Shown here piece after piece: positions 1-64,000 of a stretch of 64,000 nt of DNA. The stretch covers positions 39,790 through 103,789 of the forward strand of contig DATKBW010000049.1 in assembly GCA_035513575.1 (NCBI GenBank), in the 5' to 3' direction. The stretch is from Longimicrobiales bacterium. GTDB lineage: Bacteria; Gemmatimonadota; Gemmatimonadetes; Longimicrobiales; RSA9. The notes under the pieces were generated by a model that was not told the DNA's origin, searched no databases, and was given only the letters and a program-made list of their open reading frames with translations. A program made the position numbers and the translations under genes. How positions within the stretch are numbered: position 1 is the first letter of the stretch; every line of letters begins with the position of its first letter.

Positions 1-1267
1 CGGCGGGCACCGAGTAGCCCATGCACGAATAGTCCACGGGCGCCAGGAAGCTCCGGGGCGCGTCCAGGCGCAGGATCTCCATGGCCAGGAAGGTCCCGTT
101 GCCGCTGTCGCTGGTGAAGACGGTGCGCGGGCCGAGCCGGTCGTGGATCGCCCGGATCAGGGCGTGCGGGGACACGCCGCCCGCGGACCGGTCCCCCCGC
201 CACGCCGATTCCACCTCCGCGTGGCCGGCGGCGATCCGGTCCCGTAGCCGGGGGTCCGCCGGCCGCGGGTGGAGGCGCTCGAGCAGCGCCGGCACGACGA
301 GGGCGGAGTCCCCGGCGACGGCCACTTCCGCGGGGTAGTTGCGACCGATCACGGCGGGGTCGATGTCCACGTGGACCAGCGGCCCGGGCAGCTCCAGCCC
401 GTAGCTCCCCGTTCCCACCTCGCCGAACCGGCAGCCGATGGCCAGGACCGCGGCGCAGTCGGCGGCGACCTTCCGGGCGAACGGCGGAGCGGCCTCGCCG
501 AAACCGGGCCACACGAAGAGCGGGTGCGTCTCGGGGAACACGCCCTTCCCCTGGAACGTGGTCGCGACGGGCGCGTCCAGCCGCTCCGCCAGCGCGACCA
601 GGTGATCGTGGGCGGGGAGGGCACCCAGGCCCAGGTAGAGCAGGGGCCGGCCCGCGCCGTTCAGCACCTCGGCGGCCCGCTCGATGGCGGCGTGCTCGGC
701 AGCGAACGCCCGGGCCGGCCTGCCGCCGTGCTCCGCCCGTAGCGCGTCGAGATCGACGTCGTGCGTGAAGAGGTAGAGGTTGGCGGGCACTTCCACGAAC
801 ACGGGGCCCGGTACGCCCTCCCGGGCGAGGCGGCAGGCCCTGCGCACGGTGGCGTAGAGATCCCCCCCGGCCACGGGGCGCAGCTGGGCCTTGGTGACCG
901 GCGCCACCATGGCCGCCTGGTCCACGTCGTGGAGCTGGTAGCCGTGGGGCGTGTCCGTACGGATCCCGCACCCGAGCACGAGCATGGGGATGGTGTCCAT
1001 CCACGCTTCGGCGATCCCCGACATGGCGTGGGTGAGACCGGCTCCCGGGACGACGTTGACGCACCCGAGCCGCCCGGTGGTCCGCCACACGGCGTCCGCG
1101 GCGAAGGACGCGGACTGTTCGTCGGTGACCAGGATGGGCCGGACGGTCTCGCTCTCGGCCAGCGCGTCGTAGAGCTCGATGTTGTGCGTGCCCGGGATCC
1201 CGAAGGTGAACGGTACACCTTCGTCCTCGAGCGCCCGAACGACGATGCGGCCGCCCGGCACGCTCAT
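1..1267 (-). CDS. Thiamine pyrophosphate-binding enzyme (acetolactate synthase-like family), N-terminal ~422 aa; 3' end lies beyond window start
   Basis: Absent from the ORF track because it runs off the edge. Hand translation from ATG at 1267 (minus) gives MSVPGGRIVVRALEDEGVPFTFGIPGTHNIELYDALAESETVRPILVTDEQSASFAADAVWRTTGRLGCVNVVPGAGLTHAMSGIAEAWMDTIPMLVL..., a typical TPP-enzyme N-terminal domain. ATGA start/stop overlap with the upstream GMC oxidoreductase gene. Confidence 0.8.
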   Translation of the reverse strand, partial: MSVPGGRIVVRALEDEGVPFTFGIPGTHNIELYDALAESETVRPILVTDEQSASFAADAVWRTTGRLGCVNVVPGAGLTHAMSGIAEAWMDTIPMLVLGCGIRTDTPHGYQLHDVDQAAMVAPVTKAQLRPVAGGDLYATVRRACRLAREGVPGPVFVEVPANLYLFTHDVDLDALRAEHGGRPARAFAAEHAAIERAAEVLNGAGRPLLYLGLGALPAHDHLVALAERLDAPVATTFQGKGVFPETHPLFVWPGFGEAAPPFARKVAADCAAVLAIGCRFGEVGTGSYGLELPGPLVHVDIDPAVIGRNYPAEVAVAGDSALVVPALLERLHPRPADPRLRDRIAAGHAEVESAWRGDRSAGGVSPHALIRAIHDRLGPRTVFTSDSGNGTFLAMEILRLDAPRSFLAPVDYSCMGYSVPA

Positions 1268-2772
1268 GGGCCCCACCCCTTCCGCAGGTCCGCCACCACC
1301 CCCTCCGCGACGCGGTCCGCCAGGGCCATGATGGTCAGGTAGGGGTTGATCTCCAGGCTGTCGGGGAACAGCGCCGAGTCGGCCACGCGGAGCCACGGCA
1401 GACCGTGCACCCGTCCCCACCCGTCGGTGACGCTGTCGGCCGCGTCCCGCCCCATGCCGCACCCGCCCATCAGGTGCGCCGCGGATACGCTGATCTTCCC
1501 CGGCAGGAAGTGCTCACGGCTGATCAGCTCGTCCACACGCTCCGCGTCCCGGCGCTCGATGAGGGGCGGGTCCGCCTCCGGCGCGTGCACCCGCGCGGCG
1601 CCCGCGGCGAAGAAGATCCGGGCGGAGGCCCGCGTCGCCGCGACCAGCGCGTCCACGACGGCGTCCGTGAAGGCGTAATGGACCACCGGGCCTCCCTCGT
1701 CATCCACCGCGATCCGGTTCTCGGCGACGGCCCGGTCCAGCGCCAGCACCAGGATCATCTGGAGCCGCGGGAACGCGTTCATGAGCCGGCTGTGCTCGGC
1801 GCCGAAGCCCGTCAGGTTCTTGGCCGTGATGAACGGGAAGTACATGCAGGTCTCCAGCACGTACCCCTCCTCCCACCGGTCCACGTAGTAGCTCTTGGGG
1901 TGTCCCACGTCGTTCGTGATCGGGCGATCGTGCTCGGCCACCAGGATGTGCGCGGGGTGGCAGGTGAAGCCCGCGCCCAGACGGGGGAGCGTCTCGGCGA
2001 GGCCGGAGCGGAGCAGCAGCGCGGTCGAGCCAATGGACCCGCCGCAGACGACGACCATCCCCGCATCGATCGTGTACTCCCCAGCCGCCCACTCGCCGGC
2101 CCGCCCTTTGTCCCCGGGCCCCCTCTCCGTCACGCGCACGGTGAGCGCGCGGTCACCAGGGTCGACCCGCAGGACCTCCGCGCGTGTGACCACCTCGACG
2201 CCCAGCCGCTCCGCGGCCGGCAGCTGCACCTGGTGCGTGCCCTGCTTCGCGCCGTTGGGGCAGCCGAGGTTGCACAGCGACGCGCCAAGGCACCCCTTCA
2301 CGTTGACGGGGAACTGCTCGGCCGACCAGCCCAGCGCCCGACACCCCTCGAGGAAGAGCCGGTTGTTGTCGTTGATCCGCGCCGGCTCGAGGAGGTGGAC
2401 GTTGTTCTCGCCCATGTAGCGCCGGGCGCGCCGCTCCAGGTCCGCGTGCTCGAGGCCCGGCACCCCCCACTTCCCGATCACCCGCTCGGGAGGAAGCAGG
2501 CTCGTCCCCGTATAGACGACCGTGCTCCCGCCGTACCCGCGCCCGAAGGCCAGCGTCATGGTGCCGTCGGCCGTCAGGAAGCCGCCGTCCTCCTCGTACA
2601 GGGCCGAGGCCATCTCCAGCTCGCGGCCGGTCATCTCGTGGGGATCCACCCTGGGACCCTTCTCGAGCACCAGAACCCTGCGGCCGTCCGCGACCAGCGG
2701 CGCCAGCGCCTGCGCGACCGTGCCCCCGCCCGCGCCGGAGCCGATGACCACCACGTCGCAGCGCTCGCGCAT
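1264..2772 (-). CDS. GMC-family FAD-dependent oxidoreductase
   Basis: 502 aa ORF. N-terminal FAD dinucleotide fold VVVIGSGAGGG; length and overall pattern typical of GMC oxidoreductases. Preceded by a small partner-subunit gene. Confidence 0.85.
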   Translation of the reverse strand: MRERCDVVVIGSGAGGGTVAQALAPLVADGRRVLVLEKGPRVDPHEMTGRELEMASALYEEDGGFLTADGTMTLAFGRGYGGSTVVYTGTSLLPPERVIGKWGVPGLEHADLERRARRYMGENNVHLLEPARINDNNRLFLEGCRALGWSAEQFPVNVKGCLGASLCNLGCPNGAKQGTHQVQLPAAERLGVEVVTRAEVLRVDPGDRALTVRVTERGPGDKGRAGEWAAGEYTIDAGMVVVCGGSIGSTALLLRSGLAETLPRLGAGFTCHPAHILVAEHDRPITNDVGHPKSYYVDRWEEGYVLETCMYFPFITAKNLTGFGAEHSRLMNAFPRLQMILVLALDRAVAENRIAVDDEGGPVVHYAFTDAVVDALVAATRASARIFFAAGAARVHAPEADPPLIERRDAERVDELISREHFLPGKISVSAAHLMGGCGMGRDAADSVTDGWGRVHGLPWLRVADSALFPDSLEINPYLTIMALADRVAEGVVADLRKGWGP

Positions 2773-2775
2773 CGG

Positions 2776-3300
2776 CTACTCCAGCGGCGCCGGAGCGTGT
2801 CCGGCGAGACCGCCGCCGCCGGGCTCCGCGTCCCCGCCCGGGGCGCGGCCGGAGCCCTGGCTCGCCTCCGCGGCGGCGGCCGCCCGGGCGGCGGCGGGTG
2901 CGTCCGGGTGCTCCACCCAGCCGCGCAGCCTCGCCTGGTAGCCGACCGCGTCGTACGCCTCCGGCCGCGCGTAGTAGCCCATGAAGACGAGCGTCCTGAG
3001 GCCCCAGAATCCGCGGCGGGCCAGCAGGACGGGGGCGTCCTGGACGCCCTGGAGGAAGCGCCGCCGGCGGTCCGGGTCGAGCCGGCGGAAGGTGCGGCCC
3101 CAGCGGAACAGGGGCAGGATGTCGAGGGCGCGGATGAACACCAGGAGCTGCCGCCGCACCGCCGCCGGCCGCCTGGCCAGCGCCGCATCGACGATCCTCT
3201 CCAGCTCGGCCCACCCCTCGGGACCGAGGGCGGCGGCTTCCGGCACGATGGACGCGGCCAGCGCCCTGAACGTCGGCCGGACCCCCGCGAGGACGCTCAT
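2776..3300 (-). CDS. Small accessory subunit paired with the GMC oxidoreductase (gluconate 2-dehydrogenase subunit 3-like)
   Basis: Start chosen at internal ATG (MSVLAGVRPTF...). The upstream part of the 224-aa ORF is Arg/Gly-rich and looks non-coding. The gene sits 3 nt upstream of the GMC gene, a common arrangement for this small subunit family (recognised from memory). Confidence 0.5.
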   Translation of the reverse strand: MSVLAGVRPTFRALAASIVPEAAALGPEGWAELERIVDAALARRPAAVRRQLLVFIRALDILPLFRWGRTFRRLDPDRRRRFLQGVQDAPVLLARRGFWGLRTLVFMGYYARPEAYDAVGYQARLRGWVEHPDAPAAARAAAAAEASQGSGRAPGGDAEPGGGGLAGHAPAPLE

Positions 3301-3358
3301 CGAGTTCCAGGCCTCCTGGTCCGAGTACGAGCCCGCCCCCCGCTCCGCAACGGCGCCT

Positions 3359-4633
3359 TCAGTGGCCGCGGATCTTCTCGGCGTCCGCCACCCGCCGGAC
3401 CGCGATCCGGTAGGCCGCGTCCCGGTAGCTGACGCCGTCGGCCTCCGCACGGCCGCGCACCTCGTGGAACGCGGCGACGAGCTTCTTCTCCAGCTGCCGG
3501 CGCACTTTGTCCAGCTCCCAGCGGAACTGCTGGAGGTTCTGCGTCCATTCGAAGTAGCTGACCACCACGCCGCCGGCGTTGGCCAGGATGTCGGGGATCA
3601 CGGGGATGCCGCGCTCGTTCATCAGGATCTTGTCGGCGATGGGCGTGGTGGGCCCGTTCGCGGCCTCCACGACCATGCGGCAGTCCAGCGCGCGGGCGTT
3701 CTCTTCCCGGTTGATGACGCCCCCCAGCGCCGCGGGGACCATGAACTCGCAGGGAACCTGCCAGAGGCTCTCGCCGGTGAGGGCGTCGCCACCAGCGAAG
3801 CCCGCGGCCGTCCCGCCCCGGGCGACGTGCGCCTGGAGCGCCGGGAGGTCGAGCCCCGCGTCGTTGTGCACGCCCCCCTCCACGTCCGTGACCGCGACGA
3901 CCCGCAGCCCCTCCTCGTGCGCCGCGACCGCCAGGTGGCTGCCCACGTTGCCGAAGCCCTGGATGGCCACCCGGCTCCCCCGCCACGGGATCCCGTGGAC
4001 CTTCGCGGCCTCGCGCATGATGATGAGCACGCCCCGGCCGGTCGCCTCGCTGCGCCCGACGGAGCCGCCCAGCTCGATGGGCTTGCCCGTCACGCACGCC
4101 GGCGAGTATCCCGCCCGGCTGCTGTACTCGTCCATCAGCCAGGCCATCGTCTGGGCGTCCGTGTACATGTCGGGCGCCGGGATGTCCCGATAGGGGCCCA
4201 GACCGATGGCGATCCGGCGGGTGAACGTGCGCGTGAGCCGCTCCTTCTCGTTCTGCGAGAGGGTCCGGGCGTCCACCGTGACGCCGCCCTTGGCGCCTCC
4301 GAACGGCAGGTCCAGCAGCGCCGTCTTCCAGGTCATGAGCGCCGCGAGGCCCCGGACCTCATCCAGGTCCACCTCGGGGTGGTAGCGGATCCCGCCCTTG
4401 GTCGGGCCGCGGGCGCCGTTGTGCTGTACGCGGTGACCGATGAACACCCGCTCGGAGCCGTCATCCATCAGCACCGGGACGCGAACCGTGATCTCCCGGA
4501 ACGGTACGCTGAGCCGCATGCGCATGGGCTCCGTGAGCCCGAGGGACGCGACGGCGTCCGCGAACTGGATGCGCGCGATCTCGGCCAGCGAGAGCGGACG
4601 GGAATGCGGTGCTGTCTCGGCGGTCGTGGCCAT
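3359..4633 (-). CDS. gdh: Glutamate dehydrogenase (Glu/Leu/Phe/Val dehydrogenase family)
   Basis: 424 aa. Contains the catalytic-Lys region DLPFGGAKGGV, plus GPTKGGIRYHP and the NAD(P) Rossmann motif IQGFGNVGS. Confidence 0.95.
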   Translation of the reverse strand: MATTAETAPHSRPLSLAEIARIQFADAVASLGLTEPMRMRLSVPFREITVRVPVLMDDGSERVFIGHRVQHNGARGPTKGGIRYHPEVDLDEVRGLAALMTWKTALLDLPFGGAKGGVTVDARTLSQNEKERLTRTFTRRIAIGLGPYRDIPAPDMYTDAQTMAWLMDEYSSRAGYSPACVTGKPIELGGSVGRSEATGRGVLIIMREAAKVHGIPWRGSRVAIQGFGNVGSHLAVAAHEEGLRVVAVTDVEGGVHNDAGLDLPALQAHVARGGTAAGFAGGDALTGESLWQVPCEFMVPAALGGVINREENARALDCRMVVEAANGPTTPIADKILMNERGIPVIPDILANAGGVVVSYFEWTQNLQQFRWELDKVRRQLEKKLVAAFHEVRGRAEADGVSYRDAAYRIAVRRVADAEKIRGH

Positions 4634-4691
4634 GGCGATTCTGGGAACGGGGGTGCGGCAAAGGTGCGGTGCGGCCCCTCGGCGGTCAACG

Positions 4692-4925
4692 TCAGCGCGC
4701 GTAGCGGGCGCTGGCGAGCTCGATGATCCGGTCGATCAGGGCTTCGTGCGCGAGCCCGGCCGCCAGGGCCGCCCGCGAAAATTCGGCTCCCCGCTCGAGG
4801 TAGCAGTTGGGATTCGCCTCGACGACGTGGACGTCCCCGTCCGCATCCACCCGCACGTCGATCCGCGCGTAATCGCGCAGGCCCAGGGCGTGGAACGTGT
4901 CGACGGCGACCCGCTGGAGCTCCGC
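4692..4925 (-). pseudogene. 5'-truncated D-alanine--D-alanine ligase-family (ATP-grasp) fragment, C-terminal ~78 aa only
   Basis: Only the tail of ORF 4692..5159 looks like a real protein: ELQRVAVDTFHALGLRDYARIDVRVDADGDVHVVEANPNCYLERGAEFSRAALAAGLAHEALIDRIIELA, an ATP-grasp C-terminal domain. The upstream part of the ORF is antisense to the AAA fragment. The upper boundary is approximate. Confidence 0.6.
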
Positions 4926-5414
4926 ATCGAGAAGGCCTTCGCCGAGTCCGGCGGCTCCGAGGATGGGGGGGTATCCACCCGCGTCCTCGGGACTTTCCTC
5001 TCCTGGATGCAGGAGCGGCGCGGTGACGTGTTCGTGGTGGCCACCGCCAACGCCGTGGAGCGCCTCCCTCCCGAGTTCCTCCGCAAGGGCCGTTTCGACG
5101 AGGTCTTCTTCGTCGACCTCCCCGACGACGAGACCCGCCGCGCCATCTTCCGCATTCACCTAGCGCGCCGGAACCAGCTGCCCGAGCGGTTCGACCTCGC
5201 CGCCCTCGCCGCGGCCACCGAAGGCTTCAGCGGCGCAGAGATCGAGCAGGTCGTCATCGCCGCCCTCTACACCGTCTTCGCCGCTTCCGCCGACCTCACC
5301 GACGACGCCCTGCTCGCGGAAGTCGCCGCTACCCGCCCCCTCTCCGTGGTCGCGGCCGAGCGCATCCAGGCCCTCCGCCGCTGGGCGGCCGGCCGCACCG
5401 TTCCCGCCAGCTGA
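4917..5414 (+). pseudogene. 5'-truncated AAA+ ATPase fragment (C-terminal ~165 aa; Walker A half missing)
   Basis: The tail of ORF 4440..5414 reads IEKAFAESGGSEDGGVSTRVLGTFLSWMQERRGDVFVVATANAVERLPPEFLRKGRFDEVFFVDLPDDETRRAIFRIHL...FSGAEIEQVV. This covers sensor-1, the Arg finger and the lid of a COG0464-type AAA ATPase. The preceding 160 codons are antisense to gdh and the ddl-like fragment. The lower boundary is approximate. Confidence 0.6.
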
Positions 5415-5609
5415 CGGGCCGGCGGGCGTGGGGAAATCCACCACGCCATTTTCCTCAATAACTCCGACTGTCCCGCACCCTCCGGAAGTGGATATTGAAC
5501 GCGGGTCGGGGTCCGCGGCGCGCGGGTAGGGGCTTCGCCGGAGAGTCGCCGCCGGGCCCCGATTCCACTTCACTTCCGGTGAAGTGTCCTGAGCGGTCGG
5601 GAGGTGAAC

Positions 5610-6605
5610 ATGCCCCGCTCGATTCTCGTCCCCGTCGACGGGTCCAACTTCGCCGAGCACGCCCTGCCGTACGCCCTCGGGGTAGCCCGCAGGACCGGCG
5701 CCCGGATCCACTTCGCCCTCGTCCACGTCCCCTTCGAAATCGTGAGTCCCAGCTATCCGCTCGCCGAAGAAATGGCGGAGCGGGAGTTGGAGCAACGGGA
5801 CCGCGACGAGGCGTACATCGAGCAGCTGGTCCGCCGTCTGGCCACACCGGAGGTCGAGTACCGGACCGCGCTGCTGCGAGGGCACATCGCCTCGGCCATC
5901 GGCCGGTACGTGGAGGACGAGCGGATCGACCTCGTGGTGATGACGACCCACGGGCGGGGCGGCCTCCAGCGGGCGTGGCTCGGCAGCACCGCGGACAGCC
6001 TCCTGCGTCGCCTGATGATCCCCCTGCTGCTGGTCCGCCCCGCCGAGGAGACCCGGGAGATCGGACCCGGTAGCGCGCTGGAGTTCAGCCGCGTGCTCGC
6101 GGCGCTGGACGGGAGCGGGACCGCGGAGCAGGCACTGCGCGATGCCATCGAGCTCGGCGTCGCGGGGGATGCGGCCATCACGCTGGCGCACGTCCTCCAG
6201 CCTCCCATCACGGCCTACTCGCCCTACATCCCCCACGCCGTCCAGATCACGCAGGACGAGGTGGCGGCGCGGCGCGAGTCCATGAGCCGCTACCTCGATG
6301 GCCTGCTGGAAGAGCCATGGCTGCAGGGCCGCAAGGTCATGAAGGACATGCGCGTCGACTACCACGCCGCCCACGCGATCCTGGAGCTCGCGCGGAAGGC
6401 GGATGCCGACCTGATCGTCCTCGGCACGCACGGGCGTGGCGGCCTGCGACGGATGGTTCTGGGCAGCGTGGCGGACAAGGTGATCCGCGCGACCTACCGC
6501 CCGGTGCTGGTTCACCGCGGTCTGGGGTTCAACGAGCGAATGACCTTCGCCGAGCCTCGATCGAAAACGAGGTCCGAGCAGATCGAGGTCGAAGCCGGGA
6601 GCTGA
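5610..6605 (+). CDS. Universal stress protein, tandem UspA domains
   Basis: MPRSILVPVDGSNFAEHALPYAL... and a second domain with RVLAALDGSGTAEQAL...GTHGRGGLRRMVLGSVADKVIR. ATG at 5610 lies 5 nt after GGGAGG; the track start at 5604 is a GTG directly abutting the SD. Confidence 0.9.
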   Translation: MPRSILVPVDGSNFAEHALPYALGVARRTGARIHFALVHVPFEIVSPSYPLAEEMAERELEQRDRDEAYIEQLVRRLATPEVEYRTALLRGHIASAIGRYVEDERIDLVVMTTHGRGGLQRAWLGSTADSLLRRLMIPLLLVRPAEETREIGPGSALEFSRVLAALDGSGTAEQALRDAIELGVAGDAAITLAHVLQPPITAYSPYIPHAVQITQDEVAARRESMSRYLDGLLEEPWLQGRKVMKDMRVDYHAAHAILELARKADADLIVLGTHGRGGLRRMVLGSVADKVIRATYRPVLVHRGLGFNERMTFAEPRSKTRSEQIEVEAGS

Positions 6606-6646
6606 CCGGCATCGCCGGGCCCGGCGGCGGCCGTTAGCTTTCCGCC

Positions 6647-7312
6647 ATGAAACCTGCCCGCGCGGTTCTGTTCGACCTCGATGGCACGCTGATCGGCACC
6701 AGGGCCCTCTACCTGGAGGCGTACCGGACGGCCATCCGGCCCTACATCTGCAGGGACCTTTCCGATGGGGACATCATGGCCCTCCGCCCCACCTCCGAGC
6801 TCGGCTTCCTGCGTGCGGTCGTGCCCGGGATCACCCTGGAAGCCTGCGTGCGGGATTTCCACGCGGCCTACGCCGCGCTGCACGCCGAGCTCTTCGAAGG
6901 ACCCTACGATGGGATCCTCGAGCTACTCGACGAGATCCGCGCGGCCGGGCTCGCGACCGGGATCGTCACCGGCAAGAGCCGCCGGTCGTGGGAGACCACG
7001 AGCGCGCTCTGCCGACTGGGACCCTTCCAGGTCCTGGTGTTCGATGACGACGTCCGCGCCCCGAAGCCCGATCCCCACGGGCTGGAGCTGGCGATCGACA
7101 GGCTGGGGCTCGAGGCCGCGGACTGCGTCTACATCGGCGACACCGTGACCGATGTCCGGGCCGCCAGAGCGGCCGGGCTGCGACCCGTCGCCGCGCTGTG
7201 GGCGCGGAGCCCGGACCAGCGGGAAGGTTACGCGGCGAGGGCCGCGGCTGAGGGCGCCGAGGTGGTGGAAACCCCCGGAGACCTCCGGCCCGTGCTGGGC
7301 CTGGATCGCTAG
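6647..7312 (+). CDS. HAD-superfamily hydrolase (phosphoglycolate phosphatase-like)
   Basis: Motif I VLFDLDGTL, motif II VTGKS, motif IV YIGDTVTDVRAARAAG. Confidence 0.85.
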   Translation: MKPARAVLFDLDGTLIGTRALYLEAYRTAIRPYICRDLSDGDIMALRPTSELGFLRAVVPGITLEACVRDFHAAYAALHAELFEGPYDGILELLDEIRAAGLATGIVTGKSRRSWETTSALCRLGPFQVLVFDDDVRAPKPDPHGLELAIDRLGLEAADCVYIGDTVTDVRAARAAGLRPVAALWARSPDQREGYAARAAAEGAEVVETPGDLRPVLGLDR

Positions 7313-7561
7313 AATACGACAGCCGCCATCAGGAAGACCCAGCTCAGGACGTCCACGTCCGCACGTCCTGGATCTGCACGAACGCGGTCACGGCCTGCGG
7401 CAGGGCGGCGCGCAGCCACAGGCGGGTCCGCATCGTCGTGGACGCCACGGAGGCGTCGGTATCGAACCAGTCCATGGACCGGAACTCGAAGCGCGGCCTC
7501 CCCCCTTCAGGACCATTCCAGCCATCACTTCCCCCGGAGGGCGGGCGGGTCGTGACCCGCC

Positions 7562-9103
7562 TCAGCGTCCGCCCGGCCGGCGCAGATCGGGCTCGCCACG
7601 CCTCCCGAACCGCGCGTCCGTCGCGCCCGGCGACACCGTCTGCGCGGGGCCGGTCCGGGGCGCCGTCCGCGTCTCGGGCAGCGGCCGGCCGTACAGGGCG
7701 GCCAGCCCCAGCCGTGCGAAGTCGATGGCCTTGCCGAGGATGCGGAGCGCCTCCTGGTCCGCGTGGAACCCCATGGAGTTTTCGGCCTCGATGAAGTCCG
7801 TGTAGAACTGGGCCCGCCGCTGGTACTGCCGGGCGAGGCGGACGTCCTCCCCGGTGCTGTCCCGCTGCACCTGGTCGCGGATGGCCCTGGTGAGCTGGAG
7901 CGTGGCGTCGATGGCGATGTTCCGCATCTCGTACGTGCGGTCCTGGATGGCGTGGACCCGGTCCCGCAGCTCCTCCTCGGACCAGCGGTGGCAGGTCTGG
8001 CACGCGTTGGCGACGTTCAGGACGGGGCTGCGGACCCAGTGGTCGCTCACCTTCATCGCCCCGACCCTCAGGTACGGCATGTGGCAGTCCGCGCAGGCGA
8101 CGCCGCTGCGGGCGTGGATCCCCTGGTTGTATAGCTCGAATTCCGGGTGCTGCGCCTTGAGGACCGGGGCGCCGCTGATGGCGTGCGTCCAGTCCTGGAA
8201 GCCGACCTCGTCGTAATAGGCCATGATGCTGTCGACGTTCAACCCCTTGGCCCAGGGGTACGTCAGCCGCTTTTCCGCGCCCCGGAAGTAGTACTCGACG
8301 TGGCACTGCCCGCACACGAACGTGCGCATCTCGGCCCGCGTGGCTTCCTCGTTCACGGCGTAGCCCTCGATCCCCTGGCTGGCCTTCAGCGCGCGCATCC
8401 CCTCGATGAAGCCGGGACGCGTGATCCGCAGCGCCATGGTCTCCGGGTCGTGACAGTCGATACACGACACCGGGTGCTCCGCCAGCGCCGCCGCCTCCTG
8501 GTAGGGCATCTGGTTGACCCGCTCGAACCCGGCCATCAGATCCCCGTCCCCCGCGTCCCGATAGACCGTGTAGACGGACGCGTGGCAGTGCAGGCAGGCC
8601 CCCGGTTGCTGCACGACCTGCTGCCGCTCCGTGAAGATCTGGTCGATGAACATGTACGCGTGCCCCCGCTCCTCCCGGAAATCCTCCGCGAAGGCGTATC
8701 CCGCCCAGAACTCCCGCAGCCGGGGATCCTCCACCAGCCGGCTCGCGGCGACCTCCTCCCGGGGGTCCAGCTCCGTCGGCTGCTTCGGGATCGCCTCGCT
8801 CCCGCCATAGCGGGTGCGGACCATGTCCACCGTGCGACCGTAGAGGTCGTACTGGATCGGGAAGTTCCTCCCCCAGACCGCCGGGTCCACGATGCTGTCG
8901 TTCAGCTCCACCACGCGGTAGAACGGGTGCCGCGCCTCCTGCTGCCGCGCGAAGATGTTCGTCAGCAGGGCCGCGATCCCCAGCGTGAGCAGGGCGGCGA
9001 CCACGGCCGCGCCCACCAGCCAGCCGCCCGTGTACTGCCGGCGCCGCCCGGGGGGTTTCACCGGCTCGGGTGTGGGATTCGGGGCGTTCGGGGGAGTTGC
9101 CAT
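7562..9103 (-). CDS. nrfA: Pentaheme cytochrome c nitrite reductase (ammonia-forming) NrfA, CxxCH-type heme 1
   Basis: 513 aa. Five heme motifs in NrfA order: CLHCH, CIDCH, CGQCH(VEYYF), CADCH, CQTCH. KAQHPE(F/Y)E motif present. AGGAG SD upstream of the ATG. N-terminal hydrophobic anchor. Confidence 0.93.
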   Translation of the reverse strand: MATPPNAPNPTPEPVKPPGRRRQYTGGWLVGAAVVAALLTLGIAALLTNIFARQQEARHPFYRVVELNDSIVDPAVWGRNFPIQYDLYGRTVDMVRTRYGGSEAIPKQPTELDPREEVAASRLVEDPRLREFWAGYAFAEDFREERGHAYMFIDQIFTERQQVVQQPGACLHCHASVYTVYRDAGDGDLMAGFERVNQMPYQEAAALAEHPVSCIDCHDPETMALRITRPGFIEGMRALKASQGIEGYAVNEEATRAEMRTFVCGQCHVEYYFRGAEKRLTYPWAKGLNVDSIMAYYDEVGFQDWTHAISGAPVLKAQHPEFELYNQGIHARSGVACADCHMPYLRVGAMKVSDHWVRSPVLNVANACQTCHRWSEEELRDRVHAIQDRTYEMRNIAIDATLQLTRAIRDQVQRDSTGEDVRLARQYQRRAQFYTDFIEAENSMGFHADQEALRILGKAIDFARLGLAALYGRPLPETRTAPRTGPAQTVSPGATDARFGRRGEPDLRRPGGR

Positions 9104-9112
9104 GACGTTCTC

Positions 9113-9577
9113 CTATCGCAGCCAGTGACCCACGTGGCGATGACAGTGGGTGCAGTCCAGGGGCTCGGTTCCGCCGCCCTGCCCGGACGGGGTGACGTGA
9201 TCGATGCTCTCCGTGATCCGGCCGTGGCAGTACCGACAGGCCTCCTGCACCACGTTCTCGTTCGGCCGCGTGATCCGGATGGGATCGGGGAAATTCCCGG
9301 TGGTGAAATAGAACGAGTGCCAGAACCCGTTCTTCGCCTTCACGTAGTACTTCGGGAGGCTCTCGTGCGGAGTGTGACAGTCGTTGCACGCCGCCACGGT
9401 GTGATGGCTCGACTTCACCCACGCCGCGTAGTGCTCGTCCATGATGTGGCAGTTCGCGCACGCCGCGGGGTCGTGGCCCAGGTACGAGTACCCCTTCGCG
9501 TACACGAACGTGAAACCGCCCAGCCCGATGACGATCCCGATCAGGACCGCCGTGACGGGGACCAGCCACCGCCTCAT
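9113..9577 (-). CDS. nrfH: Tetraheme NapC/NirT-family quinol dehydrogenase NrfH
   Basis: N-terminal TM helix plus four CxxCH motifs (CANCH, CNDCH, CRYCH, CTHCH). Located immediately upstream of nrfA. ATG at 9577 is 5 nt after GGAGGAGG; the track start at 9583 is a GTG abutting the SD. Confidence 0.9.
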   Translation of the reverse strand: MRRWLVPVTAVLIGIVIGLGGFTFVYAKGYSYLGHDPAACANCHIMDEHYAAWVKSSHHTVAACNDCHTPHESLPKYYVKAKNGFWHSFYFTTGNFPDPIRITRPNENVVQEACRYCHGRITESIDHVTPSGQGGGTEPLDCTHCHRHVGHWLR

Positions 9578-9674
9578 TCCCACCTCCTCCCCTCGTCCGG
9601 CCTCGACCGTTGCGACCGGACCTCGTCACCCTATGCCGGGCGAGCTACCGCGGCCAGTCGGGAGATCCCCCATC

Positions 9675-11108
9675 TCACGGCTGCCGGAGGTTCGCCCGAC
9701 GCAGCACGCGGCCGCCGCGCACCACCAGGTCCACTTGCCGGACGTTCCGGATGTCGGCCAGCGGATCCGCGTCCAGGACGACGAGATCCCCCACCTTCCC
9801 GCGCTCCACCGTCCCGATGGCATCCCCGCGTCCCATGGCGGCCGCGGCGGTCCGCGTGGACGCCACCAGCACCTCCATGGGCGTCATCCCCGCCGCCTGC
9901 ATCGCCTCCATCTCCAGGTAGACGGAGGGCCCGGCCAGCGTGAGAGGGTTGCCCGCATCCGTCCCCATGGCCACCGGGATCCCGGCGGCCCGGACACGCA
10001 GCAGGTTCTCGGCCATGATGACGCTTCGACGCTCTCCCGCGGCGCGCATCCGCTGGCGGTCCGCCGCCGGGCCACCCGGGAGGGAGTCGGTGAGGAAGGC
10101 TTTGGCCCGCGTCTCCGGATCCACGCACGCGAGCTCGTCGCCGTACGCCCCTTCGTCGAAATCCCGCGCCGCCAGCTGGGCGTAGCCCTCGTGGACGATC
10201 AGCGTCGGCGTGTAGATCGTCCCCGCCGCCCTGGCCAGGTCGAGGAACTCCTGGTCGACCGCCTCCTCGTAGACGCTGTGGACCAGCACGTCCGCCCCCG
10301 CCCGCACCGCCACCTTCGCCTGCCAGAGCCCGGTCGCGTGAACCAGGAACGGAAGCCCCCATTCGTCCGCGAGCCGCCCCGCCAGCATCACGCGGTGCTC
10401 CCACCCGGCCGCATCAGCCGACGACTCGCCGTGCAGGAACCACACTTTCAGCGCGTCGCTCCCGTTCAGCGCCACGTACCGCGCCCCCGCTTCCACGGCC
10501 GAGTCGGTCGCGATGTGGATGAACTGCCGCTCACCCGGGAGGTTCAGCCAGTGGTCCGCCGTGGACAGGAGCGGCCCGGCCGCCGCCACGTGCGGGGCCT
10601 CGTCCGTCCACGCCGCGTCCTCCCGCATCGACCACGTCCAGGGGAAGCCCCCCACATCGAAGACCGCCGTAACCCCGGAACAGAGGTAGGCGCGGTGGTA
10701 CCGCCACGGGTCCAGCCGGTTCGCCGCGACGGTGGAGTCGTACGGGAACCGCTCCCGCAGGTCCAGGGCGTCCGGCCGCCCATCCGCGAACCCCGTCTGG
10801 GAATAGTGCACGTGCGCATCGATCAGCCCCGGGATCACCCACTTCCCCCGGGCATCCACCACCGCCGCGTCACCCGGAACGGCGCAGCCCGCCACCGGTC
10901 CGACGCACTCGATCCGGCCGTCGCGGATCACGATCACCGAGCCGGGCACCGGGGCACCTCCCGTCCCGTCGACGAGCGTCCCCCCGATCACCGCAACCGC
11001 GCCCGTCCCCTCCGGGGCACCAACCGCCGTCACCGGCTCCTGTCCCGCCACGCCTCCGGGAGTCCAGGTGACGGCCAGTGCGAGAAGGAACGGCCAGGAC
11101 GATCTCAT
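9675..11108 (-). CDS. Amidohydrolase-family metallo-hydrolase, secreted
   Basis: GLIDAHVHY metal-binding motif and a C-terminal GTDAGN...GDLVVLD pattern. Start set at the internal ATG giving signal peptide MRSSWPFLLALAVTW. Confidence 0.8.
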   Translation of the reverse strand: MRSSWPFLLALAVTWTPGGVAGQEPVTAVGAPEGTGAVAVIGGTLVDGTGGAPVPGSVIVIRDGRIECVGPVAGCAVPGDAAVVDARGKWVIPGLIDAHVHYSQTGFADGRPDALDLRERFPYDSTVAANRLDPWRYHRAYLCSGVTAVFDVGGFPWTWSMREDAAWTDEAPHVAAAGPLLSTADHWLNLPGERQFIHIATDSAVEAGARYVALNGSDALKVWFLHGESSADAAGWEHRVMLAGRLADEWGLPFLVHATGLWQAKVAVRAGADVLVHSVYEEAVDQEFLDLARAAGTIYTPTLIVHEGYAQLAARDFDEGAYGDELACVDPETRAKAFLTDSLPGGPAADRQRMRAAGERRSVIMAENLLRVRAAGIPVAMGTDAGNPLTLAGPSVYLEMEAMQAAGMTPMEVLVASTRTAAAAMGRGDAIGTVERGKVGDLVVLDADPLADIRNVRQVDLVVRGGRVLRRANLRQP

Positions 11109-11354
11109 GCGTGCCTCCGGTCGGGGGTTTCCCCCCAAGCTGATCCCCCGCTCCGCACCGGGCAACCGCCTCGCTGTCCGCATCCGGAACGGCGCATCCC
11201 GGCTCCGCACCTTCCCGTGCCCCGCCGTCGACCGCGCCAATTCCCCGCAAGTGCCTGGGATGCGCGGACGTCGACACTCCTCGTCACGCGTGGCACGCTC
11301 CGTTCGTTCAGCGTACGTGGATTTTCGTGACCCGCCACACCGGAGAGCCCCGAC

Positions 11355-11798
11355 ATGCGACGCCGCGCCGCTGCCTCAATGCTCGCCATCCCCCTCTTCA
11401 TCTTCGACGCCTGGGGCGCCGAAGCCGGTCCCCCTTCCACCGACGAGATCGCCGTGCGCGCGGTGGTGCAGGGGTATTTCGACGGGATGATGGAGGGCAG
11501 CCCCGAGAAGCTCCGTGGGGCCTTCCATCCCGAAGCCTATCTGATCGGGCAGGGCCGGACCGGCCAGATCACCCGCATCCCCTTCGAGCGCTGGTGCGCG
11601 GGGATGAGCCGGGCCATGGAGAATCCGAAGGCGTATCGGAACGAGATCGCGGCCGTCGACATCTCCGGAAACGCCGCCATGGTGAAGACGGTCCTCACGT
11701 GGCCGACGGTGAAGTACGTGGACTACCTGTCGCTCCTGAAGGACGGAGAAGGGAACTGGCAGATCGTGAACAAGATCTGGGACGCATCACGCCCGTGA
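11355..11798 (+). CDS. NTF2-like (putative lumazine-binding / SnoaL-like) small secreted protein
   Basis: 147 aa with a signal peptide. AVVQGYFDGMMEGSPEKLRGAFHPEA...VDYLSLLKDGEGNWQIVNK is typical of the NTF2-like lumazine_bd_2 family (from memory). Confidence 0.6.
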   Translation: MRRRAAASMLAIPLFIFDAWGAEAGPPSTDEIAVRAVVQGYFDGMMEGSPEKLRGAFHPEAYLIGQGRTGQITRIPFERWCAGMSRAMENPKAYRNEIAAVDISGNAAMVKTVLTWPTVKYVDYLSLLKDGEGNWQIVNKIWDASRP

Positions 11799-11876
11799 GG
11801 GCCTCGTCGGTTCACTCTCTATCGCTCACGACGGCGAACTCGGCGTCGGCACTCGGCACCGCCGCGCGCCGTCCAA

Positions 11877-13649
11877 TCACTGGCCGAGGGCGTCCCGCAC
11901 GCGGGCGGACAACTGGTCCGGCGTGTAGGGTTTGGGGAGGAAGTTCCGTCCGTTCTCCGGGACCCCGTCGAGGGCGAGCATCTGCTCCGCGTAGCCGGAT
12001 GTGAGAAGGACCCGGATGCCCGGCCGTATCCTTTTCACGCGCTCCACGACTTCATCCCCCGTTAGGTCCGGCATGACCGCATCACAGAACAGCAGGTGGA
12101 TGTCCGTGGGATGTTCGCGCGCGATGCGCACGGCCTCCCGGCCCCGGCTCGCCGTGAGCACGCTGTAGCCGCGGCGCTCCAGGACCTTCCGGGCGAGCGA
12201 CAGCACCGCTTCCTCGTCCTCCGCCACCAGGACCGTCCCGGTCCCGCTCGCGCCCGACGCGACCACGACCGCGGCCTTCTCCACCGCTTCGACTTCCTGC
12301 TGGGAGCGCGGGAGGTAGACCATGAAGGTCGTCCCGAGCCCCGGGTCGGTTTCCACCCAGATGTAGCCCCGGGCCTGCTTCACGATGCCGTACGCCGTGG
12401 AGAGGCCCAGGCCGGTGCCGACGCCGGGCGGCTTCGTCGTGAAGAACGGCTCGAAGATGTGGCGCGCGACCGACGGCTCCATGCCGCTGCCGGTGTCCGA
12501 GACCATCAGGAGGGTGTAGGGGCCCGGTATCACGCGGTACGGGTAGGCGGCGGCCTGGGCCTCCGAGATGGTTTCGTCGCTGGTCCGGATCACGATGCGG
12601 CCGACCCCGGGGATCGCGTCCCGTGCGTTCACCACCAGGTTCATCAGCACCTGCTCGACCTGGCCGGGATCCGCGAGCACGGTGCCGAGCCGGGGCGCGA
12701 GGACGGTTTCGAGCTCGATCGTCTCCCCGATCATCCGACGGAGCAGCCTCTCCATCTCCTGCACCAGCGCGTTCAGGTCCAGCGGGCGCGGCTGGACAAT
12801 GCTCTGCCGGCTGAAGGCCAGCAGCTGGCGGGTCAGCGCGGCGGCGCGATCCGAGGATCGGGCGATCTCCCCCAGGTCCTCTCGCAGCTCCTCCCCGCAG
12901 GCGGGGTCCGCCAGGAGGAGCTCCGTGTGCCCCTTGATCGCCGTCAGCAGGTTGTTGAAGTCGTGCGCCACACCGCCCGCGAGCCGCCCCACCGCCTCCA
13001 TCTTCTGCGCCTGCCGCAGCTGCTCCTCCAGCCGCTCACGCTCCCGCTCCGCTTCCTTCTTCTGCGTCACGTCCCCGATCACCGCCATAATGCCTTCGAT
13101 CAGTCCCGCGCGGTCCCGCACCGGCGCCGCGGACACACTGACGTCCAGCACCCGCCCGTCCTTCGTGAGCCGCCTCGATTCCACGCCCGTGAGAGACTCT
13201 CCATCGAGCACGCGCCGCCGCATCGCCGAGAACGCTTCCGCGCCCGAGACCGGAACGCTCGGGTACACGCCGCCGAGCACTTCCCCCGCGCTCCACCCGA
13301 ATACCCGCTCCGCGGCCTGGTTCCAGAGCGTGATCCGGCCCTCCTGGTCTCCCGCGATGATCGGCAGGGGCGAGGCGTCGATCAGCGCGTGCAGACGGCC
13401 TCGCGTCTCCACCAGCTTCGCTTCGGCCTCACGGAGGCAGCCCAGCGCGTCCCATGCGACGGCCGCGCCGTAAACCAGCAGCACGAGCCCCACGAAGCCG
13501 GTCGCCCAGAGGAGCACCCCTTCGGCGGCGCTGTACGGTGCGTCCACCAGGAGAAACACCAGGACGGCGTGGACCAGGAACAGGTTGCACAGGGCGATGA
13601 GCAGCAGGAGCGCGGTCTGAGGCGTCAGGACGCGCTGCGAGAGGCGCAT
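11877..13649 (-). CDS. Hybrid sensor histidine kinase (TM-PAS-HisKA-HATPase-receiver)
   Basis: N-terminal TM helices, PAS (ITLWNQAAERVFGW), H-box VAHDFNNLL, ATPase G-boxes (DTGSGM, GTGLGLS), and a C-terminal receiver (VLVAEDEE...LLFCDAVMPDLTG). Confidence 0.92.
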   Translation of the reverse strand: MRLSQRVLTPQTALLLLIALCNLFLVHAVLVFLLVDAPYSAAEGVLLWATGFVGLVLLVYGAAVAWDALGCLREAEAKLVETRGRLHALIDASPLPIIAGDQEGRITLWNQAAERVFGWSAGEVLGGVYPSVPVSGAEAFSAMRRRVLDGESLTGVESRRLTKDGRVLDVSVSAAPVRDRAGLIEGIMAVIGDVTQKKEAERERERLEEQLRQAQKMEAVGRLAGGVAHDFNNLLTAIKGHTELLLADPACGEELREDLGEIARSSDRAAALTRQLLAFSRQSIVQPRPLDLNALVQEMERLLRRMIGETIELETVLAPRLGTVLADPGQVEQVLMNLVVNARDAIPGVGRIVIRTSDETISEAQAAAYPYRVIPGPYTLLMVSDTGSGMEPSVARHIFEPFFTTKPPGVGTGLGLSTAYGIVKQARGYIWVETDPGLGTTFMVYLPRSQQEVEAVEKAAVVVASGASGTGTVLVAEDEEAVLSLARKVLERRGYSVLTASRGREAVRIAREHPTDIHLLFCDAVMPDLTGDEVVERVKRIRPGIRVLLTSGYAEQMLALDGVPENGRNFLPKPYTPDQLSARVRDALGQ

Positions 13650-13740
13650 CAGGGGCCATGCCCCGCGCTATAGGTGCGCATTCCCCTCAAGCTTCATTAG
13701 CCCCGGCCGGCGGAAAAGAACGGACCCCTGCACTTATTCG

Positions 13741-13771
13741 ATGCCGCTCGGAGCGAAAAGCTTACAGAAAA
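13741..13771. repeat. Copy 1 of a 31-nt intergenic motif ATGCCGCTCGGA(G/C)CGAAAAGCTTACAG(A/G)AAA
   Basis: Near-identical to 38075-38105 (29/31 by hand alignment). Visible in the ORF track as MPLGAKSLQK versus MPLGPKSLQE, and on the other strand as CKLFAPSGI versus CKLFGPSGI. Confidence 0.8.
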
Positions 13772-13839
13772 ATTGGCGCCGCTGCCGGCAAGCGTCGCCG
13801 GGGTCGCCGTTGTCGGGGGGTTCCTTTAGCTTGCGGGCA

Positions 13840-16800
13840 ATGGCAGAAACACCCGCCCCGGCGGTGCTCCGGTCCCTCCGGACCGCCACGGCGCAGCACC
13901 CGCTGGACCGCAAGCTCCTCCTGTGCAGGACCATCGGCGAGGGGCGCGAGCTCCTGCGGGCCCTGGTCTCCGGTGGCGAGTCCTGGCTCGCGTGGGACAT
14001 CAGCACGCCGCGCCGGCTGGCTCTCGAGCTCGTGGGCCCCGACCTGGCGGCCGAAGACCTCGCCCTCGCTGACGACTTCGACCAGGAGGCCGCCGTGGAG
14101 TGGGCCCTCCACGAGGCCCTCCTCGACGCGCCCTCGTCGCCCCTTGCCCGCCTCGCCGAGATGCCCGGGTTCCGGGAGGCCGTCGCGGGTGCGGTCCGCG
14201 AGCTCGGCCTGGCGGGGGTCGAGGGTGCGCGGCTGCGGCGGTCCGCCGCATCGAACCCGGCGCTCCGCGACCTGCTCGCCGAGGTCCTCGAAGGCCAGCG
14301 GCGGTGGCTCGCCGAAGCCGGTCTCGTGGCGGTCGCCGACGTCCTCGAGCGGGCGGCGGCGCGGGTGGACAGGGACGGGGCGGCTACGGCCCGGGCCGAC
14401 CTTCTCCATCTCCTGCCGGGGCTTTCCACCGCCGGCGCCACGGGCCGCCTCGTGGGGGCGCTCCGGCGCGCCGGAGCCCGCGTGCTGGAGACGGACCCGG
14501 TGGCCGTGCCGGTGCCCGCCGGCGTGCTCTGGGAGGCCGTCGCGGAGCCCGCGCCGCTGACGGGTCTGCTCGGGGACGAGCCGGCCCGCGCGGCCGGCTC
14601 GGAGCCGCTCGAGCTCTTCGCCGCGTCCGGCCCGGCAGAGGAAGTCCGCGAGGTGCTGCGCCGGGTGCTGGCGGCCGGTCTGTCGTGGGACGAGGTGGAG
14701 ATCATCGCGACGGACCCGGTCGTGTACGGGGGCGCGCTGCACGCGCTGGGGCAGCGCCTCGAGGTGCCCATCAGCTTCGCGGTCGGGCTGCCGGTGGAGC
14801 GCACGCGGACCGGGCGTGCCGCGGCCGCGTACTTCCGGTGGATCCGGGAGGGCTACCCGGCCTCGGAGATCCGGCGCCTCCTGGAGGCCGAGGACCTCCG
14901 GCCGCCGGGGTACACCCGTTCCCTGACGGGTCTGGCGCGCCGGCTGCGGGGGCTGGGGGTCGGGTGGGGCCACGGCCGGTATCTCCCCGCCCTGGACCGC
15001 GCCGACGCGGCGCGCAACCGGCCCCGGCGGAACGAATCGGAGGCCGAGTGGGCGGAACGCGTCGCCCGGGACCGCGAGGAGCTGAGGGCGCTCCGGTCCC
15101 TGCTCGAGCCGCTGATCGCCAGCACGCCGGCCGTGGACCTGGACGACCCGGCCGCCCGGGTGTCGCCGGCGGCCATCGCGGCCGGTCTCCGCCGGTTCCT
15201 CGAGCTCGTCCCCACGGCGGATGCGCCGTCCGCCACGGCCCGGGATCGCTTCATCGGCATCGCCGATCGGATCGCCGCGCGACTCACCCGGGAGATGTCA
15301 CCGGCGGCGGCGCTGGCTGCGGTCCGGCGGCACCTCCGGATCCGCGTTCCCGCACCGGACCGCGAGGGTGCGGCGCCCTGGGTCTCGTCCGGGGGACACA
15401 TCCACCTCAGCGATGTGGAGCACGGCGGGCTCACCGGCCGGAGGGTGACCTTCGTCGTGGGCCTCGATGCCGAGCGCTTCCCGGGCGCCGGGCTCCAGGA
15501 CCCGCTGCTCCTGGACTCGCAGCGCCGGGATCTGGACCCGGTCGCGCTGCCCACGTCCGCCGACCGCATCGCCGCCAGGCGCTTCGCCCTGGCCGCCGCC
15601 CTCGCCCGCCTCCGCGGCCGGGTCACCCTCTCCTACAGCGCGTGGGACCCCGTCGAGGCGCGGCACGTCGCGCCCTCGCCCGTCATGCTCCACGCCTTCC
15701 GGGCGGCCGCCGCCGACCCCGCCGCGTCCTTCGAGGACATGGCCGCCGCGCTCGGGCAGCCCGCCTCCGCCATCCCCCGGGCCGGCAACCTCGACGACGC
15801 CGACGTCTGGTTTTCCGCGCTCCATCGCGACGGCATCCTCCGGGACGGGACCGCCGCGGTTCGACAGGCCTTCCCCGCCCTCGCCGCGGGCACCGACGCC
15901 ATGGCGGCGCTCGCCGGTGACCAGGCCACGCCGCACCACGGGAAGCTCCGCCCCCGCCCCGGGCTGGACCCGCGCGACAGCCCGGACCTGATCCTTTCCG
16001 CCAGCGGCCTGGAAGACCTCGGCACCTGCGCTCTCCGGTACTTCTTCAAGTACGTCCTCCGCGTGCGCCCGCCGGACGACCCCGAGCCGGACCCCGACCG
16101 CTGGCTCGATCCGCTTCGCCGGGGGAGCCTCCTCCACGCGGTGTTCGAGCGCACGCTGCGGGAGGCGCGGGAACGCGGGGTGCGCGCGGGAGCGACGGAG
16201 TTCGAGGAGCACGCGCTGGGCGTCCTGGCGGCGGAGGCCGCCATGCTGCGCCGGGAAGTCCCGGTGCCGGGGGAGGCGGTCCTCGCGCGAGAGATGGTCG
16301 TCCTGCGGGAGGACGTGCGGTCGTTCGTCGCCATGGTGGAGGGGGTGGACGAGCGGTGGGAAGCGCTTGAGCTACGGTTCGGGCTCGCGGACGACCCGCC
16401 CGCGGAGCTCCGGCTGAAGGGGGGAACGGTCCGGCTCCGCGGCGCCATCGACCGGGTGGACCGGAGTCCGGACGGGGGGCTGGTCGTCGTCGACTACAAG
16501 ACCGGGTCGACGACGCGCCACGAGCGGAGCAAGGGGCAGGGTCTGTTCCACGGCGGGCGTCGGCTCCAGAACGTGGTCTACACGGCGGCCGCCGAAGCCA
16601 TCCTCCAGGACCGGGTCGAGCGCATGGAATACCACTTCCCGACTCGCGCCGGCCGCAACGAGGTCATCGGCTACAGCCGGGCGGAGACGCGCCGCGGCCT
16701 CGGGCTCCTCTCCCGGCTTCTCGACATGGTCCGCGCCGGCCGATTCCTGCCGACACCGCAGGGCGACGACTGCACGTTCTGCGATTTCCAGGCGATCTGC

Positions 16801-16947
16801 CGCCACCGTTCCGAGGGCTTTACCTCCCATACACCGCTGGCGGACTGGGCCGCTGCCCGGCTCGGGGAGCTGGAGGACTACGCCGACCTGAGGGATGTCC
16901 GCGCCTGGGAAGACCTCCTGCTCGGGGAGCTGGATGCCGATGCGTAG
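13840..16947 (+). CDS. addB: AddB-type PD-(D/E)XK nuclease subunit of a helicase-nuclease complex
   Basis: About 1035 aa. C-terminal nuclease motif (LVVVDYKTG) followed by an Fe-S cysteine cluster (DDCTFCDFQAIC). 14-nt overlap with the downstream UvrD-type subunit. Start set at ATG 13840; the 13741 ATG lies inside a repeated DNA motif. Confidence 0.8.
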   Translation: MAETPAPAVLRSLRTATAQHPLDRKLLLCRTIGEGRELLRALVSGGESWLAWDISTPRRLALELVGPDLAAEDLALADDFDQEAAVEWALHEALLDAPSSPLARLAEMPGFREAVAGAVRELGLAGVEGARLRRSAASNPALRDLLAEVLEGQRRWLAEAGLVAVADVLERAAARVDRDGAATARADLLHLLPGLSTAGATGRLVGALRRAGARVLETDPVAVPVPAGVLWEAVAEPAPLTGLLGDEPARAAGSEPLELFAASGPAEEVREVLRRVLAAGLSWDEVEIIATDPVVYGGALHALGQRLEVPISFAVGLPVERTRTGRAAAAYFRWIREGYPASEIRRLLEAEDLRPPGYTRSLTGLARRLRGLGVGWGHGRYLPALDRADAARNRPRRNESEAEWAERVARDREELRALRSLLEPLIASTPAVDLDDPAARVSPAAIAAGLRRFLELVPTADAPSATARDRFIGIADRIAARLTREMSPAAALAAVRRHLRIRVPAPDREGAAPWVSSGGHIHLSDVEHGGLTGRRVTFVVGLDAERFPGAGLQDPLLLDSQRRDLDPVALPTSADRIAARRFALAAALARLRGRVTLSYSAWDPVEARHVAPSPVMLHAFRAAAADPAASFEDMAAALGQPASAIPRAGNLDDADVWFSALHRDGILRDGTAAVRQAFPALAAGTDAMAALAGDQATPHHGKLRPRPGLDPRDSPDLILSASGLEDLGTCALRYFFKYVLRVRPPDDPEPDPDRWLDPLRRGSLLHAVFERTLREARERGVRAGATEFEEHALGVLAAEAAMLRREVPVPGEAVLAREMVVLREDVRSFVAMVEGVDERWEALELRFGLADDPPAELRLKGGTVRLRGAIDRVDRSPDGGLVVVDYKTGSTTRHERSKGQGLFHGGRRLQNVVYTAAAEAILQDRVERMEYHFPTRAGRNEVIGYSRAETRRGLGLLSRLLDMVRAGRFLPTPQGDDCTFCDFQAICRHRSEGFTSHTPLADWAAARLGELEDYADLRDVRAWEDLLLGELDADA

Positions 16948-19900
16948 GCGATCCGACGACCGGGACCAGCTCCCCCTCTTCGATGCCGGCCCGCCCCCGG
17001 CCACACCACCACCATCCCCCGGGCTCGTCGACGCGCCGCTGCCGGATGAGGCCGCCCGCGCGCGCATCCGGGAGGACCTCGGCACGAACCTCCTGGTGGA
17101 AGCCGGCGCCGGTTCCGGGAAGACCACCGCGCTGGTCGACCGCATGGTCGCCCTCGTCCTCTCCGACACCGCACCGGTCGACCGGATCGCCGCCGTCACC
17201 TTCACGCGCAAGGCCGCGGCAGAGCTCCAGCAGCGCTTCCAGGCCCGCCTCGAAGACGCCATCCGGGATGCCCGCCACGCGGGCGCCAGCGAGGAGGCCG
17301 CCCGCCTCGATCGCGCCCTTCGCGACATCCACCGCGCGTTCATCGGCACGATCCACTCGTTCTGCGCCCGCCTGCTCCGGGAGCGGCCCGTCGAGGCCGG
17401 GTTGGACCCCGGCTTCGAGGAGCTGCTCGGGGTGGAGGAGACACGGATGCGCCGCGCGTTCTGGCACGCGCACCTGGAGCGTCTCGCGGGCGCCGACCAC
17501 CCCCTCCTCGCCGAGCTGGCGGACATCGGGCTCGCCCCCTCCCGCCTCCAGGGCCTCTTCGACGCCCTCGTCGCCAATCCCGACGTGGACTTCCCCTCCG
17601 AGCCGGTCGCCGCCCCCGCGGCCGACGAGGTGGCCGCCGTCCGCGGTCGTCTCGACGCCCTCATCGATCGCGGCCTCGCCATGCTCCCCGCCGAGCCCGA
17701 CCCCAGGGGGTGGGACGAGCTGCAGAGCCGCATCCGGCTCCTCGCCTTCCTCCGACGCGTGGTCCGCTGGTCCGACCGCGCGGATTTTCTCGATATCCTC
17801 GGGGAGGAAGTGGTCGGACGGAGCTACAGGGTGGTCCAGAAGCGCTGGCCGGACGGTGCCGCGGCGAAGGCGCTCGGGGAGGAATGGGGGGACCTGCGCG
17901 ATGGTGGCGCCGCCGCCGTCGTCGACCGGTGGTGGGCGCACCGCTACCCCATCGCCGTCCGCTTTGCCCGCGAGGCGGCCGAGGCGTTCGAGGCGGAGAG
18001 GATCCGCGGCGGACGGCTGAATTTCCAGGACCTCCTGATGCGCGCCGCCCGGCTGCTCCGCGAGCACGACGCGGCCCGGGATGAGCTGGGAGAACGCTAT
18101 CGTCGCCTGCTGGTGGACGAGTTCCAGGACACGGACCCGGTCCAGGCCGAGGTCCTCACGCTCCTCGCGGCCCCGCCGGACGGCAGGAGGTGGCAGGACG
18201 CGACGCCGCGGCCGGGTGCCCTCTTCGTCGTGGGGGACCCCAAGCAGTCCATCTATCGCTTCCGACGCGCCGACATCGCCGTCTACAACCTCGTCCGCGA
18301 GCGGTTCCAGGATTTTGGCGACGTGCTCGGGCTGGTCGCCAACTTCCGGTCCCTCCCCCCCTTTGGCGCGCTGGTGCAGGACGTCTTCGCGAGGCCGGAT
18401 CGCTTCGCCGGCCGGGCCACGCGCCACCAGGCGGCGTTCGCGCCCCTGCGCACCCGCCGGGCCGCGGATCCCGCGCGGCAGCGCATCGGGCAGTACTACA
18501 TCGACCCGGAAGGCCGTTCCCACGTCGCCGTGGCCGCCGATGACGCCGCGCGTCTCGCTCCCTGGATCGCCGGGGAGATCGCGGCGGGGCGACGCCGCCC
18601 CGAGGACTTCCTGATCCTCGCGCGGCAGAAGGCCGGGCTGGCGACGTACGCCCGGGCCCTGGAGGGCTGGCGCGTGCCGGTCCAGGTCACGGGGGCCGGC
18701 GTCGAACAGGCCGAGGAGCTGACGGAGCTCCTGGTGCTCCTCGAGGCGCTGGCCGACCCGACCGATCCCGTGAAGGTCGTGGCCGCCCTCGCGGGGCTCT
18801 TCTTCGGCCTCGATCTCGATGCGCTGCTCGCGTGGTCCCGCGGCGAGGACCTGCCCGCGGGAGAGGCCGCGCCCGGTCGCTGGTTCGACATGACCCGTCC
18901 TCATGCCGGGGATCCGACCCCCGTGGGGCGGGCGCTCGCGACCCTGCACCGCTGGTGGAGCGAGTCGCGGACCACCCCGGCCGACGTGCTGGTCGGTCGC
19001 GTCATGGACGAGGTGGGGCTCGTCCCGCTCGCCGCGTCACGGGACCTCGGCGAGCTACGGGCGGGGTCCCTCCTTTTCGCTCTCGACTCCCTCCGCGTCG
19101 CGGCACTCCATGGCGACACCTCCATCCCCGCCGCCGTGGACGCGCTGCGCGCCGCCCTGGAGTCCGACGAGGCCGAAGCGCCGCTGGAGCCGATTCGCCG
19201 CGGCGCCGCGCGCGTCATGACCCTGCACCAGGCGAAAGGGCTCGAGGCACCGGTGGTGATCCTCGCCCATCCCGTCGGCCAGCGCGAGCACGACATCACG
19301 AGCCACATCGAGCGGCGCGAGGACGGGTCGGCCGTCGGCCACCTCGTCGTCCAGGAGCGCGCGGGCTTCCATCGCGTCCGGACTCTCGCCCGGCCGAAAG
19401 GGTGGGAGGAAAAGGAAGAGGAGGAGCGGCGCTACGAGCGCGCGGAGGAGGAGCGGCTGCTGTACGTGGCGGCGACGCGGGCCCGGGACTCGCTCCTGGT
19501 CTCCCGCAAGGCGCGGGACGAGGCCCGCTCGCCGTGGCGGGGGCTCTACGACTGGATGGACGGCAACGGCGAGCTGGTTCAGCTCGAGCCGGCACCCACC
19601 CCGGAGCGGGAGCAGGTGGAGCGGAGCGCCCGGGAGCTGACCGACGACGCCGCCCTTCTCGCGGACCGACGGCGCCGGGCGGCTTCCCCCAGGTACGTGG
19701 TCCGGAGCGTCACCGCCCTGGCCAGGGCGGCCACGGCGGAACCATCCGGTGAGGATCTATCGAGCCGTGAGGCGGACGGGGGGAGGCCGGCCGACCCCGG
19801 CGACGGACCCGACCCGGCGTTCCGGGGCCTCTCCTGGGGCAGCGCTGTCCACGGCGCGCTGGATGCCGGGGCCCGTGGCGCATCCGGGGACGCCCTCCGG

Positions 19901-20356
19901 GCGGTCTGCCGGAGCCTTCTGCTGGAGACCGGGCGGCCCGACGAGCGGGGCGAGCCCGTGGAGCTGGAGGAGCTCACCCGGCTCGTCGAGCGGGTGCTCG
20001 GCTCGGCGATCTGGGCGCGCGCCCGCGCGGCGGAACGTGTCCTCACGGAAGTGCCGTTCGCCTTCCATGCGCCCGCCGGGCGGCTGCCGGACCCGGACGC
20101 GGCCGCGGCGGCGAACGCGCCGCGACTCCTCGAGGGGGTCGTGGACCTGGCCTTTCTCGAGGCCGACGGCTGGGTGCTCGTGGACTACAAGACGGATGTC
20201 GGGACCGACGCGGGGTTCGACGGTCGCCGCCGCAGGTATCGCCGCCAGGTGGACCTGTACGCCCTCGTCTGGCCGGATCTCGCCGGGGGGCGGGTGAAGG
20301 AGCGCGTCCTGTTCTACACGGCCCGCGCGGCCCCGGCCGATCTCGAGCGGTGGTGA
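16934..20356 (+). CDS. addA: AddA-type UvrD/Rep-family helicase-nuclease subunit
   Basis: Walker A AGAGSGKT, motif II LLVDEFQDTD, C-terminal PD-(D/E)XK nuclease (VDLAFLEADGWVLVDYKTD). Confidence 0.88.
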   Translation: MPMRRRSDDRDQLPLFDAGPPPATPPPSPGLVDAPLPDEAARARIREDLGTNLLVEAGAGSGKTTALVDRMVALVLSDTAPVDRIAAVTFTRKAAAELQQRFQARLEDAIRDARHAGASEEAARLDRALRDIHRAFIGTIHSFCARLLRERPVEAGLDPGFEELLGVEETRMRRAFWHAHLERLAGADHPLLAELADIGLAPSRLQGLFDALVANPDVDFPSEPVAAPAADEVAAVRGRLDALIDRGLAMLPAEPDPRGWDELQSRIRLLAFLRRVVRWSDRADFLDILGEEVVGRSYRVVQKRWPDGAAAKALGEEWGDLRDGGAAAVVDRWWAHRYPIAVRFAREAAEAFEAERIRGGRLNFQDLLMRAARLLREHDAARDELGERYRRLLVDEFQDTDPVQAEVLTLLAAPPDGRRWQDATPRPGALFVVGDPKQSIYRFRRADIAVYNLVRERFQDFGDVLGLVANFRSLPPFGALVQDVFARPDRFAGRATRHQAAFAPLRTRRAADPARQRIGQYYIDPEGRSHVAVAADDAARLAPWIAGEIAAGRRRPEDFLILARQKAGLATYARALEGWRVPVQVTGAGVEQAEELTELLVLLEALADPTDPVKVVAALAGLFFGLDLDALLAWSRGEDLPAGEAAPGRWFDMTRPHAGDPTPVGRALATLHRWWSESRTTPADVLVGRVMDEVGLVPLAASRDLGELRAGSLLFALDSLRVAALHGDTSIPAAVDALRAALESDEAEAPLEPIRRGAARVMTLHQAKGLEAPVVILAHPVGQREHDITSHIERREDGSAVGHLVVQERAGFHRVRTLARPKGWEEKEEEERRYERAEEERLLYVAATRARDSLLVSRKARDEARSPWRGLYDWMDGNGELVQLEPAPTPEREQVERSARELTDDAALLADRRRRAASPRYVVRSVTALARAATAEPSGEDLSSREADGGRPADPGDGPDPAFRGLSWGSAVHGALDAGARGASGDALRAVCRSLLLETGRPDERGEPVELEELTRLVERVLGSAIWARARAAERVLTEVPFAFHAPAGRLPDPDAAAAANAPRLLEGVVDLAFLEADGWVLVDYKTDVGTDAGFDGRRRRYRRQVDLYALVWPDLAGGRVKERVLFYTARAAPADLERW

Positions 20357-20363
20357 AAGACGC

Positions 20364-20404
20364 GGAGCCCCGCCGGGCTCTCGCCGGCGGGGCTCCGGTT
20401 TTCG
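20364..20404 (+). terminator. Rho-independent terminator after addA (possibly bidirectional with the convergent SWIB gene)
   Basis: Perfect 13-bp stem GGAGCCCCGCCGG / CCGGCGGGGCTCC with 7-nt loop, followed by GGTTTTCGTT. Lies in the 66-nt convergent intergenic gap. Confidence 0.7.
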
Positions 20405-20422
20405 TTCACGGGTTCGGGCCGG

Positions 20423-20683
20423 TCAGGTCTTCCTGACGTGCTGGTTCACGAGCTTGGTCATCTCGAACATGGACACCTGGCTCTGCCCGTTGAAGATCGG
20501 GCGGAGCGAGTCATCGGCGTTGATCATGCGCCGGTTCTTCGAGTCCTGGAGGTTATTCTTCTTGACGTAATCCCACACCTTCTTCGTAATCTCGCTGCGG
20601 GTCAGCGGGCTGTTGCCCGTGATCTTTCCCAGCTGCGCATCCGGCTGGACCTTCTGCGCCAGACCACCGCGTGCCTTGGCCAT
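20423..20683 (-). CDS. SWIB/MDM2 domain protein
   Basis: 86 aa from the internal ATG: MAKARGGLAQKVQPDAQLGKITGNSPLTRSEITKKVWDYVKKNNLQDSKNRRMINADDSLRPIFNG...MFEMTKLVNQHV, matching the SWIB domain pattern. Confidence 0.8.
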   Translation of the reverse strand: MAKARGGLAQKVQPDAQLGKITGNSPLTRSEITKKVWDYVKKNNLQDSKNRRMINADDSLRPIFNGQSQVSMFEMTKLVNQHVRKT

Positions 20684-20776
20684 CCCAAACCTCCGTGTCG
20701 TGTGTATCAGGGGGTCCCTTCCCGCCTCCAAGCTACGCGCCGCCGCCCGGCGCGCAATGCCGCTGCCGGGACGACG

Positions 20777-21433
20777 CTATCCCCGCGGCTCCACAACAAT
20801 GTCATCGCCGAGCCGGAACCGGAACTTCGGATCCTCCATTCCGAGACCCTTCAGAGCGGGCGTGAGCAGCCGCTCCAGGGCCCGGGCGGTGTTGATCCGG
20901 GACTGGTAGGACGTGCGCAGGTGCGACACCGCCTGGCGCCGCATCGCCCCCTGCACGATGGCCAGGGCGCGGCGCTCCACCTGCTCCTCACTCGTCCCCA
21001 TCCGGGCCCAGCCGCGTCGCGTCTCCACTTCCAGCCGCCTCAGGTCCGGCTCCACGCTGTAGACCGCCAGCGCGGGCAGCCGCAGCTCGATCGAGCCGTC
21101 CTCGAGCAGCCGGAACATCTCCGGGCGCAGCGAGTCCACCTCGAACCCGTAGGAGACCTTCCCCGGCACCCGCACCCGCGCCCGCGTCGTGCCCAGGTCC
21201 AGCCCCACGATCCCCGGCAGGAACACCTTCGTGTTCTCCACTTCCGTCGTGGCCGTCACATCGAGGCGACCTGTCACGAGGAACGCCTCCGGGGCCTCCC
21301 GCTGGATCGTCGTGAACAGTGCGTCCCGCACCTGGCTCTCGGTGAAGGCGGGGGGCTCCAGGCGCAGAACCACGAGGATGCCGGCCAGCAGCAGCACGGC
21401 GGTGGCGGCGAGGAGGATCAGGGCACGTCGCAT
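20777..21433 (-). CDS. DUF4230-like membrane-anchored protein
   Basis: 218 aa. N-terminal TM helix, then the pattern TGRLDVTATTEVENTK...VRVPGKVSYGFE typical of DUF4230 (from memory). Confidence 0.6.
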   Translation of the reverse strand: MRRALILLAATAVLLLAGILVVLRLEPPAFTESQVRDALFTTIQREAPEAFLVTGRLDVTATTEVENTKVFLPGIVGLDLGTTRARVRVPGKVSYGFEVDSLRPEMFRLLEDGSIELRLPALAVYSVEPDLRRLEVETRRGWARMGTSEEQVERRALAIVQGAMRRQAVSHLRTSYQSRINTARALERLLTPALKGLGMEDPKFRFRLGDDIVVEPRG

Positions 21434-21497
21434 GTCCCCACGGTACCATCCGCTCCGCCTCCCGTCGAGACGGGCGGCGTTCCGAAGCGAGATCCCT

Positions 21498-21938
21498 TCA
21501 GAAACGGTCGAGGACCATGTCCAGCGCGGCCGCTTCGGCGGAACCGTCCCCGTCGAAGTCCCAGGCCGTGTCCGCCTCGTGCAGCGTCAGCAGCGACTCG
21601 TTGAACCGCAGCGTCAGCGACCGCTGCGCCCGACCCGCGGGCGTCAACAGCAGCATGCGGCCGCGGACGTCGTATTCGCCGGATTCCACATCCATGGCCA
21701 CGGAAGGCCCCGACAGGCGCGACTCGTAGGTGCCACCGGAGACCAGCCGCAGGCTGTAGATCGCCCCGGCCGCCACGAGGTCGGCGCGCACCGAGGGATC
21801 GGCCTGGCTCGTGTACACCAGCGAGATCACCCCCCAGAGTCCCACCAGCTCTTCCGCCGTCACGTCCGATGGATCGCCGGAGCAGGCTGTGGCCGCCAGC
21901 GCGGCCAGCCCCGCCGCCGCCATCCAGCGAGGTCGCAT
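21498..21938 (-). CDS. Hypothetical lipoprotein
   Basis: Internal ATG gives MRPRWMAAAGLAALAATAC (lipobox-like). The upstream part of the 215-aa ORF is Arg/Pro-rich and overlaps the neighbouring gene's 3' region. Confidence 0.6.
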   Translation of the reverse strand: MRPRWMAAAGLAALAATACSGDPSDVTAEELVGLWGVISLVYTSQADPSVRADLVAAGAIYSLRLVSGGTYESRLSGPSVAMDVESGEYDVRGRMLLLTPAGRAQRSLTLRFNESLLTLHEADTAWDFDGDGSAEAAALDMVLDRF

Positions 21939-21964
21939 TCGCCCGTTTCCTTTCCCGGCGGCGA

Positions 21965-22576
21965 TCAGAACACCAGTCCGACGCGGAAGCGGAACGTCGG
22001 CTCGTCGTCGAGGGTGTCCAGGGTGATGGCGCCGTTCAGGAACAGCGGGAGGATACCCACGGTGAGGCCGGCCTCTCCGGTGAACTCGTTGGAGGTCTCC
22101 ACCACTTCGTCTCCGAGCGCCCCCGTCCGGACCTCGCGGACCCACATGTACTGCGGGATGGCGTAGACGGTGGTGGCGAAGCGCCCGGTGTCCAGCGTCT
22201 TGCCGATCCCGAGCCCCACGGGCACCCCCAGCCGCTCGCTCACCGCCGCCGAGCCCACGTCCATGAAGCGGACGCCACCCACCACGCAGATCGCCGGCTC
22301 CAGCAGGTAGAAGTCGTACGCGCCCCGGAGCTCGTACGTCGAGGGCTCACCCTCGCCCGTGCCCGTGCGGTAGGCGAAGCCGAACGCCCCGGGACCCGAC
22401 ACGTCCGCGTGGAAGTCGCCCCCGATCTCCGTCCAGCCGTCCATGTCGCCGTACGACGCGGCGATGGCGATGGACCCATCGCGGGTGGGGAAGCCCAGAC
22501 ACGCCTGGGCGCCTGCGCCCGCGGCTCCGGTGAGGATTCCCGCGGTGGTGAGGACGAGGACTCGGCGTATCGACAT
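21965..22576 (-). CDS. Small outer-membrane beta-barrel protein
   Basis: 203 aa with a signal peptide (MSIRRVLVLTTAGILTGAAGAGAQA). Alternating hydrophobic beta-strand pattern and a C-terminal ...FRVGLVF ending in Phe. Confidence 0.65.
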   Translation of the reverse strand: MSIRRVLVLTTAGILTGAAGAGAQACLGFPTRDGSIAIAASYGDMDGWTEIGGDFHADVSGPGAFGFAYRTGTGEGEPSTYELRGAYDFYLLEPAICVVGGVRFMDVGSAAVSERLGVPVGLGIGKTLDTGRFATTVYAIPQYMWVREVRTGALGDEVVETSNEFTGEAGLTVGILPLFLNGAITLDTLDDEPTFRFRVGLVF

Positions 22577-22621
22577 GAGATTCCGCTCCGGCGACGGTTT
22601 CGCGACCCGGTTCTGATAACG

Positions 22622-23371
22622 CTAGTCCGCCGGCGTTGTTCCCGCCGCTCCCGATTCCTCCCCTCCGCGCCGCATGACCAGCGCCGCCCAGCCCACGACG
22701 AAGATCACGGCGAAGGCGAACCACTGGAACGCGTAGGAGAGGTGCGGCCCCTCCCCGAGAGCGGGGGACGGCAGCGGAACGGGCCCTCCCCTGCCGGCCC
22801 GTAAACCGGGGTCCGGTCCCTCCGCCTGGAGGTAGAGCGGTGACACGGGGTAGGGATACTGGGCCCGGATCGGGTCCGCGTCCAGCCGGAACCAGGTCGT
22901 TTGAAAGCTCTCGTCCGGCCGGGCCGTCCCGGTCGCCGGTAGCGGCAGGAGCACGCCCGTGACCGTCACCACGGAGTCCACCGCCACCGCCGACAGGTCC
23001 ACCGTGGCGGCGTCGCGGGACGGCAGCCAGCCGCGATTGACCAGGATCGCGCCCGCGCCGGCGCGGAGCGGGGCCAGGACGTTTACCCCCGGCGCGCCCG
23101 CCATGCTGCGTCCCGCGAGGACCAGGACGCGGGCGTTGTCGTAGCGGCCGCGCGCGATGACACGGCGGTGCGTGAGGCCCACGGTGTCCAGCGGCGGACC
23201 GTCGAGCGAATGCGGCGGCTGCGCCAGCCGCTCCGCGAGGGCGGCGTTCCGCTCGAGGCGCTGCTCGCGGCGGTCGAGCTGCCAGAAGCCCAACCGTACG
23301 CACACCGCCGCGATGACGAACACGCCGATCGTGCCGGCGATGCCGGACCGGGTCAGCTCCAGGGCACGCAT
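22622..23371 (-). CDS. SURF1-family cytochrome oxidase assembly protein
   Basis: 249 aa. N-terminal TM with GFWQLDRR, C-terminal LSYAFQWFAFAV plus TM; classic SURF1/Shy1 pattern. Confidence 0.85.
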   Translation of the reverse strand: MRALELTRSGIAGTIGVFVIAAVCVRLGFWQLDRREQRLERNAALAERLAQPPHSLDGPPLDTVGLTHRRVIARGRYDNARVLVLAGRSMAGAPGVNVLAPLRAGAGAILVNRGWLPSRDAATVDLSAVAVDSVVTVTGVLLPLPATGTARPDESFQTTWFRLDADPIRAQYPYPVSPLYLQAEGPDPGLRAGRGGPVPLPSPALGEGPHLSYAFQWFAFAVIFVVGWAALVMRRGGEESGAAGTTPAD

Positions 23372-23540
23372 CGGCCGTAAGGTGCATCCCGGCGATCACT
23401 TCGGGAACCCCGTCGGTACGCGCGACGGCCGCCGGATCTTCGCAAGGAGCCGGCTGAAACCGCCGCCGCCGGGGACGCGTATGGCCAGCCGGAAGAAGGA
23501 AGGCAATCGCCCCCGTCATCAGGCCCCTGAAAGGCACACG

Positions 23541-25814
23541 ATGCTCGATCGCACCACCCCTGTCGTCTTCGCCGTCCTGGTCCTCTCGGCGGGCGGCCTG
23601 TCCGCGCAGCAGCTCGCGCAGATCGGGCCGGAGCCGGCTCCACACGCCCGCGCCGCGCAGGTCCGCCCCACGCTGGAGGTGGCGCGCACGGCCGGCGCGA
23701 TCCGGATCGACGGCGACCTGGGCGATGCCGGCTGGGCCGGCGCCGCGGTGGCGGACGGCTTCAGCGAGTTCCAGCCCCGGGAGGGCGTCCCCGCACGGTC
23801 GCCCACCGAGGCTCTCGTGACCTACGACGCCGACAACCTCTACGTCGCCTTCAGGGTCCGCGACGACCCCCGGGCGCTCCGGGTCACGCTCCAGGACCGT
23901 GACGCCGTGTGGGACGACGACTGGGTCATGGTCGTCCTCGACACGTACGGCGACAACTCCTGGGCGTACATGATCGGCGCGAACCCCATCGGCGTGCAGC
24001 TGGACGCGCGCTTCAGCAACGCCAGCGGGGACGACGCCTCGTTCGACGTCATCTATCGCAGCGCGGGCCGCGTGACGGAGGACGGGTACCAGGTCGAGCT
24101 GGCGATCCCGTTCGCCAGCCTCCGCTTCCCCGACGCACCGCAGCAGGACTGGAAGCTGCAGTTCGTCCGCAGCCACCCCCGCGCGAGCCGCCACCTGTAC
24201 TCCTGGGCGGCGCTCTCGCAGAACAACAACTGCGTGCTGTGCCAGAGCGGATCCCTGCTCGGCATCCGGGGTGTCGAGCCGGGCGGACAGCTCGAGTTGC
24301 TCCCGGCCGTGGTCGCGGGGCAGCGGGGGGCCCTGACCGATGGCGCCGACCCGGGGTCGTACCGGTCGGCCGACCCGTCGGCCGAGTTCTCCCTGGGGAT
24401 CCGCTACCCGTTCAAGTCCGGCTGGACGGCCGAGGCCACGTACAATCCGGACTTCAGCCAGATCGAGTCCGACGCGTCCCAGATCGACGTCAACAGCACG
24501 TTCGCCCTCTTCTTCCCCGAGCGGCGCCCCTTCTTCCAGGAGGGCGGCGACCTCTTCAATACGTGGGTGAACGCGGTACACACGCGCTCCATCAACGACC
24601 CGGTGGCCGCGGGGAAGCTCATCGGGCGCCAGGGCAACCTGGCCCTGGGGTACATCGGGGCCGTGGACGAGCACTCCCCGCTCATCATCCCCCTCGAGGA
24701 AGCGAGCGTGGTGCTCCAGAACGGGCGCTCCGTCTCCAACATCCTCCGCGCGCGCCAGATGTTCGGCTCCGGGTCGTCGGTAGGCGGGCTCATCACCGAT
24801 CGCCGCTTCACGGGCGGCGGATCGGGGAGCACCGTCGGCGCCGACCTGCTGCTGCGCCTGAGCGAGCTGTGGCAGCTCGAGGCCCAGGTCGTGGGGAGCT
24901 ACACCCGCGAGCCGTCGGAGGCCGGTCCGACCGCCGGTCTCGACGGCGCGACTTTCGGTGACGCCGCCCACACGGCCACGTTCGACGGCGAGTCCTTCGC
25001 CGGTCGCGCCTCCTATGTCAGCCTCGAGCGCAACGCCCGCGGCTGGAACTTCGACGCGGACTACTGGGATGCCACGCCCACGTACCGGGCCGACAACGGG
25101 TTCCAGGGGCAGAACGACTTCCGCCGCGTCATCCTGTTCAACGGGTACGGCATCCACCCGGACAAGGGGCTGGTGGACCAGGTGTTCGTCGGCAACCGGA
25201 ACGGTCAGACATGGAACTTCGACGGTGAGTCCAAGAACCGCTTCGCGGCGGTGTTCGCCGAGACCCGCCTCAAGGGGCAGACGCGCATCGGCGCCGAGCT
25301 CGTGTGGGAGGAGGAGCGCTACGCCGGGATCCTCTTCGAGGACATGGTCGGCTTCGGCATCGGCCTCGGCTCGGATTTCAGCGAGATGTTCGGCTTCAAC
25401 CTGTCCTACGGGATGGGGGAGAGCATCCACCGACCCACCGCGAGCCCTGGCCGGAACCGGAACGCCCGCGCGTCGGTGACGTTCAAGCCGGTGCGCAATC
25501 TCATCATCGGCCCGTCCCTCCGGTGGGCCCGGATGGAGGGCGAGGACGGCATCATGCTGTTCGAGGGGTACATCGCCCGGAATCGGCTCGACTACCAGGT
25601 CACGCGCCGCTTCAGCGCCCGCGTGGTGACGGAGTGGAACGATTTCCGGCGCCAGCTTTCCGTCGAGCCGCTCCTGGTCTACCGGATCAATCCCCTCAGC
25701 GTCGCGTACCTCGGGGCAACGGGCGGCTACCGCGAGTTCGACGACCCGCAGTACGATCTGGAGCGCACGAGCCGGCAGTATTTCCTCAAGGTCCAGTACC
25801 TCCTGCGGCCCTGA
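23541..25814 (+). CDS. Secreted CBM9-like / DUF5916 domain protein
   Basis: Start at the internal ATG giving signal peptide MLDRTTPVVFAVLVLSAGGLSAQQ. IRIDGDLGDAGW...FQPREG...DADNLYVAFRVRDD is the CBM9-like N-terminal pattern. The long beta-rich C-terminus is as in DUF5916 (from memory). Confidence 0.7.
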   Translation: MLDRTTPVVFAVLVLSAGGLSAQQLAQIGPEPAPHARAAQVRPTLEVARTAGAIRIDGDLGDAGWAGAAVADGFSEFQPREGVPARSPTEALVTYDADNLYVAFRVRDDPRALRVTLQDRDAVWDDDWVMVVLDTYGDNSWAYMIGANPIGVQLDARFSNASGDDASFDVIYRSAGRVTEDGYQVELAIPFASLRFPDAPQQDWKLQFVRSHPRASRHLYSWAALSQNNNCVLCQSGSLLGIRGVEPGGQLELLPAVVAGQRGALTDGADPGSYRSADPSAEFSLGIRYPFKSGWTAEATYNPDFSQIESDASQIDVNSTFALFFPERRPFFQEGGDLFNTWVNAVHTRSINDPVAAGKLIGRQGNLALGYIGAVDEHSPLIIPLEEASVVLQNGRSVSNILRARQMFGSGSSVGGLITDRRFTGGGSGSTVGADLLLRLSELWQLEAQVVGSYTREPSEAGPTAGLDGATFGDAAHTATFDGESFAGRASYVSLERNARGWNFDADYWDATPTYRADNGFQGQNDFRRVILFNGYGIHPDKGLVDQVFVGNRNGQTWNFDGESKNRFAAVFAETRLKGQTRIGAELVWEEERYAGILFEDMVGFGIGLGSDFSEMFGFNLSYGMGESIHRPTASPGRNRNARASVTFKPVRNLIIGPSLRWARMEGEDGIMLFEGYIARNRLDYQVTRRFSARVVTEWNDFRRQLSVEPLLVYRINPLSVAYLGATGGYREFDDPQYDLERTSRQYFLKVQYLLRP

Positions 25815-25880
25815 TCTCCTACACTTCGGTTCGGCCCGCCTCCCCCGCGGAGGCCGGGGCAGAACCGACAGGAGGAGAGC

Positions 25881-27251
25881 ATGGGCGTGATGCGCAGCGT
25901 CGATCCCGCGACCGGGAAGCGGATCGAGGAGTACGAGACCCTCTCGGACGCCGAGCTCGATCAGCGGCTCGGCCGCGCCGGCGACGCCTTTGAGGGCTAT
26001 CGCCGCACTTCCATCGACCAACGCGCCCGCTGGCTGACCCGCGCCGCCGAGATTCTCGAGGCCGAGTCCCGCCAGTGGGCCGAGCTGATGACCCGGGAAA
26101 TGGGAAAGCCCGTGCGCGCCGCGGCGGCCGAGGCCGAGAAATGCGCGTGGGCTTGCCGCTACTACGCCGACAACGGACCCGCCTTCCTCGCCGATGAGCC
26201 CGTGGACGCGGCCGCCGACCGGAGCTGGATCGCGCACCAGCCGCTCGGCCCGGTCCTCGCCGTCATGCCGTGGAACTTCCCTTTCTGGCAGCTCTTTCGC
26301 TTCGCCGCGCCCGCCCTCATGGCCGGGAACGTCGCCCTGCTGAAGCACGCGTCCAACGTCCCCGGCTGCGCCCTTGCCATCGAGGAGATCTTCCGGCGGG
26401 CCGGCTTCCCGCCGGGCGCGTTCCAGTCCCTGCTGGTGGAGTCCGACCGGGTCGGCTCCATCATCGAGGACGCGCGCATCCGGGCGGTCACGCTCACCGG
26501 CAGCGAGGCCGCCGGCGCGTCGGTGGCGGCGACGGCGGGGCGGGAGATCAAGAAGACGGTCCTGGAGCTCGGCGGCAGCGACCCGTTCATCGTGATGCCC
26601 AGCGCGGACCTGGACGCGGCGGTGGAGACCGCGGTGCAGGCGCGGCACATCAACAACGGCCAGAGCTGCATTGCGGCCAAGCGGTTCATCGTGCACGAGG
26701 CGGTAGCCGAGGCGTTCATCGGCCGGTTCGTCGACCGGACGAAAGCCCTGGTTCTCGGCGACCCCATGGACGAGAGGACCGAGCTGGGGCCGCTGGCGAC
26801 CGAGGCGATCCGCGACGAGCTGGCGGGGCAGGTCGAGCGGAGCGTCGACGCCGGGGCCCGCCTCCTGACCGGCGGCAACGCCCCCGTTCGGCCGGGATGG
26901 TTCTATGAAGCCACCGTGCTGCGGGACGTGCCCGAGGGCGCAGCCGCCGCCCGCGAGGAGACCTTCGGTCCCCTGGCCGCGATCTTCGTGGTACCGGACC
27001 TGGACCGGGCGATCGAGAAGGCGAACGACACCCGCTTCGGGCTCGGCGCCAGCGCCTGGACCCGGAACGCGCGCGAGCGGGACGCGTTCGCGGAGCGGCT
27101 GGACGCGGGTGGCGTCTTCATCAACCGCATGGTGGCGAGCGACCCGCGGCTCCCGTTCGGCGGGATCAAGAGGAGCGGATACGGCCGGGAGCTCGCCCGC
27201 CACGGCATGCTCGAGTTCGTCAACATCAAGACCGTAGCGGCGGACGACTGA
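25881..27251 (+). CDS. gabD: NAD(P)-dependent succinate-semialdehyde dehydrogenase (aldehyde dehydrogenase family)
   Basis: 456 aa. ALDH motifs FPFWQ, catalytic Glu LELGGSDP and catalytic Cys NNGQSCIAAKR. GGAGGAG SD upstream. Confidence 0.85.
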   Translation: MGVMRSVDPATGKRIEEYETLSDAELDQRLGRAGDAFEGYRRTSIDQRARWLTRAAEILEAESRQWAELMTREMGKPVRAAAAEAEKCAWACRYYADNGPAFLADEPVDAAADRSWIAHQPLGPVLAVMPWNFPFWQLFRFAAPALMAGNVALLKHASNVPGCALAIEEIFRRAGFPPGAFQSLLVESDRVGSIIEDARIRAVTLTGSEAAGASVAATAGREIKKTVLELGGSDPFIVMPSADLDAAVETAVQARHINNGQSCIAAKRFIVHEAVAEAFIGRFVDRTKALVLGDPMDERTELGPLATEAIRDELAGQVERSVDAGARLLTGGNAPVRPGWFYEATVLRDVPEGAAAAREETFGPLAAIFVVPDLDRAIEKANDTRFGLGASAWTRNARERDAFAERLDAGGVFINRMVASDPRLPFGGIKRSGYGRELARHGMLEFVNIKTVAADD

Positions 27252-27260
27252 GCGGCGGCG

Positions 27261-28571
27261 CTACGCTCCGTCGCCGGCCGCCGCGTCTTCCCGGAGCCGC
27301 ATCAGCACCACCTGCTGGACCTCCATCTCGTCCTTCCGCAGGACGCCCAAACGGTCGGAGCCCACGAACACGTCCGGCATGGGAACACCCCGCAGCTCCC
27401 CGACCAGCGTCCCGTCCCTGTCGTAGATGTCGATCCGGCCAACGGAGTCCGGAACGCTCTCGGCCACCCCAACCCAGATCCGGCCGCGAGGATCCACCCG
27501 CAGCGAGACGACGCGGGGGATCAGCGACGCGAACGTCATCTTCTCCAGCCGCTGCTCCAGCATGCGCCGCCGCGTCTCCTCGTCGGGACCGCTGCCCCCG
27601 ATCCTGACCCTGGTGCCGCCGGCCTCCTCGGCGTCCCGGAGTCGCTGACGCGCGGCCTCTCGGTCCTCTTCCGTGACCGGCCGCGGCGCGGGCGCCCGCT
27701 CGATGGTCCGCCGAACGGCGCCGTCGGGGCCGATCAGCCGGATCAGGTAGGCGGCCGTGTCCGAGACCACGACGCCGCCGTCCGAGAACCCCTGCCACCG
27801 GAACGCCGGTGCGAACTGCCGGGCCATCATCATCACGATCACGCCGCTCCCGATCTCGAGCCGGACCATATCCGTCGGGGGCTCCGGGATCGTCCAGACG
27901 GTATCCAGCACCTCGGCGGTCGGGCCGAGCCGGAGGAGCGGCAGCCGGGAAGACCCGCCCTCGCCGCCGCTGACGGCCGCCCGCCTGCCGCTTCCGGGCG
28001 GGCCGCCGATGTTGAACAGCGGCCGGAAGCTCTGGAGGAAGCCGCCATCCAGCACGGTGAGGGAGGGCGAGGGCACGCCCGAGTTGTCCCCGTAGGGCAC
28101 CGTCCGTGGGTCGCCGCCGGGCTGTGGATAGCCCGTCAGGCGGCTGTTGGAGAAGTCGGTGACCCACAAGGTGTCTCCGGGACCGACCGCCAGCCCCAGG
28201 GGCTGGCTGAGCTCGCCGGGCCCTTCGCCCTTCCGGCCGTACGTGGCCAGGTGGCGGCCGTCCGGTCCGTACTTCAGCACCCGCGACCCCTGGCGATCGA
28301 GGACGAAGAGGTTGCCGTCGGCATCGCCGGCGAGTCGCTCCCAGCTCACCTCCGCGAACTGATACTCGTCGTCCGCGAACGCGTCGCCGAGAACGCCCAC
28401 CGTGTCCACGGACCAGCCAAGCGACGACGCCGCCGTTTCGGGGTAGCTCCACCGTTCGACGCCGCCCACCGTGTCCACCGCCGCGGCCGTCCGGGAGGCC
28501 GAGGCGGAGCCGTCGTCGCACGCCCCCAGGGCGGCAAGGACGAGAACCCCGGTCACCCTGCGCATACGCAT
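27261..28571 (-). CDS. 6-bladed beta-propeller lipoprotein (core-genome paralogue of the island propeller)
   Basis: Internal ATG gives lipoprotein signal MRMRRVTGVLVLAALGAC. Contains the GRKGEGPGELSQP motif (GxGPGE[FL] hallmark of the 6-bladed beta-propeller family, from memory) and repeated beta-strand blades. Confidence 0.65.
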   Translation of the reverse strand: MRMRRVTGVLVLAALGACDDGSASASRTAAAVDTVGGVERWSYPETAASSLGWSVDTVGVLGDAFADDEYQFAEVSWERLAGDADGNLFVLDRQGSRVLKYGPDGRHLATYGRKGEGPGELSQPLGLAVGPGDTLWVTDFSNSRLTGYPQPGGDPRTVPYGDNSGVPSPSLTVLDGGFLQSFRPLFNIGGPPGSGRRAAVSGGEGGSSRLPLLRLGPTAEVLDTVWTIPEPPTDMVRLEIGSGVIVMMMARQFAPAFRWQGFSDGGVVVSDTAAYLIRLIGPDGAVRRTIERAPAPRPVTEEDREAARQRLRDAEEAGGTRVRIGGSGPDEETRRRMLEQRLEKMTFASLIPRVVSLRVDPRGRIWVGVAESVPDSVGRIDIYDRDGTLVGELRGVPMPDVFVGSDRLGVLRKDEMEVQQVVLMRLREDAAAGDGA

Positions 28572-28680
28572 GATCCGTCGCTCCGTGTCCCGTGAGTCCA
28601 CCGACCGCGGGGTGCGATGCGGCGAGGCCGCCGCAGGGTTGCCCCGCGAGCGGCTCTCCCCTTGCGGCTCGGCCAGCGCC

Positions 28681-31293
28681 TCAGTGATGGAGCTCGGGCC
28701 CGCGTCGCTCCGGCGGGAGCAGGGCGCCTTCCGGGAAGGTCAGCGTGCCGTCCTCGAGGCGGGCGCCACGGAGCGCGTGCGCGAGCACCTCGCCGAGGTC
28801 CTCCGCCAGGTGAACCTTCACCTCGTCCCGGATCTCCACGGGCAGGTCTTCCAGGTCGGCCTCGTTGTCCCGGGGCAGCACCACTTCCCGGATCCCGGCG
28901 CGGAAGGCGCCCAGCACCTTCTCCTTCACACCGCCGATGGGCAGGACCCGCCCCGTCAGGGTGATCTCGCCCGTCATGGCGATGTCGTGCCGCACCGCGC
29001 GCCCGGACAGGGCGGAGACCACGGACGTGGCCATGGCCACACCCGCCGACGGGCCATCCTTCGGGACCGCTCCCGCCGGGACGTGGATATGAAGCTCCAG
29101 GTCCTCGAGGCGGTCGGCGGCGACCCCGAGGCGCCCCGCGTGGGTCTTGGTGTACGTCAGCGCCGCCCGCGCCGACTCCTTCATCACGTCGCCCAGCTGC
29201 CCGGTCAGGATCAGGCGGTCCTTCCCTTTCGACGCGCTGGCCTCGACGAACATGATGTCCCCGCCCATGGGCGTGTAGTACATCCCCGTCGCAACGCCAA
29301 CCACATCCTCCTTGGCCTTGACCTCCGGGTGGACCCGCGGCCGACCGAGGAGCGGGTGGACGTCGGACCCGTCGATCCGCAGGTGCTCCGCCGCCCCGCC
29401 CGCGATCCGCCGTGCCGCCTTCCGCGTGAGCTTCCCCAGCTCCCGCTCCAGCTGCCGGACGCCCGATTCCCGGGTGTACTCGCTGATCACCCGCTGGATC
29501 GCCGACTCCGTGACCTCCACGTCACTCTCGCGCAGCCCGCTCTCCTCCCGCTGCCGCGGGATGAGGTACCGGCGCGCGATCTCCAGCTTCTCCTGCTCGG
29601 TGTACCCCGAGAACTCCACCATCTCCATCCGGTCCAGGAGCGGCGCCGGGATGCGGTCGCGGTAGTTGGCCGTGGCGATGAACAGCACCTCCGACAGGTC
29701 GAAAGGCATCCCGAGATAGTGGTCCGTGAACGTGTTGTTCTGCGCCGGGTCCAGCACCTCGAGCAGTGCGGCGGACGGGTCGCCCTGGAGGGACGTGCCC
29801 AGCTTGTCCACCTCGTCCAGCAGGAACACCGGGTTCTTGGTCCCGGCCTGCTTCAACCCCTGGATGATCCGCCCCGGCATTGCGCCGACGTACGTGCGCC
29901 GGTGGCCCCGGATGTCCGCCTCGTCACGCGCGCCGCCCAGGGCAATGCGGACGTACTTCCGGCCCAGCGCCCGGGCGATGCTCTTCGCGATGGATGTCTT
30001 CCCCACGCCGGGGGGACCGACGAACAGCAGGATCGGGCCGCGGCCCACCGCCCGCGCCTTCGCCTTCCGCGCATCGTCCTCCTGATCCGCCACCGGCTCG
30101 GCCGGGCCACCCGCCGTGCCGTCCTCCGCCTCCCCGCCCTCGAGGTCGAAACGGTCCTGCCCCATGCCGAGGATCTCGTCGACGGGCGGCGCCGATGCCG
30201 TACCGCCCGCCTCGTCGGGACCCGGAGTCGACGGCGAAGCCGACTCCGCGTCCTCTTCGGCCCGCTCCATCTGCAGCTTGCGGACGGCCAGGAACTCGAC
30301 CACCCGGTCCTTCACGTCCTCGAGCCCGTAGTGGTCCTCGTCGAGGATCGTGGTCGCGGTGTCCAGGATGATCTTGTCCTCGGTCCGGCTGTTCCACGGC
30401 AGCTCCGTGACCCAGTCGAGATAGGTTCGGATCACCTGGTATTCTGCCGATTGGGGGTGCGTCCGGCGCAGCCGGTTCAGCTCCCGATCCGCTTCCTCCT
30501 GCGCCTCGGGCGGGAGGCCAAGGGCGTCGATCTTCTGGCGCAGCTCCTCCGCCTCGTTCTCTGCGTCCTCGTCCCCCAGCTCCTTCTGGATGGCCTTGAG
30601 CTGCTCGCGCAGCACCATCTCCCGCTGCTTCTCCCCGAGCTCCTCCTGCACCCGCTGCTGGATCTCCTGCTGTGCCTCGATCCTCACCAGGTCCCGCTCC
30701 ACCGACAGCAGCACCTGCCGCATCCGGCTCTCCACCGGCAGCATCTCCAGGAGCTCCTGCTTGTCCGGTGCGCTGAGCTCGAGATAGAAGCCCACCATGT
30801 CGGCAAACTTGCCGGGGTCTTCGATCCCCTCCACCAGTTGCTGGAGCGCCTCGTCCGGGATCCCGCGCCGCCGACCCAGCTCCACCGACCGCTCCCGGAG
30901 CTCGCGGTCCAGCGCCTTGTACGCCGGGTCCTCCGGGTCCGGCACCGGCTCCTCCTCCACCATCCGGACCACCGCCTCGAGACCCCCTTCGGAGCCTCCC
31001 TCGTATTCCAGCGCGCGCGCGCGCTGATCACCCTGGATCAGCAGCTGGAGGCCGCCCCGGACCCGCTGCGCCTGAACCACGCGCACGACCACCCCGAAAT
31101 CGTAGAGGACTTCGGGCGTCGCATCGTCCACGTTCTCCTTCTGGCACGCCGCGAACATCCGGCGGTCTCCGTTGAGCGCCTTCTGGATCGCCGCGACGGT
31201 GCCCGGGCGACCCGCGCTGATCGGCACGGCCACGCCCGGGAAAACGACCGTCTCCCGCAGCGGCAGCACCGGAAGTCTCACTCGATCACCCAT
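28681..31293 (-). CDS. lon: ATP-dependent Lon protease (LonA type) with an acidic insertion before Walker A
   Basis: 870 aa from ATG 31293 (MGDRVRLPVLPLRETVVFPG...). Walker A GPPGVGKTS, Walker B VFLLDEVDK, protease Ser KDGPSAG and the GGVKEK Lys region. The 1510-aa track ORF is a stop-free upstream extension. Confidence 0.95.
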   Translation of the reverse strand: MGDRVRLPVLPLRETVVFPGVAVPISAGRPGTVAAIQKALNGDRRMFAACQKENVDDATPEVLYDFGVVVRVVQAQRVRGGLQLLIQGDQRARALEYEGGSEGGLEAVVRMVEEEPVPDPEDPAYKALDRELRERSVELGRRRGIPDEALQQLVEGIEDPGKFADMVGFYLELSAPDKQELLEMLPVESRMRQVLLSVERDLVRIEAQQEIQQRVQEELGEKQREMVLREQLKAIQKELGDEDAENEAEELRQKIDALGLPPEAQEEADRELNRLRRTHPQSAEYQVIRTYLDWVTELPWNSRTEDKIILDTATTILDEDHYGLEDVKDRVVEFLAVRKLQMERAEEDAESASPSTPGPDEAGGTASAPPVDEILGMGQDRFDLEGGEAEDGTAGGPAEPVADQEDDARKAKARAVGRGPILLFVGPPGVGKTSIAKSIARALGRKYVRIALGGARDEADIRGHRRTYVGAMPGRIIQGLKQAGTKNPVFLLDEVDKLGTSLQGDPSAALLEVLDPAQNNTFTDHYLGMPFDLSEVLFIATANYRDRIPAPLLDRMEMVEFSGYTEQEKLEIARRYLIPRQREESGLRESDVEVTESAIQRVISEYTRESGVRQLERELGKLTRKAARRIAGGAAEHLRIDGSDVHPLLGRPRVHPEVKAKEDVVGVATGMYYTPMGGDIMFVEASASKGKDRLILTGQLGDVMKESARAALTYTKTHAGRLGVAADRLEDLELHIHVPAGAVPKDGPSAGVAMATSVVSALSGRAVRHDIAMTGEITLTGRVLPIGGVKEKVLGAFRAGIREVVLPRDNEADLEDLPVEIRDEVKVHLAEDLGEVLAHALRGARLEDGTLTFPEGALLPPERRGPELHH

Positions 31294-31629
31294 CCGCCAG
31301 CCCTTTCCCCAGCGACCACTCCCCCGGAGCGGTCTCGTCCTCGAACTTCCTCGCCAGCCCGACCCCTGCCGTTTTCGGGGGCGGGCTCGCTCCACCCAGC
31401 CTGAGAGCAGCATGCTGCTTGCCACGCCGTCCACAGACCCGCGATTTCCGCGGCTGGACGCCCCGGACGCACCGTTGATACACCCGACGCCCCCGCCCGC
31501 TCCCGCCGCCGTCCCCCGCCGGAATGGCCGCCCGGGGCGTTTCCCTGCCGTGCTGGCAGAACTCCGGCCCTCGGTTGAGCCGGCGCGTGAGAGGAGGCAT
31601 ATTCCGGGAGCGTTTCCCCCGTGAGAGCG

Positions 31630-32400
31630 ATGCCCGTGATCCTCGAGTCCGCCCGCTGGCTGCTGTCCGTGGCGCTGGTGAGCCTGTCGGCGACGGCCCC
31701 GCCCGCGCCCTGTCCGCAGGCTGCCGCGGGGACGGACACCGCGACCGTGATCCTGCTGCACGGCCTCGGGCGCACGACCCAGTCCATGCTGCCCATGGAG
31801 CGGGCGCTGGAGGGCCGGGGCTACCGGGTGGTGAACCTCGGCTATCCGTCCCGGACGCACTCGATCGCCGAGCTGGTGGATACGCTGGATCGGGCCCTGG
31901 AGGTTTGCTGTGCCGGGGGCGTGCCCGTCCACTTCGTGACCCACTCCCTGGGCGGCATCCTGGTCCGGGCCTACGCGGCGCGGCACGGCGTCGCGCGGAT
32001 CGGCCGCGTGGTGATGCTCAGCCCGCCGAACGCGGGGAGCGAGGTCGTGGATCGGCTGGACGATACCCCCGGTCTGGCGTGGCTCCTGGGCCCCGCATTC
32101 ATGCAGCTGGGGACGGACAGCACCGCTGTCCCCCGCGTCCTCGGCCCGCCGGAATTCGAGGTCGGTGTGATCACGGGCGAGGCTTCGCTGAACCCGCTGT
32201 TCTCGTGGTGGCTCCCCGGCCGCGATGATGGCAAGGTCACGGTCGAGTCCGCTCGCGTGGACGGCGCGGCCGGGTTCCTGGTCGTTCCCTACACGCACGG
32301 CTTCCTCATGCGCCGGGAGGAAGTGATCGAGCAGGTCGCCGCCTTCCTCGGGACCGGCCGGTTCGCGGATGCGGGTGAGCTCCCGGAGGTGCGACGGTGA
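31630..32400 (+). CDS. Alpha/beta-fold hydrolase (esterase/lipase-like), secreted
   Basis: Nucleophile elbow THSLGG, VILLHGLGR oxyanion region, N-terminal signal-like segment. Confidence 0.8.
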   Translation: MPVILESARWLLSVALVSLSATAPPAPCPQAAAGTDTATVILLHGLGRTTQSMLPMERALEGRGYRVVNLGYPSRTHSIAELVDTLDRALEVCCAGGVPVHFVTHSLGGILVRAYAARHGVARIGRVVMLSPPNAGSEVVDRLDDTPGLAWLLGPAFMQLGTDSTAVPRVLGPPEFEVGVITGEASLNPLFSWWLPGRDDGKVTVESARVDGAAGFLVVPYTHGFLMRREEVIEQVAAFLGTGRFADAGELPEVRR

Positions 32401-32457
32401 GCGGTTCGCGACCGCCTTCCCCTTGCGGCGCCGGGGGCGGCGCGGCAACCTCGTCGG

Positions 32458-32985
32458 ATGACCGGTGAGCTGAAGGAGCGGGGCGGCCTCGCGCGGGTCC
32501 GCGGCACGGCGTGCCCGGGTTGCGGGGCGGTCCTCCGGGACCCCCGGGTGGCGATGAGCCCCCCCATCGCGGCATCCGCAGGCTGCTGGGCAGCGTATGG
32601 CGATGTCGTCGGGCGGGAATACAGCGAGTGGGCCAACCCGCCGGTCCACCGCCTGACGGCCGCCACCTACGCGGCCCAGCATCCGGGCGAGCGGACCGAC
32701 AAGGCGGTGCTGTCGGTGGCCGTCCACCTCGTCGCGCTCCATTTCATGGTGGAGCGCGGGATCGAAGCGGGGCGGGTCCCGCGGGAGATCGGCCGTGCGG
32801 TGGCCGATCCTTCCGAGTTCCGCTGGCTGGAGCCGCCCGTCGACCCCACCTGGCAGACCATCGCGGACGTCCGCGGCGCCCGTGACGTGAAGGAGCATAC
32901 CGGCCGCGTGCACCGCTGGGCCCGGTCCGTATGGGAGGCCTGGTCCCCCCACCACGATGTCATCCGGAAGTGGTCCGGGCGATGA
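32458..32985 (+). CDS. DUF5946-like protein (CxxC N-terminus)
   Basis: 175 aa. CPGCG...AGCWAAYGDV...TYAAQHPG pattern resembles the DUF5946 family (from memory, moderate certainty). Confidence 0.5.
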   Translation: MTGELKERGGLARVRGTACPGCGAVLRDPRVAMSPPIAASAGCWAAYGDVVGREYSEWANPPVHRLTAATYAAQHPGERTDKAVLSVAVHLVALHFMVERGIEAGRVPREIGRAVADPSEFRWLEPPVDPTWQTIADVRGARDVKEHTGRVHRWARSVWEAWSPHHDVIRKWSGR

Positions 32986-33436
32986 TCGGGCGCGCCGTGT
33001 GAGCCCCCGCCTGGAGCAGAGATTTCGCCTCGGCCTCTGGGTGCTGCTGATCCTGGGGTGGGTGGTCGCGGTCTGGATGATGTGGGAGGCGCTCACGACG
33101 GTGCCCGGCGCCGAGCGGCTCGAGACCTCCCGCCTCGTCGCGATCCCCACACCGCGCACGTTCTTCGCCGCCGCCGCGTTCGCCGGCCTCGAGCTGGCCG
33201 TGGTCCTGGCCATCCTCTGGCCCTGGCGGGAGGACTTCTACGCCACCCGGCTCCTCGCCGCCGCGCTGGCCCTCGTGACGTGGTTCATCATGACCACCCC
33301 GCTCCAGCTCTCCCGCATGGACTGGGTCCATCGCCGCTGGCTGGCGGGGATGGCCATGACCGTCGCCCTGGCCCTGGTGCTCTTCCTCCTCTACCGCGGC
33401 GCACGTCGCTTCGTCCCCGAAGCGGAGGGCGGATGA
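32957..33436 (+). CDS. Hypothetical integral membrane protein (about 4 TM)
   Basis: 159 aa with four clear hydrophobic helices. Coding-like composition. Start uncertain (overlaps the previous gene by 29 nt). Confidence 0.55.
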   Translation: MSSGSGPGDDRARRVSPRLEQRFRLGLWVLLILGWVVAVWMMWEALTTVPGAERLETSRLVAIPTPRTFFAAAAFAGLELAVVLAILWPWREDFYATRLLAAALALVTWFIMTTPLQLSRMDWVHRRWLAGMAMTVALALVLFLLYRGARRFVPEAEGG

Positions 33437-33571
33437 TTGACTCACCGGTGTCCGCGACCTTCACCGGCGGCACGACCGAGCGGTCGCCCTGCCGGGGGTG
33501 TCCGGCGCGCGATTTCGCGCGCCTTGCGGCACCGCCCTTGATTCGAACGCATACGCGAGAGGAGTGAGCCG

Positions 33572-34765
33572 GTGGCGACCAGAGGGACGATCGGGATCCT
33601 GACGGGCGGTGGCGATGTGCCGGGACTCAACCCGGCGATCCGGGCGATCACGATCCGGGCGCTGAGGGAGGGGTACCGCGTCCTGGGGATCCGGAGGGGG
33701 TGGGCGGGGCTCGTGGACCTGCTCCCGGACAGCGGGGCGGACAACCGCAACAACGTCCAGGAGCTGACCGAGGAGATCGTGAATCGGGCGGGGCGTACCG
33801 GCGGCACGTTCCTGCACACCTCCCGGACGCGTCCGAGCCACCTGCCGCGTGCGGCGGTCCCGGACCACCTGCGCGACCGGTACACGGAAGAGATCAACGA
33901 CGCCACCCCGTCCGTCCTCCAGAACCTGGAGCAGCTCGGCATGGACACGGTGATCGCCATCGGTGGCGATGACACGCTCAGCTATGCGGCCCGGCTGCAC
34001 ACGGAAGGGGTGAAGGTCGTCGCGATCCCGAAGACCATGGACAACGACGTGCCGGGGACGGACTACTGCATCGGCTTCAGCACGTGCGTGACCCGCACCA
34101 TCTCGCTCACGCACGGGCTCCGGACCTCGGCCGGCTCGCACGAGCGCTTCCTGGTCATCGAAGTCTTCGGCCGCTACGCCGGGTTCACCGCGCTGCTCCC
34201 CACCATGGCCGGTGCGGCCGACCGGTGCCTCATCCCGGAGCACCCGGTCGACCTGGACCACCTGACGGAGCTCATGGTCTACGACCGCAACCGGCATCCG
34301 TCCCGCTACTCGGTCGTCCTGGTCTCCGAGGGCGCCACGATCCGGGGCGGCTCCATGAGCTTCGAGGGCGAGGAGGCCGACATGTTCGGACACCGCAAGC
34401 TCGGCGGGATCGGGGACGTGGTGTCCGAGGAGCTGAAGAACCGATCCGCGCAGTTCAACAAGGGCCATCGGGTCAACGTGGTGAACCAGCGCCTCGGATA
34501 CCTGGTACGGAGCGGCGATCCGGACGCCATGGACTCCATCGTTCCCATGGCCTTCGGGAACCTCGCCCTCGACCTGGTCCTGGCGGGGAAGTCGGGCCGT
34601 CTCGTGAGCGTCCGCAACGGGGCCTACGACAACGTCCCCATCGACGTGATCGTGGGGCGGAAGAAGGTGGTGGATGTCCACCGGCACTACAACACGGAGC
34701 GGCTCCGCCCGATCTACCATACGTTCAATCGGCAGCCGGTGTTCATCATGACGAGTGACGTGTAA
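33572..34765 (+). CDS. pfk: 6-phosphofructokinase, sequence signatures of the PPi-dependent type
   Basis: GILTGGGDVPGLN, IGGDDT (Asp at the E. coli Gly104 position) and PKTMDND (Lys at the Gly124 position). GTG start preceded by GAGAGGAG. Confidence 0.88.
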   Translation: MATRGTIGILTGGGDVPGLNPAIRAITIRALREGYRVLGIRRGWAGLVDLLPDSGADNRNNVQELTEEIVNRAGRTGGTFLHTSRTRPSHLPRAAVPDHLRDRYTEEINDATPSVLQNLEQLGMDTVIAIGGDDTLSYAARLHTEGVKVVAIPKTMDNDVPGTDYCIGFSTCVTRTISLTHGLRTSAGSHERFLVIEVFGRYAGFTALLPTMAGAADRCLIPEHPVDLDHLTELMVYDRNRHPSRYSVVLVSEGATIRGGSMSFEGEEADMFGHRKLGGIGDVVSEELKNRSAQFNKGHRVNVVNQRLGYLVRSGDPDAMDSIVPMAFGNLALDLVLAGKSGRLVSVRNGAYDNVPIDVIVGRKKVVDVHRHYNTERLRPIYHTFNRQPVFIMTSDV

Positions 34766-34774
34766 GCGACGACC

Positions 34775-36439
34775 ATGGCGACCGATCTCTTCCGCAGCAT
34801 CCGCGCTCCGCGGGGCACCGGGATCTCCTGCAAGGGGTGGCAGCAGGAGGCGGCGCTGCGGATGCTGATGAACAACCTCGATCCGGAGGTGGCCGAGCGG
34901 CCGGAGGACCTCGTCGTCTATGGCGGTACGGGGCGCGCGGCGCGGAGCTGGGAAGCGTTCGATGCGATCGTCCGTACGCTGCGGGACCTGGAGAACGACG
35001 AGACGCTCCTGGTGCAGTCGGGGAAGCCGGTGGGGGTGTTCCGGACGCACGCGTACGCTCCCCGTGTGCTGATCGCGAACAGCAACCTGGTGGGGCGCTG
35101 GGCGACCTGGGAGCATTTCCGTGAGCTCGAGCGCCAGGGGCTCATGATGTACGGCCAGATGACGGCCGGCTCCTGGATCTACATCGGGACCCAGGGGATC
35201 CTCCAGGGGACCTACGAGACGTTCGGAGCGGTCGCCCGCCAGGAGTTCGGCGGATCGCTGAAGGGCCGCTGGGTCCTCACCGGCGGCATGGGCGGGATGG
35301 GCGGCGCGCAGCCCCTCGCCGCCACCATGAACGACGGGGCGATCCTGTGCGTGGAGGTCGACCCCGATCGGATCGAGCGGCGGCTCCGCACCGGGTACTG
35401 TGACCGCATGACCCGTGACCTGGACGAGGCGCTGCGCTGGGTGACCGGGGCCTCCCGCGCGGGAGAGGCGCTGAGCGTCGGGCTGGCGGGGAACTGCGCC
35501 GAAGTGCTCCCGGAGATCGTGCGTCGCGGCCTGGTCCCCGACGTGCTGACGGACCAGACGTCCGCCCACGACGCGCTCCATGGCTACGTCCCGGCGGGGC
35601 TGTCCCTCGAGGAGGCCGACGCGCTGCGGCAGCGCGACCCGGCGGAGTACCAGCGGCGATCGATGGAGAGCATGGCCACGCACTGCCGCGCCATGGTCGA
35701 GCTGATGCGCCGCGGCGCCGTGACGTTCGATTACGGAAACAATCTCCGCGGCCAGGCGCTCGATGCCGGCTATGACGAGGCGTTTGCTTTCCCCGGCTTC
35801 GTCCCGGCCTATGTCCGGCCGCTCTTCTGCGAAGGGAAGGGGCCCTTCCGCTGGGCCGCGCTGTCCGGTGACCCGGCGGACATCCACCGCACGGACGACC
35901 TGGTCCTGGAGCTGTTCCCCGAGGACGACCACCTGCGCCGGTGGATCACCCGGGCCCGGGACAGGGTGCGGTTCCAGGGGCTCCCCAGTCGCATCTGCTG
36001 GCTCGGCCTCGGCGCCCGCGCCCGGTTCGGGATCGCCCTCAACGACCTGGTGGCGAGCGGCGAGATCAGGGCCCCCATCGTGATCGGCCGCGATCACCTG
36101 GACACGGGGTCCGTCGCGTCGCCCTTCCGCGAAACCGAGGCGATGAAGGACGGGAGCGACGCCGTCGCCGACTGGCCCATCCTGAACGCCCTCCTGAATA
36201 CGGCCAGCGGGGCCAGCTGGGTGAGCTTCCATCACGGGGGGGGCGTCGGGATCGGCAACTCCCTGCACGCCGGCCAGGTCATCGTCGCCGACGGGACGCC
36301 CGAGATGCGTGAGCGGCTCGAGCGCGTGCTGACCAACGATCCGGGGATCGGCGTCGCCCGGCACGCCGACGCGGGCTACGACGCCGCGCTGGAGACCGCG
36401 CGGCGCGAGGGCGTGCGCCTGCCCATGCGGGAGCACTGA
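34775..36439 (+). CDS. hutU: Urocanate hydratase
   Basis: 554 aa. [34 protein letters not shown]; near full-length match to the HutU pattern. Confidence 0.95.
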
Positions 36440-36583
36440 CCGGCGTGGCCGGACCCGCGCCGCGGAGCCCGCCCCGTCCCGTTCCGGTTGACGCCGCCCG
36501 ACATCCCGGGCGACGTTGTCGCCGGTACCCTGCACGGACGCCGGCCCCCGCGCAGACCTGTGAAACGCCGACCAGGAACCGGA

Positions 36584-37240
36584 ATGACGACCGACGGATA
36601 CGAATACGACGCGCCCGAGTCCCACCCCTTCCCGACGGACCCGGACATCGAGCCGGCGGAAGAAGAAGAGAGCCCGCGGCCGACGGCGAGCCGATGGACG
36701 GACAGCATTCGCAACCGCCTGTTCCGCGCCCGGACCCTGATCATCAGCGGCGAGGTGAACCAGAAGCTGGCTTCGGAGGTGATGGGGCAGGTGCTGGCGA
36801 TGTCGGCGGAGTCGGACGAGCCCATCACGATCTTCATCAACTCCCAGGGCGGGCACGTCGAATCCGGAGACACCATCCACGACATCATCCGCTTCATCCG
36901 CTCGCCCGTGCACATGGTGGGCACGGGCTGGGTCGCCAGCGCGGGGGCGCTGATCTACGTGGCCGTCCCGCGGGAGCGGCGTTTTTCGCTGCCCAACACG
37001 CGATTCCTCCTCCACCAGCCGGCCGGCGGGACCCGCGGTACCGCATCGGACGTGGAGATCGAAGCGCGCGAGATCCTGAAGATGAGGGAGCGGTTGAACC
37101 GCGTGTTCTCCGAGCAGACGGGGCAGCCGCTGGAGCGGATCGTGGAGGACACCCACCGCAACTTCTGGCTGGGCGCGAACGAGGCGGTGGAGTACGGTCT
37201 GGTCGGCAAGATCATCCAGCATGCCGACGAGGTGAAGTAG
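36584..37240 (+). CDS. clpP: ClpP-family ATP-dependent protease proteolytic subunit with an acidic N-terminal extension
   Basis: INSQGGHVESG, catalytic Ser in GWVASAGA, His in FLLHQP. C-terminus AVEYGLVGKIIQHADEVK. Start uncertain (36488 or 36584). Confidence 0.85.
   Translation: MTTDGYEYDAPESHPFPTDPDIEPAEEEESPRPTASRWTDSIRNRLFRARTLIISGEVNQKLASEVMGQVLAMSAESDEPITIFINSQGGHVESGDTIHDIIRFIRSPVHMVGTGWVASAGALIYVAVPRERRFSLPNTRFLLHQPAGGTRGTASDVEIEAREILKMRERLNRVFSEQTGQPLERIVEDTHRNFWLGANEAVEYGLVGKIIQHADEVK
37186..37240 (+). repeat. Left copy of the 55-nt imperfect direct repeat (functional clpP 3' end)
   Basis: GGTGGAGTACGGTCTGGTCGGCAAGATCATCCAGCATGCCGACGAGGTGAAGTAG. 48/55 identical to 41196-41250 by hand alignment. 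Confidence 0.85.
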
Positions 37241-37250
37241 GGCGCCAGAG

Positions 37251-38020
37251 CTATAGGATCCCGGACCGGCGTAATGCATCGGCCAACATCCATTGCCAGC
37301 CGAGTCGGGAGCGGATGTAGCTGGGCCGTGCTCCGATGATCTCATTCAGGCGATCGCTCATGGAGGGAAGGCCGGAGAACCCGAGGGTAAAGGCGAGCTC
37401 AGCGAGCGGGCTTTTGGGATGCCGCTGGATTTCAAGTGCCACTCCGACCACGCGCAGCGCCTGGTACCACGTTTTTGGGGCCCGAGCCCGGCGCCAATGA
37501 ATGCCCGTTGCCAACGCGCGAAGGAAATTCGTCGGGCTCGGGCTAGCGCTGCCATGCTCCGGAACACGGCAGCATTTCGGGCGAAACATTTGAGCGCCGC
37601 AGCAGCATCGGGCGTCACATCGAACCCACGCCGGTGCGCCCACAGCACCGCGGCTTCTGGCCAGTCGCTGGCGTCAGTGAGCTGTCGCCTCAGCACTTCC
37701 GCGCCTGGTTCGCAAGCCCAGACGACGGTTCGCACCCCCAGTGGACGGGCGGCCGAGGCTAGAAGGGTGCCGGCCCTCCGGCCCACACAATCCACCCAGA
37801 GCGCGACGGGCGCGTTCACCACGCGTCGAGCCACTTGATCGACAACTTCCGCGACCTCCGCCGCAGAACAACCACGAGGAGGGCGGAGCGCGACGACGTT
37901 GCCTCGCGTCAGGTAGGGGGGCAGGCCACCAAGATCCACCGGACCGGTGAACCGCCCGTATGCGTCCGGATCGGCGTCCTTCACGTCGAGATCGAGCGTG
38001 TAAATCGGCAACTGGCGCAT
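37251..38020 (-). pseudogene. AraC/XylS-family HTH regulator with an unknown N-terminal domain, interrupted by a frameshift at a C4A5 run
   Basis: ORF 37358..38020 carries the N-domain and first HTH (MAALARARRISFARWQRAFIGAGLGP). ORF 37251..37643, in another frame, carries the rest (KTWYQALRVVGVALEIQ...LAELAFTLGFSGLPSMSDRLNEIIGARPSYIR). The frames meet at CCCCAAAAA (37472-37480); one extra base would fuse them. Confidence 0.6.
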
Positions 38021-38074
38021 TCCGCATCAAACCGGGGGAAGAGTCTCCCTGTGCTGGAACGCCTCGCTGAACAG

Positions 38075-38105
38075 ATGCCGCTCGGACCGAAAAGCTTACA
38101 GGAAA
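38075..38105. repeat. Copy 2 of the 31-nt intergenic motif (see 13741-13771)
   Basis: ATGCCGCTCGGACCGAAAAGCTTACAGGAAA, located in the divergent promoter region between the AraC-like gene and the propeller cassette. Confidence 0.8.
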
Positions 38106-38311
38106 TATTCGTGGGGCGCGTCATAACCGGGGAATCCCAAGCCCCGCCACGAGGCAAGCCTCCAGAGGTGAAGCGCGTCAGAGGGGGCGGTTCGTGACCA
38201 CACCGGAACGATGCTCGCCGCCGGAGACGCCGAGCGGGCGCGGAGAAGCTGCTCAAGTTTCATGTCGTCAACGCCGCTTCGGCCGTTCTACAATTATTCG
38301 CCTCGGGATGA

Positions 38312-39403
38312 ATGATCGCACATTACCAGCAGAGCAAGCGCAATCAGGTTTTAGCGGCGTTAGGACGGTATCCCGTGCTCTCCTCCTCCAGATCGAACGG
38401 GTTCAGGCAATTGCTTGCCGTGACACTCGTCACGGCAAATTGTGGAACGTCTCCGGGTTCAGCTTCGGAACGGGGGGGCGGAAGCGCCACGTTCCCGGAT
38501 CACCTTCATGTCGTGGGCGAGGTCATCCTGGAAGAACGCCCGAACGTCATTAACGTGCAGCCTTCGGTGCGGGCCGATCCGCACGGAGGGTTCCTCGTGG
38601 CCGATAAGCGCGAAAGCCAGGTCAGACGCTACCACCTCGATGGGAGCCTCGACTTCGCTTTTGGTAGTCCCGGCCAAGGACCTGAAGAGTTCGTCGGCGC
38701 TGTCGTCAGCGTACGCCTACCCGATCAGTCCATCCTAGTAGTCGATCGCACCAGCAAGATTGTAACCCTCGATCCCTCTGGTAATCGGGTAACGCGTCAG
38801 TGGCAGCTCCCGCTCACGAATATCGTGGACGCTGACGTGATCGATGATTCTCGGATCCTTTTTTCAGTCCGCGCATCCGCATCGCGCCCGCTGCTGCACA
38901 TCTGGAATATCAACAAGGGGGAATTAGAGCGACATTTCTTCATTCCTCCGCAGAATTCTCAAATCCGGGCGGCGTCGATTATCGGCGGATGGGCGTTCGC
39001 GAGCATTCAGAACGATACGATCTGGAGTTTCTTTTCGGCCGTGGACTCCGTTTACGCGTTTTCTACCGAGGGTGTTCGCCTCATGGCCGTCCGGATCCCA
39101 TTCGAGCGCTTTGACATCGCGCGTCCACCACGTCGTGTTTTCGGGATCCGCTTCGGATCGTTCGACGAATGGATCGGATCATTCCACCTGATTTCCTCCA
39201 TTGCTGCATTGGAGGACCTCCTGCTCATCCAGTATGGTCGCTACGGCAGGAATCCCCAAGTTTCGCTGTTGGGGATGACCACCGCTGGCGCGCGCGTGTT
39301 CGAACATTTGCTTGTCGTCACGCCTTACCCCCCCATAACGGCCTACTTCCAAGCACGTGAGACCTCGGAGCCGAATCGATGGATCGCCGCCTCCATCCGG
39401 TAG
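38312..39403 (+). CDS. 6-bladed beta-propeller protein (probable lipoprotein), island copy
   Basis: 363 aa. GSPGQGPEEF motif (GxGPGEF-type hallmark) and repeated blade-like beta segments. Hydrophobic LLAVTLVTANC near the N-terminus. An alternative GTG start at 38375 would give a standard-length lipoprotein signal. Confidence 0.6.
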   Translation: MIAHYQQSKRNQVLAALGRYPVLSSSRSNGFRQLLAVTLVTANCGTSPGSASERGGGSATFPDHLHVVGEVILEERPNVINVQPSVRADPHGGFLVADKRESQVRRYHLDGSLDFAFGSPGQGPEEFVGAVVSVRLPDQSILVVDRTSKIVTLDPSGNRVTRQWQLPLTNIVDADVIDDSRILFSVRASASRPLLHIWNINKGELERHFFIPPQNSQIRAASIIGGWAFASIQNDTIWSFFSAVDSVYAFSTEGVRLMAVRIPFERFDIARPPRRVFGIRFGSFDEWIGSFHLISSIAALEDLLLIQYGRYGRNPQVSLLGMTTAGARVFEHLLVVTPYPPITAYFQARETSEPNRWIAASIR

Positions 39404-39864
39404 GAGTGCTAGTCGTCGCTGTAGTCGCAGGGATTTCCGGTGGCGCCTTTGGTCGTATGGTCTCCGATCAGCCGGGTACTCCGATTGAGGAATACATGTC
39501 GATCGATTCGAGCAGGGGAAGCAGTGAACGCCTGCTCCGGCTCGTTTGGACCGTCGGAAGCACCAGCGCGCTCGGGTGCCAGAACTGGCAGCCCCTGATG
39601 AGGAGATTGCTTTGGCATCATGGGGATGAGCTGGAGATCGTCGCGGTTGTGGGCGAAAGAGATTCTGCCGCAGTCCGCGCGTTCCTCCGCACAGAGCGGT
39701 TGGGAAACGTGCGCATTGCTGGACAGCCCGCCCGATACCGCGACAGGTCTTCCCGCTTCCACCTGCTCTACCGTGACTCAGTGGTGGTGTCCGCAGGCGC
39801 CTCCCGGCGCGGTATGGCGGCGCTCGAGCACGTCGCCAAGGTGGTAATGAACGAGGATTACTGA
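39379..39864 (+). CDS. Membrane-anchored thioredoxin-fold-like protein lacking a CxxC motif (single Cys, A-L-G-C)
   Basis: 161 aa. TM helix VGVLVVAVVAGISGGAF. LLRLVWTVGSTSALGCQNWQPLMRRLL...ELEIVAVVGERDSAAVRAFL resembles the TlpA/redoxin beta-alpha-beta core, but only the second Cys position is kept. GGAG SD upstream; 25-nt overlap with the propeller gene. Fold assignment is tentative. Confidence 0.4.
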   Translation: MDRRLHPVGVLVVAVVAGISGGAFGRMVSDQPGTPIEEYMSIDSSRGSSERLLRLVWTVGSTSALGCQNWQPLMRRLLWHHGDELEIVAVVGERDSAAVRAFLRTERLGNVRIAGQPARYRDRSSRFHLLYRDSVVVSAGASRRGMAALEHVAKVVMNEDY

Positions 39865-39894
39865 GCGAGGTCACCAAGACGCATGTTTCACTTC

Positions 39895-39904
39895 AAGGAG
39901 GAGG
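39895..39904 (+). promoter_or_regulatory. Strong Shine-Dalgarno (AAGGAGGAGG) for the Cys-rich peptide gene
   Basis: 8-nt AT-rich spacer (TTATTAAA) to the ATG at 39913. Lies inside the longer 39883 ORF, which argues for the 39913 start. Confidence 0.75.
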
Positions 39905-39912
39905 TTATTAAA

Positions 39913-40125
39913 ATGTCTCGACTGCGCAAGTTGCTCATTGGCGTGCTGGCTCTCGCGGGACTTGGCTTCGCCGGAGCAGTCGTCACCCCTGGGGCCTTGT
40001 TCGGGGATATGGACCCGGCTGATTGGTGCCAGCAGGTCCTGGATCCCAATTGTACCGAGCACTGCTACTATGAATGTGACATTACAAAGGAGTGTCAGTT
40101 CGAAAACTGCTGCGGGTGCGGTTGA
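39913..40125 (+). CDS. 70-aa signal/leader-bearing cysteine-rich peptide (8 Cys in the last 32 residues)
   Basis: MSRLRKLLIGVLALAGLGFAGAVVTPGALFGDMDPADWCQQVLDPNCTEHCYYECDITKECQFENCCGCG. Basic n-region plus hydrophobic h-region, then an acidic Cys-rich tail. Excellent SD. The next gene starts 5 nt after the stop. Confidence 0.65.
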   Translation: MSRLRKLLIGVLALAGLGFAGAVVTPGALFGDMDPADWCQQVLDPNCTEHCYYECDITKECQFENCCGCG

Positions 40126-40129
40126 ACCA

Positions 40130-40948
40130 ATGCGAAGGAGCGGGAGGTCTGGGATTCTGAAGACGCTTCCAGCGCTCCCGCTCCGTCACAGGCGCCCTGC
40201 GCTCTCCGTCCTTCTCGGACTGCAGGTGATCTACGCACCAGTCGCCGCGCAGTCGATCCGGGGTGCGGTCGTGGACGACGAGTCATCGCGGCCCATCACT
40301 GGATCGCTGGTGCAGGTGTTCGACCAGGCGGGTGCCCGCGTTTCCGCAAGCCAAACGGGATCCGACGGGCGATTTCATGTTCGGCTGCCGAATGCGGGAT
40401 CGTATGCGTTGTCCGCGGAACGGCTCGGGTACGGGTGGGCGGTGGCGCGCTCGCTCCACGTGCGAGTTGGCGAAGTACTAGAGCTGGAGCTGCGGCTGCC
40501 CCGGCTCCCCATTCCACTCGAACCGCTCACCGTTCGTGTGGAGCGCCGGCTCGCACACCTGGAGCGCGTGGGCTTCTACCAGCGGGAGCGGATGGGCATC
40601 GGTCGGTTCATTACCGCAGAGGACATTGAGGCGCGCCGCCCGCTCATCCTTACGGACGTCCTTCGCGGCGAGCCATCCGTCCGGGTCCTGAATACTCCCG
40701 ACGGTGCGGGTCACGTCATTGCGTTTCGCGGCGCACACACGATGTACCTGGCCATGGGCCATGACGCCTGCCTCCCAGTCGTGGTGCTTGACGGCACCCG
40801 ACTCGCCACGGCCGGGGACGTCAACCTTGTCCACCCGGAAAATGTCGCTGCCATCGAGCTCTACCCAAGCGGGAATGGCGCTCCTCCGCAGTTTGGCGGT
40901 CTGGGGGCGCCCTGCGGGGTCATCATGATCTGGACAAAGCGAGGCTGA
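40130..40948 (+). CDS. Carboxypeptidase-regulatory-like domain + TonB-receptor plug-like domain protein (no barrel)
   Basis: 272 aa from the internal ATG. Signal-like LSVLLGLQVIYAPVAAQS, then SIRGAVVDDESSRPITGSLVQVFD...SDGRFHVRLPNAGSYALSAERLGY (CarbopepD_reg pattern). C-terminal ITAEDIEARRPLILTDVLRGEPSVRV...VVLDG...ENVAAIELYP (plug-like). Confidence 0.7.
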   Translation: MRRSGRSGILKTLPALPLRHRRPALSVLLGLQVIYAPVAAQSIRGAVVDDESSRPITGSLVQVFDQAGARVSASQTGSDGRFHVRLPNAGSYALSAERLGYGWAVARSLHVRVGEVLELELRLPRLPIPLEPLTVRVERRLAHLERVGFYQRERMGIGRFITAEDIEARRPLILTDVLRGEPSVRVLNTPDGAGHVIAFRGAHTMYLAMGHDACLPVVVLDGTRLATAGDVNLVHPENVAAIELYPSGNGAPPQFGGLGAPCGVIMIWTKRG

Positions 40949-41195
40949 ACCTTCAGACGTGTCCCGTTTGTCGGGCGACTAACATTCTGCACCTCCCCCT
41001 TCCTGGGCGTCCCGCTGCGCGTTCCGGCCCGATCCAGATCTGTGTCTGTGACCACTCCAAGGAGAACGATGGACCCGCTGCACGCCCCTCAGAACACTCG
41101 TTAACCTCATCAGCGTCATGCTCATCTCGGCGGCATGCCCCCGGCTCTCCGTCGGGCATGTGGGACGCCGAGGTCCGGACCGGGGATTTTTCCGG

Positions 41196-41250
41196 GGTGG
41201 AGGACGGCCTCGTCGGCAAGATCATCCAACACGTCCACGAGGTGAAGTAG
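41196..41250 (+). repeat. Right copy of the direct repeat: displaced clpP 3'-end remnant
   Basis: GGTGGAGGACGGCCTCGTCGGCAAGATCATCCAACACGTCCACGAGGTGAAGTAG encodes ...VEDGLVGKIIQHVHEVK*. There is no ClpP body upstream of it. Confidence 0.8.
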
Positions 41251-41498
41251 CGCGGGACCCTTGCCAACCGGCCAGCGGGATTGCTAGCGTTCCCATACCA
41301 GCGGTGACGCGGGCCGCGAGAAAGCCCACGCCCACCCGGCCCACCGGCGAGCGCCGGGGGTCCCGCCCTCTCTCAGAGGGCACGCGAGGTCGGAACGGCG
41401 CGTCACAGGCGGTCGACGCGGGCCCCCGGACCGGGAGCCGCGCCGAAACGACGACAGCGTCGAAGGAGGCGACGAATGCCACCGGGCAGTCGAGGAAG

Positions 41499-41538
41499 GC
41501 CCGGGACGGAGCAGGTGTGACCGTCCCGGGCTTTTCCC
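41499..41538 (+). terminator. Rho-independent terminator (plus-strand orientation)
   Basis: 11-bp perfect stem GCCCGGGACGG / CCGTCCCGGGC with 11-nt loop, followed by TTTTCCC. Located about 250 nt downstream of the clpP remnant stop. Confidence 0.65.
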
Positions 41539-41577
41539 ACGTCCTGGCGCGATGCCACCGGCCTGTCCGCCCTGCCG

Positions 41578-43245
41578 CTAGACGTCCCCGGTCCGATCCG
41601 CGACCTGGCGCTGCACCTCCTCCAGCATTCGCCGACCCCTCTCCATCAGTGTGGTCGCCCGTTCCTCGACCTCGGCACGGAAGGCATGGTCCTCGATGTC
41701 GGCCAGGTTGATCAGGACGTTGCGGTGTGCGCCGTAGAGGCACGCCTCGAGCGCTTTCGCCCCCACGTCCAGGTCTGAGCGAGAGGAGTACTGGCCCACG
41801 CGCGCGAGCTCGAGCATGGGGTCCCAGGCGCGGTCAGCCGTCTCCATGGCCCGGAGCGGGACCAGCGTCGCCTTCTTGAGGCCCTCCTCCATCGCCGTCC
41901 GCCGGGCGACCTTCTGCTCCTCCGTCTCCCGCGGCATCCGGATGGCCTTCACGTAATCCGCGAAGGCGTCGGTGTCGGCGTCGACCGCGCGCAGCAGCGC
42001 CTCCTGGACCTCCACCAGCGCCGGGAGGTTCGCCCGCACGGTGGCGTCGAGGTGATCGTACTTCCGGCGGCCGTAAGTGAGCCATCCCACCATGGCCCCG
42101 AGGCCGGCGCCCAGGGCGCCCACGAGCGCGGCGACCGAGCCGCCCCCCGGCGTCGAGGTCCGTGCGCCGACCGCCTCCACGAAGTCGCGGACGGACTTCC
42201 GGATGAGCGGCCCGTCGGCGTCCTGGTCGATCATGTACTCGATGATCTTCTCCTCCGGGCGGAAGGCGTGGACGGAGGAGAGCCCCAGCCGATCGATGAC
42301 GAGCCGGACCTTCTGCCGCTCGTCGAGGATGAACAGCCCCTCCCGCTCGATGTAGAAATCGGCCGCCTGGAGGACCGCCTCCAGGGGGATCAGCCCCACG
42401 ACCTCGCTGCCCGCGACGCCGACGCCCAGCTCGGCCGCGTCCTTCCGGATCGCCTCGTAGACGGCGTGGAGGGGCGTGACGCGGTAGTTGTCCAGGTTCA
42501 TGGAGACCTGGGCGAGGCCGAACTCCTCGAGCTCCCAGCCGATCCCCTTCACCGCGTCGAAATACCCGGGCTCCCGGATGGTCTCGCCCCCGGGGCCCTT
42601 CACGGTCCGGCCCTGCTCCCGGATGTTCAGCGCCAGGCGGTGCGCCTGGTTACGGGTGCCCAGGATGTTGACGTTGTAGGCGATCAGGAAGAAGCGGACG
42701 CCGGTCACGGTCGCGCCGGACCGGGCGACGAAGGTCGCCGGGCCGAAGTCGGGCGCCCACTCGGGCTGGCCGATCCGGTCCGCGAGGCCCTCGTACTCGC
42801 CCTGCCGGATCTGCCGGAGCGCCTTCCGATGCTCCAGCGCCTGGGCCTCCTCGTACAGGTAGATCGGGACCCCGAGCTCCTCGCCGACGCGTGCGCCGAA
42901 CCGCCGGGCGCAGTCGATGCACTCCTCCATGCTCACGCCGGAAACGGGGATGAAGGGCACCACGTCCACCGCTCCGAGCCGCGGGTGCTCGCCGCTGTGC
43001 CGGGTCATGTCGATCAGCCGGTACGCCGTTGCCGCCGCCCTGAAGGCCGCTTCCACGACATCGGCGGGCGCGCCCACGAAGGTCATCACCGTCCGGTTCG
43101 TGGATTTCCCCGGGTCCACGTCCAGGAGCTTGACTCCGGGTGCGCCGCGGATGCTCTCGGCGATCGCGTCCAGCAGCGCCGGGTCCCGGCCTTCGGAGAA
43201 GTTTGGAACACACTCGACCAGCCGCATCGACCGCCGTCCGTTCAT
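41578..43245 (-). CDS. ftcD: Bifunctional glutamate formiminotransferase-cyclodeaminase
   Basis: N-terminal LVECVPNFSEGRD formiminotransferase domain. C-terminal cyclodeaminase domain (TSTPGGGSVAALVGALGAGLGAMV). Start is either 43245 or 43227. Confidence 0.88.
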   Translation of the reverse strand: MNGRRSMRLVECVPNFSEGRDPALLDAIAESIRGAPGVKLLDVDPGKSTNRTVMTFVGAPADVVEAAFRAAATAYRLIDMTRHSGEHPRLGAVDVVPFIPVSGVSMEECIDCARRFGARVGEELGVPIYLYEEAQALEHRKALRQIRQGEYEGLADRIGQPEWAPDFGPATFVARSGATVTGVRFFLIAYNVNILGTRNQAHRLALNIREQGRTVKGPGGETIREPGYFDAVKGIGWELEEFGLAQVSMNLDNYRVTPLHAVYEAIRKDAAELGVGVAGSEVVGLIPLEAVLQAADFYIEREGLFILDERQKVRLVIDRLGLSSVHAFRPEEKIIEYMIDQDADGPLIRKSVRDFVEAVGARTSTPGGGSVAALVGALGAGLGAMVGWLTYGRRKYDHLDATVRANLPALVEVQEALLRAVDADTDAFADYVKAIRMPRETEEQKVARRTAMEEGLKKATLVPLRAMETADRAWDPMLELARVGQYSSRSDLDVGAKALEACLYGAHRNVLINLADIEDHAFRAEVEERATTLMERGRRMLEEVQRQVADRTGDV

Positions 43246-43404
43246 GATGGATGGGGGAACCCGTGTCCCCGACTCTGCCCGGCACGCCCCCATCCGTCAA
43301 GGCCGTGGGAATCCGGGCCGCCGTCCAACCATACGCCCCCGGCCTCCGTCCAACGCAGGGGAGACTCATTCGAACAATCGAACGCATCCACAGGAAGGAG
43401 ACCC

Positions 43405-44460
43405 ATGGGGAAGCCGATGCGGCTGATGGTGGGGGCGGCAGCGCTGTCCGCGCTCGCGCTCTCGCCGGCCAGCGCGCAGGAGCGGTACGACGTCGGAGGC
43501 GATCGCGTCGCCATCTACAACCTGGCGGGCGCCATCTCCGTCACGCCCGCGTCCGGTCGCGCGGTCACCGTCGACGTCCGGCGCGGCGGCGGGGACGCCA
43601 GCGGGCTCAGGGTGGAGGTAGGGGAAGTCGGCGGCGTGCAGGCGCTGCGCGTGATCTACCCATCCGACCGCGTCGTTTACGACCCCGGCAGCTGGCGCGG
43701 CAACACCGAGCTGCGGGTGCGTCCGGATGGTACCTGGGACAACCGCGAGGTCTGGCGCAGCCGCGGGGATCGGGTACGCGTGTCGAGCCGGGGCTCAGGG
43801 ATGGAGGCGCACGCGGACCTCACCATCGGCGTGCCGCGCGGGCAGCGCATCGAGGTCTACCTGGCCGTCGGCCGGATCACGGCGGAGAACGTCGACGGCC
43901 ACGTCCTCCTCGACACCCATTCCGGGGGGGTCAGCGCCCGCGCCATGAGCGGGTTCCTGCGGGTGGACACCGGCTCCGGGAGTGTCGAGGTCCTCGGCAT
44001 GCAGGGCGATCTCGAAGTGGACACCGGCTCGGGCAGCGTGCGCGTGCGGGACGTGCGGGGCCAGGAGATCGCCCTGGACACCGGGTCCGGAAGCGTGGAG
44101 GCCGACGGCCTCTTCGCCTCCCGGATCGAGATCGACACGGGTTCCGGGCGGATCGACCTGCTGCGCTCTTCCGCCCGCGAGGTCCGCCTGGACACGGGCA
44201 GCGGATCGGTGGAGGCGGAGCTCTCCGGAGAGATCGCCGACCTCGAGGTGGACACCGGCTCGGGAAGCGTATCGCTGCGCCTCCCCGAGAACCTGAGCGC
44301 CACGCTGGCCATCGAGACGGGCAGCGGCGGCATCGAAGTGGATTTCCCCGTCTCCATCACCCGCCGCGCCCGGGACGAGCTCCGGGGGCAGATCGGTGAC
44401 GGCCGGGGTCGGATCGTCGTGGACACCGGCTCCGGGAGCATCCGGCTCCGACGCATGTAG
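43405..44460 (+). CDS. DUF4097-type beta-strand repeat protein (putative adhesin fold), secreted
   Basis: Signal peptide MGKPMRLMVGAAALSALALSPASA, then eight or more DTGSGS(V/I) repeats. GGAAGGAG SD upstream. Confidence 0.8.
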   Translation: MGKPMRLMVGAAALSALALSPASAQERYDVGGDRVAIYNLAGAISVTPASGRAVTVDVRRGGGDASGLRVEVGEVGGVQALRVIYPSDRVVYDPGSWRGNTELRVRPDGTWDNREVWRSRGDRVRVSSRGSGMEAHADLTIGVPRGQRIEVYLAVGRITAENVDGHVLLDTHSGGVSARAMSGFLRVDTGSGSVEVLGMQGDLEVDTGSGSVRVRDVRGQEIALDTGSGSVEADGLFASRIEIDTGSGRIDLLRSSAREVRLDTGSGSVEAELSGEIADLEVDTGSGSVSLRLPENLSATLAIETGSGGIEVDFPVSITRRARDELRGQIGDGRGRIVVDTGSGSIRLRRM

Positions 44461-44583
44461 CCGAGCCGGTGCGGGCCCCTGCCCCGACGCGCGGGGCGGG
44501 GGCTTCTCGCGTCCAGACGTTTCCCGCCGGCCCGGTCGGGCCTACCTTCCCGCGTCACGCACCCCTTCCGTCGGAGAAGATCC

Positions 44584-45432
44584 ATGTCGCGCGCCGCGCT
44601 CCTCCCGCTCGTCCTCCTGTGCGACGCCGCGTGCGCCCCTGCGCCGACGCCGGGAGTGGTGGGGGCCGGAGCCGTCCCGCTCGCCTACGATCTCGCGGAG
44701 CCCCGGGTGGCGCGCTACGGCTTCGCGGACACCACGGAGTTCTCCATCCAGGCCGGCCCCATGGGGGTGATGCGGGTGCTCTCGGCGGAGAGCGGACTGG
44801 CGGAGGTCGCGTTTCGTGGCGCCGGCGAGGAGCTGGAAGCCGTGGTGCGGTTGGTACGCTACTCGGGCCGCTTCGAGAACCCGAGCCACGGAGCCATCGA
44901 AACGGACGAGGGAGGCATTACCGGCGCCTGGACGGTCCGGCTCGATCGGCGGGGCCGCCTGGAGGTGCTGGACACGCCATCCCTGTCCGACGCGGCCCGC
45001 CAGATCGCCGGCCCGGAGTCGCTGGTCCGGCCCCTGTTCGCCCACCTGCCCGGGTCCCGCGCCGAGGCCGGTGCCGTCTGGGTCGACACCGTCTCCCTGA
45101 CGGAGGAAGGCCCCGAGTCCGTGACCCGGGCACGCAGCATCATCACCTCCACGCTGGTGGGGGACACCGTCGTGGCGGGCCAGCCCGTGGCGCTGATCGG
45201 GACGGAATCGGCCATGCAGGTCGAGGTGGAAGGCACTTCCGGTGGCGTGCGCATCCTGCAGCGGATGAGCGGCACGATCCAGGGCGTCGTGCTCTGGAAC
45301 CCGGCCGCGTCCACCCTCGTGGAGCGCACGGAGAGCGGCGCGCTCACGGGCACCCTGGAGCTGCCGGACATGGGCTTCCAGGGGCTGCCGGTGGAGGCGG
45401 TCGTGCGGAGGTGGGTCGGGCTCCGCCCCTAG
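44584..45432 (+). CDS. Hypothetical secreted protein or lipoprotein
   Basis: 282 aa with N-terminal hydrophobic segment MSRAALLPLVLLCDAAC. Coding-like composition; no family recognised. Confidence 0.55.
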   Translation: MSRAALLPLVLLCDAACAPAPTPGVVGAGAVPLAYDLAEPRVARYGFADTTEFSIQAGPMGVMRVLSAESGLAEVAFRGAGEELEAVVRLVRYSGRFENPSHGAIETDEGGITGAWTVRLDRRGRLEVLDTPSLSDAARQIAGPESLVRPLFAHLPGSRAEAGAVWVDTVSLTEEGPESVTRARSIITSTLVGDTVVAGQPVALIGTESAMQVEVEGTSGGVRILQRMSGTIQGVVLWNPAASTLVERTESGALTGTLELPDMGFQGLPVEAVVRRWVGLRP

Positions 45433-45455
45433 TGTCCCGAGTCAGGGGTCCGGGG

Positions 45456-47132
45456 CTACCCCCGGTCTCGCAGGAGGATACGCACCGCGAGGGCGATGCC
45501 CGCGATGGCCGCGACGAGGAAGAAGACGAGGGCGAGGGCGGGGTAGCCGAGGATCTGGGGGCCGCCCTGCACCTGGACGAGCATGGCCGCACCGACGATC
45601 AGCGCGGCGATGATCAGGCCCAGCGTGATCCGGTTGGCGATCTTCTCCAGCCCGGAGATGAGGCGGACCTCGTCGATGGCCTCGACGTTCAGCGTCAGCC
45701 GGTTGTCCGCGACCAGCTCCAGGATGCGGTTCAGCCTGCGGGGCATCTGCTGAACCAGCTCGTTGGCCTCCATGGCCGCCTTCAGCAGCGCTGATGGCGA
45801 CAGGGACTTCATCATCCGGCGCTCCATCAGCTCCGCGGCGTGCCGCCGGATGGCCGCGTTCGGCTCCAGGTCCGGGTCGAGCGTGCGCCCCACCTCGTCG
45901 AGGTTGAGCAGCGTCTTGCCCAGCATGGCGAGCTCGGAGGGGGGCGCGATCCGGTGCTGCCCGGCGCGGCGCACCAGCTCCAGGACGACGGCCCCCACGG
46001 CGACGTCCGCCGCGCTCTGCCCTTCCGCGCGGAGCACCAGCTCCTGGACCTCTCTCCTGAAGCCGCGCACGTCCACATCCTCGTCCGGCTCGCTCAGCTC
46101 CAGCAGGATGTCCGCCGCGTCGTCCGCATCCCCATCGGCGACGGCGAGCAGGAGCTTCATCAGCTCCTCGCGGAGAGCCGGCCCCAGCGCCGCGGTCATC
46201 CCGAGGTCCAGCAGGGCGATCCTGCCGTCCTCGGTGATGAATACGTTGCCGGGGTGGGGATCGGCGTGGAAGAATCCATCCACGAGGATCTGCTTGAGGT
46301 AGGCCCTGAACAGGTCGTCGGCGAGGCGGGCCCGATCCAGCTCCATGAGCGCGAGGGGGCTCAGCGCCGTAATCTTGCGTCCCTGGACCAGCTCCATCGT
46401 GAGGACCCGACCGGTGCTGTAGCTCTCGATGGGCTTCGGGACACAGATCGACGCCATGTCGGCCAGGTTCGCCGCGAGGGTCTCCAGGTTGCGGGCCTCG
46501 TTCCGGTAGTCCAGCTCCCGGATCAGCGACCGGCGGAACTGCTCCACGACCTCCGCGAGCCGATATCGGTGGGCCGTGTCCGAGTGATCGTCGAGGAAGG
46601 CAGCCAGCTCCCCGAGGGCTTCCAGATCCTCCCGGACCTGCGCCCGGATTCCGGGCCGCTGGATCTTTACGGCCACCGCCCGGCCGTCCCGCAGCGTCGC
46701 CCGGTGCACCTGGCCGAGGGACGCGGCGGCCACCGGCTCCCGCTCGAAGGACTCGAACGCCCTGGAGAGCCGGACCCCCAGCTCGTCGGAAAAGATCCGC
46801 TCCACCTCCTCGAACGGGAACGGGTCCACGCGGTCCTGCAGCCGCGCCAGCGCGCGGATGTAGGCGGGCGGGAGGAGGTCCACGCGGGTCGAGAGGAGCT
46901 GTCCGAGCTTCACGAACGTCGGACCCATGGCTTCCAGCTCGTCCGCCAGCGACACCGCCCGCTCGTCCTCGCCCGCCTCCTCCGCGGATCCGGGCTCCGT
47001 GGCCGGAAGGTCATCCGGAAGCGTGGTGTCGAGCCCGGCCCGGCGCACGAGGTCGCCGCGGCCATGCCGTACGAGCAGGGCCGCGATCCGGCCGTACCGC
47101 TTCAGGTGTTTCGGGTGAACGGACAGGGCCAT
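45456..47132 (-). CDS. ABC1/UbiB-family atypical kinase
   Basis: FESFEREPVAAASLGQVHRA, AVKIQRPG, DGFFHADPHPGN, LLDLGM, plus two C-terminal TM helices. Start at the internal ATG (MALSVHPKHLKRY). Confidence 0.88.
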   Translation of the reverse strand: MALSVHPKHLKRYGRIAALLVRHGRGDLVRRAGLDTTLPDDLPATEPGSAEEAGEDERAVSLADELEAMGPTFVKLGQLLSTRVDLLPPAYIRALARLQDRVDPFPFEEVERIFSDELGVRLSRAFESFEREPVAAASLGQVHRATLRDGRAVAVKIQRPGIRAQVREDLEALGELAAFLDDHSDTAHRYRLAEVVEQFRRSLIRELDYRNEARNLETLAANLADMASICVPKPIESYSTGRVLTMELVQGRKITALSPLALMELDRARLADDLFRAYLKQILVDGFFHADPHPGNVFITEDGRIALLDLGMTAALGPALREELMKLLLAVADGDADDAADILLELSEPDEDVDVRGFRREVQELVLRAEGQSAADVAVGAVVLELVRRAGQHRIAPPSELAMLGKTLLNLDEVGRTLDPDLEPNAAIRRHAAELMERRMMKSLSPSALLKAAMEANELVQQMPRRLNRILELVADNRLTLNVEAIDEVRLISGLEKIANRITLGLIIAALIVGAAMLVQVQGGPQILGYPALALVFFLVAAIAGIALAVRILLRDRG

Positions 47133-47245
47133 CGAGGGCTCCCTTGGTGCGGGGTATCGGCTGTGGTGTATGCAAGAACGGGACACAGTTTCGCCCCTCC
47201 GAGAGGCGGCCTATGTTCCGCACCTCGGGCACTCCAGGAGGATGA

Positions 47246-48076
47246 ATGGGCGGGTTGAGGCTGGGCAGCATCATGGGGATCGACGTGCGCGTCCACTCCT
47301 CCTGGATCGTCATCGCCGCGCTCGTGATGTGGAGCCTCAGCAGCGCGGCGCTCCCGGCAGATTTCGCGGACGTCTCCCCGGCCGGCCGGCTGGGCATGGC
47401 CGCGGTCATCACGCTCCTCTTCTTCGTGTCCCTCCTCGCCCACGAGCTCGCGCATTCCGTGGTGGCGGTCGTGCGCGGGATCCCCGTGCGGAGCATCACC
47501 TTCTTCCTGTTCGGCGGGATGGCCGAGACCACGAAGGACAGCCGGAGCCCCGGGGAGGAGTTCCTGATCGCCATCGCGGGCCCGCTCTGCAGCTTCCTCC
47601 TGGCCGCCCTCTTCTTCTGGCTCTGGCTCACCGCGACGCGGGCGGGGTGGCCGCGCCCTGTCGCCGGCACCGCGGCGTACACGGCGGTGCTGAACGCCAT
47701 CCTGGGCGTGTTCAACCTGCTCCCCGGGTTTCCCATGGACGGCGGGCGGGTCCTCCGCGCGGCGATCTGGAAGGCGACCGGGAACGTCACCCAGGCGACG
47801 CGGTGGGCCGCCCGCGTCGGCGAATGGATGGCGTATGGACTCATGCTGTGGGGTGGATGGGACGCCCTCACCGGGAACTTCATGGGCGGCCTGTGGCTGG
47901 TCCTGATCGCGCTCTTCATCCGGAACGCCGCGCGCATGGGCTACCGCCAGCACCTCCTGGGCAGGCTCCAGGAAACGGCCCGGGAGTGGGCCGTAGCGCC
48001 GCAGCCCGGGCCACCTTCGGGCCCGCCGGAGCTGACGGGCCGGGACGTGACGGACCTGCGGCCCGGCAAGCCCTGA
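47246..48076 (+). CDS. Site-2 protease family (M50) membrane metalloprotease
   Basis: HELAHS zinc motif in a TM helix and GFPMDGGRV second motif. CAGGAGGA SD upstream. Confidence 0.88.
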   Translation: MGGLRLGSIMGIDVRVHSSWIVIAALVMWSLSSAALPADFADVSPAGRLGMAAVITLLFFVSLLAHELAHSVVAVVRGIPVRSITFFLFGGMAETTKDSRSPGEEFLIAIAGPLCSFLLAALFFWLWLTATRAGWPRPVAGTAAYTAVLNAILGVFNLLPGFPMDGGRVLRAAIWKATGNVTQATRWAARVGEWMAYGLMLWGGWDALTGNFMGGLWLVLIALFIRNAARMGYRQHLLGRLQETAREWAVAPQPGPPSGPPELTGRDVTDLRPGKP

Positions 48077-48885
48077 TGTTCGAGATCCCGGAGGACCGGC
48101 TGCCGCCGGGGTTCGCCGAGACGGTGGGCACGCCCCCCGCCAACCCCGCGAGGCCGCGGCCGGCGGCCACCATCGTCCTGCTGCGCGAAGGCGGCGCCGG
48201 CCCGGAGGTGCTCATGATGCGACGCCACGGGTCCAGCGGCTTCGTCCCCGGGGCCTGGGTGTTCCCCGGGGGCCGCGTCGACACCGGGGACAGCGGACCG
48301 GCCCTGCACGAGCGCATCACCGGCCTGGGCAGCCGACCGGTGCCGGAATCGGCCTACTGGAGCGCGGCGCTGCGGGAGCTGTTCGAGGAGACGGGCGTGC
48401 TCCTGGCGCGGGACCGGAGGGGAGAATGGGCGCCGGACGCGGTCTCCGACCGCCGCGTGGCGCGCCTCCGTCGCGCGCTCATGGAGGGGGGCGCCCTGAT
48501 GGACGTCCTGGAGGAGCTGGACGTGATCCTCGCGGCGGAGGACATCGTGCACATCGCCCACTGGGTCACTCCCGTGGTCGAGCCGCGGCGCTACGACACA
48601 CATTTCTTCGTCGGCCGCCTGCCCGACGGGCGGGTGGTGAAGCCGGATCCGCGGGAGATGACCGAAGCGCTCTGGCTCCCCCCCGCCGCCGCGCTGGCGC
48701 GGTTCGAGCAGGGCGAGCTCCCCATGGTGTTCCCCACCCTGAAGACGCTGGAGCTGTTGAGGGGCCACGATTCCGTCGAGCATGTCCTGACGTCGCTCCG
48801 GCACCGCGAGGTCCCCAGCATCCTGCCCCGGCTGGTCCGGACGGAGGCGGGCGTCGCGATCGTCGTGGATGAACAGACCGGATAG
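48076..48885 (+). CDS. NUDIX hydrolase
   Basis: Start ATG overlaps the M50 stop (TGATG). FPGGRVD...ALRELFEETGV Nudix box. Confidence 0.8.
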   Translation: MFEIPEDRLPPGFAETVGTPPANPARPRPAATIVLLREGGAGPEVLMMRRHGSSGFVPGAWVFPGGRVDTGDSGPALHERITGLGSRPVPESAYWSAALRELFEETGVLLARDRRGEWAPDAVSDRRVARLRRALMEGGALMDVLEELDVILAAEDIVHIAHWVTPVVEPRRYDTHFFVGRLPDGRVVKPDPREMTEALWLPPAAALARFEQGELPMVFPTLKTLELLRGHDSVEHVLTSLRHREVPSILPRLVRTEAGVAIVVDEQTG

Positions 48886-48898
48886 CAGAGAGAGGGAC

Positions 48899-50356
48899 AT
48901 GTCGCGACCCGATACGCTCGGCGCGCTGAGGGACTCCGGCTGGCGCGGCCGGACGGTGAAGGACGAGCTGCGGGCCAACCTGCTCCGGAAGCTGGAATCC
49001 CGCGAGCCACTGTTCCCCGGCGTCCTCGGCTACGAAGACACGGTGGTCCCGCAGATCGTCAACGCGATCCTCGCCCGGCAGAACTTCATCCTGCTGGGAC
49101 TCCGCGGCCAGGCGAAGAGCCGGATCGTCCGTCAGCTCGCGACCCTGCTCGACGAGGAGATCCCCATCCTCGCCGGAAGCGAGGTGAACGACGATCCGTT
49201 CCGGCCGATCTCGAAATACGGCCGGGAGCTGCTGCGCGAGCACGGCGAGCGGACGCCCATCGAATGGGTCGGCCGGGACGCCCGCTACATCGAGAAGCTC
49301 GCGACGCCCGATGTGACGATCGCGGACATCATCGGCGACCTGGACCCGATCCGGGCCGCGCGGGGCGGACACGTGCTCGCCGATGAGCTCACCATCCACT
49401 TCGGTCTTCTCCCCCGGGCGAACCGCGGGATCTTCGCCGTGAACGAGCTGCCCGACCTGGCCGGCCGCATCCAGGTGGGGCTGTTCAACATCATGCAGGA
49501 GGGGGATGTCCAGATCAAAGGCTACCCCGTGCGGCTGCCCCTCGACGTCCTGCTGGTCTTCACGGCGAACCCGGAAGACTACACGGCACGGGGCAAGATC
49601 ATCACGCCGCTGAAGGACCGGATCGGGGCCCAGGTGATGACCCACTACCCGGAGGATGTGGAGGCCGGGATGGCCATCACGCTCCAGGAGGCGTGGGTAG
49701 CGCGGGATGGCCGCACGGTGGAGGTCCCGGATCTCGTCACCGAGATCGTGGAGCGCCTCGCCTTCCTGGCACGGGCATACAAGCGGGTGGACCAGCGCAG
49801 CGGCGTGAGCCAGCGGATGCCCATCAGCGTCCTGGAGAACGCGCTCTCCAGCGCCGAGCGGCGCGCGGTGCTCCTCGGAGAGGACGTCGCGATCCCCCGG
49901 CTCTCCGACATCTACGCGGCCCTGCCCGCGATCACGGGGAAGATGGAGCTGGAGTACGAGGGGGAGCTCCAGGGGGCCGAGAAGATCGCCCGGGATCTCA
50001 TCGCGCAGGCCGCGCTGGAGACCTTCGAGAGCCGGCGCCGTCTCCCCCTGGACGACTCCCTGGAGGAGATCGTCAACTACTTCGATCGCGGCGGCGTCCT
50101 CCAGCTCGCCGAAATGGTCCGCGCCGACGTGCTGCTCGAGGGGTTCGCGAGCGTACCCGAGCTGATGGACGTGGTGGAAGGCCTCGACGTGGAGACGCCC
50201 TCGCCCGGGGCCCGGGCCGCGGCCTGCGAGCTCGTGCTCGAGGCGCTGGTGGCCGAAAAGCGCCTGACCCGCAGCGATGCCGGCCGCTACACCCGGGGAA
50301 GGCGGCGGCAGCCCCCCGCGAGCGGACCGCAGTTCCCCGGGTCCCTGGACGTCTGA
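48899..50356 (+). CDS. ChlI/MoxR-like AAA+ ATPase (magnesium-chelatase-subunit-I-like)
   Basis: Walker A-like GLRGQAKS, Walker B-like IFAVNELPDL, DVLLVFTANPEDY sensor region. Family recognised by pattern only. Confidence 0.6.
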   Translation: MSRPDTLGALRDSGWRGRTVKDELRANLLRKLESREPLFPGVLGYEDTVVPQIVNAILARQNFILLGLRGQAKSRIVRQLATLLDEEIPILAGSEVNDDPFRPISKYGRELLREHGERTPIEWVGRDARYIEKLATPDVTIADIIGDLDPIRAARGGHVLADELTIHFGLLPRANRGIFAVNELPDLAGRIQVGLFNIMQEGDVQIKGYPVRLPLDVLLVFTANPEDYTARGKIITPLKDRIGAQVMTHYPEDVEAGMAITLQEAWVARDGRTVEVPDLVTEIVERLAFLARAYKRVDQRSGVSQRMPISVLENALSSAERRAVLLGEDVAIPRLSDIYAALPAITGKMELEYEGELQGAEKIARDLIAQAALETFESRRRLPLDDSLEEIVNYFDRGGVLQLAEMVRADVLLEGFASVPELMDVVEGLDVETPSPGARAAACELVLEALVAEKRLTRSDAGRYTRGRRRQPPASGPQFPGSLDV

Positions 50357-50384
50357 GGCCGGGGGGCCGGGGGCGCACCCACCG

Positions 50385-51341
50385 TCAACTCTCCCGCGCG
50401 CGAGCCTTCAGCGCGCGGAACCCCGCCGGCTGGGTGAGCTGGCCGTCCACGATGGCGGCGAGCTCTTCGGCCTCGCTCCACTCCGACTCCAGGAGCTCGG
50501 CCTCCGCCAGCTCGTCCAGGGCGATCTGGAGGGCGAGACGGTCCGGCGGACCAGCCTCGCCGAGGGCCGTGTCCTCCCGCGCCAGGCGCCGGAGGAACCC
50601 GTCGGGGCCATCGGCGCGACCGACGGCCGCCGCGGCGGGGCGGACGACGTCGGCCGTGCGCAGGCGCCGATTCACCAGGAAGAGGCCGAGCCGCAGGGCA
50701 GGCCGGGCATCGTGCAGCGCGACCATCGATGCGGCGCCGCAGCCGGCGCATGTCGCGGCCAGCGCGGGGTCGCCGCGGTCGAGGACCACTCTGACGCCCT
50801 GGAACGCCCAGGGCGCCAGCGCGAGGGCGCGGCCGCACGACGGACACGCCGGGGCGAGCGGCACGTGGCCGAAGAGCGCCGTGAGCGCCGGGGCATCCTC
50901 GATGAACGGTGAAGCGAACCAGCGGGTGGACTCGAAGGGGTAGCTCAGCGTCCCGATCTCGCTGGTGTCGTAGCCGTGGGGTGCGCTCGGGAGCCCGCCG
51001 AGCAACCGCCGGAGCCACGCGCCGAATCCGCGCGCCGCCGCGGGTGGAAGCGCGTCGCCGTACCGCCAGTCCGCCAGCTCGGGACGGGGCGCACGGCCGA
51101 CGCGGATGATCTCTCCGCCGGCCACGCGGACGAGGTCCAGGTGCTCGGTCCGGAGGAGGGAGCGGCCGCGGTCGCGGACTTCCCGCTCCAGCGCTTCCAG
51201 CGCTTCCCACCGCTCCTCCAGCGGGACGACGTTCCACCGTCCGCACAGCGGGCAGACGCGCCAGAGCCGCCCGAGCCACGGGTCGAAGGCCGGCCGGGCC
51301 GCGGCGCTCTCGAGCGGGTGGTCGCAGTGGACGCAGCGCAT
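50385..51341 (-). CDS. Hypothetical protein with two zinc-ribbon-like Cys pairs
   Basis: 318 aa. CVHC...CPLC at the N-terminus and CPSC...CAGC mid-protein. Acidic C-terminal helix. No family recognised. Confidence 0.5.
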   Translation of the reverse strand: MRCVHCDHPLESAAARPAFDPWLGRLWRVCPLCGRWNVVPLEERWEALEALEREVRDRGRSLLRTEHLDLVRVAGGEIIRVGRAPRPELADWRYGDALPPAAARGFGAWLRRLLGGLPSAPHGYDTSEIGTLSYPFESTRWFASPFIEDAPALTALFGHVPLAPACPSCGRALALAPWAFQGVRVVLDRGDPALAATCAGCGAASMVALHDARPALRLGLFLVNRRLRTADVVRPAAAAVGRADGPDGFLRRLAREDTALGEAGPPDRLALQIALDELAEAELLESEWSEAEELAAIVDGQLTQPAGFRALKARARES

Positions 51342-51422
51342 CCGGCAAGATAGCCCCCCGGAGAAGCTGGCGCTGACCGGGAATCAGCCGCCCACCCGGG
51401 GCCGGCCGGGGGCCCGGCCTGC

Positions 51423-51458
51423 CATGAAAGAGCCCGCCGCGGACCTGCCGCGGCGGGC
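51423..51458 (-). terminator. Rho-independent terminator downstream of hsp20
   Basis: 11-bp stem GCCCGCCGCGG / CCGCGGCGGGC with 5-nt loop. On the minus strand it is followed by CTCTTTCAT. Confidence 0.55.
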
Positions 51459-51480
51459 CTTCACGTTCCTCGGGCGGTTG

Positions 51481-51963
51481 TCAGCCCTCGCTGACGTCCC
51501 GGCCGGGGTTCAGCTGCTCGCCGCCCCGGACCTCGATCTTGCGCCCCTTGGCCTCCTCGGCCTTCGGGACGCGGATCGTGAGGATGCCGTGCTCGAGGTC
51601 CGCCGTGATCCGGTCCGCGGCCACCGCCCGCGGCAGCGTGAACCGGCGGTTGAACGTGCCCCAGCGCCGCTCGTACAGCAGCCCCTCGGCGTTCTCCTCC
51701 TTCTTCGCGAACTTCTTCTCACCCTGGATCGTCAGGACCCCATCCTCGAGCTCCACCTCCACGTCGTCCCGGTTCATCCCCGGCAGCTCCGCGCGGAACA
51801 CCAGCTCGTCCGGCGTCTCCTCGACGTCCACGGCCGGCGCCCACAGGTCATGCGCTCCCGTCGACCACCCCGTGCCCCCGAACAGGCCCTCGACCTCCCG
51901 CTGCAGGTCCCGCATGTCCGTCCAGGGGAACCGGGCCCGGCGCACCATCGGAACACTCACCAT
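51481..51963 (-). CDS. Hsp20/alpha-crystallin small heat-shock protein
   Basis: 160 aa from the ATG preceded by AAGGAGGAAGCC. Alpha-crystallin domain (PAVDVEETPDELVFRAELPG...LTIQGEKK...GTFNRRFTLP...GILTIRVPK). Confidence 0.92.
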   Translation of the reverse strand: MVSVPMVRRARFPWTDMRDLQREVEGLFGGTGWSTGAHDLWAPAVDVEETPDELVFRAELPGMNRDDVEVELEDGVLTIQGEKKFAKKEENAEGLLYERRWGTFNRRFTLPRAVAADRITADLEHGILTIRVPKAEEAKGRKIEVRGGEQLNPGRDVSEG

Positions 51964-52161
51964 GGCTTCCTCCTTACGTTGCTGCGTTTCCACTGTCGTC
52001 CCGCGAACGCTCCCTGGCGCCCGCTTCGGCGATGGGAAAGAGCAGCAGCCGTGCCGGCGCATCGCGCCACTTTGACAGCTCGGGAGCGGTCCGGGGGTGC
52101 AAGTATGGCAATTCCCTGCCGACCCTGCGCCGGGATTCGCGCGGGCGCCGCGCCGACGGGG

Positions 52162-54279
52162 TCAGGTGGCGGGTTTCCGCCTCGGCTCCAGCTTCACGGA
52201 CCAGATCCCGCTGTTGAAGTCGGACAGGAACAGGTGTCCCTTGTGCGTGAAGCCGCCCCACACCATGGGGGCGTTCGCGACATAGCCCTGGGGGTCGAAT
52301 GGCTTGAACACCGCGATCTCGCGACCCTGCGCCTTCAGATCGCCCAGCAGCTCGCCGCTCACGTCCACCATGCGCATCCCGCCCTCGTAGTACGCCTGGT
52401 AGAGGATATCGTCCTCGACCCACATGTTGTGCGTTCCGAACTCGTCCGCCTCGTAGCGGGCCACATACCGGGGGTTGTCCGGGTCGGTGAAGTCGACGAT
52501 GTGGACGTAGCCGTACGTCGCCGCGGGGGCGGTGCCGGGGCCGGGGATGCGCACCCCCGTGCCCGCCCACGCCATGTCGGGACGGGACATGATCTCGTCC
52601 CCGAGGATCAGATAGGTCTTTCCCGTCGCCGACTGGTGGTACGGCAGGGCCGCGTGCGTCGCGCCGGTCGGCACGGGGAAGCTGGTGACGAACTTCGGCC
52701 TCTCGATCGTTCCGCCCCACCGCCCGTTGCCCACATCCACCACGACGACGCCGTTCCCCCACTCGCTCGAGTACGCGATGCCGTCATCGACCCAGACGTC
52801 GTGGATCCGGCTGTCCGGGTGGTTGTACTCGCTCACGTACCGTGGCGCGCGGATGTCGCGGACGTCCAGGATCACGTACTTGTCCCCGCCCGACAGCGCG
52901 AAGAGGTGGTCGTTCGTGGCGAAGACGTTGTGGACGCCACCGGTCAGGCCGTCGTCGTAGTTGCTGGCGATCACGGGATCCCGGGGGTTCGAGAGATCCA
53001 CGATGACCACTCCGTTGCGCCGGTCGCTGGCCCCCTCGCGGCTGAGGGCCGCGTAGCGGCCGTCCGGTGAGACCTTCACGTCGTTGACCGTGCGGGCGTC
53101 CACCTGGATGGAGTCGACCTTCGTCGGGGCCGCCGGGTCCGTGATGTCCCAGAAATAGGCCCAGCCGTCCCCGCCCCAGGTTCCGGTGACGGCGTAATCA
53201 CGGCCGTCCAGCCCCTGGAACGGCCAGATGTCGGAAGTGTGAACGTGGTCCACCGAGCCGTGCCCGACCAGCTGGACGGGCCGGATGACGTCGCGCTTCT
53301 CCAGCGCGACCGTCCGGCGGCTCAGGAGCGGGCCCGCGGATGCCAGCACCGTGTAAACCCCGGGCTCCTCCCCCACGAACCGCCCGTCCTGCACTTCCGC
53401 CACGGCTCCCGGTGCCTCGATGCCGGCCGCGGGCGTGTACGTGTAGCTCCAGGTCACCGGCACATCGTCGAGCGCCGCCCCGCGGGCGTTCCGGGCGGTC
53501 GCGTGGAACGTGAGCACATCGCCCGTCACCGCCCGCACCACATCCTCGTCGTCACCGCCCACCCGCACGCCGCCGCGGGTGCGGAGCGCCACGTCCAGCC
53601 GGGTCGCGGGGAACGCCTGCACGCGGTGCTCGGTCGTGCCACGCACGCCCCCGAACGCCGCGGTGATCGTAACCCGCCCGGCCCGCTTCGCCACGACGGT
53701 CCCGAACTCATCCACCGTTGCCACGGACGCATCCGAGCTCGACCAGTCGAAGCGGGCGTCCGGGCGCGCCGACCCGTCCGCGTGCCGCGCCGTGGCCGTG
53801 TGACGCAGGGATGTCCCCTCGTAGAGCGTGCCGGGCTGCGCGGAGACGGCGATCTGCCTCACCGCCGGCCATGAGGCGAGGACCGGCAGCGACCCCGCGA
53901 CCCGCTCGCCGGTGTAGTCCGCGGGCATCATGACGATGGCGACGACCTCGTGCTCGCCCCCCGCGGTCGCCTCGAGGGTCTCGCCAGCGATCCGGAGGTC
54001 GCCCCGGGCGAAGAACCGGACCAGGGCGTCCACTTCGCCGCCCGCGGCGTCCAACAGCCTGATCCGCGGGAACGCCACCTCCTCACCGGCCACCACGTCG
54101 ACCCGCTCCGGGACGAATTGCACCGTCACCACGCGCGGGCCGTTCGCCAGCTTCCGCTCCTCGTCCGTGGCCTGCCCCGCCGCGGGCCCGGCCAACAGCA
54201 TGGCCAGGAGCATGGCCGGCAGCATGGCCGGCAGCATGGCCGGTGGGGCCGGGAAAAATCGCGTCGTCGGCTTCATCAT
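52162..54279 (-). CDS. Secreted Big_2 Ig-like + LVIVD-repeat beta-propeller protein
   Basis: Signal peptide from the MMKPTTRFF... start. Big_2-like SSSDASVATVDEFGTVVAKRAGRVTITA. LVIVD-type repeats GVVIVDLSNPRDP, YVILDVRDIRAP, GVVVVDVGNG, MRMVDVSGE. Confidence 0.75.
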   Translation of the reverse strand: MMKPTTRFFPAPPAMLPAMLPAMLLAMLLAGPAAGQATDEERKLANGPRVVTVQFVPERVDVVAGEEVAFPRIRLLDAAGGEVDALVRFFARGDLRIAGETLEATAGGEHEVVAIVMMPADYTGERVAGSLPVLASWPAVRQIAVSAQPGTLYEGTSLRHTATARHADGSARPDARFDWSSSDASVATVDEFGTVVAKRAGRVTITAAFGGVRGTTEHRVQAFPATRLDVALRTRGGVRVGGDDEDVVRAVTGDVLTFHATARNARGAALDDVPVTWSYTYTPAAGIEAPGAVAEVQDGRFVGEEPGVYTVLASAGPLLSRRTVALEKRDVIRPVQLVGHGSVDHVHTSDIWPFQGLDGRDYAVTGTWGGDGWAYFWDITDPAAPTKVDSIQVDARTVNDVKVSPDGRYAALSREGASDRRNGVVIVDLSNPRDPVIASNYDDGLTGGVHNVFATNDHLFALSGGDKYVILDVRDIRAPRYVSEYNHPDSRIHDVWVDDGIAYSSEWGNGVVVVDVGNGRWGGTIERPKFVTSFPVPTGATHAALPYHQSATGKTYLILGDEIMSRPDMAWAGTGVRIPGPGTAPAATYGYVHIVDFTDPDNPRYVARYEADEFGTHNMWVEDDILYQAYYEGGMRMVDVSGELLGDLKAQGREIAVFKPFDPQGYVANAPMVWGGFTHKGHLFLSDFNSGIWSVKLEPRRKPAT
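54199..54246. repeat. Four tandem 12-nt units (CATGGCC(A/G)G(G/C/T)(A/G)G) inside the signal-peptide coding region
   Basis: catggccaggag catggccggcag catggccggcag catggccggtgg; encodes PPAMLPAMLPAMLLAMLL on the minus strand. Confidence 0.8.
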
Positions 54280-54422
54280 GGTTCTCCTCCTGTCGGGTAG
54301 GGGATCCAAGGTGGCGCGGCCACCGGCCGGGAGCAAGCGGCCGGCCCGGCGGGCGGGTCTGTTGTTGCGGTCTGCCTCCGGCTTGTACTTTTCCAGCCCA
54401 CGCACCCCCGACCAGACCGACC

Positions 54423-55586
54423 ATGATGACGACGCGCGGCCCGCTTTCCCTGACCGCCCTCTTCCCCCTCCTCCTCGGCGCCTGCGCGGGGGCCGGGGAG
54501 CTCATGTCCGGCCCCCGGGCCGCAGAGGCACCGGCGGCGCGGGGAAGCGCGGAGGCGAGCTACTGGATCTACGTGGGAGCCGAATCGGCCGACCTCATGC
54601 ATCGGATCCGCTTCGGGCCGGATGGGGCATCGGTCGAGAAGACCATCCCCATCGGCCGCTACCCGACCGAGGTCGAGGGACCCCACGGGATCGCCATCTC
54701 GCCGGACGGGCGCCACCTCTATCTGACCACGGGCCACGGCGTGCCCAGCGGGATGATCTGGAAGTACGAGCTCGGCCCCGACACGCTCGTCGGCCGCGAG
54801 ATCCCCCTCGGCAACTTCCCCGCGACGCTGGACGTCACGCCCGACGGCCTGTTCGCGTTCGTCGTCAATTTCAACCTCCACGGGGACCACGTCCCCTCCG
54901 ACATCTCGGTGGTCTACACGCCCGACATGGTCGAGGTCGCCCGGACCCCCACCTGCACCATGCCACACGGCAGCCGGATCAACCCCGCCGGGACCCGGCA
55001 CTACTCGGCCTGCATGATGGATGACCGCCTCGTCGAGCTCGATACCAGGGCGTTTGGGGTCGCGCGCCAGTTCGGCGTCGCGGTCGGCGCCGAGGGGCCT
55101 GTCGCAACACCCGCTGACGAGCATGCCGGCCACGGCATGACCCCCTCCTGCTCCCCCACGTGGGCCGAGCCCTCCGCCGATGGCACGAAGGTCTACGTCG
55201 CCTGCAACAAGGCCGACCACATCCTCGAGATCGACGTCCAGCGGTGGGAGGTCACGCGAACGCTCCCCGCGGGCCGGTCTCCCTACAACCTCGAGGCCAC
55301 CGCGGACGGCCGCCTGCTCATCGCCACGCTCAAGGCCGGCGCGGCCGTCCAGTTCTTCGACCTCGATGCCGGCCGCGCCCTCGCCACGACCCCGTCCACC
55401 ACCACCGTCACCCACGGCGTCGTCGCCTCCCCCGATTCCCGCTACGCCTTCGTCTCCGTCGAGGGCGTCGGCGCCGAGCCAGGAAAGGTCGACATCTACG
55501 ACCTTCGCTCCTTCCGCCTCGTCGCCTCCGTAGATGTCGGGCAGCAGGCGGGCGGGATCGGCTTCTGGAAGATGGAGGCGCGCTGA
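54423..55586 (+). CDS. YncE/YVTN-like beta-propeller lipoprotein
   Basis: Lipoprotein signal MMTTRGPLSLTALFPLLLGAC. Repeated xSPDGxxLYV-type blades (ISPDGRHLYLT, VTPDGLFAFVV, ADGTKVYVA, ASPDSRYAFVS). Confidence 0.7.
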   Translation: MMTTRGPLSLTALFPLLLGACAGAGELMSGPRAAEAPAARGSAEASYWIYVGAESADLMHRIRFGPDGASVEKTIPIGRYPTEVEGPHGIAISPDGRHLYLTTGHGVPSGMIWKYELGPDTLVGREIPLGNFPATLDVTPDGLFAFVVNFNLHGDHVPSDISVVYTPDMVEVARTPTCTMPHGSRINPAGTRHYSACMMDDRLVELDTRAFGVARQFGVAVGAEGPVATPADEHAGHGMTPSCSPTWAEPSADGTKVYVACNKADHILEIDVQRWEVTRTLPAGRSPYNLEATADGRLLIATLKAGAAVQFFDLDAGRALATTPSTTTVTHGVVASPDSRYAFVSVEGVGAEPGKVDIYDLRSFRLVASVDVGQQAGGIGFWKMEAR

Positions 55587-56004
55587 CGCGCGGCGGCGTC
55601 CATCCGGACCAACGCGGCGCGCCGGTAGCCCTCTGAGCGAGGATCTCGACGCCCACCGCTTCGAGCTGGACGGCTTCGAGATTCTCGTTGGTCGTACCGC
55701 CCGCGAGAACGATCGCCTTTCCCTGCGCGTCGCGCGGCCGCGGGACCTGTGGCTGCACGCCGCCGGTCACGCGGGGAGTCACGTGGTGGTCCGCGCCCTG
55801 GAAGGGCCCACCGGGGACGTGCCGAAGCACGTGGTGGAGCGCGCCGCGGGACTGGCCGCGTGGTATTCGAAGGCCCGGGAGGCAGGTGGCAAGGTGTCGG
55901 TCCATGTCTGCCGTGCTGCCGACGTCAGCAAGCCGCGGGGGGCGCCGGCGGGGCAGGTCCGGCTGAAGCGCCATGACACGGTGCGGGTCTACGCGCGGGG
56001 GTAG
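55534..56004 (+). CDS. NFACT-R / DUF814 domain protein
   Basis: FEILVGRTARENDRLSLRVARPRDLWLHAAGHAGSHVVVR...AAWYSKAR...VSVHV pattern of the DUF814 RNA-binding domain. Start uncertain (the ATG at 55534 overlaps the previous gene by 53 nt; no other canonical start before the domain). Confidence 0.65.
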   Translation: MSGSRRAGSASGRWRRADARRRPSGPTRRAGSPLSEDLDAHRFELDGFEILVGRTARENDRLSLRVARPRDLWLHAAGHAGSHVVVRALEGPTGDVPKHVVERAAGLAAWYSKAREAGGKVSVHVCRAADVSKPRGAPAGQVRLKRHDTVRVYARG

Positions 56005-56028
56005 CCCGTCGGGGAGCTCGTCCCGGCT

Positions 56029-58143
56029 TCAGCTCGGCTTGCCGCTCCGCTCCACGGGGAGCTCCTCGTCCAGGAGGGCGCCGGCCGCCTTCTCGTCGAG
56101 GGGGGTCGAGAAGAGGAACCCCTGGACGGAGCTCGGCCCGAGCTTGCGCAGCCGCTCCAGCTGCTGTTCGGTCTCCACGCCCTCCGCGACCGCCTGCATT
56201 CCCAGGTTGCGGGCCAGGGCGACGATCGTCTCCACCACGTCGGGATCGCCGCCTTCCGACATCCTCGCGATGAAGCTCCGATCGATCTTCAGCGTGTCGA
56301 TGGGGAAGTTGTGGAGGTAGTTCAGGGCGGAGTAGCCGGTGCCGAAATCGTCGATGCACAGGCTGACGCCCAGCTCCCGGAGCTGCCGGAGCATCCGTAC
56401 GGCGAGCTCCGGGTTGTGCATCACCACGCTCTCGGTGATCTCGAGACGAAGGCACCGGCCCGGTAGTCCCGTGTTCTCCAGGACATCGGCCACGGTCGCC
56501 ACCACGTCGCCGTGGGTGAACTGTCGCGGCGAGAGGTTCACGGAGACGAACAGGTCCCGTCGCGTCGGATCCCGCTCCTGCCAGACGCGAAGCTGCCGGG
56601 CGGCGGCACCGAGCACCCACTCCCCCAGGGGCACGATCAGCCCCGTCTCCTCCGTGATGGGGAGGAACGCCTGCGGCGCGAGCAGCCCGCGGCTGGGGTG
56701 CTGCCAGCGGACCAGCGCTTCGAAGCCCACCAGGCGGCCGGTGGGCAGGTCCATCACGGGTTGATAATGAACCACGAACTCCCGCCGCTCCAGCGAGAGA
56801 CGGAGGTCCGTTTCGAGCTGTAGCAGCGTGACCGCGTGGACGTGCATGGCCTCATCGAAGATCTGGTAGCGCGCCGGACCGAGTTCCTTCGCGCGGTACA
56901 TCGCCGTGTCCGCGTCCCGCAGCACGTCCTCCGCCTCCTCCACGTCCCCGCCACCGAACGTGATCCCGATGCTGGCGGAGGTGAAGACGTCATGCCCCCT
57001 CAGCCGGAACGGCTTCCGGAGCCGCTCCTGGATGCGCTCGGCCACGTGGGTCGGGTCGGCCGCGTCGGCCACGCCGTCCAGCAGGATCGCGAATTCATCC
57101 CCTCCGATTCGCGCGACGGTGTCCTCCTCCCGCACTTCCGACTGGAGCAGCCGGGCGAACTGGCGGAGCAGCTCGTCGCCGACGAGGTGCCCCAGGCTGT
57201 CATTCACCACCTTGAAGCGGTCCAGGTCCAGGAACAGCACCGCCAGGCTCCGATCCTCGCCCCGCCGCCGGCGCGCCACCGCCCGGCCGAGCCGGTCCAT
57301 GAAGAGAGCGCGGTTCGGAAGCTGGGTCAGGGTGTCATGGAACGCGTCGTGGGCGAGCTTGTCCTCCACCTTCTTGCGCCCCGTGATGTCGTGGATGATC
57401 CCCTGGTAGCCGGCGACCTCCCCGCCCGTCTCGTGGCGCACCCACGCGCTGATCAGACACCAGCGATCCTCGCCGCTGCGGCGCCGCAGCCTGGCTTCGA
57501 AGTCGCGTATGTGACCCCCCTCCTCGAGCTCGCGCGCGAAGCGCTGCCCCTCATCAGCTTCCACGAAGATCGCGGTGACCGGACGGCCGATCAGCTCGTC
57601 CCCGTCATGGCCCAGGAGGTCCAGCGCCGCCCCGTTCAGGTCGGTGACCTCACCGTTCCGGTCGGTCATGTAGATGGCGTCACGGGACTGCTCGAAGAGG
57701 CTGCGGTAGCGCTGTTCGCTCTCCGTCAGCGCGTGCTCCGTCCGCTCCCGGCGCCGCTCGGCGCGGGCCCGCTCCACCGCATACCGCACGGCGCGCGTGA
57801 CGGCGGTGTGGTAGAGCTCGCCCTTCAGGAGGTACTCGGCGCAGCCGGCCCGGACGGCCTTGAGGGCGGTGGCCTCGTCGGCCGGATCCGCCAGCGCGAT
57901 CACGGGGACGTCCTCCGCGTGGCTGCGGGCGACGGCCACAGCCCCGAGGCCGCGGCTCTCGGCGAGGTCGAGCTCGAGGATCAGGAGGTCGTAGGCGCCC
58001 GAGTCCAGCGCGGTCATCGCTTCCCGTGTGCTCGGCGCCTCCGTCAGCGTGTAGCCCTCATCCCGCGGAAGGCCCGCGCGAAGACTCCGCAGGCTGGCCG
58101 GATCGCGAACCGAGGCCAGAACCCGGATCAGCACTCCTGTCAT
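56029..58143 (-). CDS. Receiver-like domain - PAS - GGDEF - EAL signalling protein
   Basis: 704 aa from ATG 58143. PAS (YRSLFEQSRDAIYMTD), intact GGDEF (RIGGDEFAIL), intact EAL (GFEALVRW, DDFGTGYS). The N-terminal CheY-like domain has degenerate phospho-site residues. Confidence 0.9.
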   Translation of the reverse strand: MTGVLIRVLASVRDPASLRSLRAGLPRDEGYTLTEAPSTREAMTALDSGAYDLLILELDLAESRGLGAVAVARSHAEDVPVIALADPADEATALKAVRAGCAEYLLKGELYHTAVTRAVRYAVERARAERRRERTEHALTESEQRYRSLFEQSRDAIYMTDRNGEVTDLNGAALDLLGHDGDELIGRPVTAIFVEADEGQRFARELEEGGHIRDFEARLRRRSGEDRWCLISAWVRHETGGEVAGYQGIIHDITGRKKVEDKLAHDAFHDTLTQLPNRALFMDRLGRAVARRRRGEDRSLAVLFLDLDRFKVVNDSLGHLVGDELLRQFARLLQSEVREEDTVARIGGDEFAILLDGVADAADPTHVAERIQERLRKPFRLRGHDVFTSASIGITFGGGDVEEAEDVLRDADTAMYRAKELGPARYQIFDEAMHVHAVTLLQLETDLRLSLERREFVVHYQPVMDLPTGRLVGFEALVRWQHPSRGLLAPQAFLPITEETGLIVPLGEWVLGAAARQLRVWQERDPTRRDLFVSVNLSPRQFTHGDVVATVADVLENTGLPGRCLRLEITESVVMHNPELAVRMLRQLRELGVSLCIDDFGTGYSALNYLHNFPIDTLKIDRSFIARMSEGGDPDVVETIVALARNLGMQAVAEGVETEQQLERLRKLGPSSVQGFLFSTPLDEKAAGALLDEELPVERSGKPS

Positions 58144-58304
58144 GAACTCGCCCTCTCCCGGGGCGGCGGCTGGAAACGCGCAGCCCGATCGGGCTGCGTG
58201 GGCGCAAAAGGAGGGCCAGCGGCACCCACCCTGGCTCGTGCTGGCGCGTCCGCCAGCCGGCCCCGTAGCTTGGGCTTCCGATCCCCATTCTCGCTGGAGA
58301 ACGC

Positions 58305-60116
58305 TTGAGAGCTCGCCTGCTGCTGACGCTCGGGGCGCTGCTCGCCGCGGCGTGCGGCGCCCCGCCCGAGCCGCGCCCCCCCGTGAACGAGCCGCTCGAC
58401 GCGCTCCGACCCAGCGCCGGGGAGGTGAGCCGCGCGGCCGAGCAGTTTGCGACCCTCGCGACCGCGTTTCTGGCATGGTACCACGAAGCGTACCCGGTCC
58501 GCGCCACGAACCTCGGCCTCCACGCCTGGGACGGGACACTTCCCGCGTACGACCGCGCGGCGATCCAGCGCCGGATCGACGACCTGCTGGACTGGCTGGC
58601 GCAGCTCGACAGGGTGCCGCTCTCGCTGCTCGAGGACTCGAACCGCCACGACTACGCCGTGCTCGAATTCGCCATCCGCGCGGAGCTTCTCTCCCTCGAA
58701 GAGATCCGCCCCTGGGCGAACGATCCGCGCCACTACACCGGCCTCGTCGCGGACGGGATCGCGTCGGTGGCGGCTCGCGGCTACGCGCCGATCGAGACGC
58801 GGGTCGCGGCCATTGCCTCCCGGATGGGGGAGGCGATCCCCCTTCTGCGGGCCGCGCGCGTGAACCTCCGCGCACCGCCCCGGATCTGGACCGAGCTGGC
58901 CCTCGCCGACATGCGGGGGCTCCTGGGATATCTCCGCGACGACCTCCCCGTGGCGCTGGCCGTTCAGGGCGGCGGCAAGCGGGCGGCGGCCACCCTGGCC
59001 CGGCCCACCGCAGATCTGATCGCCGCTCTCGAGTCCCACGCGGAGTGGCTCGAGGGCGACCTGCTCCCCCGGGCCACGGGGGACTTCCGCCTGGGACCGT
59101 ACCAGCTCCAGCGGAAGCTCCTCTACGAGGAGCATATCGACATGACGGTGGACGAGTTGGAGCGTCTGAACGACGAGAAGATCGTGGACTACCAGGCGCG
59201 GGTGGCCGTGGTCGCCGCGGAGATCGATCCGACCCGGTCCCCGCGGGCGATCATGGACTCGATCACCCGCCTCCACCCGCCGCCGGAGGATCTCCTGCCG
59301 ACGGCCCGCGCGATGATGCTCGAGGCCCGGGAGTGGGTGCGGGAAACGGGGGTGGTGAGTCTGCCCACCCCGGAGGTGCCCGAGGTGGTGGAAACCCCTC
59401 CCTACGCCCGCGGCGGCTTCGCATCTATGGACGCCCCCGGGCCGTTCTCCGAACCGGGCCTCGAGGCGTTCTACCGTATCACCAACGTCGATCCTGACTG
59501 GACGGCGGAGCAGAAGCGGCAGCACCTCTCGTACTTCAACTACGCCGGGCTCCTGGGCGTGACGGTCCACGAGACGTTCCCCGGCCACTTCCTTCAGCTC
59601 GCCTTCATGCGGCGCGTGGACAGCCGGATCCGGAAGACCTTCGCGCCTCGCTCGCTGACCGAGGGGTGGGCGCACTACGCGGAGCAGCTCGTCCTGGACG
59701 AGGGGTTCCGGGACGGGAGCGCCGCGGTGCGGCTCGGGCAGCTCCGCCGCGCTCTCCAGCGTCACGCCCGCTGGTATGCCGCGCTCCACCTGCACGCGTT
59801 CGGCGAGACCGTGGAGGAGGTGATCCCGAGGTACATGGAGATCGCCTACTTCGACGAGTTCCCCGCGCGCCGGGAGGTGATCCGGGCGACGTACGACCCG
59901 ACGTACCTGTACTACGCCCTGGGCCGGATCCAGATCCTGGAGCTGCGCGATGACTTCAGGGCCAGGGTGGAGGAGCACGGCCAGGCTTTCTCCCTCAGGG
60001 ATTTCCATGACCGCTTCCTCGCCCTCGGCCTGCCGATCTCCCTCGCCGCCGAGGCGCTGCTGAACCCGCCCCGCGCACCGCGCCTCGATCCCCGCTCACC
60101 CCGACGACGACCCTGA
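58305..60116 (+). CDS. DUF885-family lipoprotein (putative metallopeptidase-like)
   Basis: TTG start giving (M)RARLLLTLGALLAAAC lipobox. VHETFPGHFLQ motif and a length typical of DUF885 (from memory). Confidence 0.7.
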   Translation: MRARLLLTLGALLAAACGAPPEPRPPVNEPLDALRPSAGEVSRAAEQFATLATAFLAWYHEAYPVRATNLGLHAWDGTLPAYDRAAIQRRIDDLLDWLAQLDRVPLSLLEDSNRHDYAVLEFAIRAELLSLEEIRPWANDPRHYTGLVADGIASVAARGYAPIETRVAAIASRMGEAIPLLRAARVNLRAPPRIWTELALADMRGLLGYLRDDLPVALAVQGGGKRAAATLARPTADLIAALESHAEWLEGDLLPRATGDFRLGPYQLQRKLLYEEHIDMTVDELERLNDEKIVDYQARVAVVAAEIDPTRSPRAIMDSITRLHPPPEDLLPTARAMMLEAREWVRETGVVSLPTPEVPEVVETPPYARGGFASMDAPGPFSEPGLEAFYRITNVDPDWTAEQKRQHLSYFNYAGLLGVTVHETFPGHFLQLAFMRRVDSRIRKTFAPRSLTEGWAHYAEQLVLDEGFRDGSAAVRLGQLRRALQRHARWYAALHLHAFGETVEEVIPRYMEIAYFDEFPARREVIRATYDPTYLYYALGRIQILELRDDFRARVEEHGQAFSLRDFHDRFLALGLPISLAAEALLNPPRAPRLDPRSPRRRP

Positions 60117-61114
60117 TGGCCGAGACGCGCAGACCGACCGTCGCCGCCGCCGAGGAGATCCTCGGCGGCTACTTCCCCGTCCTCGACCACGGCTTCGTGG
60201 CCCTCGTGGACTACATGGGATCCGATGAGGACATCGAGCGCGCCGCCCGGGTGAGCTACGGGTTCGGTACGCGCAAGGTGAGCCAGACCCGCGGGCTCAT
60301 CCGGTACCTGAGACGACACCGCCACACGACGCCCAGCGAGATGGTGGAGCTGAAGTTCCACGTCTGCATGCCCATTTTCGTGGCGCGGCAGTGGATCCGG
60401 CACAGGACGGCCAACGTGAACGAGTACAGCGGCCGCTATTCGCTGATGCCGCTCCTCTTCTACACCCCCGATCGATGGCACTTCGCGCTCCAGAGCGAGG
60501 ACAACAAGCAGGGGCGTCGCACGGACGAGGCGGATCCGGGGCTGTACGCCGAGGCGGTCTCGCGCTGGGAGGCGCTGCGGAAGGAGGCGGGGGACGGGTA
60601 CGGATGGCTGGTGGAGAACGAGGTGGCCCGCGAGCTCGCCCGCATCGACCTCCCGCTCTCGACCTACACCCAGTGGTACTGGAAGATCGACCTGCACAAC
60701 CTCATCCATTTCCTCGCCCTCCGGGTCGACCCCCACGCCCAGTACGAGATCCGTGCGTTCGCCGAAGTGATGGCCGGGATCCTGAAGCGCGTGGCGCCCC
60801 TCTCGTACGAGGCGTGGGTCGACTACGAGTTCGCCGGGGCCACGCTGTCCCGCGGCGAGGTCGAGGCGCTGCGGCGGCTCGTCGAGGTCCGCCGCGGGGA
60901 GGACGGCGTCGCCCTGTCCGCCCGGGCGGGCGCGTCGCTGGATCCGGCGGCGCTGAAGGCGGCGGGGCTCAGCGGCCGAGAGGTCCTCGAGCTCGCGGAG
61001 AAGCTCGAGGAGCGTTCGGTCCCCGATTTCGAGCTCGACCCCGCCCGCATGCGCTCGCCCGAAGAGATGGCGGCGAAGATGGAAGAGGCCGTCCCGAAGC
61101 TGGAGCTGGACTGA
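60116..61114 (+). CDS. thyX: FAD-dependent thymidylate synthase ThyX with a ~90-aa C-terminal extension
   Basis: RHRTANVNEYSGRY (RHRxxSxxxxSxR ThyX motif) and LDHGFVALVDYMG. TGATG overlap with the upstream gene. Confidence 0.92.
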   Translation: MAETRRPTVAAAEEILGGYFPVLDHGFVALVDYMGSDEDIERAARVSYGFGTRKVSQTRGLIRYLRRHRHTTPSEMVELKFHVCMPIFVARQWIRHRTANVNEYSGRYSLMPLLFYTPDRWHFALQSEDNKQGRRTDEADPGLYAEAVSRWEALRKEAGDGYGWLVENEVARELARIDLPLSTYTQWYWKIDLHNLIHFLALRVDPHAQYEIRAFAEVMAGILKRVAPLSYEAWVDYEFAGATLSRGEVEALRRLVEVRRGEDGVALSARAGASLDPAALKAAGLSGREVLELAEKLEERSVPDFELDPARMRSPEEMAAKMEEAVPKLELD

Positions 61115-61156
61115 GGGCCCGGGCGGGTCGGCGGCGGAATGCCACGACCTTCGCCT

Positions 61157-61387
61157 TCACGCCCGGCCCGCCTGCCGATCCCGCCGGGCGAGCCCGCGCC
61201 AGCCGCACCCGGTGCACCAGCGCCACTCGAAACGGGTCATCCGCTCGAGCCAGAGGATGAGCACCGGATCGGTGGGCCGGAAGCACGCGGGACAGCGGCG
61301 GACCGGTCGGACCAGGAGGAGACCCCCGAGGGTGAGGAGCGCAACGCGCAGGACGATGAGGCCCAGGAACGTGAGCGCCGCAACCAT
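61157..61387 (-). CDS. Small membrane protein with a CxxC...CxxC zinc-ribbon-like tail
   Basis: 76 aa. One TM helix, then CPAC...CTGC. Located 3 nt downstream of a similar small gene. Confidence 0.4.
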   Translation of the reverse strand: MVAALTFLGLIVLRVALLTLGGLLLVRPVRRCPACFRPTDPVLILWLERMTRFEWRWCTGCGWRGLARRDRQAGRA

Positions 61388-61390
61388 GGG

Positions 61391-61690
61391 TCAGCCCGGA
61401 GATTCGCTCCCGGCGCCGGTCCATGGCGCCCGGCAATGGCGGCACGCCTCCTCACGCTTGTTGAAGTACCAGAGCGTGTAGATCAGGGCGGCGAGGAAGA
61501 CGGCGGCAGTGGGGTAGATGAGCCAGGTCGCCTGGGCCACCATGCCGATCGCCCACAGCGCGGCGGCGGCGGCCCACAGCAGCAACGCGAGCCAGCCGGG
61601 CCCAGGCCCCACCCTGATCGGCGAATCCACCTTCCCGCACCGGACGCACGCGGCACCCGCACCGGGCGCGTTGTTCACTGGCGTGTTCAT
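61391..61690 (-). CDS. Small membrane protein with CxxC - 2 TM - CxxC (LITAF-like layout)
   Basis: 99 aa. CVRC, two hydrophobic helices, then CRHC. Confidence 0.45.
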   Translation of the reverse strand: MNTPVNNAPGAGAACVRCGKVDSPIRVGPGPGWLALLLWAAAAALWAIGMVAQATWLIYPTAAVFLAALIYTLWYFNKREEACRHCRAPWTGAGSESPG

Positions 61691-61735
61691 GGCTACTCTA
61701 TCCTGGGGAAGAACCGTTCCACCCGGAGGTGCACC

Positions 61736-61936
61736 GTGTCACTCGTTTCCTTCCACCGGGCCCTGATCCTCACCGCGATCGTCTTCTGTCTCGGCTTCGC
61801 CGGGTGGGAGCTGCAGGCGTACCGGACCGCCGGTGATTCCGGCGCGCTCCTGCTGAGCGCCGTCTTCGGCCTGCTCGGCATCGGACTATCCGTCTACCTG
61901 GCGCGGCTCGCCGCCTTCCTCAAGCTCGACGACTAG
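61736..61936 (+). CDS. Small two-TM membrane protein
   Basis: GTG start 6 nt after GGAGG. (M)SLVSFHRALILTAIVFCLGFAGWE...LLLSAVFGLLGIGLSVYLARL. The rest of track ORF 61139..61936 is Arg/Pro-rich junk. Confidence 0.45.
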   Translation: MSLVSFHRALILTAIVFCLGFAGWELQAYRTAGDSGALLLSAVFGLLGIGLSVYLARLAAFLKLDD

Positions 61937-63045
61937 GCGCCGGGACCGCCGCGGTACCCTCCGGCCTGGCCGATCGGGCCGACGCCGCCGGCCGGCGCCG
62001 CGCCGCCGCCCGCCGTCTGACCGGGCGCGCCCTCGCCCCGGTCGGACCGGTCACGCTCGACGTTCCGCTCCAGCTCCGGATCACGCAACGCGGCCGCCAG
62101 CGCCGGGTGCCGTCGCCACAGGTACCCGCCCATGGCCGCTGCCGCCAGCAGGTTGCCCACCGCGATGCTCCACCACGGGATCAGCTCCAGGAGCCACTGG
62201 GCGACCACGGTGAGCAGCCCGATGAAGAACGTCTCCAGCGTCACGAACAGCAGCACGGCGCCCAGAAGCACGTAGGCGTGGCGGTCCTCGGCGAACGCCA
62301 CGATCCCCGCTGCCACGAAGCCGGTCACGAGAAACGCGGCGATGTGCAGCGCCGTGTATCCGAGCACGGTCACGCCGTTCACTTCCACCGCGGCGGCGTT
62401 GGTCGCGCCGGCCAGGATGACGCTCCCGAGCGCCGCGGGCGTGAAGAACAGCCGCCCGCCGATGAGGTCGATGAGAAGGAACCACCCGGCCACGACCGCG
62501 GCGCCGATCAGCCCCACGACCAGGCCCTCGCGCACCACCTGGTTGCGCCGCAGGACCTCGGCCCAGCTCACGTACGGGTGCGGGCTGAGCAGGAGGATGA
62601 CCCCGACCAGCGTGACACCGGCGATGGCGTTGCCCACCAGGACGGAGGTCCAGCCGAGGTAGCCGACCACGTCCGTTCCCGTCAGCCACAGGCTGCCGTA
62701 AAAGAGCAGGTCGAAGAGCAGGAAGCCGAGTATCAGCCCCAGCAGCAGCCCCGGAAGCACGCGGAACCGGTTCATGAGCCAGGCTACGGCGGCGCCCACC
62801 GCCATGAACGCCGCGTAATGCAGGATCGTGTAGATCGCGATCTGAGCGGCGTCCAGGGTCCGCTCATCGCCGCCCAGGACGACGCGCGCCAGGAAGGCCG
62901 GCGTGTGGAAGGCCCGCCCGGCCAGTCCGTCGATCACGAAAAACCAGAGGGCCAGGACCGTGGCCGCCGCGACTCCCGCGATCAGGCCGCGCCGGATCGG
63001 CGTGTGAGCCGTGCCGGCGGGCTTCGCGGCTGCGGGGTCGTTCAT
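61933..63045 (-). CDS. Polytopic membrane protein with internal duplication and a Gly/Pro-rich tail, co-oriented with the cox genes
   Basis: 370 aa. The two halves resemble each other (LIAGVAAATVLALWFFVIDGLAGRAFHTPAFLARVVLGG versus LVVGLIGAAVVAGWFLLIDLIGGRLFFTPAALGSVILAG). Starts 11 nt after the coxIV-like stop. Confidence 0.65.
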   Translation of the reverse strand: MNDPAAAKPAGTAHTPIRRGLIAGVAAATVLALWFFVIDGLAGRAFHTPAFLARVVLGGDERTLDAAQIAIYTILHYAAFMAVGAAVAWLMNRFRVLPGLLLGLILGFLLFDLLFYGSLWLTGTDVVGYLGWTSVLVGNAIAGVTLVGVILLLSPHPYVSWAEVLRRNQVVREGLVVGLIGAAVVAGWFLLIDLIGGRLFFTPAALGSVILAGATNAAAVEVNGVTVLGYTALHIAAFLVTGFVAAGIVAFAEDRHAYVLLGAVLLFVTLETFFIGLLTVVAQWLLELIPWWSIAVGNLLAAAAMGGYLWRRHPALAAALRDPELERNVERDRSDRGEGAPGQTAGGGAAPAGGVGPIGQAGGYRGGPGA

Positions 63046-63056
63046 GCCGGCCTCCT

Positions 63057-63350
63057 TCAGAACTCGGTGAGTACCGCCAGGACCAGGATCAGCGCGAGCG
63101 GGAGCGGGGCGATCACCATCAGGACGAGGCGCGGCGGCTCGTAGCGCAGGTGCATGTAGTAGAGCGCGACCAGCACCGCCTTCCAGATCGCCAGGCCCAC
63201 CAGGACGATGATGGTCGTGACGCGCCCGAGGCCCACGAAGGCGATGCCGACCTCTATCACGGTCAGCACCGCCAGGCCGAAGAACACGGCCATGTAGTTC
63301 GGCTTCCTGTGGCTCGACTCGCTGACGACGTTGGCTGGGTTCATGGTCAT
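63057..63350 (-). CDS. Cytochrome c oxidase subunit IV-like small membrane protein (bacterial type)
   Basis: 97 aa from the internal ATG (MTMNPANVV...). Three hydrophobic helices. ATGA overlap with the subunit III stop. Confidence 0.7.
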   Translation of the reverse strand: MTMNPANVVSESSHRKPNYMAVFFGLAVLTVIEVGIAFVGLGRVTTIIVLVGLAIWKAVLVALYYMHLRYEPPRLVLMVIAPLPLALILVLAVLTEF

Positions 63351-63973
63351 ATCAGGTAAACGATGGTGAAGAGTATGATCCAGACCAGGTCGACGAAATG
63401 CCAGTACAGCCCCATGACCTCGACCCCGCCATGGCTCTCGCGCGTGTACTTCCCCATGAAGGCCCGGACCGTGATCCAGATGAGAGCAAGGACGCCCAGA
63501 GTGACATGGGCCCCGTGGAAGCCGGTCATGGTGTAGAACGTGGCGCCGTAGAGCGGCTCGCCCTCGGCCGCGTAGCCGGCGGCATACGGCACGAACCCGT
63601 GGGAGACGAGCTTGACGTACTCGTACGCCTGGACGCTCAGAAAGCCGATCCCCATGGCCACCGTGGCGAGCAGCCACCGGCGAAGCCCTTGCTGGTCACC
63701 GTGCTCGATGGCCGCGAACGCCTTCACCATGGTCACGGACGAGCAGATCAGGAGGAAGGTATTGAACGCCGTGAGCCCTACGTTCAGCACGACCCCGGGG
63801 GCGGCGAACGCTTCCGGCCGGGCGGCGCGCAGGATGATGTAGGACCCGATGAGCGAGGTGAAGAACATCACCTCGCTCAGCAGGAACACCCACATTCCGA
63901 GCTTGAGGTTGGGGACGCCCATCCCCGGCTCGGCGGGGCCATGATCCAGGGCGAGGGCGGCGCTATGATCCAT
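63347..63973 (-). CDS. ctaE: Cytochrome c oxidase subunit III
   Basis: 208 aa. LGMWVFLLSEVMFFTSL, FYTMTGFHGAHVTLG, LYWHFVDLVWI: classic subunit III motifs. GGAGGAG SD upstream. Confidence 0.93.
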   Translation of the reverse strand: MDHSAALALDHGPAEPGMGVPNLKLGMWVFLLSEVMFFTSLIGSYIILRAARPEAFAAPGVVLNVGLTAFNTFLLICSSVTMVKAFAAIEHGDQQGLRRWLLATVAMGIGFLSVQAYEYVKLVSHGFVPYAAGYAAEGEPLYGATFYTMTGFHGAHVTLGVLALIWITVRAFMGKYTRESHGGVEVMGLYWHFVDLVWIILFTIVYLI

Positions 63974-64000
63974 GGTCTCTCCTCCTCGCCTAGCGGGACG

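What the first reader, a model, noticed from the sequence alone, without database searches (positions are those of the whole stretch)
37186..41250. About 4 kb insertion flanked by an imperfect direct repeat of the clpP 3' end
- The last 55 nt of clpP (37186-37240, encoding ...EYGLVGKIIQHADEVK*) recur at 41196-41250 (...EDGLVGKIIQHVHEVK*). They are 48/55 identical by hand alignment and both end in TAG.
- The duplication also shows in the antisense track ORFs (YFTSSACWMILPTRP versus YFTSWTCWMILPTRP).
- Nothing ClpP-like precedes the second copy.
- Between the copies lie the AraC-like pseudogene and the Cys-peptide cassette.
- Hand GC counts of three 60-nt lines at 38.3, 38.9 and 40.0 kb give 50-52%, versus 70% in clpP.
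- This is the classic footprint of an element that integrated into the 3' end of a gene while supplying a replacement 3' end. The 13% divergence argues against a recent local duplication.
- No integrase, excisionase or transposase remains, so the islet is probably fixed or decayed.
Basis: seen in the sequence. Interest (0 to 1): 0.6.

Follow-up and report, generated by a model that had tools for sequence, protein, structure and literature searches.

The report
Repeat-flanked foreign islet behind clpP
About 4 kb of imported, GC-poor DNA carrying a five-gene cassette for exported proteins was spliced into the tail of the protease gene clpP of an uncultured Gemmatimonadota bacterium, leaving a 59-base copy of the gene's end as a scar. 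This is an ordinary genomic-island footprint, notable because related cassettes in other genomes show similar scars without any recombinase gene.

Summary
- **Repeat:** a 59-nt direct repeat (37186-37244 and 41196-41254, 51/59 identical) brackets the insert. No shuffle exceeded 39/59, and the genome holds only these two copies.
- **Composition:** the enclosed 3.95 kb has 62% GC against 71.8 ± 2% genome-wide. Its GC3 is 0.65-0.74 against 0.91-0.93 in the flanking genes.
- **Empty sites:** three relatives, including the only other species of the genus, have clpP and ftcD stop codons 7 to about 90 nt apart.
- **Cargo:** one complete module of an AraC-like regulator (frameshifted), an NHL-like propeller, a 161-aa protein, an exported Cys-rich peptide and a CarboxypepD_reg/Plug protein. 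No recombinase gene is present.

The best reading is a single-crossover (Campbell-type) integration at the clpP tail that supplied a replacement tail, followed by loss or absence of the recombinase (a CIME-like islet). This mechanism is inferred, not shown.

- The 327 nt between the right repeat and ftcD are not an old clpP 3' UTR. They hold a conserved, structured, Rfam-less small RNA gene that is absent from the empty sites.
- Homologous cassettes sit at other loci in other genomes. Six of about 23 are flanked by duplicated ends of a neighbouring host gene, with no integrase next to the cassette.

The parts
36584..37240 (+). clpP (218 aa from the ATG at 36584), the target gene; intact, with a host-like GC3 of 0.91
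   Evidence: Pfam CLP_protease E=4e-61. 85% aa identity to the ortholog of the sister species G001, with conserved hutU-clpP synteny. GC3.
37186..37244 (+). Left copy of the 59-nt direct repeat: the last 17 codons plus the stop of the functional clpP, plus 4 nt
37251..38020 (-). AraC-family (HTH_18) regulator of the cassette, split by one frameshift near 37472-37480. Its natural 3' end lies 10 nt from the clpP stop.
   Evidence: HTH_18 E=1.8e-5 on the 130-aa frame. The intact 273-aa homologue of G013 aligns in two frames, residues 35-192 and 174-264. Homologous regulators sit next to the cassette in G013, G067 and G049.
38312..39403 (+). NHL-like six-bladed-propeller-type protein (363-aa ORF; a 296-aa version from 38513 is the public gene call); low GC3 of 0.67
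   Evidence: No Pfam hit at E<=0.01. The best relative among 1.84 billion representatives is 40% identical, with 1148 relatives at E<=1e-3. A relative carries NHL repeats.
39379..39864 (+). 161-aa protein of the cassette. The same position holds thioredoxin-fold proteins in some homologous cassettes.
   Evidence: No family hit here. Weak tblastn matches in G052 and G049 cassettes. AhpC/TSA/Redoxin and DsbA-like proteins occur in the G067 and G029 cassettes.
39883..40125 (+). Exported Cys-rich peptide (80-aa ORF, 9 Cys in the C-terminal 35 residues)
   Evidence: ORF list. Analogous Cys-rich small ORFs occur in the G049, G067, G055, G032 and G029 cassettes.
40130..40948 (+). 272-aa CarboxypepD_reg plus TonB Plug protein without a barrel; GC3 0.74
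   Evidence: Pfam PF13620 E=2.7e-13 and PF07715 E=7e-8. A 64%-identical native paralogue lies on contig C1 with GC3 0.95.
40949..41195 (.). 247-nt non-coding right end of the islet (GC about 0.63); no recognisable recombinase remnant
   Evidence: (ORF 40953-41267 on the minus strand has no family hit).
41196..41254 (+). Right copy of the repeat: an untranslated relic of a clpP tail (Tyr to Asp at the conserved EYGL motif)
41257..41543 (+). Independent small-RNA gene abutting the right repeat, absent from the empty sites of relatives. Putative -35 TTGCCA at 41261-41266, extended -10 near 41283-41291, RNA about 41291-41543, terminator 41499-41538.
   Evidence: Homologues at unrelated loci. The covariance model finds 13 of 73 family genomes. 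Covariation supports the fold. No Rfam family matches.
41578..43293 (-). ftcD (formiminotransferase-cyclodeaminase), the convergent right-hand neighbour
   Evidence: Pfam FTCD_N, FTCD and FTCD_C. It lies directly next to clpP in G001, G005 and a metagenome contig.

Best explanation
A foreign DNA segment of about 3.95 kb (37241-41195) entered this lineage after it split from its sister species. It was integrated at the very end of clpP.

The integration was a single reciprocal crossover (Campbell-type) between the clpP tail and a clpP-tail-like stretch of about 59 nt on a circular incoming molecule. clpP kept a complete, in-frame tail at the left junction. A second, now untranslated tail copy was left at the right junction, just upstream of a pre-existing small-RNA gene and ftcD.

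The crossover was most likely catalysed by a site-specific (tyrosine) recombinase. That recombinase was either encoded on a part of the element that has since been deleted, or acted in trans. What remains is a non-autonomous, CIME-like islet.

Its cargo is one complete regulatory-plus-structural module for exported proteins: AraC-like regulator, NHL-like propeller, 161-aa protein, Cys-rich peptide and CarboxypepD_reg/Plug protein.

Shown: the repeat, the foreign composition, the empty sites, the completeness of the module and the absence of a recombinase gene.

Inferred: the circular intermediate, the crossover within the repeat, which copy is native, and the nature of the recombinase.
For: At this locus:
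- The repeat is real, non-random and two-copy.
- The sister species G001 has hutU-clpP-7 nt-ftcD. G005 has about 90 nt between the stops and metagenome contig L071 about 45 nt. None of the islet genes is present at those sites.
- The composition is an extreme outlier for the genome.
- The two tail copies are closer to each other (48/55) than either is to the sister species' tail (42/55 each), and they share the lineage-specific ending EVK*. The incoming copy therefore mimicked this lineage's tail.
- Four of the seven coding differences are synonymous, as expected if both tails evolved as coding sequence (read).
- The left junction spares the natural 3' end of the AraC-like gene.

At homologous cassettes in other genomes:
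- G067 has three copies of the 3' roughly 400 nt of an MFS gene, separating two different islets. The tail of the functional gene is 71% identical to the others and GC-poor (0.60-0.67), while the two displaced copies are host-like. This is the picture of tandem accretion.
- G032 has a 37-nt copy of an SDR gene tail behind the cassette. The displaced copy is 36/37 identical to the empty-site relative G034. Four of the 16 G032-specific changes in the last 783 nt fall in the final 41 nt (my Poisson estimate is P about 0.01).
- G232 has two integrase genes 2.5 kb from a homologous cassette.

Published precedents:
- e14 in icd, with a 163-bp pseudo-icd' (PMC6379469).
- CIMEs and accretion of elements at the same site (PMC5704250).
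Against: - No integrase, excisionase or serine recombinase lies in or near the islet. The genome has only four PF00589 hits, all on other contigs, and no PF00239 hit.
- No integrase lies on the contigs holding the G067, G055, G049 and G013 cassettes. Several hosts with cassettes have just two tyrosine-recombinase hits, which I take to be XerC/XerD.
- No intact parent element, attP-type junction or close relative of the cargo exists in any collection searched.
- The repeats around homologous cassettes differ widely in length (37-549 nt) and in target gene. Only about 6 of 23 loci have them.
- G038 carries the G032 cassette without the tail copy.
- Polarised with G001, derived changes are split 3:3 between the copies, so nothing identifies a native copy here.
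Confidence: 0.5

Rival explanations
1. Homology-facilitated illegitimate recombination. Linear DNA from a close relative that already carried the islet behind its clpP recombined homologously inside clpP. Its other end was joined illegitimately 55 nt before the recipient's clpP stop. The functional tail would then be the donor's and the right copy the recipient's.
For: - No recombinase is needed, which fits the absence of integrases at this and most homologous cassettes.
- It explains why repeat length and target differ from locus to locus, and why only some loci have repeats.
- The two tails look like orthologous tails of closely related lineages.
Against: - It only moves the question of the first insertion to a donor.
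- In G032 the foreign-type changes begin where the repeat begins (positions 743-773; the repeat starts at 736 of 783), with no excess upstream. A circle-by-chromosome crossover predicts this, but a free homologous crossover point would match it only by coincidence.
- clpP shows no GC3 or identity break upstream of the repeat.
Confidence: 0.2
2. Recombinase-independent insertion with in-situ duplication of the target, for example by template switching during repair at the convergent gene ends. Both tail copies came from this chromosome and were identical at first. They then diverged, the right one neutrally.
For: - The right copy carries a radical change at the conserved Tyr (Y to D), as expected for a free-drifting relic.
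- The islet lies between convergent genes, as do homologous islets in G049 and G013.
- An earlier, unchecked note of this scan proposes such a mechanism for other cassettes.
Against: - Derived changes are as frequent in the selected left copy as in the relic (3:3).
- In the G067 and G032 analogues the functional tail is the divergent or foreign one and the displaced copy is native-like, the opposite of what in-situ duplication predicts.
Confidence: 0.15
3. Assembly chimera. The 4 kb belong to another organism in the metagenome and were joined into the contig by the assembler.
For: The genome is a metagenome-assembled genome of 242 contigs with 7.6% estimated contamination.
Against: - The longest exact stretch shared by the two copies is 17 nt, too short to mislead a k-mer assembler (my reading).
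- The insert carries a lineage-specific clpP tail at exactly the place expected for a real insertion.
- It lies 37 kb or more from either end of a 176-kb contig with conserved synteny on both sides.
- Homologous cassettes show the same architecture in independent assemblies, some of them of 1-6 contigs.
Confidence: 0.03
4. The pair is the variable repeat and template repeat of a diversity-generating retroelement acting on the clpP tail.
For: An imperfect direct repeat of a gene's 3' end downstream of that gene is the hallmark layout of such elements.
Against: - The eight differences are T/G, T/C, G/C, G/A, T/C, C/T, G/C and G/C. Only one involves an adenine in the would-be template copy.
- No reverse-transcriptase domain occurs in any islet ORF.
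- clpP is a housekeeping protease, not a ligand-binding target.
Confidence: 0.01

Closest known systems
e14 element (and phage 21) integrated in the 3' end of icd of Escherichia coli
   Same: - The insertion is inside the 3' end of a housekeeping gene.
- The element supplies an alternative in-frame tail.
- A displaced, slightly different pseudo-3' end (163 bp) lies at the far end as an attL/attR pair (PMC6379469).
   Different: - e14 encodes its own integrase and excises. Here no recombinase exists in cis.
- The duplicated piece is 59 nt.
- The target is clpP and the host is Gemmatimonadota.
- Which copy is native is unresolved.
CIMEs (cis-mobilizable elements): decayed integrative elements that keep attL and attR but have lost their integration and transfer genes, and their tandem accretion with incoming elements
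   Same: - The islet is repeat-flanked and has no recombination genes.
- The homologous G067 locus, with three repeat copies and two islets, looks like accretion as described for ICE, IME and CIME tandems (PMC5704250).
   Different: - No related autonomous element using the same site was found in this genome or any collection.
- Mobilisation in trans is untested.
Homology-facilitated illegitimate recombination during natural transformation (own knowledge: described for Acinetobacter and Streptococcus pneumoniae)
   Same: It would give a donor-type gene end, then foreign DNA, then the recipient's sequence, without any recombinase.
   Different: A duplication of the recipient's gene tail is not its usual outcome. 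Competence of these bacteria is unknown.
Peptide-propeller (thioredoxin-fold) cassettes noted elsewhere in this scan as low-GC islets (e1-1150786, e1-979403, e1-2792720)
   Same: The cargo type and the islet-like composition are the same (unchecked AI notes).
   Different: Those notes concern other genomes and do not establish the insertion mechanism.

Membership tests
Site-specific integrative element inserted in a gene 3' end (e14/icd type) | [quoted passage not shown] | tested here: met
   59 nt, 51/59 identical, two copies in the genome, far above the shuffles.
Site-specific integrative element inserted in a gene 3' end (e14/icd type) | Target gene remains complete and in frame with a (replacement) tail | tested here: met
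   clpP is full length and ends ...EYGLVGKIIQHADEVK*. Pfam covers positions 7-181 of the 182-position profile.
Site-specific integrative element inserted in a gene 3' end (e14/icd type) | Empty site in related genomes | tested here: met
   G001, G005 and contig L071 have clpP next to ftcD. The empty sites also lack 41251-41577.
Site-specific integrative element inserted in a gene 3' end (e14/icd type) | Cognate integrase (and excisionase) encoded next to one att site | tested here: not met
   No recombinase domain in any islet ORF. The PF00589 hits lie only on contigs C134, C158, C229 and C143, and there is no PF00239 hit.
Site-specific integrative element inserted in a gene 3' end (e14/icd type) | Excision to a circle and restoration of attB | not testable with these tools
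No conspecific contigs exist in the metagenome collection.
CIME (decayed, cis-mobilizable integrative element) | Retains attL and attR but lacks integration and transfer genes | tested here: met
   Repeats are present and recombinase genes absent. That the repeats are functional att sites is assumed.
CIME (decayed, cis-mobilizable integrative element) | A related autonomous element with the same site specificity exists that could act in trans | tested here: not met
   There is no third copy of the repeat in the genome. No related element was found in plasmid, viral or metagenome collections.
Transposon or insertion sequence | Short identical target-site duplication, terminal inverted repeats, transposase | tested here: not met
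   The repeat is 59 nt and imperfect. There are no terminal inverted repeats at the islet ends and no transposase domain.
Diversity-generating retroelement | Template and variable repeat differing at template adenines; a reverse transcriptase nearby | tested here: not met
   One of eight mismatches involves an adenine in the downstream copy. No reverse-transcriptase domain is present.

The most novel reading that the evidence does not exclude
The AraC / NHL-propeller / thioredoxin-fold / Cys-rich-peptide cassettes of Gemmatimonadota may form a family of small mobile units without a recombinase gene. They would insert next to, or into the ends of, arbitrary host genes and duplicate 37-550 nt of that gene, by a mechanism not yet described. 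Candidates are a host-encoded recombinase, or repair-coupled insertion at convergent gene ends. The clpP islet would be one footprint of that process. Separately, the 250-nt structured RNA next to it may be a new, horizontally scattered regulatory RNA class. It has an invariant Shine-Dalgarno-like box, an AUG and Pro-Pro-Gly codons just before its terminator.
Probability: 0.2. Interest if true: 0.7.

Novelty: new member of a known kind. Interest (0 to 1): 0.42.

Why it matters
For this genome, it settles that the Cys-peptide/propeller module is recently imported cargo and not part of the hut/clpP neighbourhood. It also shows that clpP's present transcript end and the neighbouring small-RNA gene were rearranged by the event.

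More generally, it adds a clean example with an empty site in a sister species of gene-tail replacement in a phylum where mobile elements are barely described.

It also points to a testable pattern. The same cassette family appears at many unrelated loci, often GC-poor, with duplicated host-gene ends and without recombinase genes. If that pattern holds, it bears on how small secreted-protein cassettes spread among uncultured soil bacteria.

Tried and rejected
Searches that gave nothing useful:
- **Metagenome pattern scan.** An exact-pattern scan of metagenome contigs for either tail variant gave 0 hits.
- **ClpP relatives in metagenomes.** 80 loci were found, none closer than 80% identity. One more empty site turned up, but no occupied site, no second tail copy and no islet gene.
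- **Second tail copy.** None lies within 9 kb of clpP in seven relatives.
- **Donor search.** The propeller protein has only itself in the 5.8-billion word index. Its best hit is 40% identical among 1.84 billion representatives and at most 38% across 401 genomes of the class.
- **Mobile-element collections.** There was no match in plasmids or viral contigs.
- **Known RNA families.** Rfam has nothing for 36400-41800, or for the small-RNA homologues.

Ideas considered and rejected or left unused:
- A diversity-generating retroelement is rejected on the mismatch pattern and the lack of a reverse transcriptase.
- A transposon target duplication is rejected on repeat length and imperfection.
- 41251-41577 as an old clpP 3' UTR is rejected. 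It has its own conserved promoter-like boxes, and its homologues sit at unrelated loci.
- A link between the small RNA and the cassette is rejected. The two do not co-occur in other genomes.
- A shared CCGGACCGG near both islet ends, and a 7-nt GCTCCGC at the G038 cassette ends, are too short to interpret.
Full report
**1. Observation**

Over the 55 coding nt they are 48/55 identical. Both end in TAG.
- A pairwise alignment shows that identity starts abruptly at GGTGGAG and ends 4 nt after the stop.
- In 30 Markov shuffles of 36000-42500, the best 59-nt direct match had 34-39 identities, against 51 observed.
- The whole assembly has exactly these two copies. It comprises 4.14 Mb in 242 contigs, and the window lies inside a 176-kb contig.
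- The frame of the right copy is preceded by ...GMWDAEVRTGDFSG, which is not ClpP-like, and is not part of an ORF of 40 aa or more.

**2. Composition**

The stretch 37241-41195 has GC 0.62. The 4-kb windows of the genome average 0.718 (sd 0.02), and only 0.06% are as low. This is the third-lowest region of the assembly (profile).

GC3 is 0.65-0.74 for the five islet genes, against 0.91-0.93 for lon, pfk, hutU, clpP and ftcD. The 327 nt after the right copy are host-like again (GC 0.69-0.74).

**3. Empty sites**

| Genome | Arrangement | Spacing between stops |
|---|---|---|
| G001 (only other species of the genus) | hutU (90% aa), clpP (85%), convergent ftcD (80.5%) | 7 nt |
| G005 (another genus) | clpP, convergent ftcD | about 90 nt |
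| Metagenome contig JABAOG010003322.1 (L071) | hutU-clpP-ftcD | about 45 nt |

- None of these loci has any islet gene.
- Other relatives have clpP followed by other genes, and none has a second tail copy within 9 kb.
- The insertion is therefore specific to this lineage and younger than the split from G001.
- Record titles of relatives place the group in Gemmatimonadota, labelled Longimicrobiales or Gemmatimonadales.

**4. What was inserted**

The cargo is a single module:
- An AraC-type regulator on the minus strand (37251-38020).
- Divergently from it, an NHL-like propeller protein (38312-39403).
- A 161-aa protein (39379-39864).
- An exported peptide with nine cysteines (39883-40125).
- A 272-aa CarboxypepD_reg plus Plug protein without a barrel (40130-40948).

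The regulator aligns with an intact 273-aa homologue from G013 in two frames (residues 35-192 and 174-264). It is complete at both ends and broken by one frameshift, which is either decay or a homopolymer error.

The same gene set recurs at about 30% identity in G013, G049, G067, G055, G052, G032 and G029. In some of those cassettes, AhpC/TSA/Redoxin or DsbA-like thioredoxin-fold proteins accompany the propeller and the Cys-rich peptide.

The propeller protein has no close relative anywhere:
- It finds only itself in the word-indexed 5.8-billion set.
- Its best hit among 1.84 billion representatives is 40% identical.
- Its best hit in 401 genomes of the class is at most 38% identical.

No donor can therefore be named. 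The Plug protein has a 64%-identical native paralogue with GC3 0.95, which suggests a donor inside the phylum.

No recombinase was found:
- No recombinase domain occurs in any islet ORF.
- The genome's four PF00589 hits are on other contigs, and there is no serine recombinase.
- The 247-nt right end of the islet shows no recognisable remnant.

**5. The right flank is a small-RNA gene, not a clpP 3' UTR**

The 327 nt between the right copy and the ftcD stop are missing from the empty sites. They have 70-75% identical counterparts at unrelated loci in other genera.
- Seven full-length homologues share a TTGC box, a TGn-extended -10-like box about 17 nt downstream, a roughly 250-nt body and a strong terminator. 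The promoter reading is mine.
- A covariance model built from these sequences finds single full-length copies in 13 of 73 genomes and 6 of 37 genera of the family, but not in G001.
- On 13 sequences the structure has 53 pairs. 92.5% of cells are paired and 23 pairs show compensatory changes. 0 of 500 shuffles reach this, and slid controls give 36-45% paired.
- A long-range helix joins ACCAGCGCUGGCGCGGGCCG to ACGGCGCGUCAG..GCGG.
- An invariant GGAGG-N4-8-AUGCCACCGGGC lies just 5' of the terminator. The short frame opened by the AUG is not conserved beyond Met-Pro-Pro-Gly.
- The neighbours differ between genera.
- Rfam has no match for this RNA, here or in its homologues.
- Exact-pattern hits outside Gemmatimonadota do not fit the model.

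The right repeat ends 6 nt before the -35-like box, and nothing upstream of that box is conserved among homologues.

The clpP-ftcD gap of this lineage thus received two accessory inserts. The simplest order is the RNA gene first and the islet second, because the displaced tail abuts the RNA gene.

**6. Which copy is native?**

Both copies are 42/55 identical to the tail of G001, and closer to each other (48/55). They share the ending EVK*, which none of about 90 other ClpP tails has.

With G001 as outgroup:
- Three changes are derived in the left copy (GGT, CAT and Ala).
- Three are derived in the right copy (Tyr to Asp, CTC and CAA).
- One is ambiguous.
- Four of the seven coding differences are synonymous.

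This looks more like two related coding tails than like one selected tail and one drifting relic. The numbers are too small to decide.

**7. Homologous cassettes give the mechanistic clue**

Self-comparison of about 23 cassette loci found direct repeats that duplicate an end of a neighbouring host gene in six of them.

| Genome (locus) | Duplicated piece | Length and identity |
|---|---|---|
| G000 (this window) | clpP 3' end | 59 nt, 86% |
| G067 (L044) | MFS gene 3' part, three copies | about 400 nt, 71-99.75% |
| G032 (L181) | SDR gene tail | 37 nt, 35/37 |
| G055 (L042) | first 77 codons of a small gene | 232 nt, 84% |
| G029 (L191) | gene 3' end plus downstream DNA | 549 nt, 88% |
| G049 (L047) | part of a Plug-like gene | 157 and 81 nt, about 82% |

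*G067.* A 447-aa MFS gene is followed by islet 2, then a copy of its 3' roughly 400 nt, then islet 1, then another copy.
- The two displaced copies are 99.75% identical and host-like in GC.
- The tail of the functional gene is only 71% identical to them and GC-poor (0.60-0.67).
- This is the picture of a replacement tail plus tandem accretion, as described for ICE, IME and CIME tandems (PMC5704250).

*G032.* A short-chain dehydrogenase gene is followed by propeller, 174-aa protein and Cys-rich peptide, and then by a 37-nt copy (35/37) of its own tail.
- G034, 95% identical in DNA, has the empty site. G038 has the same cassette.
- The displaced copy is 36/37 identical to the native G034 tail.
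- The functional tail holds 4 of the 16 G032-specific changes of the last 783 nt within its final 41 nt, starting where the repeat starts (my Poisson estimate is P about 0.01).
- G038 lacks the tail copy, which lies in a 166-nt segment present only in G032. The duplication is therefore not an obligatory scar, or it can be lost.

*G049 and G013.* Their islets are also GC-poor, lie between convergent genes and have no flanking repeats. One is next to an IS256-like transposase fragment, named from its sequence without a domain search.

*Integrases.* Tyrosine integrases are absent from the contigs holding the G067, G055, G049 and G013 cassettes. Several hosts with cassettes have just two tyrosine-recombinase hits, which I take to be XerC/XerD. 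Only G232 has two integrase genes 2.5 kb from a cassette, together with what reads like an IS110-type fragment.

**8. Mechanism**

The architecture is a full gene with an alternative tail, then foreign DNA, then a truncated copy of the gene end. It is the product expected from a single crossover between a circular molecule that carries a gene-end mimic and the chromosome. The classic case is e14 in icd, with its 163-bp pseudo-icd' (PMC6379469).

In G032 and G067 the foreign part of the functional gene coincides with the repeated segment. This is automatic for such a crossover. It is not automatic for one-sided homologous recombination, and it is the opposite of what in-situ duplication predicts.

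With 71-86% identity and exact stretches of at most 17 nt here, RecA-type recombination is unlikely. A site-specific recombinase is the most economical catalyst, but none is linked to the cassettes.

My estimates for the competing readings are:

| Reading | Probability |
|---|---|
| Campbell-type integration, recombinase lost or acting in trans (CIME-like) | 0.5 |
| Homology-facilitated illegitimate recombination from a close relative | 0.2 |
| Recombinase-independent insertion with target duplication | 0.15 |
| Assembly chimera | 0.03 |
| Diversity-generating retroelement | 0.01 |

That the islet is a real, horizontally acquired insertion at the clpP tail I hold at about 0.95.

**9. Comparison and novelty**

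As a footprint this is a new member of a known kind: a decayed or non-autonomous integrative islet at a gene 3' end. clpP is, to my knowledge, not a described chromosomal target. A literature search returned only integrations into phage-borne Clp-protease genes.

What is less ordinary is the recurrence of the same cargo family with gene-end duplications and no recombinase. Earlier unchecked notes of this scan describe similar cargo and a similar idea in other phyla. I treat them as leads only.

**10. Limits**
- No conspecific genomes were found.
- Gene calls in the comparison loci come from my own GC3-based ORF picking.
- The survey of about 23 loci was not exhaustive.

Noticed in passing
window 41257-41543 (+): A conserved, structured small RNA of about 250 nt with its own promoter-like boxes and terminator. 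It occurs in 13 of 73 genomes and 6 of 37 genera of the family, at unrelated loci, with 23 covarying pairs and no Rfam family. It has an invariant GGAGG-N4-8-AUGCCACCGGGC (SD-like box, AUG, Pro-Pro-Gly codons) just before the terminator.
   Followed up: partly
L044 (G067:C8) 5576-15517: Two different propeller/Cys-peptide islets lie in tandem behind an MFS transporter gene, separated by three copies of the gene's 3' roughly 400 nt. Two copies are 99.75% identical and host-like. The functional gene's tail is 71% identical to them and GC-poor. No integrase lies on the contig.
   Followed up: partly
L181 (G032:C52) 9329-11468; L204 (G034); L203 (G038): Presence/absence polymorphism of a homologous cassette among species 95% identical in flanking DNA. 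G034 is empty. G038 is occupied without a tail copy. G032 is occupied with a 37-nt copy of the SDR gene tail inside an extra 166-nt segment.
   Followed up: partly
L042 (G055:C20) 7283-7514 and 9938-10169: A 232-nt direct repeat (84% identical) flanks a 2.4-kb propeller plus Cys-rich-peptide islet. The repeat is the first 77 codons of a small gene; the left copy is truncated and the right copy continues.
   Followed up: partly
window 38075-38105 and 13741-13771: A 31-nt motif ATGCCGCTCGGAnCGAAAAGCTTACAGnAAA is shared (29/31) by the islet's divergent promoter region and a native intergenic region. The genome has only two or three copies.
   Followed up: partly
window 41552-41561: A second ATGCCACCGG lies between the small-RNA terminator and the ftcD stop, repeating the invariant motif at 41476-41485. 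It may be chance.
   Followed up: no
It could be a sequencing or assembly error rather than decay.
   Followed up: partly
G000 contig C1, 30000-36739: This is the lowest-GC region of the genome (0.61). By its N-terminal sequence it holds what looks like an IS5/IS1182-type transposase gene (no domain search run). It is another candidate imported region.
   Followed up: no
L182 (G232:C78) 5475-11652: A homologous propeller gene sits 2.5 kb from two tandem integrase paralogues and what looks like an IS110-type transposase fragment (named from sequence, no domain search). This is the only cassette seen next to recombinase genes.
   Followed up: partly

Follow-up and report, generated by a model that had tools for sequence, protein, structure and literature searches.

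What is encoded by a cassette of four tightly packed genes that surrounds a small cysteine-rich peptide and carries no recognisable machinery for peptide maturation? This question is raised by a locus in a Longimicrobiales bacterium (GCA_035513575.1 DATKBW010000049.1:39790-103789), which was analysed as one stretch of 64,000 nt (hereafter the window, to which all positions refer). The features of the locus are as follows:

37186-37244, plus strand: left copy of a direct repeat, which is the functional clpP 3' end (last 17 codons and stop) and the left islet boundary (repeat search, translation, alignment)
37251-38020, minus strand: divergent AraC-type HTH regulator, apparently frameshifted near 37500 (N-terminal frame 38020-37358, HTH frame 37643-37251)
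38312-39403, plus strand: NHL-type six-bladed beta-propeller, probable lipoprotein (LLAVTLVTANC) (HMMER family, AlphaFold2, Foldseek)
39379-39864, plus strand: candidate membrane-anchored TlpA/ResA-like thioredoxin (Trx)-fold protein, single-Cys variant (ALGC), overlapping the propeller gene by 25 nt
39895-39904, plus strand: strong Shine-Dalgarno sequence AAGGAGGAGG, read from the sequence, 8 nt upstream of the peptide ATG
39913-40125, plus strand: 70-aa precursor with a Sec-type signal (MSRLRK and a hydrophobic segment) and an anionic 8-Cys C-terminal core (ORF, translation)
40130-40948, plus strand: secreted protein with CarboxypepD_reg and TonB-receptor Plug domains but no beta-barrel, starting 4 nt downstream of the peptide gene (PF13620 E 2.7e-13, PF07715 E 7.1e-8)
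41196-41254, plus strand: right copy of the direct repeat, a displaced clpP 3'-end remnant ending in VEDGLVGKIIQHVHEVK and a stop, and the right islet boundary (repeat search, translation, alignment)

ORF calling recovered the four plus-strand genes with spacings of -25, +48 and +4 nt, and the strands, spacings and other features given for them in the initial annotation were all confirmed in the sequence. The cassette frames follow the pattern GC1>GC2<GC3, with a GC3 of 0.66-0.74 compared with about 0.9 in the flanking core genes, which argues that the cassette is real coding sequence of foreign composition. The genes lie on an islet of about 4 kb (GC 0.59-0.64 vs about 0.71), bracketed by a direct repeat of 58-59 nt of the clpP 3' end, whose two copies are 86% identical. 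Integrative islands are marked by deviant composition, direct repeats at a gene's 3' end and an integrase; the first two are present here, with the 58-nt clpP repeat, while no integrase or recombinase domain was found in Pfam and NCBIfam scans of the islet ORFs. The low GC and the clpP repeat agree with the earlier proposal of horizontal acquisition, and, judged by composition and boundaries, the islet DNA looks acquired. The AraC-type regulator matches Pfam HTH_18 at 37251-37643 (E 1.8e-5), with a 220-aa ORF overlapping in another frame. In one related locus (L024), an intact homologue adjoins the propeller gene and spans both parts of the split gene in a single frame; the frameshift in the window could be an assembly error of the MAG.

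According to word-indexed searches, the propeller, the Trx-like protein and the peptide all seemed to be orphans. A full HMMER scan then found the propeller family, comprising 1148 representatives (clusters at 50% identity) aligned over the full length at E<=1e-3 and 97 at E<=1e-30, and the family HMM scores the window protein at E 8e-110. The AlphaFold2 model, built on a 50-sequence alignment, is all-beta with about 24 strands (mean pLDDT 85, pTM 0.79), and its best Foldseek matches are the NHL domains of Thin, Brat and TRIM2 (E 2.5e-11), followed by 3s9j and 4raa (E 1e-9 to 4e-10). In phmmer against the PDB, residues 81-158 match NHL repeats (E 6e-9), and the family profile (alignment A1) reaches E 4e-35. 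AlphaFold2, Foldseek and phmmer therefore agree on a six-bladed NHL-repeat propeller, the fold first proposed for this gene, although a clear NHL motif is kept only in the first one or two blades. Most of the conserved positions of alignment A1 belong to the NHL-repeat blade, and they include no recognisable motif for binding a metal or cofactor.

The propeller resembles the Bacteroidota DUF5128/DUF4221 propeller lipoproteins (4raa, BF0058; 3s9j, BVU_1028) in fold and approximate size. However, it scores only 13.5 bits (E 0.041) against Pfam DUF5128 (PF17170), below the gathering threshold of 22.9 bits, while 17 of 50 family members match this model at E<0.01 (best E 3.9e-6). By these profile scores, the family is judged to be a distant relative of DUF5128 and not a member of it. 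The initial annotation drew a possible parallel with Bacteroidota propellers of the DUF5128 kind, which would have TlpA-like and NVEALA peptide neighbours; the literature searched contains no mention of NVEALA or DUF5128. A second propeller of the same family had also been placed at 27261-28571 on the plus strand. This reading frame is an antisense shadow (GC1 0.91) of a minus-strand gene at 27261-28601, in which the family HMM matches one NHL blade only (E 1e-9), and the gene thus falls outside the propeller family and into a different NHL family.

The Trx-like protein is more difficult to place. The window protein alone has no sequence match in Pfam, NCBIfam or the PDB. In hhalign, the family profile aligned with a manually entered ResA sequence over 118 columns with CxxC on CxxC (76% probability, E 2.3e-5). 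Pfam and PDB matches of the family to Trx-clan entries are weak (E 0.01-2), the top Foldseek matches include ResA, StoA and DsbE, and a single-sequence AlphaFold2 model has a Trx-compatible b-a-b-a-b-b-a order with a pLDDT of only 42. With the ResA alignment and the sub-threshold matches taken together, the assignment of a Trx fold is tentative. The family alignment (A3) supported the earlier observation of a single Cys, as ALGC stands at the CxxC site of the window protein, which therefore lacks the active-site CxxC. Among the other 14 sequences, nine carry DCLxC and five resemble the window protein in keeping the second Cys only; this second Cys (C67) is invariant in all 15. The cis-Pro loop is also missing, with RFH in place of the LPA found in most homologues, which aligns with LPTT of ResA. 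Catalysis by the window protein is doubtful because both the first Cys and the cis-Pro are absent.

Translation of the third gene gave the 70-aa product and Sec-like N-terminus described previously, with eight Cys (positions 39, 47, 51, 55, 61, 66, 67 and 69) in the last 32 residues, arranged as C-x7-C-x3-C-x3-C-x5-C-x4-CC-x-C-G, and a net charge of -8. Only a self match was found for this peptide among 5.8 billion proteins, and no Pfam or NCBIfam model matches it. Peptides with its position and architecture are nevertheless encoded in 21 other loci, and it is these two features, rather than its sequence, that place the window peptide in this class. The precursors (55-80 aa, one or two per locus) have a C-terminal core of about 30 aa with 4-8 Cys and would yield mature peptides of about 35-45 aa. 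A vicinal CC is found in every peptide class, and the Cys columns are invariant within each class. By a sequence rule applied in place of a dedicated signal-peptide predictor, every peptide starts with a K/R-rich n-region followed by a hydrophobic segment of 12-20 residues, and the small size and Sec signal that define Sec-dependent class II bacteriocins are both present by this rule. Their net charge ranges from -8 to 0 with a sole exception of +2, an anionic-to-neutral character that is atypical for cationic or membrane-active bacteriocins. No module peptide matched Pfam, the NVEALA model included, and both the peptides and the Trx-like protein fall outside all Pfam and NCBIfam models; in public annotations the peptide genes are called, always as 'hypothetical protein'.

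Pfam and protein length also supported the fourth gene product as a CarboxypepD_reg and Plug protein without a barrel. It stops at residue 272, directly past a GVIMIWTKRG motif, and no barrel-like reading frame follows downstream; of the Plug and 22-strand barrel that make up a TonB-dependent receptor, it has the Plug and lacks the barrel. No homologue was found in any of 31 other loci, which marks this protein as a local passenger and not a module component.

A comparison set of 30 related loci was used to ask which genes stay together. Of 23 non-redundant informative loci, 17 have the Trx-like gene directly 3' of the propeller gene, with spacings between -25 and +65 nt, and the identical -25 nt overlap is seen in four of them (L003, L005, L013 and L018). 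By jackhmmer, members of the Trx-like family immediately follow the propeller in 18 other loci. An adjacent same-strand ORF for a Sec-signal peptide with 4-8 Cys is present in 18 of the 21 loci with at least 900 nt of downstream sequence. Such ORFs number 23 in 97 kb near propellers and five in 461 kb elsewhere, a 22-fold enrichment (Poisson P 5e-23). Thus, the gene-neighbourhood prediction made earlier was borne out: next to syntenic homologues of the propeller lie a Trx-like gene and an ORF for a small Cys-rich peptide with a signal sequence. Of the proposed four-gene cassette, these three genes recur together, while the Plug-only gene does not. The association has exceptions. The Trx-like gene is missing in six of the 23 informative loci, including the whole Rhodothermus clade, L016, L027 and L028, suggesting that the Trx partner is dispensable or replaced by housekeeping Dsb proteins, and the propeller occurs without a peptide in L008, L027 and L028. 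Flanking genes vary from locus to locus, suggesting that the module travels as an autonomous unit. The propeller, the Trx-like protein and the Cys-rich peptide thus make up a fast-evolving and hitherto undescribed module, seen repeatedly in both Longimicrobiales and Rhodothermus, and no published account of it was found.

The propeller tree is divided into clades that match the peptide class (A, B/C, D) and the Trx motif (CxxC or xxxC), indicating that the three genes have co-diversified. When L007 is compared with L023, the propeller and the Trx-like protein have dN/dS values of 0.32 and 0.27, and the peptide one of 0.83; recent peptide paralogues and orthologues give 0.8-1.07, compared with 0.25-0.48 for the partner proteins. 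The Cys scaffold thus stays fixed while the peptide loops change at two to three times the rate of the partner proteins. This pattern would be expected of a toxin-immunity pair, in which the peptide is a Sec-exported, disulfide-stabilised toxin, the propeller lipoprotein confers periplasmic immunity and the Trx-like protein only folds the toxin. The co-diversification of propeller clades and peptide classes, the duplication of peptide genes beside a single propeller (L003 and L016), the fairly high dN/dS of the partner proteins and the mobility of a context-independent module, with the window copy on an acquired islet, are all consistent with such a pair. However, the peptides are anionic to neutral, the propeller gene lies 5' of the peptide gene in the operon, its NHL blade is strongly conserved and not hypervariable, PADLOC gave no relevant match, and the propellers of L027 and L028 have no peptide to be immune to, although orphan immunity genes are common. 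We consider this explanation rather unlikely.

For the window copy, it might also be argued that the islet is a relic and the cassette nonfunctional, while the family functions elsewhere. The missing integrase, the frameshifted regulator, the Trx-like protein devoid of its first Cys and cis-Pro, the orphan sequence of the peptide and the long branch of the window propeller in the propeller tree would all suit a decaying remnant. Yet none of the four ORFs is interrupted and their codon-position GC is coherent, the peptide gene is preceded by a strong Shine-Dalgarno sequence, the frameshift may originate from assembly, and purifying selection acts on the equally degenerate xxxC Trx variants of L007 and L023, with the dN/dS given above. 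Decay of the window copy is accordingly regarded as very unlikely.

Could the module belong to a described class of peptide biosynthesis? On the islet, Pfam, NCBIfam and PADLOC scans of the five ORFs agree with the previous statement that known RiPP or bacteriocin machinery is absent, as no radical SAM, YcaO, LanM, C39/ABC exporter or protease was found and the domain matches are limited to propeller, Plug, CarboxypepD_reg and HTH_18. No class-defining RiPP maturase (radical SAM/SPASM, YcaO, LanB/C/M, MNIO, P450, graspetide ligases) was detected at the locus by these scans, nor was a maturase among nine neighbouring proteins scanned in related loci. Dedicated thiol-disulfide oxidoreductases are encoded in bacteriocin loci, such as PedC, BdbA/BdbB (sublancin) and BlpG (PMC4919988, PMC8270828). 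Much as in the module with its candidate Trx-fold protein, a small exported Cys peptide is encoded there next to a dedicated CxxC protein of the Trx superfamily, which secures correct disulfides (PMC4919988, PMC8270828). However, these loci belong to Firmicutes and have double-glycine leaders, C39/ABC exporters, known immunity genes and cationic peptides, whereas the module combines a Sec signal with anionic-to-neutral peptides and no ABC exporter, has the propeller as a constant partner, and has lost the first Cys in part of its Trx family; no immunity or export function was identified in it. Pre-pro-peptides of the heat-stable enterotoxin STa type offer another comparison: they are about 70 aa long, carry a Sec signal and end in a short core of six Cys, CC pairs included, which becomes oxidised in the periplasm. 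The module peptides share this Sec precursor of about 70 aa with a Cys-rich C-terminal core, but their frameworks (C-x2-CC-x4-CC-x5-6-C and others) differ from CC-x2-CC-x3-C-x2-C of STa, Pfam gives no match, and STa has no dedicated propeller or Trx partner.

Previous studies showed that NHLRC2 and SOQ1 carry their Trx domain on top of an NHL propeller, against its top face, with a CxxC-type motif at the interface, and the cleft between them was proposed as a client site (PMC6107167; 10.1101/2021.03.16.435614). The module likewise pairs a candidate Trx-fold protein with an NHL propeller in an extracytoplasmic-type compartment. Unlike this family, which is defined by a CC(I/V)NC Trx-like domain fused to an NHL propeller in one polypeptide (PMC6107167), the module genes are separate and overlapping, their products are usually lipoproteins, and the motif is DCL(S/T)CQ or xxxC. 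No conserved operon was found for NHLRC2 (PLoS One paper), whereas the module encodes a candidate client peptide next door. By description, no NHLRC2 or SOQ1 entry is present in the A1 profile search of the PDB (E<=0.01) or among the best 50 Foldseek matches.

In the mau cluster for methylamine dehydrogenase, MauB is a propeller, MauD a Trx-like protein and MauA a Cys-rich light chain. By analogy, the module peptide might associate with the propeller, either as its ligand or as a small disulfide-rich subunit, and the stable complex would act as an enzyme or receptor. The order of propeller, Trx-like helper and small signal-bearing Cys-rich protein recalls mauB-(E)-D-A, and the three module genes are tightly translationally coupled and co-diversifying. 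However, MauB is seven-bladed and not a six-bladed NHL propeller, and MauA has about 130 aa and a conserved Trp pair for the TTQ cofactor, whereas the far shorter module peptides are hypervariable, too much so for a catalytic subunit, and share no conserved Trp or Tyr pair across classes. The conservation of the propeller mostly in its NHL blade, the lack of a recognised metal or cofactor motif there, and the presence of two different peptides per propeller in several loci also speak against a fixed complex, which we hold to be quite unlikely.

TlpA/ResA-type proteins are typically reductants. Together with the vicinal Cys pair of every class and the anionic cores, this would suit peptides that bind a thiophilic metal such as Cu(I), are kept reduced by a TlpA-like reductase and are linked by the Plug protein to outer-membrane uptake; the Plug-domain gene immediately behind the window peptide and HlyD/RND/TolC-type genes adjoining three loci point the same way. 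However, the Plug protein is barrel-less and confined to the window locus, conserved His or Met ligands are absent, no metal-responsive regulator, metallochaperone or P-type ATPase is present among the neighbouring ORFs listed or scanned, and with even numbers of Cys (4, 6, 8) every Cys could be paired in a disulfide. Metal handling is therefore considered highly improbable.

The reading that we prefer, with a probability of about 0.5, is that the window holds one copy of a conserved mobile three-gene module, located on an acquired islet in the clpP 3' end, whose products jointly handle the disulfides of the peptide. The precursor would leave the cytoplasm via Sec and lose its signal peptide. 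The propeller, usually a lipoprotein, would face the periplasm, and the Trx-fold protein may dock on it in the manner of the fused Trx and NHL domains of NHLRC2 and SOQ1. Such a pair could bind the peptide and set, edit or hold its disulfides. The conserved synteny, the co-diversification and the fast peptide evolution are observed, and the contact between the products, the redox direction and the biological role are inferred. In CxxC clades disulfide handling would be catalytic, whereas clades with the second Cys only, including the window, may work in a single-thiol mixed-disulfide or chaperone mode. The product would be a compact anionic, disulfide-locked peptide with fast-evolving loops, whose most likely role is that of an effector in antagonism or signalling outside the producer, and the neighbouring AraC-type regulator may control the module.

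A more specific version, which we propose only tentatively, is that the propeller has an active part and constitutes, with the Trx-fold protein, a previously unknown two-component periplasmic machine for peptide maturation, setting a defined disulfide topology or a further Cys-based modification at the invariant vicinal CC of Sec-exported precursors. If this is true, its products would be a new class of disulfide-rich natural products of bacteria, common across Gemmatimonadota and Rhodothermota, and the pairing of Trx and NHL domains in NHLRC2 and SOQ1, so far unexplained, would be linked to it mechanistically.

The cassette consists of four plus-strand ORFs, which were found where the initial annotation had placed them, with gaps of -25, +48 and +4 nt in the ORF listing. 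The features discussed here are as follows.

27261-28601, minus: NHL lipoprotein of 446 aa (LAALGAC, GEGPGEL), with one NHL blade in common with the propeller family
37186-37244: left direct repeat (58-59 nt), the functional clpP end (last 17 codons plus stop)
37251-38020, minus: AraC-type HTH regulator, apparently in two pieces, an N-terminal ORF of 220 aa and an HTH ORF of 130 aa (HTH E 1.8e-5)
38312-39403, plus: propeller, all-beta NHL type (AlphaFold2 pLDDT 85, pTM 0.79, from a 50-sequence alignment)
39379-39864, plus: Trx-like protein, overlapping the propeller gene by 25 nt
39913-40125, plus: peptide with Sec-type N-terminus and a strong Shine-Dalgarno sequence (AAGGAGGAGG) 8 nt upstream
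40130-40948, plus: signal-bearing CarboxypepD_reg and Plug protein (Pfam), with nothing beyond its Plug domain
41196-41254: right direct repeat, a displaced clpP-end remnant (..VEDGLVGKIIQHVHEVK and stop), 86% identical to the left copy

The codon-position GC of the cassette ORFs is typical of coding DNA, with GC2 lowest and GC3 of 0.66-0.74, and two of the four proteins are annotated by NCBI as hypothetical (VMM12_04610 and VMM12_04615). The conserved core comprises three genes, not the four first proposed, namely those of the propeller, the Trx-like protein and the peptide; we put the probability that this three-gene module exists at about 0.9. The Plug-only protein falls outside the conserved module: no counterpart was found in any related locus, and for that reason a part in the system for this protein, or for a TonB-type uptake step, was rejected. 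The initial annotation rightly noted that known peptide machinery is missing: in Pfam and NCBIfam scans of five ORFs on the islet, RiPP maturase, C39/ABC exporter and protease are all absent, and a PADLOC scan returned nothing meaningful.

Related loci were collected by pattern scans with a 14-sequence alignment, which gave seven genome loci (from Longimicrobium species, a Longimicrobiaceae bacterium, a Gemmatimonadota bacterium and Rhodothermus) and 24 metagenome loci. Trx-like homologues, found by tblastn and jackhmmer (E 1e-9 to 1e-57), lie directly downstream of the propeller in 17 of the 23 non-redundant loci with at least 500 nt downstream, and the 25-nt overlap of the two genes seen in the window recurs in loci L003, L005, L013 and L018. 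Peptide ORFs were defined by a rule (35-130 aa, K/R start, hydrophobic segment, at least four Cys in the last 40 residues). Where at least 900 nt were available downstream, a Cys-rich signal-peptide ORF adjoins the pair on the propeller's strand in 18/21 loci, so that the neighbourhood check suggested at first did return a conserved small Cys-rich ORF beside the propeller and Trx-like genes. Rule-matching ORFs occur at 0.236 per kb near propellers and at 0.011 per kb elsewhere (23 observed against about one expected), an enrichment on which the reading as a chance small ORF was rejected (Poisson P 5e-23). The genes flanking the triad, among them hemN, hrcA, dnaJ and uvrA, differ from locus to locus, indicating that the triad is a self-contained unit. 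In a neighbour-joining tree of the propeller, the clades correspond to peptide class and also to Trx motif, which indicates that the three genes diversify together. The three genes are syntenic, translationally coupled and co-diversifying.

Several other genes were observed around the triad. AraC-type HTH regulators near the propeller are recurrent, not universal (window, L007, L023 and L024), and an ECF sigma factor was seen in L020. HlyD-family membrane-fusion genes with TolC-like or RND-pump-like genes adjoin the propeller in L020 (5374-9072), L024 (1-1757) and L027 (8179-10731), the TolC-like and RND-pump-like assignments having been made by eye from sequence and not by HMM; these genes may help to carry the peptide over the outer membrane, or may stand there by coincidence. 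Type-A peptides are followed by a signal-bearing protein of about 140-160 aa with no Pfam match in L005 (7516-7935), L006 (9843-10277), L013 (2736-3215) and L021 (4026-4592), possibly a fourth component confined to the type-A clade. Locus L013 holds two tandem cassettes, one with a propeller tail and Trx-like gene (1-630) and one with propeller, Trx-like protein, peptide and a 159-aa protein (711-2577). Locus L008 (8010-9357) holds a decayed copy, in which the propeller is spread over more than one frame, the Trx-like gene is truncated but retains CLEC, and the peptide is missing. In L017, the gene immediately after the cassette (2334-4337) encodes a 667-aa protein with CHAT and SIR2_2 domains, an architecture resembling that of defence proteins.

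Word-indexed homology searches with the peptide, Trx-like protein and propeller returned only the queries themselves and one weak NHL match. The propeller was then used in an exhaustive HMMER scan, which gave 1148 representatives (50% identity) at E<=1e-3, 97 of them at <=1e-30; these relatives are about 350 aa long, align over their full length at 30-40% identity and share the motif DPxGGFLVADxREAQVRRY..FGRxGxGPGEF. No relative is encoded by plasmids in PLSDB. The only Pfam match of the window protein is DUF5128, below threshold at E 0.041, and PF17170 (DUF5128) is matched by 17/50 family members with the window protein sub-threshold; judged from sequence, the family is a distant relative of Bacteroidota DUF5128. 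According to phmmer against the PDB, the window protein matches NHL repeats (E 6e-9), and Foldseek best matches its model to NHL propellers from Thin, Brat and TRIM2 (E 2.5e-11). Also among the best matches are the Bacteroides structural-genomics proteins 3s9j (DUF4221) and 4raa (BF0058), both of unknown function. The N-terminus (..LLAVTLVTANC), which looks like a lipoprotein signal, is omitted from the 296-aa NCBI gene call. An amidating-lyase (PAL-like) role, prompted by the C-terminal Gly of the window peptide, was rejected: the other peptides have no terminal Gly, the propeller family has a single conserved His, and no amidating lyase is described among the best 50 Foldseek matches.

The plus-strand ORF at 27261-28571, initially read as a second propeller of the same family, is a shadow of the minus-strand NHL lipoprotein gene. 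This gene has an aldehyde dehydrogenase gene on one side and the Lon protease gene on the other, lacks neighbouring Trx-like and peptide genes, and encodes a protein of a different family from the cassette propeller. Very long ORFs of 800-1600 aa at 33461-37345 (minus), 22347-27203 (minus), 28471-31404 (plus) and 42052-44460 (plus) oppose real genes or overlap them in another frame. Such shadow ORFs are usual in a genome of 71% GC, so the length of an ORF does not by itself argue for a gene here. At about 43400-44460 (plus), a signal-bearing protein with many tandem DTGSGS(V/I) repeats has the look of a repeat protein of the beta-helix or adhesin type.

The window Trx-like protein alone had zero matches in Pfam, NCBIfam and PDB sequence searches; its single-sequence AlphaFold2 model was poor (pLDDT 42), and Foldseek with that model gave nothing significant. 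The family alignment shows an N-terminal hydrophobic segment that usually ends in Cys, suggesting that these proteins are lipoprotein-like, followed by the motifs LVWVFRTxDCL(S/T)CQ, VAVHVG and LPAxxLV in that order. Aligned by hhalign to an approximate sequence of Bacillus subtilis ResA, the family scored 76% probability (E 2.3e-5, 118 columns), with DCLxC opposite CEPC of that sequence and LPA opposite its LPTT, which holds the cis-Pro. Sub-threshold matches fell in the Trx clan (Thioredoxin_2, Redoxin, StoA, YkuV and thioredoxin), and a PDB profile search reached E 0.1-2 at best. CxxC is kept in nine loci, all with type-A or type-E peptides, and only the second Cys in the window, L004, L011, L017, L022 and L007/L023; this second Cys is invariant in all 15 sequences aligned. 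The window and L007/L023 proteins have also lost the Pro. The Trx-like protein may be likened to TlpA/ResA in mode of action, but in the window it has neither their CxxC nor their cis-Pro. Purifying selection still acts on the degenerate forms (dN/dS 0.27, L007 vs L023). Decay of the window copy is an unlikely rival explanation.

At least four Cys frameworks occur among the module peptides, and a vicinal CC is present in every class. The type-A framework is ..QFYIxS..C-x2-CC-x4-CC-x5-7-C (nine examples), types B and C share C-x3-C-x4-10-CC (nine examples), and types D and E share C-x12-14-C-x4-5-C-x4-9-CC-x2-3-C. The window peptide, as first described, has eight Cys within its last 32 residues (C-x7-C-x3-C-x3-C-x5-C-x4-CC-x-C-G), and its C-terminal C-x4-CC-x-C resembles types D and E. 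Its net charge is -8 over the last 40 residues; the charge of all but one of the peptides lies between -8 and 0. Metal handling by the module is an unlikely rival reading of such Cys-rich, mostly acidic peptides. Ten peptides searched against Pfam and NCBIfam matched no peptide family, with weak sub-threshold chance matches only, and the ORFs called in public annotations are always labelled hypothetical protein. Two cultured species, Rhodothermus marinus (WP_397546771.1) and Rhodothermus profundi, encode the type-D peptide; in R. profundi, three accessions (SHK63071.1, SHK83790.1 and SHL09297.1) have an identical 74-aa sequence, suggesting multiple copies of the gene. In the Rhodothermus-type loci (L009, L030 and L031), the peptide is upstream of the propeller, a Trx-like gene is missing, and the propeller is followed by a second propeller-like gene.

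Peptides of one class share invariant Cys columns and differ in their loops, with pairwise dN/dS of 0.3-1.07. For the closest orthologous pair (L007 vs L023), dN/dS is 0.83 for the peptide, 0.32 for the propeller, 0.27 for the Trx-like protein and 0.26 for the regulator, the peptide evolving 2-3 times faster than the other three. Fast, scaffold-preserving evolution, together with duplications (L003, L016) and mobility, suggests that the peptide may be an effector acting outside the cell, whether antagonistic, signalling or metal-binding. A less likely, rival assignment for the propeller beside such an effector is that of an immunity protein.

All three module products are predicted to face the periplasm, where the Trx-fold protein and the NHL propeller would act together on the peptide cysteines, a role with two precedents in its favour. 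In NHLRC2 and SOQ1, the NHL propeller bears the Trx-like domain on its top face, a CxxC-type motif lies where the two meet, and the cleft has been proposed as the client site (PMC6107167; 10.1101/2021.03.16.435614). Firmicutes bacteriocin loci encode their own thiol-disulfide oxidoreductases, PedC, BdbA/B and BlpG (PMC4919988, PMC8270828). A less likely, rival reading of the propeller and peptide is that they form a stable complex of the MauB/MauA kind. Joint handling of the disulfides of an exported peptide by the Trx-fold protein and the propeller is, in our estimate, an even bet.

The window derives from a metagenome-assembled genome of Longimicrobiales (Gemmatimonadota), and its regional GC, otherwise about 0.71, drops to 0.59-0.64 at 38-41 kb; the core genes PFK, hutU, clpP and FTCD have GC3 of about 0.9, against 0.66-0.74 in the cassette. 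The direct repeat around this low-GC islet reads as the signature of an element of about 4 kb inserted into the clpP 3' end, and low GC with the bracketing repeat upholds the earlier impression of acquired DNA. The islet has no integrase, and no tRNA or Rfam feature was found anywhere in the window, so the islet is not tRNA-targeted. The two regulator ORFs appear to be one gene frameshifted near 37500, either a pseudogene or an assembly error of the metagenome-assembled genome; an intact homologue lies directly upstream of the propeller in L024. Logan contigs encoding the queried window sequence are only 1.3-1.5 kb long and all come from the same sample.

The ingredients of the module are known ones, namely a dedicated oxidoreductase with an exported Cys peptide and the pairing of Trx with NHL, and it is doubtful that the module is a categorically new peptide-maturation system. 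Literature searches on NVEALA, DUF5128, or NHL repeat with RiPP found no paper in the library searched, and those on Longimicrobium with cysteine-rich, or beta-propeller with thioredoxin and cysteine-rich peptide, gave only papers that were unrelated by title.

If the inferred working is true, the module shows that an exhaustive HMM scan and synteny can reveal a family of >1,100 clusters behind a cassette whose three core genes all seem to be orphans by word-indexed search. The Trx-fold and NHL-propeller pair would gain a genetically linked client. The fused eukaryotic relatives, NHLRC2 (FINCA disease) and SOQ1 (photoprotection), have clients and a mechanism that are still debated, and a bacterial split version with the substrate gene next door would be a tractable model for both. 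Disulfide-locked scaffolds are sought as stable bioactive peptides; soil Gemmatimonadota and cultivable Rhodothermus would hold a large unannotated reservoir of small, secreted, disulfide-locked peptides in at least four Cys frameworks, all with a vicinal CC, each peptide with its own handling proteins travelling along.

What the first reader, a model, noticed from the sequence alone, without database searches (positions are those of the whole stretch)
39913..40125. 70-aa peptide with a Sec-like leader and an acidic C-x7-C-x3-C-x3-C-x5-C-x4-CC-x-C tail ending in Gly
The sequence is MSRLRKLLIGVLALAGLGFAGAVV TPGALFGDMDPADW CQQVLDPN CTEH CYYE CDITKE CQFEN CCGCG.
- The N-terminus has a basic n-region and a hydrophobic h-region of about 18 residues.
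- The predicted mature part (about 40-46 aa) is strongly acidic (7 D/E versus 1 K in the last 34 residues) and contains 8 Cys.
- The gene has the best Shine-Dalgarno I noticed in the window (AAGGAGGAGG, 8-nt spacer).
- Its GC3 is lower than host genes.
- The CxxxCxxxC spacing is reminiscent of radical-SAM-modified peptide classes (SCIFF/ranthipeptides, CXXX-repeat peptides), and of metal-binding or 4-disulfide mini-proteins. No maturase is nearby.
- The C-terminal Gly and the adjacent 6-bladed propeller loosely recall peptidyl-glycine amidation, because eukaryotic PAL is a 6-bladed propeller. This is pure speculation.
Basis: partly seen in the sequence, partly recalled or inferred. Interest (0 to 1): 0.7.

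Follow-up and report, generated by a model that had tools for sequence, protein, structure and literature searches.

The report
Orphan secreted cysteine-rich peptide gene
A probably real but completely orphan gene for a small, acidic, eight-cysteine exported peptide sits in a 4-kb foreign DNA insert of a Longimicrobiales genome; it has no relatives, no modifying enzyme nearby and no known function, so it is a curiosity and not yet a discovery.

Summary

It is the third of four co-directional, tightly packed genes, and all four products carry export signals:
- an NHL-repeat beta-propeller;
- a 161-aa membrane-anchored protein with one Cys, possibly thioredoxin-like;
- the peptide;
- a CarboxypepD_reg+Plug protein that starts 4 nt after the peptide's stop.

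The operon and a frameshifted divergent AraC-type gene form a 4,010-bp insert. The insert is 62% GC against 71% in the flanks. It is bounded by a 59-nt duplication of the clpP 3' end.

The peptide has no detectable homologue. It matches only itself among 5.8 billion proteins and 1.84 billion representatives, and matches nothing in Pfam, NCBIfam or PDB. Homologues of the Plug gene lack any such upstream peptide. No radical-SAM or other maturase lies within about 15 kb, and no copper monooxygenase partner for amidation was found.

Most likely it is a Sec-exported mini-protein with four disulfides and unknown role. The RiPP and amidation analogies are unsupported. Two whole-collection scans for the Cys framework were swamped by simple repeats, so they are inconclusive.

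The parts
37186..37244 (+). Left copy of a 59-nt direct repeat: the last 17 codons plus stop of clpP (VEYGLVGKIIQHADEVK*). It marks the left boundary of the islet.
   Evidence: the repeat finder family D1, alignment, translation. ClpP Pfam hit for 36440-37240.
37251..38020 (-). Divergent AraC-type HTH regulator gene split over two reading frames (frameshift, pseudogene or assembly error).
   Evidence: HTH_18 E=1.8e-5 in the 130-aa ORF 37251-37643. The N-terminal part lies in the 220-aa ORF 37358-38020.
38312..39403 (+). NHL-repeat beta-propeller protein (363-aa ORF). The likely start is GTG 38375, which gives an N-terminal export signal ...FRQLLAVTLVTA|NC.
   Evidence: PDB phmmer hits to Thin, TRIM2, TRIM3 and TRIM71 NHL domains, E 5.9e-9 to 5e-4. 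Weak Pfam DUF5128 and TolB_like hits. Otherwise an orphan. Sequence read.
39379..39864 (+). 161-aa protein with an N-terminal membrane anchor or signal and a single Cys (Cys67, GCQNW). Possibly a degenerate thioredoxin fold. It overlaps the propeller gene by 25 nt and has GGAG 8 nt upstream of its ATG.
   Evidence: Sequence. No Pfam or PDB sequence hits. AF2 pLDDT is only 42, but the secondary-structure order is b-a-b-a-b..b-a with the Cys at the N-terminus of helix 1. Foldseek matches are non-significant, though ResA, StoA and DsbE recur.
39895..39904 (+). Shine-Dalgarno AAGGAGGAGG, 8 nt upstream of ATG 39913.
39913..40125 (+). The peptide gene (70 aa plus stop).
39913..39978 (+). Predicted Sec signal peptide, residues 1-22 (MSRLRKLLIGVLALAGLGFAGA), with cleavage inferred after AGA.
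   Evidence: Read from the sequence and scored with crude n/h-region criteria. No SignalP was available.
40027..40119 (+). Eight-cysteine core: C-x7-C-x3-C-x3-C-x5-C-x4-CC-x-C.
   Evidence: Pattern match. AF2 shows three short helices at low confidence.
40131..40190 (+). Strong RNA hairpin (22-nt arms, 16-nt loop) starting 6 nt after the peptide's stop and covering codons 1-20 of the next gene. No U-tract follows.
   Evidence: Inverted repeat I1. Fold of 40105-40215: -48.7 kcal/mol, z=-2.1 against shuffles.
40130..40948 (+). CarboxypepD_reg + TonB-receptor Plug protein (272 aa, no barrel) with its own signal peptide. Its ATG lies 4 nt after the peptide's stop.
   Evidence: Pfam PF13620 E=2.7e-13 and PF07715 E=7.1e-8. 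Homologues.
41196..41254 (+). Right copy of the 59-nt repeat (86% identical; VEDGLVGKIIQHVHEVK*). It has host-like codon use and is probably the displaced original clpP end. It marks the right boundary of the islet.

Best explanation
The ORF is a genuine, translated gene for a small exported protein.

Proposed mechanism, step by step:
- Shown: the leader has Sec-type anatomy.
- Inferred: the leader takes the peptide across the inner membrane and is cut after Ala22.
- Inferred: this leaves a roughly 5.3-kDa, very acidic 48-mer. Its eight Cys, an even number, form four disulfides in the oxidising periplasm and give a compact, helix-containing mini-protein.
- Shown: the gene is the third of a four-gene operon of exported proteins (NHL propeller, single-Cys possibly thioredoxin-like anchor protein, peptide, CarboxypepD_reg-Plug protein). 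The operon sits on a 4-kb horizontally acquired islet inserted at the 3' end of clpP.
- Inferred from the 4-nt gap and the hairpin over the next start: translation of the peptide is coupled to that of the Plug protein.
- Inferred, least certain: the peptide acts outside the cytoplasm as a disulfide-stabilised effector or ligand (bacteriocin-, defensin- or inhibitor-like). The NHL and thioredoxin-like pair would then serve as its binding, folding or thiol-exchange partners.
For: Evidence that the gene is real:
- The Shine-Dalgarno, ATG and ORF are intact.
- A Shine-Dalgarno plus a signal-peptide-like N-terminus occurs at only 4 genes among 2,386 candidate starts. The other three are long ORFs of 154-705 codons, one with a DUF4097 domain.
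- GC by codon position (0.59/0.47/0.66) matches the neighbouring islet genes (0.61/0.46/0.67), and the shifted frames score far worse.
- An independent gene caller on a Logan contig of identical DNA called the ORF.

Evidence for the operon:
- The packing is tight: a 25-nt overlap, a 48-nt gap and a 4-nt gap.
- All four products have N-terminal export signals.

Evidence on the partners:
- The propeller is an NHL domain.
- Thioredoxin-like and NHL domains are a documented functional pair in NHLRC2 (PMC6107167). They are also paired in SOQ1, where a thiol-exchange role has been proposed (bioRxiv 10.1101/2021.03.16.435614).

Evidence for horizontal acquisition:
- A 59-nt duplication of the clpP 3' end flanks 4,010 bp of 62% GC DNA in a 71% GC genome.

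Cysteine pattern:
- The framework contains CxxxC...CxC and fits the published cis-defensin regex (PMC11561630).
Against: - No homologue exists in any database searched, so there is no conservation, covariation or dN/dS evidence for translation or for the Cys framework.
- The NCBI annotation of the MAG apparently has no gene here: the protein cluster holds a single Logan sequence.
- The direct antisense frame scores as well or better on codon statistics.
- AF2 models are of low confidence: 54.5 for the peptide and 42 for orf161. Fold searches gave nothing significant.
- orf161 has one Cys where a thioredoxin fold carries CxxC, and it has no sequence match to any thioredoxin family.
- The closest homologues of the Plug protein lack an upstream peptide, so the pairing is not conserved.
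- Defensin-type features are missing: there is no GXC gamma-core and the peptide is anionic. In addition, 5% of shuffled cores fit the defensin regex.
- The divergent regulator gene is frameshifted, so the islet may be decaying.
Confidence: 0.5

Rival explanations
1. The ORF is not a functional peptide gene. Either it is a chance ORF in the 265-nt spacer between orf161 and the Plug gene, or it is an upstream ORF that matters only because its translation melts the hairpin at 40131-40190 and lets ribosomes start the Plug gene (translational coupling, leader function).
For: - An 80-codon open frame has about a 5% chance per frame at this composition (my calculation from base frequencies).
- The Plug gene's own frame is also open back to 39851.
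- The antisense frame scores well on codon statistics.
- There are no homologues.
- The gene is absent upstream of all Plug homologues examined.
- A stable hairpin sits immediately after the stop and over the next start.
- The islet shows signs of decay.
Against: - A canonical Sec leader plus eight Cys plus a near-perfect Shine-Dalgarno is unnecessary for a coupling uORF, and is rare by chance. Roughly 0.3 spurious cases of Shine-Dalgarno plus signal peptide are expected per window, before the Cys pattern and the exact intergenic placement are required.
- Regulatory leader peptides are usually 14-30 aa.
- Rfam finds no known leader or riboswitch.
Confidence: 0.2
2. It is a periplasmic thiolate metal-binding peptide (metallothionein- or chaperone-like). 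It would bind Cu, Zn or Cd through reduced Cys and carboxylates, possibly handing metal to the Plug-domain protein.
For: - The composition: 8 Cys, 9 D/E and 1 His in 48 residues, with a CCGC cluster.
- The downstream gene carries a TonB-receptor Plug domain.
- A monothiol thioredoxin-like partner could keep Cys reduced (speculative).
Against: - There is no match to any metallothionein or metallochaperone family at E<=10.
- From general knowledge, exported Cys-rich proteins with an even Cys count are normally oxidised to disulfides, and periplasmic Cu sites usually use Met or His.
- The Plug protein has no barrel, and its family occurs in unrelated contexts.
Confidence: 0.12
3. It is a RiPP or bacteriocin precursor that is post-translationally modified. 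The options are thioether crosslinks made by a radical-SAM enzyme encoded elsewhere, or C-terminal Gly-directed amidation by the NHL propeller acting like PAL.
For: - The ORF is small and Cys-rich with a leader-like N-terminus and a C-terminal Gly.
- A hairpin follows the structural gene, as in many bacteriocin operons.
- PAL is an NHL-type six-bladed propeller (established knowledge), and the neighbour is an NHL propeller.
Against: - No radical-SAM, YcaO, LanB/C/M or copper monooxygenase family matched any protein scanned at 23-48 kb.
- There are no SCIFF, CXXX-repeat or MbnA HMM hits.
- The leader is a classical Sec signal. It would remove the peptide from cytoplasmic maturases.
- PAL is not among the propeller's PDB matches at E<=10.
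- PAL needs a PHM-made hydroxyglycine substrate, and no PHM family matched.
Confidence: 0.06
4. The real gene is on the opposite strand: the antisense ORF 39871-40062, 63 aa from GTG.
For: The antisense frame is open, and its codon log-likelihood (+8.8) equals the islet gene mean of 8.7.
Against: - It has no Shine-Dalgarno upstream of its only start codon (read).
- It would run against a tightly packed co-directional operon.
- It has no recognisable protein features.
- Direct antisense frames generally mimic coding statistics.
Confidence: 0.03

Closest known systems
Bacterial cis-defensins / CS-alpha-beta (cysteine-stabilised helix) peptides such as xanthusin-1, AdDLP and actifensins (PMC11561630, PMC6989792)
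   Same: - It is a small ribosomal peptide with a signal peptide.
- It has CxxxC on a predicted helix and a C-terminal CxC.
- It fits the published screening regex CX(2,18)CX(3)CX(2,12)CX(4,17)CXC, and the C4-x5-C5-x-C6 spacing is compatible.
- Classes with a fourth disulfide exist.
   Different: - The peptide is strongly anionic, whereas defensins are cationic.
- It lacks the GXC gamma-core, which that paper reports in all of its bacterial defensins.
- The helix-to-strand loop is only 5 residues.
- AF2 predicts no beta-strands, at low confidence.
- There is no sequence or fold match.
- 5% of shuffled cores fit the regex.
- The host phylum is Gemmatimonadota, whereas that paper's classes, as far as I read it, come mainly from myxobacteria plus one alphaproteobacterium.
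SCIFF / ranthipeptides and CXXX-repeat radical-SAM peptides
   Same: Short Cys-rich C-terminal region, including two consecutive Cx3C spacings.
   Different: - There is no HMM match.
- No radical-SAM maturase lies within about 15 kb.
- It has a Sec signal, whereas these peptides carry a cytoplasmic leader.
- The spacing is expected by chance in 22% of shuffles.
Thioredoxin-like + NHL beta-propeller redox modules (NHLRC2, PMC6107167; SOQ1 lumenal domains, bioRxiv 10.1101/2021.03.16.435614)
   Same: An NHL six-bladed propeller is associated with a membrane-anchored, extracytoplasmic, possibly thioredoxin-fold protein. A Cys-rich potential client is encoded next to them.
   Different: - Here the two are separate genes in the reverse order.
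- The thioredoxin fold is only suggested.
- The active-site CxxC is reduced to a single Cys (CQNW).
- No homology to NHLRC2 or SOQ1 was detected.
Bacteroidota NVEALA small proteins (PF14055) next to DUF5128 / TolB-like six-bladed propellers. This association is recalled from memory and was not verified here.
   Same: A small hydrophobic-leader peptide lies beside a six-bladed propeller. The propeller's weak best Pfam hits are exactly DUF5128 (E=0.041) and TolB_like (E=0.18).
   Different: - The peptide has no PF14055 hit at E<=10.
- The propeller hits are below the Pfam thresholds.
- The phylum is different.
- No literature was found for either term.
Peptidylglycine alpha-amidating system (PHM + PAL)
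   Same: The peptide has a C-terminal Gly, and the neighbour is an NHL-type propeller, the same fold class as PAL.
   Different: - No PHM family matched any protein scanned.
- PAL is not among the propeller's PDB matches.
- The catalytic Zn and Tyr/Arg residues could not be aligned.

Membership tests
Sec (SPase I) signal peptides | Positively charged n-region, 7-15-residue uncharged hydrophobic h-region, and small residues at -3 and -1 of the cleavage site | tested here: met
   MSRLRK / LLIGVLALAGLGF / AGA|VV. Mean Kyte-Doolittle 2.47 over residues 7-24. Crude criteria are met by only 12 of 2,386 ORF starts in the window. No SignalP or DeepTMHMM was run.
SCIFF / ranthipeptide precursors | Match to the SCIFF family model (TIGR03973 in NCBIfam) | tested here: not met
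   0 NCBIfam families at E<=0.01 and 0 Pfam families at E<=10 for the peptide.
SCIFF / ranthipeptide / CXXX-repeat peptides | Adjacent radical-SAM (SPASM) maturase gene | tested here: not met
   No Radical_SAM domain in any ORF scanned at 23-48 kb. The neighbours are ALDH, an NHL protein, Lon, PFK, urocanase, ClpP, FTCD, DUF4097, ABC1 and M50.
CXXX-repeat peptides | Long tandem array of CXXX units | tested here: not met
   Only C-x3-C-x3-C, i.e. two units. This arises in 22% of shuffles.
Bacterial cis-defensins (CS-alpha-beta) | Cys regex CX(2,18)CX(3)CX(2,12)CX(4,17)CXC plus a signal peptide (PMC11561630) | tested here: met
   The regex matches residues 39-69. 5.3% of shuffled cores also match.
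Bacterial cis-defensins (CS-alpha-beta) | GXC gamma-core before Cys4, and a predicted or solved helix plus two- or three-stranded sheet fold | tested here: not met
   Cys55 and Cys61 are preceded by YE and KE. The AF2 model has helices only, pLDDT 54.5. Foldseek gives 0 hits.
Bacterial metallothioneins / metallochaperones | Match to a family profile (e.g. PF02069) or to a solved homologue | tested here: not met
   No Pfam hit at E<=10. No PDB hit for the mature region at E<=10.
Bacterial metallothioneins / metallochaperones | Stoichiometric metal binding through thiolates | not testable with these tools
   Needs ICP-MS or native MS of the purified peptide.
Peptidylglycine amidation (PHM/PAL) | A copper monooxygenase (PHM) that makes the hydroxyglycine intermediate | tested here: not met
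   No Cu2_monooxygen family matched any protein scanned: the four islet operon ORFs, one frame of the AraC-type gene and the larger ORFs at 23-48 kb.
Peptidylglycine amidation (PHM/PAL) | A propeller homologous to PAL with its Zn-binding His triad and catalytic Tyr/Arg | tested here: inconclusive
   The propeller is NHL-type (TRIM/Thin hits, E down to 5.9e-9). PAL is not among PDB matches at E<=10. The residues could not be aligned.
NHL-repeat beta-propellers (the neighbour gene) | Significant similarity to NHL repeats | tested here: met
   PDB phmmer: 6d69 Thin E=5.9e-9, TRIM2 1.1e-5, TRIM3 7.9e-5, TRIM71 1.3e-4, with three repeat-wise alignments. Only residues of about 81-158 are recognised.
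Thioredoxin-fold thiol-disulfide oxidoreductases (orf161) | Thioredoxin fold with CxxC at the N-terminus of helix 1 and a cis-Pro loop | tested here: inconclusive
   The secondary-structure order fits, and the sole Cys67 sits at the start of helix 1. However, pLDDT is 42, there is a single Cys (CQNW), no cis-Pro is evident and no Pfam or PDB sequence hit exists. Foldseek hits to ResA, StoA and DsbE are all at E>=0.57.
Integrated genomic islet | Flanking direct repeats that duplicate the target gene's 3' end, with atypical composition | tested here: met
   59-nt repeat at 86% identity, 4,010 bp apart. 62.0% GC against 70.8% and 71.6%.
Integrated genomic islet | An integrase or recombinase gene within the element | tested here: not met
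   No integrase family matched the islet ORFs scanned in Pfam, PHROGs or PADLOC.

The most novel reading that the evidence does not exclude
The islet encodes a previously undescribed, self-contained extracytoplasmic module. In it, an NHL propeller (client-binding platform) and a monothiol thioredoxin-like anchor protein mature, or exchange thiols and disulfides with, a dedicated eight-Cys acidic peptide encoded beside them. This would be a split, bacterial, client-linked counterpart of the NHLRC2/SOQ1 thioredoxin-NHL architecture. The product would then act together with the barrel-less Plug protein at the outer membrane.
Probability: 0.1. Interest if true: 0.6.

Novelty: new member of a known kind. 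Interest (0 to 1): 0.3.

Why it matters
If translated, this is one more lineage-restricted, horizontally carried, secreted cysteine-rich mini-protein, from the poorly studied order Longimicrobiales (Gemmatimonadota). Such orphans are a plausible source of new disulfide scaffolds, antimicrobials or inhibitors.

Its linkage to an NHL propeller and a possible monothiol thioredoxin-like protein would, if real, give a tractable bacterial system with a candidate client for the enigmatic thioredoxin-NHL pairing seen in NHLRC2 and SOQ1.

At present it occurs once, has no relatives and has no functional evidence. Its practical value is as a candidate for synthesis and expression, and as a small correction to the public annotation: a missed gene and two truncated starts.

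Tried and rejected
Searches for relatives:
1. The word-indexed search of 5.8 billion proteins and phmmer against 1.84 billion representatives returned only the peptide itself.
Essentially all were TGC/TGT simple repeats or Arg-rich off-frames.
It was swamped by (TG)n 'CVCV' repeats. It is inconclusive and the scan is spent.
4. A stricter VRN version run to completion on viral contigs gave 9 hits, all repeats.
5. tblastn of the mature peptide against plasmids gave nothing. Against phages it gave one match at E=5.
6. PDB phmmer with the full peptide matched only the leader, at E=0.41. The mature peptide gave nothing.

Context and structure:
7. I looked for a conserved peptide upstream of the Plug protein's homologues: P0005 (64% identical, same sample), P0010, P0012, P0007, P0013 and P0015. 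None has one, and their contexts are unrelated. The 69-aa ORF in L250 is a Cys-free membrane peptide.
8. AF2 single-sequence models of the peptide and orf161 were of low confidence, and Foldseek gave nothing significant.
9. PADLOC, PHROGs and Rfam gave nothing meaningful.
10. The Logan contig is identical DNA, so it offers no polymorphism for dN/dS.
11. Literature searches for NVEALA and DUF5128 found no papers.

Ideas considered and dropped:
- A Cys-sensing attenuator leader. The ORF is too long, it has a signal peptide, and the downstream gene is unrelated to Cys metabolism.
- MauA- or QhpC-type quinoprotein small subunits with a propeller partner. There are no family hits, no radical-SAM or MauG gene, and only a single Trp.
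- Ferredoxin or HiPIP. The Cys spacing is wrong.
- A lipoprotein. There is no lipobox.
Full report
**Observation.**
- The frame is open from an earlier ATG at 39883 (80 aa).
- The Shine-Dalgarno AAGGAGGAGG (39895-39904) sits 8 nt before ATG 39913.
- The Cys spacing, the 7 D/E against 1 K in the last 34 residues and the terminal Gly are all correct.
- The back-translated eight-Cys pattern occurs once in the window and in none of 100 shuffles.
- The mature part after a predicted AGA|VV cleavage is 48 aa, about 5.3 kDa, pI about 4.0.

**Is it a gene?**
- Among 2,386 start codons in all six frames that open ORFs of at least 50 codons, only 12 have a signal-peptide-like N-terminus by simple charge and hydrophobicity criteria. 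Only four genes combine that with a Shine-Dalgarno. The other three are long ORFs of 154-705 codons, one of which carries a DUF4097 domain.
- GC by codon position (0.59/0.47/0.66) has the coding signature of its neighbours (0.61/0.46/0.67).
- A codon model trained on the neighbours scores this frame at -5 and the two shifted frames at -25. The direct antisense frame scores +8.8, so codon statistics do not settle the strand. The antisense ORF has no ribosome-binding site.
- A gene caller on an independent Logan assembly of the same sample (SRR8556377, identical DNA) called the ORF. The protein cluster holds only that Logan sequence, so the NCBI annotation apparently lacks the gene.
- I put the probability that it is translated at about 0.75-0.8.

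**Context.**
- The window is a 70.7% GC Longimicrobiales (Gemmatimonadota) MAG.
- The peptide gene is the third of four co-directional genes.
  - An NHL-repeat beta-propeller (38312-39403). Its PDB matches are the NHL domains of Thin, TRIM2, TRIM3 and TRIM71, E 5.9e-9 to 5e-4. Pfam gives only sub-threshold DUF5128 and TolB_like hits.
  - A 161-aa ORF (39379-39864). It overlaps the propeller gene by 25 nt and has its own GGAG.
  - The peptide.
  - A 272-aa CarboxypepD_reg + Plug protein (40130-40948) whose ATG lies 4 nt after the peptide's stop.
- All four have N-terminal export signals. The public annotation's shorter starts (296 and 240 aa) cut two of them off.
- orf161 has no sequence match anywhere. 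Its low-confidence model (pLDDT 42) has the strand-helix order of a thioredoxin fold, with its only Cys at the start of helix 1. ResA, StoA and DsbE-type oxidoreductases recur among non-significant Foldseek hits. That assignment is suggestive only.
- A strong hairpin (40131-40190; the fold of the surrounding 111 nt, 40105-40215, gives -48.7 kcal/mol, z=-2.1) begins 6 nt after the peptide's stop and covers the first 20 codons of the Plug gene. This fits translational coupling or transcript stabilisation. It has no U-tract.

**The islet.**
- A 59-nt direct repeat, 86% identical, reproduces the last 17 codons and the stop of clpP at 37186-37244 and again at 41196-41254, 4,010 bp apart.
- The DNA between the copies is 62.0% GC, against 70.8% and 71.6% in the flanks. 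GC3 is 0.66-0.74 against 0.88-0.95 in host genes.
- It holds the four-gene operon and a divergent AraC-type HTH gene that is split by a frameshift. No integrase family matched the islet ORFs scanned.
- So the peptide is cargo of a small horizontally acquired insert at the clpP 3' end, lying between clpP and the histidine-utilisation gene ftcD.

**Relatives.**
- None were found. The peptide matches only itself among 5.8 billion clustered proteins and in a full phmmer pass over 1.84 billion representatives.
- It has no Pfam (E<=10), NCBIfam, PADLOC or PHROGs hit. It has no PDB match outside the leader. tblastn found nothing in plasmids and only an E=5 match in phages.
- The propeller is equally orphan apart from its NHL repeats.
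- The Plug protein does have homologues at 64-29% identity. In six of them, including the closest one from the same sample, the contexts are unrelated and no Cys-rich ORF lies upstream.
- Phmmer cannot see a relative that shares only the cysteines, so I scanned DNA for the exact Cys framework. A stricter scan of viral contigs ran to completion and found only repeats.

**Interpretation.** Sequence and context best fit a Sec-exported mini-protein with four disulfides.
- The supporting features are an even Cys count, a canonical signal peptide and co-expression with three other extracytoplasmic proteins.
- The framework contains CxxxC and a terminal CxC, the cysteine-stabilised-helix signature. 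It satisfies the regex used to mine bacterial cis-defensins (PMC11561630).
- Against that reading, 5% of shuffled cores satisfy the regex too, the GXC gamma-core is absent, the peptide is anionic and the AF2 model is unreliable. I do not file it as a defensin.
- The NHL and possible thioredoxin-like pair recalls NHLRC2 (PMC6107167). It also recalls SOQ1, where a thiol-exchange role has been proposed (bioRxiv 10.1101/2021.03.16.435614). That motivates the hypothesis that the two proteins bind or fold the peptide. This is inference only, and orf161 has a single Cys where a thioredoxin fold carries CxxC.

- Radical-SAM peptide classes fail on every testable feature. There is no family match and no maturase at 23-48 kb. 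The leader is a Sec signal. The CxxxCxxxC spacing arises in 22% of shuffles.
- The amidation idea keeps only the fold-class coincidence. PAL is not among the propeller's matches, and no copper monooxygenase family matched any protein scanned.
- The '5' UTR of the downstream gene' alternative cannot be excluded. The hairpin and the 4-nt spacing would suit a coupling uORF. But a full signal peptide and eight Cys would be superfluous for that role.

**Verdict.** This is probably a real gene for an orphan, secreted, cysteine-rich peptide, carried on a small foreign islet in an uncultured Longimicrobiales genome. It is not a member of any known family, no maturation system is attached and no comparative evidence is available. 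Interest is modest at 0.3. It would rise only if the NHL, thioredoxin-like and peptide triad proves to recur elsewhere, or if the peptide shows activity when made.

Noticed in passing
window 37186-37244 and 41196-41254: A 59-nt direct repeat (86% identical) duplicates the last 17 codons and the stop of clpP. It brackets a 4,010-bp, 62% GC insert in a 71% GC genome. The right copy has the more host-like codons, so it is probably the displaced original gene end. No integrase family matched the ORFs scanned inside the insert.
   Followed up: yes
window 37251-38020 (-): The AraC-type HTH regulator gene, divergent from the operon, is split between two frames: a 220-aa ORF and a 130-aa ORF, the latter with HTH_18 at E=1.8e-5. 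This is a frameshift, either pseudogenisation or a MAG assembly error.
   Followed up: partly
window 40131-40190 (+): An inverted repeat with 22-nt arms forms a strong hairpin right after the peptide's stop and inside the first 20 codons of the Plug gene. It sequesters an internal AAGGAGCGGGAGG and has no U-tract. It may act in translational coupling or as a transcript stabiliser.
   Followed up: partly
window 38312-39403 and 40130-40948: The public annotation starts (296 aa for the propeller, 240 aa for the Plug protein) remove the predicted N-terminal export signals. Starts at GTG 38375 (or ATG 38312) and ATG 40130 restore them. The Logan gene call instead starts the Plug gene at 40070, overlapping the peptide gene.
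   Followed up: partly
window 27261-28739 (-): A second NHL-repeat protein (492 aa, host-like GC, Pfam NHL E=5.6e-10) lies 10 kb upstream between an aldehyde dehydrogenase and Lon. It is only 24% identical over 91 aa to the islet propeller, so it is not a recent paralogue.
   Followed up: partly
window 34766-36439 and 41578-43293: The islet lies between two histidine-utilisation genes, urocanase (hutU, +) and formiminotransferase-cyclodeaminase (ftcD, -), with clpP in between.
   Followed up: no
L242 440-800: The 414-nt gap upstream of the closest Plug-protein homologue (64% identical, same sample) carries two copies of GGTGGCAAAGTGCACGAT about 110 nt apart. They might form a regulatory repeat. 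No peptide ORF is present there.
   Followed up: no
L156 and L168 (metagenome contigs): Among the repeat-dominated hits of the Cys-framework scan, two contigs encode the same non-repetitive Cys/Lys-rich stretch, CRCKESCKCKDGCTPACNCGGKCNCRHCCEC or a close variant. It lies inside 300-400-aa ORFs, looks metallothionein-like and is unrelated to the finding.
   Followed up: no
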